In this document: positions 1 through 37,879 of the stretch, piece after piece
Layout of the letters: each line of letters opens with the position of its first letter
Position numbering within the stretch: position 1 is the first letter of the stretch
Assembly: GCA_035646975.1 (NCBI GenBank)
Contig: DASROJ010000210.1
Span: 1-37,879, forward strand
Direction of reading: 5' to 3'
From: Patescibacteria group bacterium
GTDB taxonomy: Bacteria > Acidobacteriota > Polarisedimenticolia > JACPZX01 > DASXTC01
Length of the DNA: 37,879 nt
Made by a program: the position numbers and the translations under genes
Notes under the pieces: model-generated
The model's database searches: none
Seen by the model: only the letters and a program-made list of their open reading frames with translations
Told to the model about the DNA's origin: nothing

Positions 1-2192
<2,192 letters not shown>

Positions 2193-2216
2193 GATGTCCT
2201 CCCTGGTGCCTCGAGA

Positions 2217-2888
2217 CTAGTGGGGGCTCAAGCTTGGCGGCTCGCTCGAGTTGCCGGCGGCGTTGTTGGCGGCAAAACCCACAACGGCCGCACCGGCCAC
2301 GATCACGATCGCGGCGCCCCCTGGAGAGCGCCAGAACCCGCCGGTCTTCTTGGGTTTCTTCTGCGGCTGCGGCTCGGGAGGAGACGCCGGTTGATCTTTC
2401 TTGCCTTCCTCTTTCTTGCCCTCGTCTTTCTTGCCTTCGTCCTTCGTCCCCTCCTCCGGCTTGGGGGGAGCGGGCGGGTCATCCTTCGCGTTCTCGCCCG
2501 GCTTCGCAACCGGCTTGAGCGCGAGCGATACCGTCAGCCGCTTGCCTGCATTCGCATCCACCAGAGTATCGGCGGGGTAGAGACCGTGTGAGGTCTCCAC
2601 CGCGAGATCGTAGGAGCCGGCTGGAAGGTTCTGAAGACTGTACATGCCGTTCTGGCCGGTTGGCTGGCTGGTGTAGACCTGGCGTGTCTGCATGTTGGCG
2701 GCCTTGACGCTGACGCCGGCCACCGCGGTGAGTCCATCTGCCGCCAGAACGTTGCCTCGGATTTCCGCGAGCTGGGGCTGACCGATGGCAGCCCTCGACG
2801 CCGGAACCCAGTATCCTGAAATGGCCAGGGTCAGCAGCAGGGCCACCGACCGATCAAGAGTTCCCAGCTTTCGAGTCACGCCACGCAT
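2217..2888 (-). CDS. Secreted protein with carboxypeptidase regulatory-like domain, charged linker and C-terminal hydrophobic tail
   Basis: Signal peptide, IRGNVLAADG...TGQNGMYSLQNLPAGSYDL motif, K/E/P linker, KKTGGFWRSPGGAAIVIVAGAAVVGFAA tail. ATG 2888 follows GGAGG. Confidence 0.75.
   Translation of the reverse strand: MRGVTRKLGTLDRSVALLLTLAISGYWVPASRAAIGQPQLAEIRGNVLAADGLTAVAGVSVKAANMQTRQVYTSQPTGQNGMYSLQNLPAGSYDLAVETSHGLYPADTLVDANAGKRLTVSLALKPVAKPGENAKDDPPAPPKPEEGTKDEGKKDEGKKEEGKKDQPASPPEPQPQKKPKKTGGFWRSPGGAAIVIVAGAAVVGFAANNAAGNSSEPPSLSPH
2395..2454. repeat. 15-nt coding tandem repeat (3 good copies plus 1 degenerate) encoding (D/E)EGKK linker units
   Basis: TCTTTCTTGCCTTCC / TCTTTCTTGCCCTCG / TCTTTCTTGCCTTCG / TCCTTCGTCCCCTCC on the + strand. 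Confidence 0.75.
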
Positions 2889-2981
2889 CCCCGCCTCCAC
2901 CTGTGCCGGAAGTGAACAGAGTACTTGAAGAATACCCACGCCTTGAAGAGAACTCAAGCCAGCGCGAAAGGGTCATTTTCG

Positions 2982-3009
2982 ATCTTATTCGGTCAGGGAT
3001 TGTTGTCAA
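2982..3009 (-). promoter_or_regulatory. Putative sigma70 promoter for the secreted-protein pair
   Basis: Minus strand TTGACA-N16-TAAGAT. Confidence 0.5.
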
Positions 3010-3054
3010 GACAATTCGCGGGCAGGGAAGGCCCGCTGGCGGGGTGTCAAGCGG

Positions 3055-3084
3055 GGCGGCGGAGGCTTCGATTCCTCCGCCGCC
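3055..3084 (-). terminator. GC-rich hairpin just downstream of the small ORF, possible terminator
   Basis: GGCGGCGGAGG-CTTCGATT-CCTCCGCCGCC, a perfect 11-bp stem with no clear U-tract. Confidence 0.4.
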
Positions 3085-3097
3085 TCATCCGTGTGAT

Positions 3098-3307
3098 TCA
3101 GTTCATCCGGATGAAACCGGACATCAGCATGACGAACTTCCGCGTGTCGAGGGGGTAGGCTTCGAGCGCCGCCTGATCCAGGGTCGGCTGTTCCGCGCGC
3201 ATCTTCAGGGCCAGTTCTTCGGCAATGTCCTCGACCCGGGTTCGGATCTCGGACGCGGTCAACACCCGGGGCTGCTGCCCCCTGTGGGCCGCGATCTTCT
3301 CGCTCAT
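3098..3307 (-). CDS. Small hypothetical protein (69 aa)
   Basis: MSEKIAAHRGQQPRVLTASEIRTRVEDIAEELALKMRAEQ...; ATG 3307 is preceded by GGAGGA, composition looks helical, and a hairpin follows. Confidence 0.55.
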   Translation of the reverse strand: MSEKIAAHRGQQPRVLTASEIRTRVEDIAEELALKMRAEQPTLDQAALEAYPLDTRKFVMLMSGFIRMN

Positions 3308-3373
3308 CGAGTTCCATCCTCCAGCGTTCATTCTCCCCTCCAAATCGCCGCTCTTCATGAGATGGTGCCCCCC

Positions 3374-3991
3374 TCAGGACCTCAGCAGCTTTTCGATCTT
3401 CTTCTTGAACTCATCGATCTGAACCGGCTTCCGCATCCAGTCGGTCGCTCCGCACTGCAGGATTTCCTCCTCGGCGCCGTTCTCGATGAATCCCGAGATT
3501 GCCAGGATTCTGGTGCCGGCGGTCTCCGGGTTCGACTTGATGCGTCGGCACGCTTCGTAACCGTCCATGCGCGGCATCCGAAGGTCGAGGATCAGCAGAT
3601 CCGGTTTCAGATCCCCCACCTTGAGGAGCGCCTCGTAGCCATCTTCGGCCATGTCCACCGACAGGGACGCCTCGACCTCCTGCAGCACATCGCGAAGCGC
3701 CTGGCGCACTTCCTTCTCGTCGTCGACGATCAGGATGCGCTTCGGCTCGAGCACGAAGAAGCTGTCGTAGACAGGCATCTGGTGCTGCACGAGGAATTCC
3801 TTGAAGTCCCGGCTGTCGACGCGAAAGTGGCCACCAGGCGTCCGGAACGCCTTGAGTCGGTTGCTCCGGATCCACTTCTTCACCGCGTTGGTCGAAACAT
3901 CGCAGTAGCGGGCGATCTCGCCCGTGGTCAACAGCCTCGACGAGCCCTGGCCCGTCTCTCTCGGCATTTCGCTCATTTCTGCTGGCCTCAT
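3374..3991 (-). CDS. Response regulator: N-terminal excisionase/MerR-like HTH (HTH_17 type) fused to a C-terminal receiver domain
   Basis: LLTTGEIARYCDVSTNAVKKWIRSNRLKAFRTPGGHFRV HTH; receiver RILIVDDE...DLLILDLRMPRMDG...ISG...KP with the phospho-Asp intact. The start could be 3991, 3976 or 3967. Confidence 0.88.
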   Translation of the reverse strand: MRPAEMSEMPRETGQGSSRLLTTGEIARYCDVSTNAVKKWIRSNRLKAFRTPGGHFRVDSRDFKEFLVQHQMPVYDSFFVLEPKRILIVDDEKEVRQALRDVLQEVEASLSVDMAEDGYEALLKVGDLKPDLLILDLRMPRMDGYEACRRIKSNPETAGTRILAISGFIENGAEEEILQCGATDWMRKPVQIDEFKKKIEKLLRS

Positions 3992-4047
3992 CTATTCGAG
4001 GGTGGCGCGCGACGTTTTTTCTATAAGTTCCGATTCTTACGAATCCG

Positions 4048-4076
4048 AATATATTCAGACCTCTCCAGCCTGTCAA
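4048..4076 (-). promoter_or_regulatory. Sigma70 promoter for the response regulator
   Basis: Minus strand TTGACA-N17-TATATT in an AT-rich intergenic stretch. Confidence 0.7.
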
Positions 4077-4094
4077 GCGAAAAAGTGACTCATT

Positions 4095-6329
4095 TCAGGG
4101 GGCCTGGAGCAGCCTTCTGGCCCGTTCAGCGACCGGGGGGCCGTCGTGGCTCCAGAGAGTGGCGTCGAGCTGCGTGGAGGCAGCCGTAAGTTGTTGACGG
4201 GCCTCGGGGATGCGGTTGAGGCGCTGCAGGCACAGCCCTTTCAGGTAGCTGACCGTTCCGGCCGAGATGCCGGCGCCTGGCGCCAGGCTGAGCCGTTCGA
4301 GCGCTTCGCCGAGCGCCGCCTCGTACATCCCATTTTTCATGAGGAGCACGGCAAGACTCAGAAGCGCTGCGTTTCGCTCGTCGCTTCCCGGATGTCCGAG
4401 CGCTTCTTCCAGCCTCGCCCTGAACGACAGCTCGGCAGCCAGCCGGGACGAAAAGCCACCCGGTGCGTCGGGCGAGAGCATCACCGGCGTGGTGCCCACA
4501 ATGATATTGACCTGTCGCGCGGGCGCACCGGCCCCCTGGAGCGACATGGAGGCTTGCGCTCCTTCGTGCAGTGTCGCCAGCGCCGCGGAAAGATCGCGCG
4601 GTGTGGCGATCGGCCGGCCTCCCAGGGAAACGATCGTCTCGCCGATCCTCACTCCCGCTTTCGCGCCGGAGCCGCCCGGCTGCACCCGGTAGACGGTCGG
4701 GTTCATGACCCGATGCAGCTCGATGGCCTGCAGGCCGATCCAGGGCGCGGTGAGCGTCGCCAGCGTGTCGAACCGCTGAAGGAACTCCTTCGTCTGGGTC
4801 TTGTCGTCCAGCGCGATCGTGGCGCGATCGCGCAACGTCGACAGGGGCGCGGCGCCCCCGACGAGTGTCAGCTCGACGCTTCGGCCGAAGGCTCCTTCGC
4901 CAGGCCGGGCCGCGAGGATCAGGTCGGCGCCCGTGGCCGTGGCAACCGAGGAAAGATACGCGGCGGAGAGATCGGCATCTGCCGATGGGCGTTTCCGCGC
5001 CAGAAGAGCTTCGGGAAGACCCGCGCCGGGGCCCAGGACATTCACGCTCTTGAGCTGCCCCAGCAGGTCGCCCAGCTCCTGCTCCCCAGCCGGAGCCTGG
5101 CCGCCGGGGCCGGCGACCGTCATCCCGACATAGGCAAGCGTCATGCGCAGCTTGCCGGTGACCGCCGCGCGTTGCCCCTTCACGACCTCCGAATGTCCTG
5201 TCCATTGCCCCACCGACGGCACGCGCAGCGTCACGTCGTGCCGGCCGCTGCAGATCCCGTCGAGACGGAGGGGCGTCTTGCCGACGGGCTTGCCGTCGAG
5301 GATCGCCTCGGCCCCCGTGGGCGATGAGTCGAGCATCATTCCGCCGAGGCTGGGGCTGAGCTTTATGGGCTCATAGCGCACCGGCAGCAGATCATTGGGA
5401 TCGATCGTGACGGTGATGCTCAGCGCCTGCTGCTCGTAGCAGTCTTTTTCGATCTTCAGCAGATGCGTGCCCGGAGAGACATGGCCGACCTGCAGCGGCG
5501 CGGAGATATCGGCGAGGCTCACGCCGAGTCGCGAGGCCATCTCAGCGTACTCGGCGCCGGCTGCGCCAAACGTGGCGCCGGCCTCTTTGCCGTCCAGACT
5601 GACCTTCGCGCCGGCAGGCGTCGTCGTCACCAGCAGGTCGCGCGCGTTGGGCACCAGGCGCAGCGACCGCTCGAGACGCGCGCCACCGGCGACGACGACC
5701 TTCTCCTGGATCGGGTCGAATCCTTCCATCTCGATCTTCATGTCGTAGGGACCGGCGGAAGTCTCATGGTCGAAGATCGGGGTTCGGCCAATCGGCGACC
5801 CGTTGATCGACACCATCGCGCCGGGCGGCTCGCTGCTGATGTTGAGCGTGCCGACGATCCGCTTGCGGACCTTGTCGTAGATCGCGACGATTTTCGGCGA
5901 GGTGCGTGTGCGATCGATCGGCCAGGAGACGTCGAACTTGATCAGCGCGTCGTAGTCGGCCTCGGCCTCACTGTTGCGGCCCAGGTTCGCGTAGGTGCGG
6001 GCCCTTCCTTCGTAAGCCTGGCCGACGATCTGGCGGGTCAGCGGCATGGTGGAGGACAGCTTGCCCGAGTTCCAGGCGTCGATCACCTCGGTGAACCGTG
6101 CCAGCGCCTCGGGCAGGTCGAGATCCTCGAGCTTCTGGCTGGCCAGCGCCAGCACCGCGCGGTATTTCTCTATCGCGCCCGTGATGTCTTCTTCCTGCTG
6201 GCCCCAGAGAAGCGCCACGCCGAGGAGTGCCACGCCGAGCAGCGCCGGCCATCTCCAGGGCGCCGTCGTTCTCCGCGCGCCGTGCCTACCAGAACCGGAG
6301 TACTGTCTTGCGCCTGGCGTCATGAACAT
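4095..6329 (-). CDS. Exported TPR + multiple PEGA + PDZ domain protein
   Basis: Signal-like ALLGVALLGVALLW; TPR-like helices; PEGA repeats (LNISSEPPGAMVSING, VTTTPAGAKVSLDG, LDSSPTGAEAILDG); PDZ-like WIGL...VQPGGSGAKAGVRIGETIVSLGG; C-terminal TPR. Start moved to ATG 6329 (6323 possible). Confidence 0.8.
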   Translation of the reverse strand: MFMTPGARQYSGSGRHGARRTTAPWRWPALLGVALLGVALLWGQQEEDITGAIEKYRAVLALASQKLEDLDLPEALARFTEVIDAWNSGKLSSTMPLTRQIVGQAYEGRARTYANLGRNSEAEADYDALIKFDVSWPIDRTRTSPKIVAIYDKVRKRIVGTLNISSEPPGAMVSINGSPIGRTPIFDHETSAGPYDMKIEMEGFDPIQEKVVVAGGARLERSLRLVPNARDLLVTTTPAGAKVSLDGKEAGATFGAAGAEYAEMASRLGVSLADISAPLQVGHVSPGTHLLKIEKDCYEQQALSITVTIDPNDLLPVRYEPIKLSPSLGGMMLDSSPTGAEAILDGKPVGKTPLRLDGICSGRHDVTLRVPSVGQWTGHSEVVKGQRAAVTGKLRMTLAYVGMTVAGPGGQAPAGEQELGDLLGQLKSVNVLGPGAGLPEALLARKRPSADADLSAAYLSSVATATGADLILAARPGEGAFGRSVELTLVGGAAPLSTLRDRATIALDDKTQTKEFLQRFDTLATLTAPWIGLQAIELHRVMNPTVYRVQPGGSGAKAGVRIGETIVSLGGRPIATPRDLSAALATLHEGAQASMSLQGAGAPARQVNIIVGTTPVMLSPDAPGGFSSRLAAELSFRARLEEALGHPGSDERNAALLSLAVLLMKNGMYEAALGEALERLSLAPGAGISAGTVSYLKGLCLQRLNRIPEARQQLTAASTQLDATLWSHDGPPVAERARRLLQAP

Positions 6330-7851
6330 AGATCTCCGCGCGCGGGCCGATCGCCAGCGCCGTGGGTGAGCTGAACTCCGCGGCCGTGGCCGGTTGTGAT
6401 TGAATCTTCTGGACAATCTTTCCATCCACCGTCATCACGATCACCGCCGCGGCGCGCTTGTCCAGCACGAACAGGTCGCCGATGTCATCGGCGGCCACCG
6501 CGACAGGCTCCTGCAGCTCCTGGTCGGCGCCAGCCGGCACCGGGACTTCCTTCGACACCCCCTCGGCCGAGATCTCGAGGACCCTGCGCGATCTGCGATC
6601 GATGGTGTAGAGCCTTCCTCCCGCCCCGACGGCCAGACCCGCCAGCCGGGCGCGTCCCGTGGCGTCGCGGTACAGCAGCTTCAGCTTCGCCGCGTCGCCC
6701 GTGTAGAGCAGGATCTCGTTGCGATCCTCATCGAGAAGCGCCAGATCCTTGAGCCCGATACGCACCGCGGCGACGATCCGCGTCAGCGGCCGCGCGGTTC
6801 CCCCTTCCTGCCGGCTGGGCGAAATGCTCTCCGCACCGGATCGGACCTTGCTCCCCGCGGCGAGGATCTCCACGCCGGCCGGATCCAAGGTCAATGACAC
6901 GCCGCCGGGCATCGGCGCGCCGGTGGACAGCAGCTTGCCTTCATGATCCAGCCGGTAGAGCGCGCCCGTGCGACTGTCGAGCAGGTGCAGCGCGTTGGCG
7001 CCATCCACGGCAAGAGCGGCGTCGCCGCGCGCCGCTTCGGCAGGCAGCGCCGGCGCATACGAGGGATCGTGCGCGAAGGGCGGCTTGCCCGACACACCGG
7101 ACCTGACCTTGAGCGTGTAGATCTGTGTCGTGCGGTCGAGACACCGGGAAGCGAGATGGCTGGTGGGATACTGGTTGCGTACGGTCTGAAACTCTTCGAG
7201 CGCGCGGATCCAGGCGCCCTGGTTCATCCAGGCCAACCCCATCTGGTAATGGGCGTCGTCGGCCGCCGGCCCGTGCGGAAACTCTTCCGCCACGCGCGCG
7301 AACGATCCGATTGACTTGTCGTACCGGGCGGCGAGGTAATCGGCGTAGCCGGCGCCGAACAGCGCCCGGTCGACCTGGGGGCTCGCCGGGTAGATGTTCA
7401 CCACACCCGAGAAGGCGGCATAGGCTTCATCGAGACTGCGCTGCGGGTTGGACGGGTCCAGGGCGATCCATCCGAGCTTGAGCAGGGCACCCGGCGCGTT
7501 GTCCTCGCCCGGATACTTCGTCTTGATCTTCTGGAACAGGTCCCGTGCCTTGACGATCGACGCTTCGGGGATGGTGCCCAGGGCGTCCACCGTGTCGACC
7601 GGGTAGTAGTAGCTGCCGATCCGAAAAAGAGCGTCATCCGCCAGACCGCTGTCGGGATAGGCGGTGTAGACCTGCTCGAAGTCGCGAAGAGCCTGCTCGA
7701 CCTTGCCTTCCTTCAGCAACTGGTCGGCGTTGTCCAGAGTCCGGTGCGCCAGTTCGTCGTCGGCGGGCGAGCCCAGCGTGAGCGCGCAGGCGAGCACGGC
7801 CGGCCCGACCAGGGCTGCGAGCCGAGCACGGCGCCTTCGAGGGATTCTCAT
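6286..7851 (-). CDS. Exported TPR (BamD/YbgF-like repeats) + NHL-type beta-propeller protein
   Basis: Signal peptide; repeated YPDSGLADDALFRIG / YPGEDNAPGALLKLG / YPASPQVDRALFGAG / FPHGPAADDAHYQMG; C-terminal NHL-like repeats (PVAVAADDIGDLFVLD, PTALAIGPRAEIYVHD). ATG 7851 overlaps the kinase TGA. Confidence 0.8.
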   Translation of the reverse strand: MRIPRRRRARLAALVGPAVLACALTLGSPADDELAHRTLDNADQLLKEGKVEQALRDFEQVYTAYPDSGLADDALFRIGSYYYPVDTVDALGTIPEASIVKARDLFQKIKTKYPGEDNAPGALLKLGWIALDPSNPQRSLDEAYAAFSGVVNIYPASPQVDRALFGAGYADYLAARYDKSIGSFARVAEEFPHGPAADDAHYQMGLAWMNQGAWIRALEEFQTVRNQYPTSHLASRCLDRTTQIYTLKVRSGVSGKPPFAHDPSYAPALPAEAARGDAALAVDGANALHLLDSRTGALYRLDHEGKLLSTGAPMPGGVSLTLDPAGVEILAAGSKVRSGAESISPSRQEGGTARPLTRIVAAVRIGLKDLALLDEDRNEILLYTGDAAKLKLLYRDATGRARLAGLAVGAGGRLYTIDRRSRRVLEISAEGVSKEVPVPAGADQELQEPVAVAADDIGDLFVLDKRAAAVIVMTVDGKIVQKIQSQPATAAEFSSPTALAIGPRAEIYVHDARRKTVLRFW

Positions 7852-9887
7852 CACGGACTGAACTTGAACGGCACCCGCGTTCCGCCGCCGGCCGTGATGG
7901 TCACGCTGGTTTCCTTCGTCTCGCCCGTGGGGACGTACACCGCCTTGATGGTGTAGGCGCCCGCCGCCACTCTGAAGTCGTTGATCGGTGGGGGTCCCAG
8001 ATCGTGGCCGTTGAGCGAGATGGTGCAGTTGCTCGGCGAGGCGAGCACGGTGAGCGTTCCCACGCCCGGGAGCCCGGCGTCTGGCGCCAGCACCTTGTCG
8101 GCCTGCACCGTGACGTTGATCGTTCGCTCCACGAACAGCTCCTCGTTTTTCAGCACCAGCTTGTGCGCGCCGCCCGACAGCTTGATCTGCGCTCCCGAGC
8201 GGCCCAGCTCCTTGCCGTTTTCGAAGATGGAGACCGGGTAGGGCGCCGAGATCTTCACGAACCCCACCGGCACCTTTGCCAGCGTGAGGCTGACTGGTCC
8301 ACCCGGTTTTTCGAGCTTCGTCTCCAGATCCTTGTACCCCTCGAGCCTGAGCGACATGGCGTGCGTTCCGCAGGCCGGCACGGGAATGTCCGCCGGCGTG
8401 ACCTTGCCGGTGTCCTTGCCGTCGAGAAGAACTCTCGCGCCGGCCGGCTGCGTGGTCACCGGCGCCGCCACGATCTTCGGAGTCTTCAGCGGGATCGAGT
8501 GGATCGCGCCGTCGGCGTCCTGCCCGGCGCGCCACGACACCTTCTCGATGAAGCAGTCGTTCTCGGCGACGATGGTGTGCGTCGCGGTCTCCTTTTTCGG
8601 GACATGCATGACGCCGTTGGGCGTCTCCACGTCATCGATGTAGATTTTGCCGCCTGGCGGGCTGGTCTGCCAGGTGATTGCGATCGCGTCGGAGCCTCCG
8701 GGTGTGACGGGAAGGGCTCCCCCGCCGGCTCCGGCGGCAAGGATTCCCGCGGTTCGATAAAACGGCTGCGCTCCCGCCGAATCCGACCGCCCCCATCGAT
8801 CGTCGAGGGTGCCTGCCGCCGGGACGAGCAATACCAGCGCGAGCGCGCCCAGAAGCATGAACCCGACGCGAAGCGGATGCGTCCGGGTGGCCGGCTTCGG
8901 GGCCGCCACGGTCCGCGCGGCGGCCGGGGCGGGCCCAAGCCTGACCGTTCTTGCGGGCGCCATCTCCGGTTTGACCGAGGGCGCGGCGGCCGGGACGGGA
9001 CGGGCCACGACTCTCATCGGGCGTGTGACCCCAACCCCTTCGGCGAGCAGCTCCTCCCCTTCACCCTGCAACGCCGCGGCCAGCGCCGCGGCCAGCGCAG
9101 TTCCCGTCTGGTAGCGTCGGTCCGGATCCTTGGCCAGCGCCCTGACGAGAACCTGCGCGACGTACTCGGGGATCTCCTTGTTGCTCACCATCGGCGCGGG
9201 TGGCTGCTCGTTGAGAATCCTGTAGATGATGGTGGTCACGGTGTCGCCGGGGAATGGCCGCTCGCCGGTCAGCAGCTCGTAGAGCACCGCGGCGAGCGAA
9301 AAAAGATCGCTGCGGCCATCCAGGGTCCTGCCCATCACCTGCTCGGGCGACATGTAGTTGGGCGTCCCGATCAGGATCCCTTCCTGTGTCAGATTGGTTG
9401 TCGGATTCTTCGCGAGACCGAAGTCGGTGATCTTGAGCCGCCCGTTCTTCAGCAGCATCAGGTTGGCCGGCTTGATGTCCCGGTGGACGATCCGCTGCTG
9501 GTGCGCGTAGTCGAGCGCCTCGCAGGCTTGCACGACCAGCCCGATGACCTTGGACACCGGCAGCAGTTTGTCCTTCCGCGTGTACCGCTCGAGGGTCTCT
9601 CCCTCGATGTACTCCATCGCGATGAACCATGTCCCGTCATGTTCGCCGACATCGAAGATGGTGACGATGCCGGGATGCTGCAGCCGGCCGGCGGCCTGCG
9701 CCTCCCGCGTGAACCGCTGCCTTATCTCCTCGGCTTCCAGATCGGGAAGGACGTGCAGGGCATGGATGGTCTTGATGGCGACCTGGCGATCGATGCGCGG
9801 GTCGTGGGCCAGATAGACAACTCCCATGGCCCCATGGCCGATTTCGCTGATGATCTCGTACCGGCCTATGTTCCCAGGGGTCGTCAT
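7851..9887 (-). CDS. Transmembrane Hanks-type Ser/Thr protein kinase with extracytoplasmic PEGA domains
   Basis: GHGAMGVV, VAIK, HRDIKPAN, DFG and GTPNYMSPEQ are all intact; Pro/Ala linker; one TM (GFMLLGALALVLLVP); PEGA repeats (TTQPAGARVLLDG, LASPSNCTISLNG). Confidence 0.92.
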   Translation of the reverse strand: MTTPGNIGRYEIISEIGHGAMGVVYLAHDPRIDRQVAIKTIHALHVLPDLEAEEIRQRFTREAQAAGRLQHPGIVTIFDVGEHDGTWFIAMEYIEGETLERYTRKDKLLPVSKVIGLVVQACEALDYAHQQRIVHRDIKPANLMLLKNGRLKITDFGLAKNPTTNLTQEGILIGTPNYMSPEQVMGRTLDGRSDLFSLAAVLYELLTGERPFPGDTVTTIIYRILNEQPPAPMVSNKEIPEYVAQVLVRALAKDPDRRYQTGTALAAALAAALQGEGEELLAEGVGVTRPMRVVARPVPAAAPSVKPEMAPARTVRLGPAPAAARTVAAPKPATRTHPLRVGFMLLGALALVLLVPAAGTLDDRWGRSDSAGAQPFYRTAGILAAGAGGGALPVTPGGSDAIAITWQTSPPGGKIYIDDVETPNGVMHVPKKETATHTIVAENDCFIEKVSWRAGQDADGAIHSIPLKTPKIVAAPVTTQPAGARVLLDGKDTGKVTPADIPVPACGTHAMSLRLEGYKDLETKLEKPGGPVSLTLAKVPVGFVKISAPYPVSIFENGKELGRSGAQIKLSGGAHKLVLKNEELFVERTINVTVQADKVLAPDAGLPGVGTLTVLASPSNCTISLNGHDLGPPPINDFRVAAGAYTIKAVYVPTGETKETSVTITAGGGTRVPFKFSP

Positions 9888-9941
9888 CTGTTTTGCTCGG
9901 CCCAGCAAAGCTTAATGACCGCCCCCGGCCGAGTCAATCGT

Positions 9942-10655
9942 TCAGGCTCCTTTGCGCAGTCTTTCGCCAAGACCCGGTGGAGCCTCCCGGCCCTCCAGGG
10001 CCCGGACGGTCCTGTCGATATCGTATCCAAATCGCCGGAATACGACCTTCACTTCGGCGTCGGCCTGGATCACCGCATAACCGGTCTGCGGGTTGCCATC
10101 CCGGGGCCGGCCGAGACTGGCGACATTGAGGAAGTGTCTGCCATCGATCGAACGGTGGAAGCTGCGGGGCGAGCACCCGATGGCGATGACATCGGCCCTG
10201 GCGGCCTCGCCATACTCGATGAACCGCGCTTCGGGCATCTCCTGGGTCAGGCAGTCATGCATGTCGATCGGGCCGGCATGATACACCGCCACGCGACGTT
10301 GACCGCCGTGGCTGCTCGCGCCGAACGGCAGATCGGCCAGCCAGCGCTTGTCGAGCAGGTCCATCCGCCGCCGGGTCCAGTCAAACGACGCTTCGGCCAG
10401 CGCCTGCTCCGCCGGGTCCGATTCACGGCCACCGCTGTCGTCGCCGTCCCAGCCGATGCCTTCGTCAAAGCCGCCGCGAGCGCCCTGGACGTTTCTGTCG
10501 CGCAGAAAGGCGACGCATTCGTCGGGGTATGGGCCGAAGCCGACCACGTCTCCCGTGTGGGCGATCCAGTCGTATCCTTCTTTCTCAGCCTCCGCCCACG
10601 AGGCTTCCAGGGCGGGGAGGTTGCCGCAGATGGCGCCAAAAACGATTGTCTTCAT
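9942..10655 (-). CDS. Calcineurin-like metallophosphoesterase-fold protein (YfcE/MJ0936-like) with degenerate metal-binding motifs
   Basis: The scaffold matches the family (GNLPALEA, GDVVGFGPYPDE, LNVASLGRPRDGNP), but DxH reads AxC, GNxD reads GGFD and GHxH reads GCSP. ATG 10655 follows GAGG. Confidence 0.8.
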   Translation of the reverse strand: MKTIVFGAICGNLPALEASWAEAEKEGYDWIAHTGDVVGFGPYPDECVAFLRDRNVQGARGGFDEGIGWDGDDSGGRESDPAEQALAEASFDWTRRRMDLLDKRWLADLPFGASSHGGQRRVAVYHAGPIDMHDCLTQEMPEARFIEYGEAARADVIAIGCSPRSFHRSIDGRHFLNVASLGRPRDGNPQTGYAVIQADAEVKVVFRRFGYDIDRTVRALEGREAPPGLGERLRKGA

Positions 10656-10668
10656 GACCCTCAACCTA

Positions 10669-12996
10669 TCAAAGCCCGCGCGTGGCGTTCAAGTCGGGTG
10701 ATCTTCCCACGGCAAACGATACCAGGCCGATCGTGATGGCGAACATCAGCGAGATTGCGGAAACCCATGCCCCGGTGCGAAACCACCGGGGTCGATACGT
10801 CAGCAGCACTTCCGCGTCGCCCGCCGGGACATCCACCGCCATGTACAGATAGTTGGCGCGCCGCACCGGAGCCGGCTTTCCGTTGACGCTCGCCTCCCAG
10901 CCGGCATCCCAGGCATCGCCCACCACAAGGTAACCCGGCGCCCCGGCGCCGCGCAGAACCACGGCGAGCGCGCCCGGGATGTTGCGCTCCAGAGCGATGG
11001 CCGGCGGGGCCGCCGGAGCATCTCCCCCGGATTCCGGAGCCGGCGTCGACTCGATCACCGCCTGCCGGTCCAGGTCGATGCGGCCGGCCGCCAGGCTTTC
11101 CAGAAGACCATCGCGAGACTCCGCGGGGGAAGAAGCGGCGTGCGAGACGAATGACAGACGCGGCCGCGCGCGATCGTTGACGAAGACGCGGCCATCGGGC
11201 CCGTCGTACGCCAGCTGGAGCCCGTCTCCGGAGACCACCGCCTGGGGCGGCGTCACCACGTAGCGCATCCCCAGGAGATCGAGCAACGGCCTCGAGCCGG
11301 CCGGGATCTCGCCGGTCTGGTGGACGTGATCCACCCGGGCCATATCGAGGATGCGCCGGTAGTCGCGCGACTCCGTGGCCTCCAGCCCGTCCGACACGGG
11401 GCCTCCTTCGATCGATGACAGCCAGTAGGGCATCTGTGTTTCGGCGCGCAGGACCGGCCCTACCGTCAGCAGCCGCCCGCCCCTCACCATGTCGGCAGAT
11501 GCGTCCTTCCGAAGAAAGTCGGTCAGACGTGTCGGTGGAAACATCGCCTCGGCGCCGGCGTGGGGGTTTCTGCCCGACGCGAACTGCAGCATGTCCACAC
11601 AGGTGATGGCCGCGATACCGAACGTGTAGATGGCCCGCCCCGACGGACGCAGCAGGACGAGGGTGACGAGCAGCCCGGTGCCTCCCACGAAGAACGCCGC
11701 AAGACGCGCGGCGTTGGGGTCGCGTGTGCCGTATCCCATCGCAACGGCAATCAGGAGAAAGGCGCACAGCAACGTGACGCCGATCAGTGAACCACGTTGA
11801 CGCCACTGCATTCCGGCGCTCGGCTTCGCGTTCTGACCGACTGCTTCGAGTGCTTCGAGGCCTGCCAGGCCAAGAGCCGCCAGGGTCGCCAGGCAGAACG
11901 GCAGCAGCAGGCCCGGCGCCCACCGTGTCCCGGGCGGACCGGATGCCGAAACCGCCGAGACCACCGCGATCGCGACGAAGAAACGGGTCCGGCGCCACCA
12001 GCACAGCGATACCAACGCGAGCAGCAACGCAGCAGCGCCGGCGTACCCCGCCGGGGTCCGCCCGACATGGCCGGGCAGCAGCAGGCTGAGCGTCATGTGA
12101 GATGCGCCCGATGCGCTCGATGCCACCGACGCAGCCCGAGTCGACGCCTCGCCGGCCGCTTCCCGCTCCAGGGACGGCAGCAGCTGAACCGCCGCCATCG
12201 CACAGGCAAGAGCCATCGCGCCGAGGTACATCCCGACCGCCAGACGCGGCCGCGGGGCCTCGCGCAGGCTCCACAGGAAATAGAGCGCCGACAGCCCCAG
12301 GATCTGCAGCGTCGTGCCGCGGTCCCCGCCAAGGTATTGCGCGGCCCCGGCGAACACCAGAAGGAGAAACGGCCCGGACGACTGGCGGGCCGCAAGCGAC
12401 CGGGTCGCATGCATCACCAGCGGCAGCAGCAAGGCAGCGTTGGTGTGCGGAGAACCGAGCCACCCGGTCATGAAGCCGCATAGCGCGAACGACACCGACC
12501 CGGTCACGCAGGATGCCGTGCGGCATCCGAGCCCGGCGAGGAAGATGGCCATGAAGCCACCCGCCAGCACGACCTTCATCAGCATCGCCGCGGTGAACAC
12601 GCGCATCGAGGGGAAGATCCATGCAGGCCAGTGGAGCGGAAAGAAGACGGCCGACTGCGCGTTGGCCACGAACGGGGTCCCGCAGCCCGAATAGGGATTC
12701 CAGAGCGGGATCCATCCACCTTCGAGGCTTCGCGCCGTGTAGAGCTGCCACGGCCAGGCTCGCAGGAGCAGAGCATCCATCGATGCATCCCCCCCGCTGC
12801 CGGGCGCCCCATGCGCTTCCGTCTCGGCGGCATAGGCTTTCCACGGCCACTGTCCGTACTGCGCGCCGGCCGGCGCGATCAGAGCCCCGCGGGTGAGCAC
12901 CGGAGCGTGCAGGGCGACCACCAGGGCGGCCACCACGGCCACCGAGATGAGGACAGGGCCCGCATGAAACAGACGTCCGTCGCGAGAAGCCTTCAC
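10669..12996 (-). CDS. YfhO-family polytopic membrane protein (putative GT-C glycosyltransferase)
   Basis: PLWNPYSGCGTPFVANAQSAVFFP motif, many TM helices, C-terminal AGWEASVNG...RANYLYMAVDVPAG...YRP plus a final TM. GTG 12996 overlaps the aroB stop (GTGA). Confidence 0.8.
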   Translation of the reverse strand: MKASRDGRLFHAGPVLISVAVVAALVVALHAPVLTRGALIAPAGAQYGQWPWKAYAAETEAHGAPGSGGDASMDALLLRAWPWQLYTARSLEGGWIPLWNPYSGCGTPFVANAQSAVFFPLHWPAWIFPSMRVFTAAMLMKVVLAGGFMAIFLAGLGCRTASCVTGSVSFALCGFMTGWLGSPHTNAALLLPLVMHATRSLAARQSSGPFLLLVFAGAAQYLGGDRGTTLQILGLSALYFLWSLREAPRPRLAVGMYLGAMALACAMAAVQLLPSLEREAAGEASTRAASVASSASGASHMTLSLLLPGHVGRTPAGYAGAAALLLALVSLCWWRRTRFFVAIAVVSAVSASGPPGTRWAPGLLLPFCLATLAALGLAGLEALEAVGQNAKPSAGMQWRQRGSLIGVTLLCAFLLIAVAMGYGTRDPNAARLAAFFVGGTGLLVTLVLLRPSGRAIYTFGIAAITCVDMLQFASGRNPHAGAEAMFPPTRLTDFLRKDASADMVRGGRLLTVGPVLRAETQMPYWLSSIEGGPVSDGLEATESRDYRRILDMARVDHVHQTGEIPAGSRPLLDLLGMRYVVTPPQAVVSGDGLQLAYDGPDGRVFVNDRARPRLSFVSHAASSPAESRDGLLESLAAGRIDLDRQAVIESTPAPESGGDAPAAPPAIALERNIPGALAVVLRGAGAPGYLVVGDAWDAGWEASVNGKPAPVRRANYLYMAVDVPAGDAEVLLTYRPRWFRTGAWVSAISLMFAITIGLVSFAVGRSPDLNATRGL

Positions 12997-14144
12997 CGTG
13001 GCGGCGCCGTGTCCAGCATCCCGGCAAGCACCTCCGCCGCCAGGGCATCCTCGAGCAGGATGCCGTAGCCGGACGGACCACGCGCCATCACGCCCAGCGC
13101 CGACGGCAGGACGTAGGCGATCCTTCCGTCCCGGGTCTTCTTGTCGCGACGCGCCGCCTCGAGGATCGACCAGGGCCTCATCGCCGGCCGATCGGCGCTC
13201 AGACGCACCGGCAGCCCGAGCTTCTCCAGCGTCTGCTCGATCGCTTCGGCGGCGGCTCCGGACAGCACCCCGAGCCGCTGCGCCATTCGTGTCTCCGCCA
13301 CCATGCCGATCGACACCGCCTCGCCATGGGTCAGCTCGTATCCCGACAGTGTCTCGATCGCGTGGCCGATGGTGTGCCCCAGGTTGAGGATCTTGCGCAG
13401 GTCCCCTTCCTTCTCGTCGGCCGCCACCACCTCGGCCTTGATCTCGCACGAGCGCGCGATCACCTCGGTGAGCAGCCCCGGCTCGCGCCTCAGCAGGGCC
13501 GGGGACTCGCCGGAGATCCGGTCGAACAGCGCGGCGTCGCGGATCACGGCGGTCTTGACGATCTCGGCCAGCCCCGAGCGGTACTCCCGCTCCGGCAGCG
13601 TGAACAGGAAGTCGGTGTCGATGAACACGGCCGAGGGCTGGTGAAAGGCCCCGATCAGGTTCTTGCCCCTGGCGTGGTCCACTCCCGTCTTGCCGCCCAC
13701 CGACGCGTCCACCATCGCCAGCAGGCTGGTCGGAACCTGCACGCACCTGATTCCACGCAGGTAGGTGGCGGCCACGAAGCCCGCCAGATCGGTCGTCACG
13801 CCGCCTCCCACCGCCACGATCGCCGCGTCACGACCGCATCCGGCCTCGATCATGGCGTCTTCCACGATTTCCTTGGTGGCGCGGGTCTTGTTCGCCTCTC
13901 CGGCGGCAAAGACGATCGTGCCCACCGACAGGCCCGCGTCGACCAGCAGATCGTGGAGGGGCCGGACGTGCAGCGCCGCCACGTTGGAATCGGCCACCAG
14001 GGCGTAGCGCGCGGCGAGATGCCGCTCGATCAGCCAGGTCGCGAGACGGCGGGAGGCGCCCGGACCCACCATCACCGGGTAGGGTGGCGCGGTCCGGACT
14101 TCGAGGGTGATGATGGGGGCGGCCGAAGACTCCGGCGGGGTCAT
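12993..14144 (-). CDS. aroB: 3-dehydroquinate synthase
   Basis: GEANKT, GGGVTTDLAGF, PTSLLAMVDASVGGKTG, GKNLIGAF, NLGHTIGHAIE, HGEAV. Confidence 0.95.
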   Translation of the reverse strand: MTPPESSAAPIITLEVRTAPPYPVMVGPGASRRLATWLIERHLAARYALVADSNVAALHVRPLHDLLVDAGLSVGTIVFAAGEANKTRATKEIVEDAMIEAGCGRDAAIVAVGGGVTTDLAGFVAATYLRGIRCVQVPTSLLAMVDASVGGKTGVDHARGKNLIGAFHQPSAVFIDTDFLFTLPEREYRSGLAEIVKTAVIRDAALFDRISGESPALLRREPGLLTEVIARSCEIKAEVVAADEKEGDLRKILNLGHTIGHAIETLSGYELTHGEAVSIGMVAETRMAQRLGVLSGAAAEAIEQTLEKLGLPVRLSADRPAMRPWSILEAARRDKKTRDGRIAYVLPSALGVMARGPSGYGILLEDALAAEVLAGMLDTAPPR

Positions 14145-14150
14145 CCCCGC

Positions 14151-14159
14151 AGGATATCA
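14151..14159 (-). promoter_or_regulatory. Extended -10 element 6 nt upstream of the aroB ATG (candidate leaderless promoter)
   Basis: Minus strand TG-A-TATCCT-GCGGGG-ATG in an AT-rich patch; no SD. Confidence 0.45.
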
Positions 14160-14169
14160 CGTCATTAAT

Positions 14170-14673
14170 TTACTCCGGAGACGCGAGCTTGCCGAGGTCG
14201 TCGAGGTAGCCGCGCACCAGGGATCGGTGCTTCTCCTCGTCCAGCGACGTCTTGATGAGACGGGACGTCGCGGCGAGGACCAGGTCGACCGATTGCTCCC
14301 TGATCTCGCGCACCGCCGCTCTTTTCTGCCGCTCGAGGTCTTCGGAGAACTGCTTTGCCTTGTCCTCGGCCTCACGATGGGCCCGCGCGAGGATGTCGGC
14401 ACGGACCTGCTCGGCATCCCGCTGGGCCTTCTCGATGATCGCCGCCATCTCATGACGCGCCTTGGCCAGCATCTCGCGATGCTGCGCCATCAGCTTTTCC
14501 GCCTCCTCCCTGGCCTGCCGGGCCTGCTCGAGCGACTCGCGTATCGTCTTCTCGCGCTCGTCCAGCAGGGCGAGCAGGGGCTTCCAGGCGACGGCCCGCA
14601 GAATCCCCAGCAGGACGAGGAAGGTGAACACCGTCCAGATGATGAGACCGGGATCGATCTCTACCAGTTTCAT
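14170..14673 (-). CDS. atpF: ATP synthase F0 subunit b
   Basis: IDPGLIIWTVFTFLVLLGILRAVAWKPLLALLDERE followed by a long charged coiled coil. Confidence 0.93.
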   Translation of the reverse strand: MKLVEIDPGLIIWTVFTFLVLLGILRAVAWKPLLALLDEREKTIRESLEQARQAREEAEKLMAQHREMLAKARHEMAAIIEKAQRDAEQVRADILARAHREAEDKAKQFSEDLERQKRAAVREIREQSVDLVLAATSRLIKTSLDEEKHRSLVRGYLDDLGKLASPE

Positions 14674-14683
14674 GCGGACTCAC

Positions 14684-14911
14684 CTACCTCAGGAACACGA
14701 TCAGGATGCAGACGACTTCGGCGATCAGCGTGACGCCTTCGATGAGCGCCGCGCCGATGATCATGTTGGTTCCGATGGGGCCGGCCGCCTGGGGCTGCCT
14801 GGCAATCCCCTCGAGGGCCGAGGCGGACAGACGGCCGATGCCGTAGCCGCCGCCGATGACCGCGATCCCCGCCCCGATGGCGGCCGCGACGTAGGGTAGA
14901 TGCTGATCCAT
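14684..14911 (-). CDS. atpE: ATP synthase F0 subunit c
   Basis: GxGxGxG-like inner helix, ARQP loop, ALIEG carrier Glu. Confidence 0.95.
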   Translation of the reverse strand: MDQHLPYVAAAIGAGIAVIGGGYGIGRLSASALEGIARQPQAAGPIGTNMIIGAALIEGVTLIAEVVCILIVFLR

Positions 14912-14947
14912 TTGACGACTCCTCCTTGGGAAAATGTCATGAACCGT

Positions 14948-15796
14948 TCAGTGCGAAGGGTGTACCGAAAACCCGATGAACAGGGATGTCAACATCGCGA
15001 AAATGTAGGCCTGAAGAAAGGCCACGAACAGCTCCAGCATGATGATGCCCAGAGCCAGCGGCACCGCCACGAAGCCCACCATCAGGCTCTTGAAGATGAA
15101 GATCATCCCCAGGAACGACAGGATGGCGACGTGGCCAGCCGTCATGTTGGCGAAAAGACGGATACAGAGCGCGAACGGCTTGACGAACATCCCCAGCACC
15201 TCGACCACGATCATGATCGGCAGGACGAAGATGGGAAGGCCGTGCGGCACCAGGTTCTTCCAGTGCTTGAAGAAACCGTTCTCCCTGATTCCCTCGAGCT
15301 GGATCATCAGGAAGGAGAGAATCGCCAGACCCGCCGTCACGTTGAGGTTGCCGGTGGCCGTCGAGCCGAGCGGCACCAGCCCGAGCAGGTTGCAGACCAG
15401 GATGAAAAAGAAAAGCGTCAGGATGTACGGAGCCAGTTTTCTTCCATGGTGCTCGCCGATGTTCTTGATGCAGATCTCGTCGCGCACGAACACGACCAGC
15501 ATCTCGAGCAGGTTCATGACCCCCCGGGGCACGAGCTTCCGCCCACGCATCACCACGGCGAACAGCAGGATGAGTATCGTCGAGGCGACCCACATCATCA
15601 CGACATGCCGCGTGATGGACAGATCGAGCCCGCCGAGGTGGATCTGCGGCAGGTGGACCTGGGTGAATCCCAGATCGAGGGTGTCCCCGTTCGTGATGTG
15701 GTGCATGATCGTGGCGCCGATGTCGTCGGAGTGCTCGGCCGCGTGCTCGGCTGCCCCAGCTGCCTCCGCCGCGTGCTCCGTCGCCTGCTGTATCAC
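14948..15796 (-). CDS. atpB: ATP synthase F0 subunit a
   Basis: ITRHVVMMW, NLLGLVP, TATGNLNVT, IRLFANMTAGH (essential Arg), FLQAYIF. Confidence 0.95.
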   Translation of the reverse strand: MIQQATEHAAEAAGAAEHAAEHSDDIGATIMHHITNGDTLDLGFTQVHLPQIHLGGLDLSITRHVVMMWVASTILILLFAVVMRGRKLVPRGVMNLLEMLVVFVRDEICIKNIGEHHGRKLAPYILTLFFFILVCNLLGLVPLGSTATGNLNVTAGLAILSFLMIQLEGIRENGFFKHWKNLVPHGLPIFVLPIMIVVEVLGMFVKPFALCIRLFANMTAGHVAILSFLGMIFIFKSLMVGFVAVPLALGIIMLELFVAFLQAYIFAMLTSLFIGFSVHPSH

Positions 15797-16185
15797 GTCA
15801 GTTTCCTCAGATATGCCACTTCGAGCGCCTGGAACACCAGCGTGCCCACCACCAGCCCGGCGCCCACACCTGCCGGGTCGACGACCTTCAGCGCCACCGC
15901 AGCCATCACCAGGGCCAGATAAGCTACCATGCGTGCCATCATCAGGCCAGCGAAGGCTCGCGCCATGCTCGTGGTGGCCTGGGCCTGCAAGGTCGCATCA
16001 CCCCGCGCCCGGGATTTGATCCGTGTGAGCACCGCGACCGCGAGGGCGGCAAACGATCCCGCCACCGCCGTTCCCGCGGCCACGCCGGCGACCAGGCCGG
16101 AATGCCCGGGCATGGCCGCAGCCGTGATGGCGGCCACCAGCGCGGTCACACCGACCACGAACAGCGGGAAAGGCAGCTTTGTCAT
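15793..16185 (-). CDS. atpI: AtpI-like membrane protein
   Basis: 130 aa with about 4 hydrophobic helices, lying between atpZ and atpB with a GTGA overlap. Sequence match is weak, so the call is mainly positional. Confidence 0.6.
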   Translation of the reverse strand: MTKLPFPLFVVGVTALVAAITAAAMPGHSGLVAGVAAGTAVAGSFAALAVAVLTRIKSRARGDATLQAQATTSMARAFAGLMMARMVAYLALVMAAVALKVVDPAGVGAGLVVGTLVFQALEVAYLRKLT

Positions 16186-16195
16186 TCGTCCGCCG

Positions 16196-16432
16196 TCATT
16201 CGTCACCATTCCCCGGTGGGCGCCGCAGCACGACCGCAAAGAAATTGTAGAATCCCAGCACCAGCCCCAGCATTGTTCCGGCGATGGTCAGCCACGGCTT
16301 GGTGCCGAATCTGCCATCGGCCCAGTAGCCGCCGCCGACCCCAATCAGCAAAGAGGCCGCGAACATCGAGCCCAGCCCCAGATAGGGCCCGGCCCGGCGG
16401 AGGATTTCGCTGCGTCCGTTCTTGTCGGCCAT
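16196..16432 (-). CDS. atpZ: AtpZ/AtpI family (ATPase gene 1) protein
   Basis: GYWADGRFGTKPWLTIAGTMLGLVLGFYNF family motif; first gene of the F0 cluster. Confidence 0.85.
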   Translation of the reverse strand: MADKNGRSEILRRAGPYLGLGSMFAASLLIGVGGGYWADGRFGTKPWLTIAGTMLGLVLGFYNFFAVVLRRPPGNGDE

Positions 16433-17941
16433 TCAGCCCGACGACGATGCCGCCATTGCCATCGAATACGAGAATGTCGCCAGTTTCAGGATTCGCTCGG
16501 GCATCAGCCCGATCAGCAGCGTCGCCGCCGCCGCGATCGCCAGCGCCGCCGTCAGGGCGGGCGAGGTCGCGTACGGTTCGTCGGTCAGCGGCTCGCGCAG
16601 GTACATGCAGACCACCACCCGGAAATAGTAGTAAAGCGAGATCGCGCTGTTGATGACCATGAGCACGGCGAGCCAGGCGTAGTGCCCCTTGATCGCGGCG
16701 CCGAACAGGTACCACTTGCCCATGAAACCCGCCAGCGGGGGGATGCCCGCCAGCGACAGAAGGAACAGCAGCATCACGAAAGCGGCCATCGGCGCGCGTT
16801 TCGCCAGCCCCGAGAAGTCGACGATCAGGTCGCCCACGAGGTTTGCGCGTCTCATCATGATCACCATCGCGAAGGCGCCGATGTTCATGAAGGTATAGAC
16901 CAGCAGGTATATGGCCACCGCCTTGACGCCGAAGTCGCCAGTCTCCCCCGGCATGCCGGCCACCAGGACGCCGACCAGCGTGTAGCCGGCGTGCGCGATG
17001 CTCGAGTAGGCGAGCATCCTCTTGATGTTGTCCTGCAGGATCGCGGTGATATTGCCCAGCGTCATGCTGGCCGCCGCCAGCAGCGCGATGAGCGGCGCCC
17101 AGTACTGGTACAGCGCGGGGAATCCCGACATCAGGACCCGGAGTCCCACGATGAAGGCCGCTGCCTTCGACGCGGTGGAGATGAACGCGGTGACCGCCGT
17201 GGGAGCCCCTTCGTAGGCGTCCGGGATGTACATGTGGAACGGCACCGCGGCCACCTTGAACCCGAGCGCCACCGTGATGAGGATCAGCCCGAGAATCGTC
17301 AGCTCGATGCCGGGCGCGCCGGGAACCGCCACCGTGGCGATCTTCGCCAGCTGGATCGAACCGGTGCTGCCGTATACCAGCGACGAGCCGTACACGAACA
17401 TCGCGGTGGAAAACCCGCCGAGGATGAAATACTTCAGCGCCGCCTCGTTAGACTTGCGGTTCTCCTTGAGATAACCGACCAGGACGTAAATCGAAAGCGC
17501 CATGGTCTCGAGCGAGATGAAAATCATCAGCAGGCTCAGGGCCGTGGCCATGAACATCATCGAGGCGGTGGCGATCATGATCAGGGCGTAATACTCGCCC
17601 GACTGCATTCTCTCGATGTCCATGTAGTTGATCGAGATCATGATGGTGAGCACCGCGCCGATCAGGAAGATCAGCTTGAAGAAGAAGCTCAGCGGGTCCA
17701 CCGCGACGTCGCCGGAGAAAACCGGCGCGGCGGCCACCCCGTCGAGCACCCGGGCGTTGTTGAACACGCTGGGAATCACCAGCACCGTGCCGACCAGCGA
17801 GAGCCAGGCGATGAGCCGGCGGTCTTCCTTCGGCAGGATGGCGGTGACGGCCAGGATGATGAAGGCGAAGAAGTAGAGAAGCAGCTCCGGCAGGATCGGT
17901 CTGCAATCCACAAGGTACTTCGCCGCGTCGAACGCGCTCAC
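16433..17941 (-). CDS. nuoN: NADH-quinone oxidoreductase subunit N
   Basis: LPE N-terminus, GEYYAL, ISLETMAL, EAALKYF, FKVAAVPFHMYIPDAYEGAP, IKRMLAYSSIAHAGY. GTG 17941 overlaps the nuoM stop. Confidence 0.95.
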   Translation of the reverse strand: MSAFDAAKYLVDCRPILPELLLYFFAFIILAVTAILPKEDRRLIAWLSLVGTVLVIPSVFNNARVLDGVAAAPVFSGDVAVDPLSFFFKLIFLIGAVLTIMISINYMDIERMQSGEYYALIMIATASMMFMATALSLLMIFISLETMALSIYVLVGYLKENRKSNEAALKYFILGGFSTAMFVYGSSLVYGSTGSIQLAKIATVAVPGAPGIELTILGLILITVALGFKVAAVPFHMYIPDAYEGAPTAVTAFISTASKAAAFIVGLRVLMSGFPALYQYWAPLIALLAAASMTLGNITAILQDNIKRMLAYSSIAHAGYTLVGVLVAGMPGETGDFGVKAVAIYLLVYTFMNIGAFAMVIMMRRANLVGDLIVDFSGLAKRAPMAAFVMLLFLLSLAGIPPLAGFMGKWYLFGAAIKGHYAWLAVLMVINSAISLYYYFRVVVCMYLREPLTDEPYATSPALTAALAIAAAATLLIGLMPERILKLATFSYSMAMAASSSG

Positions 17942-19506
17942 TTGCGCAGCTCCGCGTAGCCGCGCGAGGCCGGGCCCAGCTGCTCGACGAGATGGGCCAC
18001 CGGCTTGTCGAGGATGTCGAAGAACGGCTTCGGGTACAGGCCGATCCAGAAGCAGCAGGCCACCAGCGGCGCCAGGTAGAGGACCTCGCGCGCCGTGCAG
18101 TCCTTGAGCTTCTGGTTCTCGGGATTGTCGAGCGGCCCGAACATCGTGCGCTGGTACAGCCACAGCATGTAGGCCGCCCCCAGGACGATGCCCGTCACAC
18201 CGCACACCGCCCAGAACCGGCCGCCCACCGACATGCCGAACGGATGCAGCGCGACATCATGCGGTATCTGGAAGGCGCCGGCGAGGATGGTGAACTCGCC
18301 GATGAAGCCGTTGAGCACCGGCAGCCCGATCGAGGACATGGTCACGATGAGGAACATCGTGGCGAATACGGGCATCTGCTTCGACAGCCCGCCGAACTCC
18401 GAGATCAGTCTCGTGTGCCGGCGCTCGTAGACGATGCCGACGATGAGGAACAGCGCCCCGGTGGAAAGCCCGTGATTGAGCATCTGCAGGATGCCGCCGT
18501 TGAGCCCGTTCACGTTGAGCGCGAACACCCCCAGCATGCAGAACCCCAGATGGCTGACCGACGAATAGGCGACCAGCTTCTTCCAGTCCCGCTGCACCAT
18601 CGCCACCAGCGCTCCGTAGACGATGCCCACCACCGCGAGACCGAGGATGTACGGGGCGTAGATCCTGGAGGCCTCGGGAAGCATCGGCAGATTGAACCTC
18701 ACGAAGCCGTACGTCCCCATCTTGAGTAGCACGCCGGCGAGGATGACGGAGCCGGCCGTGGGGGCCTCGGTATGCGCGTCGGGCAGCCAGGTGTGAAACG
18801 GGAACATCGGCACCTTGATGGCGAACCCGATGAAGAAGGCCCAGAAGACCCACTTGGAGAGCGCGAGGAAGGCGGGGTCGGCGCCCAGCGTGACAAGCTG
18901 CGTGTAGTCGAACGTGCTGACGCCGGTCTTGCTGCCGTAATAGAAATAGACGGCGAGAATTCCCAGCAGCATCAGAACCGAGCCGAACAGCGTGTACAGG
19001 AAGAACTTGATCGCCGCGTACAGCTTGTTGCTGCCCCCCCAGATGCCGATCAGGAAGTACATCGGCACCAGCATGACCTCCCAGAAGACATAGAAGAGGA
19101 AGAAATCCAGCGACATGAACGTGCCGAGCATCCCGGTCTGCAGCAGGAGCAGGAAGATGTAGTACTCCTTCACCCTGTCGGTGATGGCGGTCCAGGACGA
19201 CAGCATCGCGACGACCCCGAGCAGCGTGGTCAGCAGCACGAACAGCATCGAGATGCCGTCCACGCCGAAGATGTACTGCGCCCCGATGGAAGGGATCCAG
19301 GAGTGCCGCTCGAGCGTCGTCGGGTCGAATCCCGCCAGGCTCGTGTCCCACTGGAAGAACAGCGGTAGCGAGAGCAGGAAGTCGACGCCGGCCACCGCGG
19401 TGGCGAACCAGGCGATCCCCTTCTTCGCGTTTTTCGGAAAGAAGAGAATGAGCAGCGCGCCCAACAGGGGCACGTAAGCGATGAGTGAAAGGAGACCTCG
19501 AAACAT
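17938..19506 (-). CDS. nuoM: NADH-quinone oxidoreductase subunit M
   Basis: GVDGIS, FYVFWEVMLVPMYF, IKVPMFPFHTWLPDAHTEAP, LLKMGTYG, KKLVAYSSVSHLG, GFIGEF. Confidence 0.95.
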   Translation of the reverse strand: MFRGLLSLIAYVPLLGALLILFFPKNAKKGIAWFATAVAGVDFLLSLPLFFQWDTSLAGFDPTTLERHSWIPSIGAQYIFGVDGISMLFVLLTTLLGVVAMLSSWTAITDRVKEYYIFLLLLQTGMLGTFMSLDFFLFYVFWEVMLVPMYFLIGIWGGSNKLYAAIKFFLYTLFGSVLMLLGILAVYFYYGSKTGVSTFDYTQLVTLGADPAFLALSKWVFWAFFIGFAIKVPMFPFHTWLPDAHTEAPTAGSVILAGVLLKMGTYGFVRFNLPMLPEASRIYAPYILGLAVVGIVYGALVAMVQRDWKKLVAYSSVSHLGFCMLGVFALNVNGLNGGILQMLNHGLSTGALFLIVGIVYERRHTRLISEFGGLSKQMPVFATMFLIVTMSSIGLPVLNGFIGEFTILAGAFQIPHDVALHPFGMSVGGRFWAVCGVTGIVLGAAYMLWLYQRTMFGPLDNPENQKLKDCTAREVLYLAPLVACCFWIGLYPKPFFDILDKPVAHLVEQLGPASRGYAELRK

Positions 19507-19517
19507 TCAATCGCTCC

Positions 19518-21584
<2,067 letters not shown>

Positions 21585-21591
21585 GCTCCGC

Positions 21592-21894
21592 CTAGCCTTT
21601 CATGATGTTCATGTCGTCGACGTTGATGGAGTCCTTGTTGCGGTACAGCGAGATGATGATCGCCAGACCCACGGCCACCTCACCCGCCGCCACGACGATC
21701 GTGAAGATGCTGAAGACCTGTCCGGCCAGATCGCCGAGCTTCTGCGAAAAGGCGATGAAATTGATGTTGGCCGAGTTCAGCATCAGCTCGATGCCCATCA
21801 TCACGATGATGGCGTTGCGGCGGGTCAGCACGCCGATCAGCCCTATCGTGAACAGGGCGAGACTGAACACAAGGATGTGAGAAGTCGGGATCAT
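21592..21894 (-). CDS. nuoK: NADH-quinone oxidoreductase subunit K
   Basis: RRNAIIVMMGIELMLNSANINF, VAAGEVAVGLA. Confidence 0.95.
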   Translation of the reverse strand: MIPTSHILVFSLALFTIGLIGVLTRRNAIIVMMGIELMLNSANINFIAFSQKLGDLAGQVFSIFTIVVAAGEVAVGLAIIISLYRNKDSINVDDMNIMKG

Positions 21895-22397
21895 ACTTTC
21901 TTCCTTGCCAGGACGACCGCGCCGATCATCGCCACCAGCAGCAGCACCGAGGCGATTTCGAACGGCAGCATGTATCGCTGGTAGAGCAGCAGCCCCACGG
22001 TTTCGATGTTGCCCCCGCCTGACGCCAGCGGCTGGATGCCGTCGCCCGTCTCCGGCCCCTTCGCCGCGGCGAAAAAAGAGATGAGGCTGGCGGCCAGCAG
22101 GCCGGCCAGCAGCAGCGAGCCGGCCACGTGCCTCACCGGCGGCCGCAGCTGGCGTGCCTCCAGCGGCACCAGCATGATCACGAAGAGGAACAGCACCATG
22201 ATGCCGCCCGCGTACACCAGCACCTGCACCGCCGCGAGGAACTCGGCCGACAGGATGACGTAGATCCCCGCCACGCAGAAGAAGGTCAGCACGAGAAAAA
22301 GCGCCGCATGGACGGCGCTGCGCCGCGTGATGACCATCACGGCGGACACCACCGCCAGCGAAGCCAGCACGTAGAAAACCATCGCGCCTGGAGCCAA
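21891..22397 (-). CDS. nuoJ: NADH-quinone oxidoreductase subunit J
   Basis: SAVHAALFL, AEFLAAVQVLVYAGGIMVLFLFVIML, LPFEIASVLLLVAMIGA. Start is TTG 22397 or ATG 22382. Confidence 0.93.
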   Translation of the reverse strand: MAPGAMVFYVLASLAVVSAVMVITRRSAVHAALFLVLTFFCVAGIYVILSAEFLAAVQVLVYAGGIMVLFLFVIMLVPLEARQLRPPVRHVAGSLLLAGLLAASLISFFAAAKGPETGDGIQPLASGGGNIETVGLLLYQRYMLPFEIASVLLLVAMIGAVVLARKKV

Positions 22398-22412
22398 CCC
22401 CCGTCCCCCCCT

Positions 22413-22898
22413 CTACTTGTCGTACTTCTTGAGCGGATGCCCTTCGTACAGCCGTTCCTTGCCTGTGATGAACTCGACCCGCGAATAATCCGACAGCTCG
22501 TAGTCATGACTCATGTAGATGGCCGTGATCGGCTTGGTCGGACACGGATCCACGCACAGCCCGCAGAAACAGCAACGCTCGTAGTCGATGGTGAACGACT
22601 TCGGATACTTGCCCTTTCCGGAGGGACGCTTGTCCACCACGATGCTGATGCAATTGTCCGGGCAGATCTGCTCGCACAGCAGGCAGCCGACGCACATCTC
22701 TTCGCCGTTTTCGGGATCACGCCGCAGCCTCGGCACTCCGCGAAACCGCGGATGAAGGTCGGGCGTCTCTCTCGGATATTCGAGCGTGATGTGCGGGCGG
22801 AACTGGTTCTTCAGCGTGATGACCATCCCCTGGATCATCTCGTAGGGAAAGATGCTCTTGATGAACGCCATGCCTTTCGTCATGCTCGTCATGCTCAT
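22413..22898 (-). CDS. nuoI: NADH-quinone oxidoreductase subunit I
   Basis: Two ferredoxin motifs (CVGCLLCEQICP, CCFCGLCVDPCP); TLEYP and RFRG. Confidence 0.95.
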   Translation of the reverse strand: MSMTSMTKGMAFIKSIFPYEMIQGMVITLKNQFRPHITLEYPRETPDLHPRFRGVPRLRRDPENGEEMCVGCLLCEQICPDNCISIVVDKRPSGKGKYPKSFTIDYERCCFCGLCVDPCPTKPITAIYMSHDYELSDYSRVEFITGKERLYEGHPLKKYDK

Positions 22899-22908
22899 AA
22901 TGGTCGGA

Positions 22909-23976
22909 TCATCCCTGATGTCTCAGAACCAGCACGAGGCCCGTGAGAACGATGTTGGCCAGCGCCAGCGGAAGCAGCCATTTCCATCCCAGACGCATGA
23001 GCTGGTCATACCGGTATCGCGGGAACGTGCCGCGAAGCCAGATGTAAATGTACAGGATCACGAGCACCTTCAGTGAGAACCAGAAGATGCCGGACAGCGC
23101 CGGGTGCGCCCAGTTCAGAAAATCCAAGAAGCCCAGCGCCTCGATGTTGGGAAACGGGCGCAGCCAGCCGCCTAGCCACAGCGTGGTCGCCAGCGACGCC
23201 ACGACGATCATGTTGACGTACTCGGCCATCATGAAGAAGGCGAACTTCATTCCCGCGTATTCGGTCTGATAGCCGGCCACCAGCTCCGCCTCGGCTTCGG
23301 GAAGATCGAAAGGCAGCCGGTTGGTCTCGGCCACCGCCGAGATGAAGTAGCAGAACAGCCCCACCGCCTGGGGGATGAAGAACCAGAGCCGCGCGTTGCG
23401 CTGCGCCTCGACGATTCCCACCATGCTGGCGGTGCCCGAGAGCATCAGGACGCCGACGATGGAAAGACCCAGCGGCACCTCGTACGACACCATCTGCGCC
23501 GCGCTGCGCAGCGACCCCAGAAGGGAGTACTTGCTGTTGGACGACCAGCCCCCCAGGATGATCCCGTAGACACCCAGCGATGTGATCGACAGGATGTAGA
23601 GCACGCCGATGTTCACGTCGGTGATGAACGGTGTGAACGTGTAGCCGAACACCTCGAACGGCTGGGACGCGAACGGGAGCACGGCAAGCGCCGCGAAGGC
23701 CGGGATGACCGACATGATCGGCGCCAGAACGAAAAGGGCGCGGTCGGCGCCGTCGGGAACCAGGTCTTCCTTGATCAGAAGCTTTATTCCGTCGGCTATC
23801 GGCTGCAGCAGCCCGCTCGGGCCCACCCGCCGCGGCGCCAGCCTCAGCTGCATGAAGCCGAGGATCTTGCGCTCGAGCAGCGTCAGGTAGGCCACCATCC
23901 CCGAGACGACTCCCAGCACCACCGCGATCTTGATGGTCGGCACGACGACGTTCTGGATGACTTCGACGCTGTTCAT
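22909..23976 (-). CDS. nuoH: NADH-quinone oxidoreductase subunit H
   Basis: ERKILGFMQLR, GLLQPIADGIKLLIKE, LRSAAQMVSYE, AETNRLPFDLPEAEAELVAGY, PRYRYDQLM. Confidence 0.96.
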   Translation of the reverse strand: MNSVEVIQNVVVPTIKIAVVLGVVSGMVAYLTLLERKILGFMQLRLAPRRVGPSGLLQPIADGIKLLIKEDLVPDGADRALFVLAPIMSVIPAFAALAVLPFASQPFEVFGYTFTPFITDVNIGVLYILSITSLGVYGIILGGWSSNSKYSLLGSLRSAAQMVSYEVPLGLSIVGVLMLSGTASMVGIVEAQRNARLWFFIPQAVGLFCYFISAVAETNRLPFDLPEAEAELVAGYQTEYAGMKFAFFMMAEYVNMIVVASLATTLWLGGWLRPFPNIEALGFLDFLNWAHPALSGIFWFSLKVLVILYIYIWLRGTFPRYRYDQLMRLGWKWLLPLALANIVLTGLVLVLRHQG

Positions 23977-25073
23977 CGATCGCAGTCTCCCAGCACGATG
24001 TCGATGGTGCCGATCACCGCCACGATGTCCGCCACGAGCCCGCCCCTCGACATCACCCCGATGGCAGCCAGGTTCACGAACGAGGGGGCGCGGAAATGGC
24101 AGCGGTATGGCGTCTCACCGCCATCGCTGACGAGGTAGAACCCCTGCACGCCGCGCGGCCCTTCGACCTCGTGGTAGACCTCCCCGACCGGCGGCTTCAT
24201 CCTCGTCTTGAGCTTTGGAGCGCGGATTTCGCCTGCCGGCAGCTTGTCGAGCCCCTGGCGGATGATCCGCACGCTTTGCCGCATCTCCTCGAGGCGCACG
24301 AGATACCGGGCATAGGTGTCACAGTCGGTCTCGGTCGGGATGTCGAATTCGAGCTGGTCGTACGCGGCATAAGGCTCCGTCTTGCGCACGTCGTAGGCGA
24401 CACCCGATGCCCTGAGCATCGGGCCGGTGAGGCCCCAGTTGATGGCGTCCGTCGCGGAGATGTAGCCGACGCCCTTGGTGCGCTCGAGCCATATCCTGTT
24501 CTGCGACAGGAGCCCTTCGTACTCTTTCATGCGCGACGGAAGCAGGTCGATGAAGTGCCGGCACCCCTCGATCCACCCCGGCGGCAGATCATCGAGTATT
24601 CCGCCGACGCGGAACATGTTCGTGGTGAGACGCGCGCCGCAGAAAGCCTCGAACAGGTCGAGGATCATCTCCCTTTCGCGGAAGCAGTAGAAGAATACCG
24701 TCATCGCGCCGATGTCCAGCGCGTGCGTGCCCAGCCAGACGAGGTGGCTCGAGATCCGGTTGAGCTCGGCGATGATCGTGCGGATGTACCTGGCCCGCTC
24801 GGGCACTTCGATGCCCGAGAGCTTCTCCACCGCCTGGATATAGCCGAGGTTCTGTGACGCCGAGCCGACATAGTCGAGCCTGTCGCAAAGCGGTGGAACC
24901 ATCACGTAGATCTTGTGCTCGGAGAGCTTTTCCACACCCCGGTGCAGGTAGCCGATGACCGGCTTGACGTCGACGATCGTCTCGCCATCCAGGGTCAGCG
25001 CGAGTCTCAGCACCCCGTGAGTCGACGGGTGCTGCGGGCCCATGTTGATCTCCATCATCTCGGTGCGAAACAT
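23973..25073 (-). CDS. nuoD: NADH-quinone oxidoreductase subunit D
   Basis: NMGPQHPSTHGVLRL, GYLHRGVEK, DRLDY, ELNRISSHL, GPMLRASG, EGPRG, DIVLGDCDR; no NiFe CxxC motifs. Start set to ATG 25073. Confidence 0.95.
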   Translation of the reverse strand: MFRTEMMEINMGPQHPSTHGVLRLALTLDGETIVDVKPVIGYLHRGVEKLSEHKIYVMVPPLCDRLDYVGSASQNLGYIQAVEKLSGIEVPERARYIRTIIAELNRISSHLVWLGTHALDIGAMTVFFYCFREREMILDLFEAFCGARLTTNMFRVGGILDDLPPGWIEGCRHFIDLLPSRMKEYEGLLSQNRIWLERTKGVGYISATDAINWGLTGPMLRASGVAYDVRKTEPYAAYDQLEFDIPTETDCDTYARYLVRLEEMRQSVRIIRQGLDKLPAGEIRAPKLKTRMKPPVGEVYHEVEGPRGVQGFYLVSDGGETPYRCHFRAPSFVNLAAIGVMSRGGLVADIVAVIGTIDIVLGDCDR

Positions 25074-25099
25074 CGGCGTCCGTTCCTTCGGCTCGCGGC

Positions 25100-25699
25100 T
25101 CAGCGGAGCCGCATGTGCTGTTCGGGGAACCCTTCGAGCGGGTATTCCTTCCTCAGGGGATGGCCCTGCCACTCGTCGGGCAGGAGAATGCGGCGAAGGT
25201 CCGGGTGTCCTTCGAACGTCACGCCGAACAGATCGAAGATCTCGCGTTCATGCCAGTCGGCGGCGTTGTACACCGCCGTGGCCGACGGGACCGCCTCCCC
25301 TTCTCCGACCTGGACCTTGAGCCGGAGACGATGGTTCTTCGGGATCGAGTAAAGGTGATAGACCACGTCGAACCGCTTGCCGCGTTTCGGATAGTCGGCC
25401 GCGGTCTGGTCGGCGAGCAGATCGAAGGCGGTTCGCGGGTCGTCGTGCAGGTACCTCAGGATCGCGACAATCTTCTCACGCGGCACCACGGCGGTCACTT
25501 CATCCGCGTAATAGCCCACCTCGAGCAGGTCACCGGGGAAGGCCTCCTTCAGCGCGTCGAGCGCGGGCGAGGCGACGCTTCGGCGCAGCTTTTCCTCCAC
25601 CGGATCGATCCTGGGCTTGGCCGGCGTGGCCGGCGGCTTTGGCGACGATGCGGCGGGAGGAGCCGGCGGGCTCTTTGGTTCCTCAGGCGTGTCTGTCAT
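25100..25699 (-). CDS. nuoC: NADH-quinone oxidoreductase subunit C
   Basis: RFDVVYHLYS, ADWHEREIFDLFGVTFEGHPDLRRILLP, GHPLRKEYP; Pro-rich N-terminal extension. Confidence 0.95.
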   Translation of the reverse strand: MTDTPEEPKSPPAPPAASSPKPPATPAKPRIDPVEEKLRRSVASPALDALKEAFPGDLLEVGYYADEVTAVVPREKIVAILRYLHDDPRTAFDLLADQTAADYPKRGKRFDVVYHLYSIPKNHRLRLKVQVGEGEAVPSATAVYNAADWHEREIFDLFGVTFEGHPDLRRILLPDEWQGHPLRKEYPLEGFPEQHMRLR

Positions 25700-25705
25700 C
25701 GACCG

Positions 25706-26059
25706 TCACACCCATTCGAGCGCATCCTTCTTCCAGGCATAGAAATAGCCCAGAACCAGGATGGCGATGAAGATGAGCATCTCGATGAAGCCGAACACGC
25801 CGAGCGCGTTGAACCGGACGGCCCAGGGGAACAGGAAGATCACCTCGACGTCGAACACCACGAACAGGACGGCGATGATGTAGTACTTGACCGAGTAGCG
25901 CCCCCGCGCCTCCCCTTCGGCTTCCACGCCGCACTCGTAGGCGGACGACTTGATGACCGCGTAGTTGGAGGGCCGCACCACTCTGGCGAGCAGCAGCGTG
26001 GCAAGCGGAAACGCCGTGGCCACCAGAATGAAAATGAGGATCGGGATGTAGCTTGCCAC
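25706..26059 (-). CDS. nuoA: NADH-quinone oxidoreductase subunit A
   Basis: KSSAYECG, YYIIAVLFVVFDVEVIFLFPWA, YAWKKDALEW. Confidence 0.95.
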   Translation of the reverse strand: MASYIPILIFILVATAFPLATLLLARVVRPSNYAVIKSSAYECGVEAEGEARGRYSVKYYIIAVLFVVFDVEVIFLFPWAVRFNALGVFGFIEMLIFIAILVLGYFYAWKKDALEWV

Positions 26060-26202
26060 CTAGAGACCCACCTAGTGACTCCGTCCAGTTCCTGTAGCGC
26101 CGGGCCGCCCCCCCGGGGCGGACACAGATGTCCGGCTGCTCGCGAGACCTGTACAGGGGATGATTGAGAGTCAGACCCGCGCTCCAGCACGGCTGGCGGG
26201 GT

Positions 26203-26232
26203 AACCTACCATAGTGGTTTTGGAGAGGTCAA
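26203..26232 (-). promoter_or_regulatory. Putative sigma70 promoter of the nuo operon
   Basis: Minus strand TTGACC-N18-TAGGTT with TG at the extended -10 position. Confidence 0.5.
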
Positions 26233-26258
26233 GAATTCAGGGGGGTCTTCGTCGCCGA

Positions 26259-26954
26259 TCAGAGGGCCTTGCGCGAACGGCTGTCCATGCGCATGACGAC
26301 CCGCTCGGCGTACGAGGACGGGAAGTTGGCCGCGGTGGTTTCAATCTCGCCGCTGGCCTGCATCTTCTGAACGTATCCCGGGCCCTTGTTGTAGGCGGTC
26401 AGCGCGAGATTGACGTTGTCGTCGAACGTGTCCATCAGCTGCTTGAGGTAGTAGGCGCCCAGCGCGATGTTGGTGCGGGGATCCAGCAACCGGGCATCAC
26501 CGCCCCATTCGAGATCCAGCTGGGCCGCCAGGTCTTCCGCGGTCGATGGCAGCAGCTGCATCAGGCCGATGGCTCCCTTTTCCGAGACCGCGTCGGTTCG
26601 AAACCGGCTCTCCGAGAAGATGACGGCCAGGAGCAGACGCGGGTCGATTTCCTGGCGCCGGCTTTCCTCGGCCACCGACTGGGCAATGGCCCGGAGCTGC
26701 CCTGCCGGCAAGCGCACGCCGTTGTGATTCAGGAACTCGGCAACCATCAAGGCGGTGGCGGCCTCAGGCCCACGGACGATCGGAACTTCCGCAACCAACC
26801 GCCAGGGGTCCTCGGGGGCCCAGGCCGGGGTGCCGACGAGAGTGGCGAGAACCGCGGTCAGTCCGAGCAGGCAAAGGCAGGTTCCCTGCCGCAGCCAGCG
26901 TCTCAGCCTTCGGACTCGCCTGGTCATCTTGGTCGACTTCGTCGTCGATCTCAT
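26259..26954 (-). CDS. Lytic transglycosylase, SLT domain, with N-terminal membrane anchor/signal
   Basis: VIFSESRF (catalytic Glu), GAIGLMQL, ALTAYNKG. ATG 26954 follows AGGAGG. Confidence 0.9.
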   Translation of the reverse strand: MRSTTKSTKMTRRVRRLRRWLRQGTCLCLLGLTAVLATLVGTPAWAPEDPWRLVAEVPIVRGPEAATALMVAEFLNHNGVRLPAGQLRAIAQSVAEESRRQEIDPRLLLAVIFSESRFRTDAVSEKGAIGLMQLLPSTAEDLAAQLDLEWGGDARLLDPRTNIALGAYYLKQLMDTFDDNVNLALTAYNKGPGYVQKMQASGEIETTAANFPSSYAERVVMRMDSRSRKAL

Positions 26955-27024
26955 CGTGAACCTCCTGGGCACCAGACAACCGCCTTTTCGAATCCGTCTT
27001 CCAGAAGCTGTCGGGTGTGCAGGG

Positions 27025-27054
27025 ATGATAGGCAAACAGGCAGGAAGCGGTCAA
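27025..27054 (-). promoter_or_regulatory. Putative sigma70 promoter for the lytic transglycosylase
   Basis: Minus strand TTGACC-N18-TATCAT. Confidence 0.6.
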
Positions 27055-27066
27055 GCGATAAAACCG

Positions 27067-27093
27067 TACCCGGGGCGGCAAACCGCCCGGGTA
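27067..27093 (-). terminator. Hairpin, candidate intrinsic terminator after DUF192
   Basis: TACCCG(G)GGCGG-CAAA-CCGCCCGGGTA, an 11-bp stem with one bulge; CGGTTTT follows on the minus strand. Confidence 0.45.
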
Positions 27094-27240
27094 TTGGACT
27101 TAAGTTACTGTGTTACAACGACTTGCTGAACTATGGCACCGGATTGATTCGCGGCCGATAGCCGGGGTTTGTTGTTGCTGCGTGTTCCATTTGTGGTGGA
27201 TTCTGTGGGGCCAGACCCATCCGGTTGTGGGTGGAGAGCC

Positions 27241-27717
27241 TCAGGGCCTGGGCGCGGAGGGAGTAAAGATGATGTGGTCTCCCAGCTTGATTCCTTCCTT
27301 GCCGGACAGCCCTGCCTGGACTTCGAGGACGTAAAGCGCGGCCTGCATCGGCTGATAGTTCGGGCAGGGGTCTTCCCGGCAGGGGGGCAGGTTTTTCTCG
27401 ATGTGGACTACCCGCCAGTGCTCGTCCAGCCAGAGGATATCCAGCGCGATGCGGCAGTTCTTCATCCAGAAGGGGTGAAAATCGATCTGTTCCATGAAGA
27501 ACACCATCCCCTCCTTGTCGGTGATGCTGTCGCGGTACATGTAGCCGCGCTCCCGGGTTTCGGGCGTATCGGCGACCTCCACCACCAGGACATGCCCCGA
27601 GGGCAGAGTGACCTGTCCGCGAGGGGTGGCGGCATGGGCCCCTGCCCGGACAAGCCCGGACACAACAAGCAGACTCAGAAGCAGTGTGGTCACCATTGGG
27701 GTGGTCAACCTGGGCAT
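27241..27717 (-). CDS. DUF192 family exported protein
   Basis: VEVADTPETRERGYMYR, GMVF, FWMKNCRIALDILWLD, YVLEVQAG, IKLGD; signal peptide. ATG 27717 follows AGGAG. Confidence 0.88.
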   Translation of the reverse strand: MPRLTTPMVTTLLLSLLVVSGLVRAGAHAATPRGQVTLPSGHVLVVEVADTPETRERGYMYRDSITDKEGMVFFMEQIDFHPFWMKNCRIALDILWLDEHWRVVHIEKNLPPCREDPCPNYQPMQAALYVLEVQAGLSGKEGIKLGDHIIFTPSAPRP

Positions 27718-27819
27718 CGATTCTCCTGATGATGCGCCGGCGGCCGGCAATTCCCACATGATAGCCGTTGCCGCCGGGGTCGCACCAGCAAATGCGGCCG
27801 TCGGCGATACTCAAAGGAA

Positions 27820-27849
27820 TTGACACCCGCCGTCGACCCGACCTACCAT
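27820..27849 (+). promoter_or_regulatory. Putative sigma70 promoter for the HEAT-repeat gene
   Basis: TTGACA-N18-TACCAT. Confidence 0.6.
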
Positions 27850-27906
27850 GCCCGGGCTTCACATTTTCTTCCTCCGGAGCGTGCGTCCCTTTCAGGCAAC
27901 TGAGTC

Positions 27907-29247
27907 ATGGATGAGATCACTCGTCTTGTCGACCTCCTTGGCGGAGGTGACGCCGCGGAAGATGAGCAGGTCCTGGCCCTGCTGTCCCTGCATGGCCGCA
28001 AGTCCGTCGAAGCCCTTCTCGGGGCTGCATCGGCGGCCGAAGCAAGCCGTCGGGCCGCCGCGATCACCGCACTTGGCCGCATCGGGGACCATCGGGCACG
28101 GCGCACCCTGACCCTGGCGCTGGCCGACCGCAACGCTTCGGTAAGGGCGGCCGCCGCCACGGCGCTCTCGGCCTACCCCACCGAGCAGACTGTCACGAGG
28201 CTGCGCGGAATGCTGGAAAGAGAAACCGAAGCGGAAGTGCGGCTGCGCGCCACGGCCACGCTCGTCGACCTGTTCAATTGCGGCACCGTTGAGGCGCTCG
28301 ACCCGCTGCTTTCCCTGGCGCAGGACATCAACGAGGATCGCCGGGTCAGGCTCGAGGCTCTCAAGGTGCTTGCCTCTCTTCCTCCCAGCGAGGCGCAGGC
28401 GATCGCCGCGGGACTGATCTCCGACCGGGACTCGCGGCTCAGCTCGGCGGCGATCCGGTACACCGGCCGGCAGCCCGCAGGTGGCGCCAGCGGCGCCGAG
28501 ATCGCACTGGCCGAGCTCGACTCGCCCGACTACTTCACCTACCGTCGGGCCGCGAGCCTGCTCGCCTCGTTGGGCGAGCCGGCCATCCCGACCCTCGTGA
28601 ATGCTCTCAAGGGCCGCTCCAGCGACGCCGCAGCATGCGCACGTATTGCTTCGGTGCTGCGGGAGGTGGCTCGCGGGCGAGAGCGCAGCCTGGCGCGATG
28701 CCTCGACGAAGTCGATGAAATCGTCCCTCTGGGATTGCTCGTGGACATCATCGGCGAATCGCGCGATCGCACGGCGCTGTACCATCTCAAGGGAGTCATC
28801 GACAGGCTGGCCGGGTCGGATCCCCTCGTCGGCGCCGACACGGAATTGCCGGCCCGGCAGATGATCACCGCGAAAGCCCACTACTACCTCGCGCGGGCCG
28901 GCAGCCGGGTGGCGTTCGGCAGTTTGAAAGCTCTGTTGTGCCGGCAGGACGCCCCCCTGATGGGCGAGGTGCTGATGGCGGTGGAGGCGATCGGAGGCCG
29001 CGAGGAGCTCATCGATCTCCTGTCCCACTATGGCCGCGAGCAGGGCTGGATGAGGGATCGCATCCGCGAATCGTTCCGGCGGCTGATGAAAGCGGCGCGA
29101 GTGCCGGCGGACGATCGGATTTTCTCCCGCCTCGATGACCAGCGGGCGGTCTGGCTGCACGAGATACTCAGCTCGCAGGAGCCTCGCGGCGTGCCGGGCT
29201 TCCCCGCGCCGCAAAGACGCAGGCCGCGCCGCGTTGACAGTGCCTGA
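27907..29247 (+). CDS. HEAT/PBS-lyase-like repeat protein
   Basis: Repeated RRAAAITALGRIGD / VRAAAATALS / VRLRATATL / VRLEALKVL units; alpha-helical composition throughout. Confidence 0.8.
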   Translation: MDEITRLVDLLGGGDAAEDEQVLALLSLHGRKSVEALLGAASAAEASRRAAAITALGRIGDHRARRTLTLALADRNASVRAAAATALSAYPTEQTVTRLRGMLERETEAEVRLRATATLVDLFNCGTVEALDPLLSLAQDINEDRRVRLEALKVLASLPPSEAQAIAAGLISDRDSRLSSAAIRYTGRQPAGGASGAEIALAELDSPDYFTYRRAASLLASLGEPAIPTLVNALKGRSSDAAACARIASVLREVARGRERSLARCLDEVDEIVPLGLLVDIIGESRDRTALYHLKGVIDRLAGSDPLVGADTELPARQMITAKAHYYLARAGSRVAFGSLKALLCRQDAPLMGEVLMAVEAIGGREELIDLLSHYGREQGWMRDRIRESFRRLMKAARVPADDRIFSRLDDQRAVWLHEILSSQEPRGVPGFPAPQRRRPRRVDSA

Positions 29248-29263
29248 GACCCACCCGTATAAT
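29234..29263 (+). promoter_or_regulatory. Perfect-consensus sigma70 promoter for pgk-tpiA, inside the 3' end of the HEAT gene
   Basis: TTGACA-N18-TATAAT, with the ATG 9 nt downstream. Confidence 0.8.
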
Positions 29264-29272
29264 CGGCGACCC

Positions 29273-30472
29273 ATGAAAAAGCTCTCGGTGAAGAACCTCG
29301 AAGTGCGCGGCAAGCGCGTCTTCGTGCGGGTCGACTTCAACGTGCCCCTGTCCTCCGAGGGCCGGCTGGTCTCGGTTGCCGACGATCGGCGCATCGTCGA
29401 GAGCCTGCCGACGATCAAGCACATCCTCGATCAGGGCGGTTCGATCGTCGCCGCGTCGCACCTGGGCCGGCCGAAGGGAAAGGTCGATGCGAAGCAATCG
29501 CTTTCTCCCGTGGCCCGCAGGCTCGCCGAGCTGCTCGGCAGGCCGGTGGCGTTTGCACCCGATTGCATCGGCCCGGACCCGGCTGCCATCGCCGCGAACA
29601 TGAAGCCAGGCGATGTCCTGCTGCTGGAGAACCTGCGCTTCCACAAGGAAGAAGAAGCAGACGACGAGGCATTCGCCGCCGAGCTGGCGACCCTCGCCGA
29701 TGTCTACGTGAATGACGCCTTCGGCTCGGCGCACCGCGCTCACGCTTCGGTGCATGCCATCACACGCCATTTCAGTCAGGCGGCCGCGGGGCTGCTGATG
29801 GACAAGGAGCTGGTCAGCCTCGGCAGGCTGCTGACGGACCCGGCACGCCCCTTCGTGGTGGTGGTGGGAGGCGCGAAGGTCAGCGACAAGCTCGACCTTC
29901 TCGAGCACCTGATCGAGCGCTGCAATACGCTGATCGTGGGCGGGGCCATGGCCTTCACGTTTCTGAAGGCTCTGGGCCACGAGATCGGCTCGTCCCTGGC
30001 CGACCCCGAAAAGGAGATGGAAGCCCGCGACCTGATGACGCTGGCCGCCGTCAAGGGAGTCTCCTTCCTCCTGCCGGAAGACCACATGGAATCCAGGGCG
30101 GGAAGTGGCGAGGCTGGCCGGCCGACCAGGGGGCCGGCGGTTTCGCCCGGATACATGGGGCTCGATATCGGACCGAAGAGCATCGCCGCCTTCAAGCTCG
30201 AGATCGCCAAAGGGAAGACCATTCTCTGGAACGGCCCGATGGGCAAGTTCGAGGACCGTGGATTCGGCGCCGGCACCGAGGCGATCGCGCGCGCCATCGG
30301 CGCCGCCAATGCGTTCACGGTGGTGGGCGGCGGTGATTCAGCGGCAGCGGTCAAGAAGTTCGGGCTGGAGTCCTCCTACTCCCACATCTCCACGGGTGGC
30401 GGGGCCTCGCTCGAATACCTCTCCGGAAAGACGCTTCCCGGCGTTGCCGCGCTGACCGACGTCGCGCCGTGA
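29273..30472 (+). CDS. pgk: Phosphoglycerate kinase
   Basis: RVDFNVPL, SHLGRPKG, LLENLRF, YVNDAFGSAHRAHAS, GGAKVSDK, WNGPMG, GGGDS, HISTGGGASLE. Confidence 0.97.
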   Translation: MKKLSVKNLEVRGKRVFVRVDFNVPLSSEGRLVSVADDRRIVESLPTIKHILDQGGSIVAASHLGRPKGKVDAKQSLSPVARRLAELLGRPVAFAPDCIGPDPAAIAANMKPGDVLLLENLRFHKEEEADDEAFAAELATLADVYVNDAFGSAHRAHASVHAITRHFSQAAAGLLMDKELVSLGRLLTDPARPFVVVVGGAKVSDKLDLLEHLIERCNTLIVGGAMAFTFLKALGHEIGSSLADPEKEMEARDLMTLAAVKGVSFLLPEDHMESRAGSGEAGRPTRGPAVSPGYMGLDIGPKSIAAFKLEIAKGKTILWNGPMGKFEDRGFGAGTEAIARAIGAANAFTVVGGGDSAAAVKKFGLESSYSHISTGGGASLEYLSGKTLPGVAALTDVAP

Positions 30473-31254
30473 ACGTCCCCATGCTCGTCGGCAACTGGAA
30501 GATGAACAAGACCCCCTCCGAGACCGAGGCGCTTCTTTCGGAGCTGATTACCCCTCTCGTGCTGCTTTCGGCCGAGGGGCGGATGGAGATCGCGCTGGCG
30601 CCCTCCTTCACCTCCCTGCCGCTGGCGGCACGCATCCTGGCCGGCTCCGGCATCGCTCTTTGCGGGCAGGATTGCCACTGGAGCGATGAGGGGCCCTATA
30701 CCGGGGAGGTCTCGGCGCAGATGCTGGCCGAAGTCGGGTGCCGCTACGTGCTGCTTGGACACTCCGAGCGACGGGAGCATTTCGCGGAGACCAGCCGCAC
30801 GGTGAACATGAAGGCGAAACGGGCGCTGTTCTGGGGTATGACCCCGATCATCTGCGTGGGCGAAAAAGAAGATGAAAGGGCGGCCGGCCGCACCGAGATG
30901 GTAGTCGAGGCGGAGCTCAAGCGCTGCCTGGCGGATCTCGTGCTCGAGAAGGGGCAGCGTCTGATGGTCGCCTACGAGCCGGTCTGGGCGATTGGCACCG
31001 GCAAGACCCCCGAGCCCGCAGAGGTCGACGCGGTGCACCGGCTCATACGCTGCGAGCTGGAGCAGAGCTATGGAAGGGACAGCGGCGCGAGACTGCCCGT
31101 ATTATACGGGGGAAGCGTCAACCACTCGAACGTCGGCGTGATGATGTCGCTCGAGGCCATCGACGGCGTTCTGGTCGGCGGAGCGAGCCTGACCGCCCAC
31201 GGCTTTCTGTCGATCGCCGAGCAGGTCGCCGGCGGCAGGGGGCAGGCGAAGTGA
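30469..31254 (+). CDS. tpiA: Triosephosphate isomerase
   Basis: GNWKMN, GHSERR, AYEPVWAIGTG, YGGSV, LVGGASL; GTGA overlap with pgk. Confidence 0.97.
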   Translation: MNVPMLVGNWKMNKTPSETEALLSELITPLVLLSAEGRMEIALAPSFTSLPLAARILAGSGIALCGQDCHWSDEGPYTGEVSAQMLAEVGCRYVLLGHSERREHFAETSRTVNMKAKRALFWGMTPIICVGEKEDERAAGRTEMVVEAELKRCLADLVLEKGQRLMVAYEPVWAIGTGKTPEPAEVDAVHRLIRCELEQSYGRDSGARLPVLYGGSVNHSNVGVMMSLEAIDGVLVGGASLTAHGFLSIAEQVAGGRGQAK

Positions 31255-31269
31255 CACGCTGATCCGCCG

Positions 31270-31298
31270 TTGAGGCAGCGCGGTCCCTGTGCTATATT
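31270..31298 (+). promoter_or_regulatory. Putative promoter for secG-tRNA-Leu
   Basis: TTGAGG-N17-TATATT with an extended -10 TG. Confidence 0.5.
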
Positions 31299-31331
31299 TT
31301 CGCACCCACGAAGCAGGACTATGGAGTCGGC

Positions 31332-31676
31332 ATGATCATCTTGCTCACGATTGTTCATCTGTTCGTTTGCGTGTTCCTGATCCTGGTCGTGCTGCTGCAG
31401 ACCGGCAAGGGAGCCGACGTCGCCGCTGCCTTCGGCGGCACCAGCCAGACGGCGTTCGGCGCCAGAGGCGCGACGACCCTGCTTTCCAAGCTGACGACCG
31501 GCTCGGCGATTGTCTTCATGATCACGTCGTTCACGCTGGCCATGATGGCCAACAAGGGAGGCTCGTCGGTGGTTACCGATGAAGCGGCCCAGCAGCAGCG
31601 TTCGGCGCCGGCTGTTCCTGCCCCGTCTGCGCCGGCGCCATCCAACCAGACGCCTCCTCCGAACCCTCAGCAGTAG
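31332..31676 (+). CDS. secG: Preprotein translocase subunit SecG
   Basis: LILVVLLQTGKGADVAAAFGG...FGARGATTLLSKLT; standard tpiA-secG synteny. Confidence 0.95.
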   Translation: MIILLTIVHLFVCVFLILVVLLQTGKGADVAAAFGGTSQTAFGARGATTLLSKLTTGSAIVFMITSFTLAMMANKGGSSVVTDEAAQQQRSAPAVPAPSAPAPSNQTPPPNPQQ

Positions 31677-31718
31677 GGACGAAGGCGCCTGAGGTCATTT
31701 GGTTCAGCCATGTCGAGT

Positions 31719-31803
31719 GCCGAAGTGGTGAAACTGGCAGACACACCATCTTGAGGGGGTGGCGCCGCGAGGCATGCGGGTTCGAATCCCGCCTTCGGCA
31801 CCA
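31719..31803 (+). tRNA. tRNA-Leu(GAG) with encoded CCA
   Basis: GCCGAAG/CTTCGGC acceptor stem, CCATC-TT-GAG-GG-GGTGG anticodon arm, long variable arm, GGTTCGAATCC T-loop. Confidence 0.96.
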
Positions 31804-31826
31804 AGTCCAACCGGGGTCTCGAAACG

Positions 31827-32066
31827 ATGTCAACCATGACTTGCCGTCGATGCACACTCGCCAGGGAATCGCTTGAAAAAGCTCCGTTCCGCGGCGCGCT
31901 GGGGCAGAAGATCTTCGAGAACATCTGCAAGGACTGCTGGGCGGAATGGCAGGGAATGCAGACGAAGATCATCAACGAGTACCGGCTGAGCCTCGGTGAC
32001 CCCCGTGGACAGGAAATGCTCGATCAGCAGCTCAAGATCTTCCTGAACCTCGCCGACCTCCCCTAG
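31827..32066 (+). CDS. yggX: Fe(II)-trafficking / oxidative damage protection protein (YggX family)
   Basis: PFRGALGQKIFENICKDCWAEWQGMQTKIINEYRLSL family motif. Confidence 0.85.
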   Translation: MSTMTCRRCTLARESLEKAPFRGALGQKIFENICKDCWAEWQGMQTKIINEYRLSLGDPRGQEMLDQQLKIFLNLADLP

Positions 32067-33301
32067 CGGGCGCCGCGCTCCGCGCGCTCGATCTTGTAGC
32101 CCGCCTCCTTCAACGAGCGGATGATCTCCTGGACATGGGCCGCGTTGCGCGTCTCGACCAGCAGCTCGACCTCCACCCATCCAAGCGGGATCCGCCAGCC
32201 GGCGCGATTGTGCCGGACATCAAGGACGTTGATGCGTCTCTGCGACAGATGCGTGAGCATGCCATACAGCCGGCCAGGCTTGTCCGGTATCTGGGACCGA
32301 AGCACGAGGTAGCGGTTGGCGCGTGAAAGCCCCTGCTCCACCACGCGCGCCATCATGTTGAGATCGACGTTCCCCCCCGAGATGACCGCGCAGACACGAC
32401 CGAGCCGCCTGCTCACCCGGCCGGCGAGCAGGGCCGCCACGCCGACGGCTCCGGCGCCCTCCGCGACGAGCTTCGATTCCTCCAGCAGCCTGACCATCGA
32501 CTCGGCGATCTCTTCTTCGGTGACATCGACCATGTCATCGACATACTCATGGATGATCGGCATCGTGACCGCGCTTGCCTGCTTGAATCTGATCGCATCC
32601 GCAAGCGTGTCCGCGCTGGGCAGGCTGGCGATCCGTCCTTCCTGGAACGACCTGACGACGGGCGCCGCCCCGCGAGCCTGCACGCCGATAATGCGGACCC
32701 GGGGGTTGAGCGACTTCACCGCGATGGCGATACCGGAGATCAGCCCGCCGCCACCCACCGGCACGAGGATCGCCTGGACATCGGGAAAGGCCTCGAGGAT
32801 CTCCAGCCCGATGGTTCCCTGTCCCGCCATGACATTGCGATCTTCGTAGGCGTGCACGAATGTCAGGCGCCGGCGTCTGCCGATTTCGCCCGCCTTCCTG
32901 AATGCCTCCTCCAGCGAGCCGCCATGCAGGATGACCTCCGCGCCGTATCCCTTCGTGCGGTCGACCTTGATGAGCGGCGTCTCCTCGGGCATGACGATCG
33001 TCGAGGGAATCCCGAGTCGACTCGCCGCCAGCGCGACGCCTTGCGCGTGGTTTCCCGCCGAGGCTGCGATGACGCCACGCCTGGCTTTCAGCCTCGAGAT
33101 CCGGTTGTAGGCCCCGCGGATCTTGAATGACCCGGCAAGCTGAAGGTTCTCCGCCTTGAAGCGGACCTGCCGGCCCGCGAGGCGCGAAAAACCGGGCGCT
33201 CCGAGCAGCGGGGTCGGGTCGAGCAGCGGCGCCAGCAGCCGCCGCGCGTCCTCGAGATCCGCGAAGGTGGGAGCCCCCTTGATCCGATCGGTGGGCTTCA
33301 T
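32063..33301 (-). CDS. ilvA: Threonine ammonia-lyase, PLP-dependent, with C-terminal ACT domain
   Basis: KAENLQLAGSFKIRGA (PLP Lys), SAGNHAQG, PVGGGGLISG, SGGNVD, ACT IPDKPGRL. ATG 33301 overlaps the mutY stop. Confidence 0.9.
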   Translation of the reverse strand: MKPTDRIKGAPTFADLEDARRLLAPLLDPTPLLGAPGFSRLAGRQVRFKAENLQLAGSFKIRGAYNRISRLKARRGVIAASAGNHAQGVALAASRLGIPSTIVMPEETPLIKVDRTKGYGAEVILHGGSLEEAFRKAGEIGRRRRLTFVHAYEDRNVMAGQGTIGLEILEAFPDVQAILVPVGGGGLISGIAIAVKSLNPRVRIIGVQARGAAPVVRSFQEGRIASLPSADTLADAIRFKQASAVTMPIIHEYVDDMVDVTEEEIAESMVRLLEESKLVAEGAGAVGVAALLAGRVSRRLGRVCAVISGGNVDLNMMARVVEQGLSRANRYLVLRSQIPDKPGRLYGMLTHLSQRRINVLDVRHNRAGWRIPLGWVEVELLVETRNAAHVQEIIRSLKEAGYKIERAERGAR

Positions 33302-34446
33302 CGTGCCGCCGCGAGCAGACGGGAGATCTTCCTGGCGGCGCCGGTGAGCGCGAGGCCCCCCTGACCCCCGCGGGTCACGATGTCGAGACTCTCCCACCTG
33401 GCAGGACTCGCGCTCGAGGGAGTCGCCAGCCTGGCTGCCGGCTCCGATACCGAGATCCGCCGGGGCGACAGCCCCCGGGAAGGCCGGCGGCAACGATCCG
33501 CCTCGTACACCGTGATCGACAACCGATGGGATGTGATCGTGTGTCTCACCTGCCCCACGCACCGGACGAGTCGCGCACCGTACCGCGCCGCCTCGCGCTC
33601 CACCTGCAGCCGGCTCTTCGCCGCCACCAGTGGAAACTCCCACAGCCCCTTCATCAAGGTTCCTTCTCCCCGCTCCACCAGCATCACGTTGCCGTCGTGC
33701 AGGACGGCGACCGCCGCCAGCTCGACGTGCCGCGGACTTGCCGATGGCCTTGTGGCCGGGATGCGATCCACCGAGGCCTCGCGACGCGCGCGGCAGCAGG
33801 TCGCCACCGGGCATGCCACGCAGTCGGGACGGCGCGGCGTGCAGACCATCGCCCCGAGATCCATCAACGCCTGGTTGAACGCGGAGGCGTTGCCGGCAGG
33901 CATCAGGCGCGCGGCGAGTGCCTCGATCTCCCTTCTCGTGGATGCTCTGGCGGGATCTCCCTCGATGGCGCCGAGCCTCGCGATCACCCGGTTGACGTTG
34001 CCGTCGAGCGCTGGAAACGGCAGGTTGTGCCCGATGCTCAGTATCGCCCCGGCCGTGTACGGTCCCACACCCGGCAGCGCCCGCAACGACTTCATGTCGC
34101 GCGGCACCCTGCCCCGGTGTCTGTCGACGATGAGCCTTGCGGCCTTCAGCATGTTGCGCGCCCGGTGGTAGTAGCCGAGCCCTGACCAGAGGGCGAGGAT
34201 CTCCTCCTCGCCCGCCGCGGCGAGATCCCTGATCGTCGGGTAACGGCGGACGAACCGATCGAAGTAGGGGCCGGCGGTCTCCACCGTGGTCTGCTGGAGC
34301 ATGATCTCGGAGACCCAGACCCGGTACGGATTGGGCCGGCGCCGCCAGGGCAGGTCACGCCCCGCGCGTCCGTACCACTCGAGCAGGCTCGAGGCGAGTG
34401 AACCAGGTGAGCGGGCTGGCGCGGCGTGATCCGAGGGGACCGGCAT
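33298..34446 (-). CDS. mutY: A/G-specific adenine glycosylase
   Basis: WVSEIMLQQT, GLGYYHRARN, LPGVGPYTAGA, DGNV, CTPRRPDCVACPV 4Fe-4S motif, C-terminal NUDIX-like domain. Start set to ATG 34446 from the -10 position (34455 possible). Confidence 0.93.
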   Translation of the reverse strand: MPVPSDHAAPARSPGSLASSLLEWYGRAGRDLPWRRRPNPYRVWVSEIMLQQTTVETAGPYFDRFVRRYPTIRDLAAAGEEEILALWSGLGYYHRARNMLKAARLIVDRHRGRVPRDMKSLRALPGVGPYTAGAILSIGHNLPFPALDGNVNRVIARLGAIEGDPARASTRREIEALAARLMPAGNASAFNQALMDLGAMVCTPRRPDCVACPVATCCRARREASVDRIPATRPSASPRHVELAAVAVLHDGNVMLVERGEGTLMKGLWEFPLVAAKSRLQVEREAARYGARLVRCVGQVRHTITSHRLSITVYEADRCRRPSRGLSPRRISVSEPAARLATPSSASPARWESLDIVTRGGQGGLALTGAARKISRLLAAAR

Positions 34447-34453
34447 GCCCGGC

Positions 34454-34462
34454 ATTCTAACA
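34454..34462 (-). promoter_or_regulatory. Extended -10 promoter for mutY-ilvA (candidate leaderless)
   Basis: Minus strand TG-T-TAGAAT, 7 nt, then ATG 34446. Confidence 0.55.
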
Positions 34463-34481
34463 GCGGAAGGCGCGCTCCGCG

Positions 34482-34511
34482 TTGACTTCACCGTCACGCC
34501 CCCCCTAGAAT
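34482..34511 (+). promoter_or_regulatory. Sigma70 promoter for the LeuA-family gene (candidate leaderless)
   Basis: TTGACT-N18-TAGAAT, 6 nt, then ATG 34518; no SD. Confidence 0.7.
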
Positions 34512-34517
34512 CAGTTC

Positions 34518-35753
34518 ATGAATCCCGCAGGGACGAGCCACTCCGAGTTGATCCACGACTGGAACGTGGCCGACAAACCGTTTCATCCCGGCCGGCCTGT
34601 CGAGCTGGACGACGAGACGCTGCGCGACGGCCTGCAGGGGCCGTCGGTGACCGACCCGCCCATCGGACTGAAGCTGAAGATGCTCCACGCCATGGACGCC
34701 CTGGGCATCGACACCGCCGACGTCGGGCTGCCGGGCGCCGGCGCCCGCGCGGTGGAGGACGTCACCGCCCTGTGCCGCGAGATCGTCGAGGCGAAGCTGC
34801 GGATTCGTCCCAACTGCGCCGCCCGCACGATGATCCGCGACGTCGAGCCGATCGCGCGGATCTCGCAGCAGGTGGGGATTCCCATCGAGGCCTGTCTTTT
34901 CATCGGCTCGTCGGCGATCCGTCAGTTCACGGAGGACTGGCCGATCGAGACGCTGCTCAAGCACACGGAAGAGTCGATCAACTTCGCCGTCAAGGAAGGC
35001 CTTCCGGTCATGTACGTCACCGAGGACACCGCGCGCGCGAAGCCGGAGACGATTCGACGACTGTACACCGCCGCCATCGAGTGCGGCGTGCGACGCATCT
35101 GCCTGACCGACACGGTGGGGCACAGCACCCCGGCCGGCGCGAGGAGCCTGGTGGCCTTCGTGCGCGGCGTGATCGCCGCCTCTGGCCGGCAGGTCAAGCT
35201 CGACTGGCACGGTCATCGCGACCGGGGGCTCGGCCTGGCCAACACATTGGCGGCCATCGAGGCGGGCGCGGACAGGGCTCACGGCTGCGCCCTGGGGATC
35301 GGCGAGCGGGCCGGCAATACCGAGATGGATCTCCTGCTGGTGAACCTCCACCTGCTTGGATGGATCGAACGCGACCTGACCAGCCTGGGTGAATACTGCC
35401 GGCTGGCGTCGGAGGGCTGCCGTGTCCCGATCCCCAGCAACTACCCGGTGGTCGGCACCGACGCCTTCGAAACCGGCACCGGCGTGCATGCGGCGGCCGT
35501 CATCAAGGCGCTGCGGAAAAACGACGGATGGCTCGCGGATCGAGTCTACTCGGGGGTGCCGGCGTCGGATTTCGGGTTCCACCAGCGCATCCGCATCGGG
35601 CACATGTCGGGCCGGTCCAATGTCCTGTACTGGCTCGAGGAGCATGGCATCACGGCGACCGACGAGGTCGTCGATCGAATCTTCACCGCCGCCAAGAAGA
35701 GCACACGGCTGCTCAACGACGACGAGCTGATGGCACTTGCCCGGGGAGCCTGA
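34518..35753 (+). CDS. LeuA/HCS/CimA-family (DRE-TIM) acyl-CoA condensing synthase lacking the C-terminal regulatory domain
   Basis: DETLRDGLQ, LTDTVG, HGHRDRGLGLAN (HxH), GIGERAGN; 411 aa. Substrate cannot be determined from the sequence. Confidence 0.85.
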   Translation: MNPAGTSHSELIHDWNVADKPFHPGRPVELDDETLRDGLQGPSVTDPPIGLKLKMLHAMDALGIDTADVGLPGAGARAVEDVTALCREIVEAKLRIRPNCAARTMIRDVEPIARISQQVGIPIEACLFIGSSAIRQFTEDWPIETLLKHTEESINFAVKEGLPVMYVTEDTARAKPETIRRLYTAAIECGVRRICLTDTVGHSTPAGARSLVAFVRGVIAASGRQVKLDWHGHRDRGLGLANTLAAIEAGADRAHGCALGIGERAGNTEMDLLLVNLHLLGWIERDLTSLGEYCRLASEGCRVPIPSNYPVVGTDAFETGTGVHAAAVIKALRKNDGWLADRVYSGVPASDFGFHQRIRIGHMSGRSNVLYWLEEHGITATDEVVDRIFTAAKKSTRLLNDDELMALARGA

Positions 35754-35757
35754 GCGG

Positions 35758-36765
35758 ATGAAGACTTCACCGCTCTGCTACGGTCCGGTGCCCGTCGATC
35801 CGCCCCTGGTGCTGGCCCCGATGGCCGGCATCACCGATCGCCATTACCGCAAGATCATCAAGCGGATTGGCGGGGCCGGCCTCGTGTCGATGGAGTTCAT
35901 CAGCAGCGAAGGGATCACGCGCGGCAACGAGCGCACCATGAACATGATGGCCTTCGCCAATGAAGAGCGCCCACTGGCGATCCAGATTTACGGGTCCAAA
36001 CCGGACAAGATGGCCGCCGCCGCGGAGGTGGTCCAGGAGATCGGCGCCGATGTCTGCGACATCAACATGGGCTGCCCGGCCAACAAGATTCTCAAGGGCT
36101 GCTCGGGCGCCGCGCTCATGGGCGACCTTGCGCTGGCGGAACGTATCATCGCCTCCGCACGCCGTGTTCTCACCATTCCTCTCACGGTCAAGTTCCGAGC
36201 GGGTCTGAGCGAGGACAGGCTCAATTATCTCGAGCTGGGGAGGATCTGCGAAGCCAACGGCGTCCAGGCCGTGGCGCTTCACCCGCGCACGGCAAAGCAG
36301 TTCTACACCGGGCAGGCGGACTGGGACAGGATCGCCCGCCTCAAGGAGGCCTTGTCGATCCCGGTGGTGGGCAACGGCGACGTGACGACCCCGTCCCAGG
36401 CGGTGGAGATGATGCGCCGCACCGGGTGCGACGCGGTCATGATCGGGCGTGGCTCGATGCTGAACCCCTGGATCTTCCGGCAGACCGCGGCGCTTCTTGC
36501 CGGACGGACACCGTTTCTGCCGACGCTGAACGACAGGCGCGACCTCATCCGTTTCCATTTCAGCCTGCTGCGCGCCGAGGAGGACGACAAGGCGGCGTTG
36601 CACAAGATGCGCAAGTTCACCGGCTGGTACACGCATGGACTGCGCAACGGCAAGGTCCTGCGGCAGAAAATCCAGACGCTGGTCTCGGTCGACGCCTTTT
36701 TCGAGGAGTTCGAAGGGTTCTTCGAGGATCTCGCCCGCGCCGAGCAGACCCCCGTGGCGGTGTGA
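35758..36765 (+). CDS. dusB: tRNA-dihydrouridine synthase (DusB-like)
   Basis: LAPMAGITD, QIYGS, DINMGCP, TVKFR, HPRT, GNGDV, MIGRG. Confidence 0.9.
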   Translation: MKTSPLCYGPVPVDPPLVLAPMAGITDRHYRKIIKRIGGAGLVSMEFISSEGITRGNERTMNMMAFANEERPLAIQIYGSKPDKMAAAAEVVQEIGADVCDINMGCPANKILKGCSGAALMGDLALAERIIASARRVLTIPLTVKFRAGLSEDRLNYLELGRICEANGVQAVALHPRTAKQFYTGQADWDRIARLKEALSIPVVGNGDVTTPSQAVEMMRRTGCDAVMIGRGSMLNPWIFRQTAALLAGRTPFLPTLNDRRDLIRFHFSLLRAEEDDKAALHKMRKFTGWYTHGLRNGKVLRQKIQTLVSVDAFFEEFEGFFEDLARAEQTPVAV

Positions 36766-36804
36766 CGCGAGCCGGCTGCTCGGATCCCCGGCGGTCCGCC
36801 GGCT

Positions 36805-37879
36805 TCAGTCGGGAAGGATCTTCCCCGGGTTGAGGATGTCATCCGGGTCGAAGGCGCGCTTGATGCGCCTCATCAGCTCCAGCTCGACTTCCGAGTGGGT
36901 GATACGCATGTAATCCCGCTGGACCCAGCCGATGCCGTGCTCGCCTGAAATCTTTCCGCCCAGCGCGGCCACCTTGCCGAAGATCTCCCGGATCGCGGTG
37001 TCGAGATGCGAGGACCAGGCGGTGCCCCCCTCGTCCTTGAGGATGTTGACATGGATATTGCCGTCGCCGGCATGACCGTAGCAGATGGCGCGCAGGCCAT
37101 ACCGCTTGATGATCTCGTCCACCGCGGCGACGAGCTCGGGCACCTGCCTGCGCGGCACCACGGTGTCCTCTTCCTTGTAGGGCGCGATCTTCTTGACCGC
37201 TTCACCTATCGCCCGGCGCACGCTCCACAGATCCTTGATGCGCGCGGGGGTATCGGCCATCAGGACGTCGGCCGCGCCCAGCTCGCTGCAGGCCTCCGCG
37301 ATGGCGAGGGCCTCGTCTTCGACGACCTGGCGGTGCGTCCCGTCGACCTCCAGCAGCAGGTAGGCTGCGTGCCCGGGCGGCAGAAGCTGCTTTCCCAGTC
37401 GATCGGCCCCCGTCCGCCAGGCAGCCCCCTCCATGAATTCGACGGCCGCGGGGATCACCTTCTTGTCGAACACGCGCACCACTGCGCTGGCCGCCGCCTC
37501 CACCGAGTCAAAGCAGGCCACCAGCGCGCGACGGTGCGCCGGCGCCGGGATCAGCTTCACGATCACCTTGGTGATGATGGCGAGAGTCCCCTCGGAACCC
37601 ACGAGCAGCTGTGTCAGGTTGTAGCCTGACACGTCCTTGCGGAGCTTGCCGCCGCAGGAGAACACCGACCCGTCGGCGGTCACGACTTCAAGACCGGTGA
37701 CCCAGTCCTTCGTCACTCCATACTTGACGGCATGAGGCCCGGCGGCATTCTCCGCGACATTGCCGCCGATCATGCAGGACCCACGGCTGGCCGGATCGGG
37801 CGGATAATAAAGACCGACCCGCTCCACCTCGTTCTGGAGCACCTCCGTGATGACGCCCGGCTCGACAACCGCCATCAGG
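36805..37879 (-). CDS. FAD-linked oxidoreductase, GlcD/D-lactate dehydrogenase family, 5'-truncated by the window edge
   Basis: YPPDPAS...IGGNVAENAAGPHAVKYG, GSEGTLAIIT, GHAGDGNIH, ISGEHGIG, FDPDDILNPGK. Confidence 0.88.
   Translation of the reverse strand, partial: LMAVVEPGVITEVLQNEVERVGLYYPPDPASRGSCMIGGNVAENAAGPHAVKYGVTKDWVTGLEVVTADGSVFSCGGKLRKDVSGYNLTQLLVGSEGTLAIITKVIVKLIPAPAHRRALVACFDSVEAAASAVVRVFDKKVIPAAVEFMEGAAWRTGADRLGKQLLPPGHAAYLLLEVDGTHRQVVEDEALAIAEACSELGAADVLMADTPARIKDLWSVRRAIGEAVKKIAPYKEEDTVVPRRQVPELVAAVDEIIKRYGLRAICYGHAGDGNIHVNILKDEGGTAWSSHLDTAIREIFGKVAALGGKISGEHGIGWVQRDYMRITHSEVELELMRRIKRAFDPDDILNPGKILPD

Follow-up and report, generated by a model that had tools for sequence, protein, structure and literature searches.

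A conserved kinase, propeller and PDZ gene trio of Acidobacteriota that probably encodes an undescribed envelope-sensing receptor

Three adjacent genes that are inherited together across the Acidobacteriota probably form an undescribed envelope-sensing receptor. In the window studied here (the whole 37,879-nt stretch of contig DASROJ010000210.1), they encode a Hanks-type Ser/Thr kinase with a PEGA ectodomain, an exported protein that joins TPR modules to an NHL propeller, and an exported protein that carries PEGA, PDZ and TPR domains (Table 1). We lean, if only somewhat, toward the view that the trio is one conserved operon for a multi-protein extracytoplasmic receptor of the kinase. In our best reading, this would be a tripartite periplasmic receptor, in effect a "split PknD" with an added PDZ co-receptor, that controls the kinase. 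The literature we searched yielded neither a published description nor a named system with the kinase-propeller-PDZ layout, in agreement with the first-pass annotation, which knew of none.

Table 1. Coordinates of the gene trio, its domains and junctions, and nearby features of the window
Feature	Coordinates	Strand	Basis
Gene 1: Hanks-type Ser/Thr kinase with PEGA ectodomain, 678 aa	7851..9887	(-)	ORF; Pfam
Cytoplasmic kinase catalytic domain, aa 10-265	9093..9860	(-)	Pfam PF00069
Single TM helix, aa 339-359, LRVGFMLLGALALVLLVPAAG	8811..8873	(-)	read directly from sequence
Extracytoplasmic domain, four PEGA-type beta-sandwich repeats	7854..8810	(-)	Pfam PEGA
TGATG junction, kinase stop TGA and propeller ATG sharing one base	7849..7853	(-)	sequence
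Gene 2: exported TPR and NHL-propeller protein, 521 aa	6286..7851	(-)	ORF; Pfam TPR_6, YfiO, NHL
TPR region, aa 29-253, 11 helices, two YbgF/CpoB-type TPR_6 modules	7093..7767	(-)	AF2 secondary structure; profiles
Six-bladed NHL beta-propeller, aa 278-520	6292..7020	(-)	Foldseek; PDB profile
Propeller-end/PDZ-start overlap, 38 nt (44 nt with ATG 6329)	6286..6323	(-)	sequence
Gene 3: exported TPR, 3xPEGA, alpha/beta domain, PDZ and TPR protein, 742 aa	4095..6323	(-)	ORF; Pfam
N-terminal TPR-like helical domain, aa 49-158	5856..6185	(-)	AF2 helices; weak TPR_2, TPR_16 matches
Three PEGA-type beta-sandwich domains, aa 159-403	5121..5855	(-)	Pfam; AF2
Unnamed alpha/beta domain, aa 404-525	4755..5120	(-)	confident AF2 secondary structure
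HtrA/RseP-type PDZ domain, aa 527-615, conserved W-x-G carboxylate-binding loop	4485..4751	(-)	profiles; Foldseek
C-terminal TPR-like helical domain, aa 627-742, conserved terminal DGPxVA motif	4104..4451	(-)	AF2; alignments
Promoter-like site, TTGACA-17-TATATT, 11/12, just past the PDZ-gene stop	4048..4076	(-)	sequence
Metallophosphoesterase-like gene, context only, 54-nt gap upstream of kinase	9942..10664	(-)	weak Metallophos matches
YfhO-family membrane protein, context only	10669..12996	(-)	GTG start overlaps aroB stop

Architecture of the three proteins

The kinase gene product matches Pkinase over aa 10-265 (E 6.7e-52) as well as PEGA (E 5.5e-22), and its ectodomain searched in isolation yields four PEGA stretches (E 8.3e-24). 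The GxGxxG, VAIK, HRD, DFG and SPE motifs are intact here and in 33/33 orthologs, bearing out the earlier description of a catalytically intact enzyme.

The second protein is modeled with confidence by AF2 (pLDDT 90.2, pTM 0.84). Its TPR region scores 84.9 bits over two stretches against the YbgF/CpoB model TIGR02795 (cutoff 90.1) and 74 bits against the BamD model TIGR03302 (cutoff 81.4), and PDB profiles return CpoB (6g5s), YbgF (2xev) and BamD (3qky). The first-pass description of these TPRs as BamD-like has to be amended: the likeness to YbgF/CpoB is equal or greater. Orthologs share no conserved lipobox, and the protein is not a conserved lipoprotein. We considered and rejected its assignment as the CpoB ortholog, a true YbgF/CpoB gene being present elsewhere in the genome.

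The propeller is closest in structure to noncatalytic NHL domains, namely Thin, TRIM71 and the ectodomain of Mycobacterium tuberculosis PknD (1rwl), with Foldseek target TM-scores of 0.73-0.77; the PknD profile 1rwi matches with E 3e-15. Foldseek matches also include enzymes with a six-bladed fold, namely virginiamycin B lyase at target TM-scores of 0.55-0.61 and peptidyl-alpha-hydroxyglycine alpha-amidating lyase at 0.60. The invariant positions of the propeller contain no set of His residues or metal ligands; what is conserved is the Gly, Asp and Leu that make up the repeat scaffold.

The third protein (AF2 pLDDT 87.3) matches PEGA (E 1.5e-34), PDZ_6 (E 7.6e-8) and TPR in Pfam. Residue numbers of its N-terminal TPR-like domain in Table 1 are counted from ATG 6329. 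Its PEGA region, which retains the cysteine pair C297 and C360 phylum-wide, cross-matches that of the kinase ectodomain, upholding the proposal that the two proteins have PEGA repeats in common. The alpha/beta domain that follows has no Pfam match even at E up to 10. The PDZ domain finds the PDZ domains of DegP, DegQ, DegS and RseP among PDB profiles (E 1e-16 to 1e-5), and in Foldseek it superposes on structures of DegS in complex with OMP-like C-terminal peptides. In its loop, W530 and G532 are invariant among 17 sequences, and G532 is conserved in at least 90% of 39 phylum-wide sequences.

Both partners were initially described as exported and devoid of a recognizable catalytic domain, and both points stand. 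Signal-like N-terminal segments are present here and in orthologs, and Pfam, PDB profiles, Foldseek and NCBIfam detected no catalytic domain on either protein; the PDZ protein lacks a trypsin-like or metalloprotease domain, scoring 26 bits against TIGR02037 (cutoff 416). Neither partner is an ortholog of CpoB, BamD or HtrA.

Gene junctions and neighboring genes

The three genes are real, run in the same direction and overlap, with ORF coordinates as first annotated. The kinase stop TGA (7853-7851) shares 1 nt with the propeller-gene ATG (7851-7849), which is the TGATG junction claimed, and the overlap of about 40 nt proposed for the second junction is 38 or 44 nt, depending on whether ATG 6323 or ATG 6329 is taken as the PDZ-gene start; the propeller gene ends in TAG (6288-6286). 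ATG 6323 has a GGAG 10 nt upstream and aligns with a Met that is invariant among database homologs, whose N-termini read "MT...". A public call of the same PDZ gene (P0001, 712 aa) instead places the start 32 codons further on, at a GTG within the signal core, and shows no overlap with the propeller gene. Between the propeller stop and the hydrophobic signal core of the PDZ protein there is no in-frame start. In most orthologous loci the propeller gene starts at -4 or -1 relative to the kinase or follows a gap of less than ~45 nt, and most lineages repeat such junctions, with overlaps of -1 or -4 or with spacers of some tens of bases. From this junction geometry, the three genes may well be co-translated through translational coupling.

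Stop/start overlaps are common within the window, aroB/YfhO being an example, and the cluster sits within a long co-directional run of unrelated housekeeping genes. The flanking genes (aroB, YfhO, metallophosphoesterase and response regulator) change across the phylum. The first-pass annotation had proposed to include the metallophosphoesterase-like gene, which it called a pseudophosphatase, and YfhO in a search for conserved synteny; both are lineage-local neighbors, not part of the conserved unit: the former is nearby in 6/21 loci of the class and 0/20 outside it, and YfhO neighbors the cluster in the window's family alone. On the other side, the promoter-like site past the PDZ-gene stop sets the response-regulator gene (3374-3991) apart from the trio.

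Conservation across the Acidobacteriota

The first-pass annotation had staked the three-gene unit on co-conservation, and the trio is indeed strongly co-conserved. All three genes are adjacent and co-directional in 18/20 loci from 15 families of the class Polarisedimenticolia; elsewhere in the Acidobacteriota this is so in 13/20 loci. It is nevertheless the propeller-PDZ pair, and not the kinase, that makes up the most stable part: the pair is adjacent in 19/20 of the out-of-class loci, and in a phylum-wide sample a propeller-family match lies directly upstream of a PDZ-family gene in 76/86 genomes, the denominator being sampled Acidobacteriota genomes with a propeller-family match.

Of the three genes, that of the kinase is the least stably linked. 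In five of the 20 out-of-class loci the pair stands without an adjoining kinase or PEGA-stub gene; among three such genomes that were searched, two encode a kinase-sized PEGA protein elsewhere and in the third none was found. A fourth genome has the PDZ gene alone, with a kinase-sized PEGA protein adjoining only the propeller gene, 335 kb from the PDZ gene. Counted separately is a kinase-less lineage (L048) in which a TM+PEGA stub occupies the kinase position, an argument for the PEGA ectodomain as the part with which the two partners cooperate. Other genes join the cluster in places: in two lineages a PP2C phosphatase gene immediately precedes that of the kinase, in another an FHA protein is the neighbor of the kinase, and, upstream of the propeller-PDZ pair, one lineage has an FHA-GAF protein and one an M48-type HExxH peptidase. 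Distance matrices of the trio proteins correlate moderately (r 0.41-0.57), the distances being saturated.

A receptor model and its alternatives

The receptor reading draws on the architecture, the propeller and PDZ folds, the synteny, the gene junctions and a kinase that is intact in every ortholog examined; the PP2C, FHA and FHA-GAF neighbors seen elsewhere link the cluster to phospho-signaling. In this model, the kinase would cross the inner membrane once, with its four PEGA repeats facing the periplasm, and the two partners would be made from the kinase mRNA in near-fixed proportion. Once exported, the propeller protein would bring TPR modules and a fold that PknD uses as a fused sensor, and the PDZ protein an HtrA-type domain with an intact peptide-binding loop. 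We infer that both soluble proteins bind the kinase ectodomain as well as one another, by way of their TPRs and possibly of PEGA-PEGA contacts, and that signaling runs through the kinase. Together they might capture envelope-derived ligands, the PDZ domain a protein C-terminus or hydrophobic peptide and the propeller face another ligand of envelope origin; capture would alter kinase oligomerization or activity, such that cytoplasmic Ser/Thr phosphorylation becomes a readout of envelope state. The first-pass annotation likewise proposed that the proteins may sense the state of the envelope or of protein folding. Points against the model are the instability of the kinase, the moderate distance correlation, and the lack, among kinase and propeller orthologs, of a conserved C-terminal tail that could serve as an in-cluster PDZ ligand.

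A different view, possible although on balance doubtful, is that the propeller and PDZ proteins work on their own in the periplasm, as a scaffold or a chaperone-like machine that helps to assemble or maintain the envelope; they might, for instance, handle outer-membrane proteins or cell-wall enzymes, as do the TPR and PDZ proteins BamD, CpoB, NlpI-Prc and DegP. The PEGA membrane protein would then only anchor, and the kinase domain would be an optional, loosely coupled add-on. The steadier linkage of the pair, the kinase-less TM+PEGA variant, the peptidase upstream of the pair and the resemblance of the TPR modules to YbgF/CpoB and BamD and of the PDZ to HtrA all fit such a machine. Yet neither partner carries a protease or other catalytic domain, true YbgF orthologs lie elsewhere in these genomes, most lineages encode a fully intact kinase in the first gene, and several add PP2C or FHA genes to the cluster. 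Far less probable is that the propeller is a lyase, lactonase or amidating-lyase-like enzyme acting on envelope glycan or peptide, with the cluster a modification pathway, possibly including the upstream YfhO-type glycosyltransferase, rather than a sensor; the lyase matches and the YfhO gene of the window invite this idea, but the best structural matches are noncatalytic binding domains, the invariant positions offer no His or metal-ligand set, and YfhO is a family-level neighbor. We give hardly any credence to the notion that the genes are functionally unrelated neighbors whose overlaps are a by-product of a compact GC-rich genome: frequent overlaps and the housekeeping surroundings of the cluster would accommodate it, but order and orientation persist phylum-wide while flanking genes change, and the synteny argues strongly against it.

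Comparison with known systems

Among the closest precedents for the proposed receptor is PknD (PDB 1RWI, 1RWL), likewise an intact Hanks kinase that crosses the membrane with one TM helix and displays a six-bladed NHL propeller outside, the latter matching ours with a target TM-score of 0.77 (1rwl). Here, in contrast, the propeller is part of an exported protein of its own, which also carries the TPRs and is encoded just after the kinase, the kinase ectodomain consists of four PEGA repeats, and the unit has a PDZ-bearing protein as its third member; the kinase scores 172.6 bits against the NCBIfam PknD model (cutoff 839). We know of no ligand for the PknD propeller. The closest catalytic domain is that of the PASTA kinases (PknB, PrkC, StkP; NF033483), whose PknB/Stk1 catalytic part is the best NCBIfam match (324.5 bits over aa 8-310, below the 450-bit cutoff). 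Genes for a PP2C phosphatase and FHA proteins commonly accompany those of PASTA kinases, as they do the present cluster in other lineages, and PASTA kinases too are single-pass receptors; the kinase here, however, has no PASTA repeats, its host phylum is diderm, and its sensing modules come from extra proteins.

Several histidine-kinase systems have periplasmic accessory proteins, as in ExoR-ExoS/ChvI, where ExoR is a Sel1/TPR-like periplasmic inhibitor, CpxP-CpxA and RcsF-IgaA. By analogy, a membrane kinase may here be set by separately encoded repeat-module partners in the periplasm, although with Hanks Ser/Thr output, two partners, and NHL, PEGA and PDZ domains. The conserved carboxylate-binding loop of the PDZ domain recalls envelope-stress sensing by DegS and RseP, but with no protease domain any output would proceed via binding rather than proteolysis. 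The TPR region, for all its likeness to CpoB/YbgF and BamD, differs in its sub-cutoff scores, the missing conserved lipobox and its fusion to a propeller, and bona fide YbgF genes are separate from the trio. Finally, a periplasmic TPR protein is paired with a PDZ-bearing one in NlpI-Prc (PMC5686067) and LbcA-CtpA (PMC8764530, PMC11021448), as it is here; in those systems the PDZ partner (Prc or CtpA) is a protease and the TPR partner (NlpI or LbcA) a lipoprotein, whereas the present pair includes no protease, has a TPR protein that is not conserved as a lipoprotein, and comes with a kinase.

Arrangement of the three genes

The window (G+C ~65%), whose database homologues are labelled Candidatus Polarisedimenticolia, phylum Acidobacteriota, carries, from 4095 to 9887 on the minus strand, three long open reading frames arranged head to tail, which encode a kinase, a propeller protein and a PDZ protein (see table). 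The first-pass annotation had described a TGATG junction between the first two genes, and this is what the sequence holds: the kinase TGA (7853-7851) and the propeller-gene ATG (7851-7849) have one base in common. The propeller gene ends in TAG (6288-6286). For the PDZ gene, ATG 6329 and ATG 6323 are the sole possible starts: upstream of the hydrophobic core there is no other in-frame start codon. ATG 6323 appears to be the better start, with GGAG 10 nt upstream and alignment to the invariant methionine of homologues that begin 'MT…'. With this start the second and third genes overlap by 38 nt (44 nt with ATG 6329). A public gene call for the identical sequence (P0001, 712 aa) has a GTG start inside the signal core and no overlap; we think that this start is wrong, and the overlap depends on start-site inference.

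Tight junctions recur among the 40 loci compared. Measured from the end of the upstream stop, the starts of the propeller and PDZ genes very often fall at -4 or -1 (ATGA, GTGA and TGATG types); other junctions are overlaps of 20-45 nt or gaps of less than ~45 nt. Such spacing is as would be expected for genes translated in a fixed ratio, although it is geometry and not a measurement.

Features of the window, with domain boundaries of the PDZ protein taken from its structure model
Feature	Position	Strand	Description
Kinase gene	7851-9887	-	678 aa; complete protein-kinase domain aa 10-265
Propeller gene	6286-7851	-	521 aa; signal-like N-terminus; TPR_6, YfiO and NHL matches
PDZ-protein gene	4095-6323	-	742 aa; signal-like N-terminus; weak TPR, strong PEGA, and PDZ matches
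PDZ protein, N-terminal domain	aa 49-158	-	TPR-like, helical (model)
PDZ protein, three PEGA domains	aa 159-403	-	beta-sandwiches (model)
PDZ protein, C297 and C360	~5250-5441	-	in second and third PEGA domains
PDZ protein, alpha/beta domain	aa 404-525; 4755-5120	-	numbered from ATG 6329; confident model
PDZ protein, PDZ domain	aa 527-615	-	model
PDZ protein, C-terminal domain	aa 627-742	-	TPR-like (model)
Response regulator	3374-3991	-	HTH_17 and receiver
Promoter-like site	4048-4076	-	near-consensus TTGACA-17-TATATT
YfhO/metallophosphoesterase gap	10664-10671	-	4 nt
aroB stop/YfhO GTG start overlap	12993-12996	-	GTGA

Conservation of the cassette across Acidobacteriota

Genome-wide searches of 40 relatives found the three proteins encoded adjacently in most. 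Profile HMMs built from database homologues were used to score 20 loci that represent 15 class families, together with 20 loci from other Acidobacteriota families. The full trio, in the same order and on the same strand, is present at 18/20 class loci; one exception is a frameshifted, fragmentary locus and the other has truncated partners. Elsewhere in the phylum the full trio is retained at 13/20 loci, and the propeller and PDZ genes are adjacent at 19 of the 20. In two phylum-wide samples of 301 genomes, the PDZ-protein family occurs in about half (145), and the propeller family, at E <= 1e-20, in 86; in 76 of these 86 the propeller gene immediately precedes, in the same orientation, a PDZ-family gene. 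In most of the ten genomes that break this pattern, the assembly is fragmented and the pair is spread over separate contigs, mostly short ones. The cassette is single-copy in most sampled genomes.

More widely, 2,085 cluster representatives match the PDZ-protein profile at E <= 1e-30. They include unrelated multi-PEGA repeat proteins; among the best 150, at least ~100 are full-length matches in a single stretch. Distance matrices of the proteins correlate in a mirror-tree style comparison (r 0.41-0.57; partial r 0.29-0.47 with the kinase catalytic domain controlled for), with distances that are saturated (mean ~2) and lack an independent species control, and we did not count this as evidence.

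The flanks are a different matter. The genes aroB and F0 b-subunit precede the cluster in much of the class, a response regulator is adjacent only within the order, YfhO only within the window's own family, and a metallophosphoesterase is nearby at 6/21 class loci and at none outside the class. Since the flanks are not conserved, the trio is the syntenic unit. The first-pass annotation's proposal of a module depended on co-conservation of the three genes, and this was found, order and strand being kept while the surroundings vary. The synteny check that it proposed also took in the pseudophosphatase (the metallophosphoesterase-like gene) and YfhO; both are local neighbors.

Several features of these surroundings deserve mention. 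The close spacing of aroB, YfhO and the metallophosphoesterase gene places the trio at the end of a long co-directional string that comprises nuo, the F0 atp genes, aroB, YfhO and the metallophosphoesterase. In the sister family, the place of YfhO and the metallophosphoesterase, between aroB and the kinase, is occupied by a 1001-aa protein with repeated MopE-like copper-binding motifs (locus L014, 11367-14372, minus strand), and a second locus of that family (L015, 12204-15968, minus strand) has a 1254-aa open reading frame at the same place. The response regulator is unlikely to belong to the trio's operon, given the strong promoter-like site in the 103-nt gap, which belongs to the regulator, and its adjacency only within the order. 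It appears unusually constrained, being 91% identical in a same-family genome in which the trio is only ~55% identical.

A catalytically intact kinase with a PEGA ectodomain

The first protein is a Hanks-type Ser/Thr kinase. Its kinase domain matches PF00069 (E 6.7e-52; 176.9 bits vs a cut-off of 31.7) and contains the complete set of catalytic motifs—GHGAMGVV, VAIK, HRDIKPAN, DFG and MSPE—which are intact in 33/33 orthologues examined. A single hydrophobic helix (aa 339-359) is followed by a C-terminal part of ~320 aa with four PEGA stretches, PEGA being a beta-sandwich repeat of ~70 aa recognized by its Pfam model (PF08308; 77.9-83.7 bits vs 20.8). The kinase is neither a PASTA kinase nor of the PknD type, because it lacks their defining ectodomains. 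The PknB/Stk1 model NF033483 reaches 324.5 bits vs 450 and matches the catalytic part only (aa 8-310), the ectodomain being composed of the four PEGA stretches in place of PASTA repeats; the PknD model NF009651 reaches 172.6 bits vs 839, and the propeller is encoded by the next gene rather than fused. At least 25 Hanks kinase matches are present in this 3.2-Mb assembly.

Two exported partners built from interaction domains

The AlphaFold2 model of the propeller protein (pLDDT 90.2, pTM 0.84) has 11 helices (aa 29-253) followed by 25 strands (aa 278-520). The strand region, with pLDDT ~90 and a Pfam NHL score of 21.7 bits vs a cut-off of 20, is assigned as a six-bladed NHL propeller. Foldseek aligned this half with Thin, TRIM71, TRIM2 and the PknD sensor domain, with target TM-scores of 0.73-0.77 for Thin, TRIM71 and PknD. 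The likeness to the extracellular sensor of Mycobacterium tuberculosis PknD is seen both in structure (1rwl; target TM-score 0.77) and in a sequence-profile match (1rwi; E 3e-15).

The helical half matches the YbgF/CpoB model TIGR02795 in two stretches (84.9 bits vs 90.1) and the BamD model TIGR03302 (74 bits vs 81.4), and also matches structures of CpoB, YbgF and BamD. Orthology to CpoB/YbgF was rejected, the score being under the cut-off and better TIGR02795 matches existing elsewhere in these genomes, for instance on contig C54 of the same assembly (111.7 bits). A BamD-like lipoprotein was likewise rejected. In addition to the score below the TIGR03302 cut-off, orthologous signal peptides have no conserved cysteine, so the product is not a conserved lipoprotein; the 'VLAC' in the signal peptide of the window's protein is not kept in orthologues.

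The PDZ protein matches PEGA strongly (E 1.5e-34; 118.2 bits vs 20.8), and its structure model (pLDDT 87.3) is divided into five parts. Its PDZ domain scores 32.4 bits vs 27 with PDZ_6 and is of the HtrA/RseP type by PDB profile matches. W530 and G532 of the W-x-G loop are invariant in 17 homologues and kept across 39 phylum-wide orthologues, and the domain combines an HtrA/RseP-type fold with a predicted carboxylate-binding loop. Two candidate ligands for this loop within the cassette were rejected: the C-terminal tail of the kinase is not conserved, and the C-terminus of the propeller protein (…VLRFW) forms the last propeller strand in the model and reads …VVVLE or similar in other lineages. 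The protein is not an HtrA/DegP/DegS protease. Such enzymes carry a His-Asp-Ser triad in a trypsin-like domain ahead of the PDZ domain; here that position is occupied by the alpha/beta domain, the TIGR02037 match (26 bits vs 416) covers the PDZ domain only, and long Foldseek alignments to HtrA proteases have an rmsd of 10-15 Å and cover little beyond the PDZ domain. A hidden protease or caspase-like domain was also considered and rejected, since the alpha/beta domain has no Pfam match at E up to 10. That domain is the least conserved part of the PDZ protein across the phylum.

Two cysteines in the PEGA region of the PDZ protein, C297 and C360, are nearly invariant across the phylum, in the motifs K-D/E-C-Y/F and C-S/A-G; their conservation fits a periplasmic disulfide.

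Natural variants of the cassette

The cassette occurs in several altered forms. In two distant lineages the gene immediately upstream of the kinase encodes a PP2C phosphatase, and in another an FHA protein and a second kinase are encoded there. In a kinase-less lineage, an FHA-GAF protein is encoded upstream of the propeller-PDZ pair. At one locus (L048, G104:C9), a 229-aa protein composed of a TM helix and PEGA takes the kinase's place upstream of the pair (12648-13337, minus strand). Three kinase-less genomes were searched for a kinase-sized protein with a similar ectodomain; two encode one elsewhere, and in the third none was detected. In another genome, which is complete and has a lone PDZ gene, such a protein adjoins the propeller gene, and the PDZ gene is 335 kb away. 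These variants suggest that the component associated with the two exported proteins is the PEGA ectodomain. Together, the PP2C and FHA neighbors, the kinase-less variants and the intact kinases tie the cassette to Ser/Thr phospho-signaling.

Two loci without an adjacent kinase, L055 (G211:C1, 12568-14397, minus strand) and L053 (G045:C4, 4955-6829, plus strand), differ in the gene upstream of the pair, an HExxH (M48/BepA-like) peptidase in one and the FHA-GAF protein in the other. Near the TM-PEGA gene of L048, a kinase-domain-like fragment lies on the opposite strand.

A proposed receptor with sensor modules encoded in trans

The first-pass annotation had interpreted the three genes as an envelope-signaling module. 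Their co-conservation is borne out, while complex formation and sensing are steps that we infer. That interpretation is partly supported, and the cassette would be a receptor Ser/Thr kinase whose sensor modules are encoded in trans. We lean toward a multi-protein periplasmic receptor that controls the kinase. The two exported proteins would dock on the PEGA ectodomain of the kinase and on each other; kinase activity would then be governed by their capture of a ligand derived from the envelope. In this arrangement, a protein C-terminus or hydrophobic peptide would occupy the PDZ domain, and the propeller would take another ligand. The cassette would resemble a PknD with its propeller detached and a DegS-like PDZ reader added; it also recalls histidine kinases under the control of periplasmic partners such as ExoR.

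The principal competing explanation is that the propeller-PDZ pair constitutes an autonomous envelope scaffold anchored by a PEGA protein, to which the kinase is a dispensable addition. The pair is more stable than the kinase and kinase-less variants exist, both as this explanation would have it, but the kinases that are present remain intact and in some lineages have PP2C or FHA neighbors; on balance we regard it as possible, if doubtful. Enzymatic activity of the propeller is improbable, as no conserved histidine or metal-ligand set was found in it, which argues against an enzyme such as Vgb lyase or PAL. Least credible of all is a chance neighborhood of three genes, in view of the order and strand kept across the phylum.

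A more specific form of the receptor proposal sees in the cassette a tripartite split-sensor receptor restricted to diderm Acidobacteriota, in which a PknD-like propeller acting in trans and a PDZ co-receptor would switch a Hanks kinase via its PEGA ectodomain. We consider this rather unlikely as it stands. The PDZ domain would then read exposed C-termini, for example those of unassembled outer-membrane or cell-wall proteins. If real, the system would be the counterpart, working by Ser/Thr phosphorylation, of the envelope-stress pathways DegS/RseP or Cpx, and PEGA kinases would have their first defined ligand-sensing apparatus.

Significance and unusual loci

Acidobacteriota rank among the most abundant bacteria in soil and have dozens of Hanks kinases per genome, yet to our knowledge almost nothing is known of how they sense their surroundings. 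PEGA kinases with such partners did not come up in our literature search, which covered PEGA kinases and PEGA/PDZ/TPR periplasmic systems. No member of the PDZ-protein family has a functional name; those that bear a name are 'PEGA domain-containing protein', 'tetratricopeptide (TPR) repeat protein' or 'hypothetical protein' and nothing more specific. If its three proteins form a receptor, the cassette would be the first case known to us of a bacterial Ser/Thr kinase sensor built from separately encoded periplasmic proteins. The widespread PEGA domain would then acquire a defined role, and a route would open to the ligand class of NHL sensor propellers such as that of PknD. The natural variants—kinase-less, with PP2C, with FHA, or split across the genome—offer ready comparisons for experiments.

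Three further loci depart from the usual gene structure. At L021 (G011:C270, 5891-9802, minus strand), the propeller and PDZ profiles both match one 1304-aa open frame, in which the last propeller blade is absent and the signal peptide of the PDZ protein is internal. The genome is a metagenome-assembled one that is 75% complete, and the frame is a natural fusion or else an assembly error. The orthologous kinase reading frame at L050 (G185:C23, 4546-7239, plus strand) encodes 898 aa with two tandem catalytic domains and has a PP2C gene just upstream. Finally, one family has three tandem PDZ-family paralogues within ~10 kb (G256:C1:4084828-4096164 and G313:C1:3342325-3352785), and those of G256 adjoin a propeller gene.

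Follow-up and report, generated by a model that had tools for sequence, protein, structure and literature searches.

Among the best structural matches of the protein described here are two capped metallophosphoesterases (MPEs), SapH (Spr1479) from Streptococcus pneumoniae (3qfm/3qfn) and the 3rqz protein from Sphaerobacter thermophilus. Both are YfcE-type MPEs, in which a helical cap follows motif III. The PDB entry of SapH describes an active enzyme with a metal centre, which hydrolyses Ap4A asymmetrically and is also a phosphodiesterase; we know of no linkage of SapH to a kinase. The Pyrococcus proteins PF1291 and PH1004 (1nnw and 2gju) belong to the same capped subfamily and are degenerate as well. 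Sequence alignments reveal D8N, H10A, D36N and N62K in both of them. In 2gju the further changes H126Y, H161S and H163R complete the loss of all seven metal ligands, and the alignment of 1nnw stops ahead of motifs IV and V. Since these two proteins have been crystallised, stable ligand-free members of the capped subfamily already exist.

Phosphatase folds that have lost catalysis are found in other settings too. TAB1 and STYX are eukaryotic pseudophosphatases, which bind a kinase or a phospho-substrate and regulate signalling. Their binding is experimentally proven; their folds are those of PP2C and of dual-specificity PTPs, unlike the MPE fold. To our knowledge, no bacterial MPE-fold pseudoenzyme paired with a Hanks-type kinase has been described, and our literature search for a bacterial MPE-fold pseudophosphatase paired with such a kinase found none. 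Within the MPE fold, the retromer subunit Vps29 is devoid of phosphatase activity and acts as a rigid protein-binding scaffold (PMC3101248). In the RNA lariat debranching enzyme Dbr1 a canonical metal ligand has given way to an essential Cys within a Cys-x-His motif, and the activity of the enzyme is abolished by single alanine substitutions at the residues equivalent to the ligands considered below (PMC5113202). In the superfamily scheme as restated for Dbr1, the bridging Asp binds both metals, and GHxH contributes its last His to metal 1 and its first His to metal 2; metal 1 is further bound by the Cys/Asp-x-His motif, and metal 2 by the Asn and the His of motif IV (PMC5113202).

Here we compare with these systems a capped MPE encoded in a 37,879-nucleotide stretch of DNA (the window), which is the entire contig DASROJ010000210.1 of a metagenome-assembled genome (MAG; GCA_035646975.1) that is 80% complete and consists of 402 contigs. 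Candidatus Polarisedimenticolia is a class of Acidobacteriota, and the MPE of the window belongs to a family-level clade of that class. The orthologue in G006, a genome of the same family, is identical to a protein to which NCBI gives the label of this class. Its frame comprises 237 codons and a stop, and translation of the reverse strand reveals no internal stops (Table 1). The stretch GGTTGAGGG lies immediately 5' of its ATG (10655), and the stop of the YfhO-like gene is 13 nt ahead of this ATG. About 54 nt 3' of the MPE and on the same strand is a gene for a 685-residue protein, for which Pfam reports a Pkinase domain (176.9 bits) and PEGA domains. The probable start of this kinase is the ATG at 9887, and its VAIK, HRD and DFG motifs are retained; the sequence-only reading of this DNA had correctly placed a kinase next to the MPE. 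We found no terminator-like sites between the YfhO-like gene, the MPE and the kinase, and the MPE and the kinase are probably co-transcribed. On the plus strand an ORF of 910 residues (8004-10736) matches no Pfam family, and neither do two shorter ORFs that overlap the region; we take all three as high-GC artefacts.

Table 1. Features of the MPE locus in window coordinates, with the basis of each assignment
Feature	Position	Strand	Remarks and basis
Degenerate capped metallophosphoesterase (MPE) CDS	9942..10655	-	stop 9942-9944, ATG 10655-10653; translation, Pfam, AF2, Foldseek
Motif I remnant A8-I9-C10	10626..10634	-	codons GCC ATC TGC; D-I-H in the clade
D36, bridging Asp of motif II, retained	10548..10550	-	codon GAC
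G62, in place of the metal-binding Asn of RGNFD in the clade	10470..10472	-	codon GGC
H126, motif IV His, retained	10278..10280	-	codon CAT
Motif V remnant C161-S162-P163	10167..10175	-	codons TGC TCG CCC; H-x-H in the clade
Membrane Hanks-type Ser/Thr kinase with extracytoplasmic PEGA domains	7851..9908	-	directly downstream of the MPE; Pfam, alignment
YfhO-like polytopic membrane protein	10669..12990 (start approximate)	-	directly upstream of the MPE; Pfam, synteny
aroB (3-dehydroquinate synthase)	12993..14144	-	member of the conserved block; Pfam, synteny
TPR / YfiO(BamD)-like protein	6286..7698	-	3' of the kinase and conserved with it class-wide; Pfam, synteny

A homologue search over 5.8 billion proteins returned 93 homologues, the nearest of which is 65% identical to the window MPE. 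The AF2 model on the alignment of these homologues (pLDDT 95.8, pTM 0.92; a confidence that stems from the alignment and is no proof that the window sequence folds) presents the MPE sandwich, with the helical cap spanning residues 62-107. The cap helices (62-68, 81-97 and 100-107) are inserted between motifs III and IV. The best Foldseek matches of the model are 3rqz, SapH 3qfm/3qfn, 1nnw and 2gju with TM of 0.77-0.85; the probability is 1.00 to many MPE structures, and the four-layer alpha/beta/beta/alpha sandwich is present. SapH and 3rqz match with TM of 0.77-0.83 and E of 2e-17 to 6e-15, and 3rqz is also matched by sequence (E 5e-13). For the Pyrococcus proteins TM is 0.83-0.85 and the sequence E is about 1e-6. 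The latter differ from the window MPE in being archaeal and only about 20% identical, in having no Cys replacements, and in having no known kinase context or assigned function. Next after the capped MPEs in the structural comparison comes Vps29, with TM of only 0.43-0.50.

The window MPE misses the Pfam gathering thresholds of both Metallophos_2 (23.1 bits, cut-off 27) and Metallophos (21.1 bits, cut-off 21.5), but its homology to the superfamily is still clear, as orthologues at 65% identity carry both Pfam domains. The full set of five motifs with seven ligands, which characterizes the calcineurin-like superfamily (PF12850 / PF00149), is incomplete in it. It does not match TIGR00040, the model of YfcE family phosphodiesterases (cut-off 56.25 bits), which intact orthologues pass (P0002 with 64.5 and P0054 with 67.4 bits); P0022, an orthologue with three ligand losses, scores 43.1 bits. 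Nor does it match the model of the PPP-type Ser/Thr phosphatases PrpA/PrpB (NF008516, cut-off 326 bits; GDxHG / GDxVDRG / GNHE), on which its orthologues score 16-32 bits. We conclude that the window protein is a cytoplasmic capped MPE of the SapH/3rqz type. However, unlike SapH, it lacks five of the seven metal ligands, and this sequence argues against metal-dependent hydrolysis of Ap4A or of phosphodiesters.

The five motifs of the window MPE are G7-A8-I9-C10-G11-N12, G35-D36, R60-G61-G62-F63-D64, Y125-H126-A127-G128-P129 and G160-C161-S162-P163. Translation and alignment thus reproduce all of those listed by the sequence-only reading (GAICGN, GD, RGGFD, YHAGP and GCSP). The family motifs with which it had compared them need correction, as the consensus of the window's own clade is GDIHGN / RGNFD / GH(x)H and not SDIHGN / RGN(H/Y)D / GHTH. 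In the alignment with the 93 homologues the seven ligand columns are A8-C10-D36-G62-H126-C161-P163 in the window versus D-H-D-N-H-H-H in its nearest relatives and most of the family. Five of the seven ligands are therefore lost, two of them to Cys, exactly as had been claimed, and D36 and H126 alone are retained. By the superfamily scheme the M1 site is altered by D8A, H10C and H163P, with D36 remaining and a Cys where the His was; the M2 site keeps D36 and H126, has C161 for His and is altered by N62G. Some metal binding by D36, H126 and C161 might be possible. H126 is retained in all aligned homologues, the eroded ones included, save G025 (family f11), which has Asn.

The five replacements require at least eight nucleotide changes, and each His-to-Cys exchange takes two nucleotide steps (CAC to TGC). 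Cys accounts for 4 of the 237 residues of the protein. The C10/C161 pair is unique to this genome: at the ligand positions of the other eroded orthologues Cys is absent, and the replacements are L, Q, G, N, D, S, T, R and P. Like the window MPE, Dbr1 has a Cys at a ligand position, and thiolate ligation is thus compatible with the MPE fold. However, in Dbr1 only the motif I Asp is replaced and the other ligands are kept, whereas in the window Cys replaces two His, and A, G and P occupy three more positions. Because the entire M1 site (D8, H10, H163) and N62 are gone, and because the equivalent alanine changes abolish the activity of Dbr1 (PMC5113202), we strongly infer that canonical two-metal catalysis is lost in the window MPE, in line with the earlier view of a catalytically dead protein.

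The loss of ligands is not confined to the window. In the tree of 96 homologues the window MPE falls into a well-supported clade of 47 members, which is its family-level group. Altered ligand sets are found in 25 of the 47, which make up at least seven independent lineages: the window itself; the D8V / D8Y forms; the H163R form; a four-member H163D group; a subclade of 11 members with the stable set D-H-N-N-H-(N/G/D)-L; G005 (P-H-G-P-H-G-D); and G004 together with P0078 (R/S-L/Q-D-R-H-S-x). In the 41-member sister clade only N62D or N62H occurs, and both may still bind metal. Among the six species genomes of the same family that carry the gene, the number of ligand changes is 0 in G001, 1 in G002, 3 in G006 and 5 in the window, as well as in G005 and G004. 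The MPEs of G004 and G005 additionally lack the cap, owing to an internal deletion, and the C-terminus. Their further decay fits a scenario of slow death of the family and speaks against a retained function. In a second family, f11, all three orthologues are eroded. The kinases adjoining eroded MPEs retain VAIK, HRD, DFG and the SPE loop in alignments. Catalysis thus appears to be dispensable in this family-level clade while the protein is retained, and the window MPE is the extreme intact-length end of a recurrent trend of ligand loss. The sequence-only reading had asked whether the same substitutions are fixed in orthologues. What recurs, independently in at least seven lineages and in f11, is the erosion of the same site; the Cys pair itself does not.

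To assess selection, we compared the window with the consensus of its five nearest canonical orthologues, the columns being ranked by conservation in the 74 other homologues. The window differs in 10 of 82 conserved non-ligand columns versus 35 of 82 variable columns (Fisher p = 1.9e-5), and in 5 of the 7 ligand columns versus those same 10 of 82 (Fisher p = 0.0012). The ten changes in conserved columns are mostly conservative (L>F, F>Y, I>V, G>A, V>L). Each of these five closest orthologues has changes in 5-9 of the 82 conserved and 26-34 of the 82 variable columns, and in none of the 7 ligand columns. Hence, the ligand columns have evolved like free sites, and the fold is as constrained as in working enzymes.

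NG86 dN/dS is 0.19-0.40 in pairs with the window and 0.16-0.38 in pairs of intact orthologues, with dS of about 1, near saturation, so that dN/dS averages the time before and after the loss of the ligands. Three-taxon arithmetic on the NG86 values gives about 0.24 for the window branch. In the 96-homologue tree the terminal branch of the window is 0.38 versus a median of 0.16, about twofold, and its acceleration is moderate. The length is the same as in the orthologues (237 residues), and there are no indels. Purifying selection has thus acted on the rest of the protein alongside the loss of ligands, with its dating limited by the distance to other members: since the nearest relative is only 65% identical, the age and stability of the A-C-D-G-H-C-P state in this lineage cannot be demonstrated. 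The site-class test, dN/dS and the AF2 model (pLDDT 95.8) bear out the earlier description of an intact frame with conserved fold residues, which is no decayed pseudogene. Canonical ligands in orthologues together with neutral evolution of this copy had been named as evidence to the contrary; the nearest orthologues are indeed canonical, but the evolution of the copy is not neutral.

The neighbourhood of the MPE is conserved far beyond the kinase. The block nuoN-atpB-atpF-aroB-(x)-MPE-kinase-TPR/BamD-like-PEGA/PDZ, where x denotes a variable slot, is present in families f1, f7 and f14, and in f11, which was checked around the gene only, aroB-MPE-kinase is retained. In all the f1 and f11 genomes that were examined, and throughout most of the class, the MPE adjoins the kinase; in relatives outside the class it is not kinase-linked. 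We note that this adjacency is weak evidence of a functional pair, because it lies inside a class-wide frozen block with the unrelated nuo, atp and aroB genes. The proposal that the protein acts with the kinase is therefore weakly supported: constant adjacency in f1 and f11 and in most of the class speaks for it, while the frozen block and the unlinked relatives outside the class speak against it. The canonical orthologues are located behind the same nuo/atp genes, therefore the respiratory neighbours give no redox argument. The suggestion that the Cys exchanges would suit a position 3' of respiratory genes is not supported by this, nor by the other eroded orthologues, none of which uses Cys.

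The slot x differs between the families. A small HisKA protein and a 271-residue response regulator are encoded there, directly upstream of the MPE, in f7 and in two of the three genomes of f14; those 13 genomes keep all the ligands except position 62. The slot is empty in f11, and in f1 it is either empty or taken by a YfhO-like gene; these two families contain all of the eroded copies. Eroded MPEs thus occur in 0 of 13 genomes with the upstream HisKA/response-regulator pair versus 7-8 of 9 without it. We regard the association of erosion with the loss of the two-component pair as a lead, as it comprises only 1-2 phylogenetically independent contrasts. The source genome encodes 28 Hanks kinases. 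We considered whether the MPE could be the sole phosphatase for the kinases and rejected this: PP2C_2 was not found in the MAG, but it is present in 24 of 26 relatives, and its absence here is probably due to the 80% completeness of the MAG.

Several explanations of the altered site have to be weighed. An assembly or sequencing artefact, or a chimeric contig, might be expected of a MAG as incomplete and fragmented as this one (80% complete, 402 contigs), but we consider it practically negligible. At least eight nucleotide changes in five codons are not read errors, and the synteny agrees with that of the relatives. Moreover, the identical MPE protein is encoded on three other metagenome contigs from different samples, whose DNA including the flanks is 99.8-99.9% identical; the CDS is free of differences, and the flanks have only 5 and 1. 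With the same CDS recovered in these three assemblies, the artefact reading is rejected. Alternatively, the gene may be on its way out, with catalysis dispensable, no function remaining and the frame merely unbroken so far. Such an end would agree with the gradient of decay in the family, from the intact G001 via G002, G006 and the window to the truncated G005 and G004, with the terminal branch of twice the median length, and with the occurrence of eroded copies only where the upstream HisKA/response-regulator pair is missing. Nevertheless, it seems unlikely to us. The conserved columns changed more than three times less than the variable ones and about six times less than the ligand columns, which is unexpected if the whole gene is neutral. 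The dN/dS of the gene does not exceed that of intact orthologues, and the protein, free of indels, is exactly as long as its orthologues (237 residues). The genomes compared are from different genera with saturated dS, and an unselected ORF would not last over such distances. In addition, the 11-member subclade stably holds one altered ligand set.

It is also conceivable that the site was remodelled and not abandoned, and that D36 and H126 with C161, and perhaps C10, form a single-metal (Zn/Fe/Mn) or redox-sensitive thiol site, serving one-metal catalysis or a metal or redox sensor. Two of the three lost His became Cys, by two nucleotide steps each, and the chance of two Cys among five replacements is about 0.004 by our own post-hoc estimate. 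Cys is a genuine ligand in this fold, as it is needed in Dbr1 (PMC5113202), and three of the four M2 positions remain potential ligands. We find this possibility quite unlikely, however, since in the canonical centre the residues at positions 10 and 161, now Cys, bind different metals. The side chain of Cys is shorter than that of His, and going by the ligand scheme a shared site or a disulfide would need a movement of the backbone. Cys is used by no other eroded orthologue, the positioning of the nucleophile has lost both N62 and the whole of M1, and the nuo/atp neighbourhood is common to the canonical orthologues.

With guarded preference we suggest that the window protein is a pseudo-phosphoesterase kept for a non-catalytic role, possibly together with the kinase. 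We hold with greater confidence that the protein is dead but selected, and with less that the kinase is its partner. The binuclear centre is dismantled, with M1 fully lost and M2 reduced to D36, H126 and C161. Two-metal hydrolysis of phosphoesters would be gone, and the protein presumably retained for a non-catalytic job, which could be the binding of a phospho-ligand or of a protein partner. The likeliest partner, as judged from the gene order, would be the PEGA-domain Ser/Thr kinase 54 nt downstream; such a partnership is plausible. Vps29 (PMC3101248) and the Pyrococcus proteins demonstrate that the fold persists well after catalysis is lost. We note that the role of a scaffold is experimental in Vps29 and inferred for the window MPE, and that Vps29 is different in being eukaryotic, having no helical cap and binding partners (Vps35, TBC1D5 and VARP) unrelated to kinases. 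One could go further and regard the MPE as a bacterial counterpart of kinase-binding pseudophosphatases, docking on the phosphorylated PEGA-domain Hanks kinase or on its substrate, with C10 and C161 together with D36 and H126 as a metal- or redox-sensitive switch; this would be a very long shot.

Last but not least, pseudoenzymes are well charted in eukaryotic signalling and hardly in bacteria. What is new here is a non-catalytic MPE-fold protein that is bacterial, capped and adjacent to a kinase, in a clade with recurrent erosion of the active site. The practical weight of this is limited, as the hosts are uncultured soil or sediment Acidobacteriota and all functional statements are conditional. 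If true, a kinase-docking pseudophosphatase with a Cys switch would couple envelope Ser/Thr signalling to the metal or redox state. Within one and the same gene neighbourhood, the locus and its relatives present a natural series: the intact enzyme, forms that have lost one, three and five ligands, and finally truncated forms. Such a series could show whether loss of the upstream two-component pair frees the active site, and it lends itself to the question of what purpose a phosphoesterase fold still serves after its catalysis is lost.

The genes of the TPR/YfiO(BamD)-like and PEGA-PDZ-TPR proteins, which lie downstream of the gene of the membrane PEGA kinase, are both conserved alongside it throughout the class, and together the two proteins resemble a signalling module of the envelope. 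In the same-family genome G002, the orthologous PEGA kinase aligns in two pieces (G002:C11, locus L025, around position 8679), with query residues 7-201 and 202-685 separated by one base; either the gene is frameshifted or the G002 assembly contains a sequencing error. On the other side of the metallophosphoesterase (MPE) gene, further families of the class retain the nuoN-atpB-atpF-aroB portion of the nuo-atp-aroB gene order.

Coordinates of the features around the MPE genes
Feature	Location	Strand	Remark
PEGA-PDZ-TPR protein	window 4095-6425	(-)	downstream of kinase
TPR/YfiO(BamD)-like protein	window 6286-7698	(-)	downstream of kinase
nuoD-H-(I)-J-(K)-L-M-N, then ATP synthase F0 a and b subunits, then aroB	window 14170-25172	all (-)	
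HisKA-only protein + response regulator	L038:3376-4863; L029:~5000-9231; equivalent f7/f14 loci		directly upstream of canonical MPE
YfhO-like gene remnant, 219 aa	L027:8101-8712		G005
Second MPE paralogue	G000:C393:351-1040 (L002)	(-)	

The YfhO-like membrane protein gene is reduced to a remnant in G005 and absent from locus L028 of G004, and these are the same two genomes in which the MPE lacks its helical cap and C-terminal helices.

In families f7 and f14 the HisKA-only protein has 218-239 aa and the response regulator 271 aa, the latter combining a REC domain with a weak PDE8A_N-like match; some of these loci carry an extra hybrid or PAS histidine kinase. The pair is absent upstream of the MPE in the window's own family f1 and in f11, the families with eroding MPE ligands. 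A link between this absence and ligand erosion is a lead, drawn from only one or two independent contrasts.

A second MPE paralogue family comprises L002 and, in other genomes, the loci L020-L023, and its members share 27-28% identity with the window protein. The non-canonical motifs GG(I/V)YSN, GD, (Q/R)GNY(E/D), H and CTHTG are conserved across its five genomes. Since the D8G and H10Y substitutions are stable across genera, this family appears to hold one more altered metal site of long standing.
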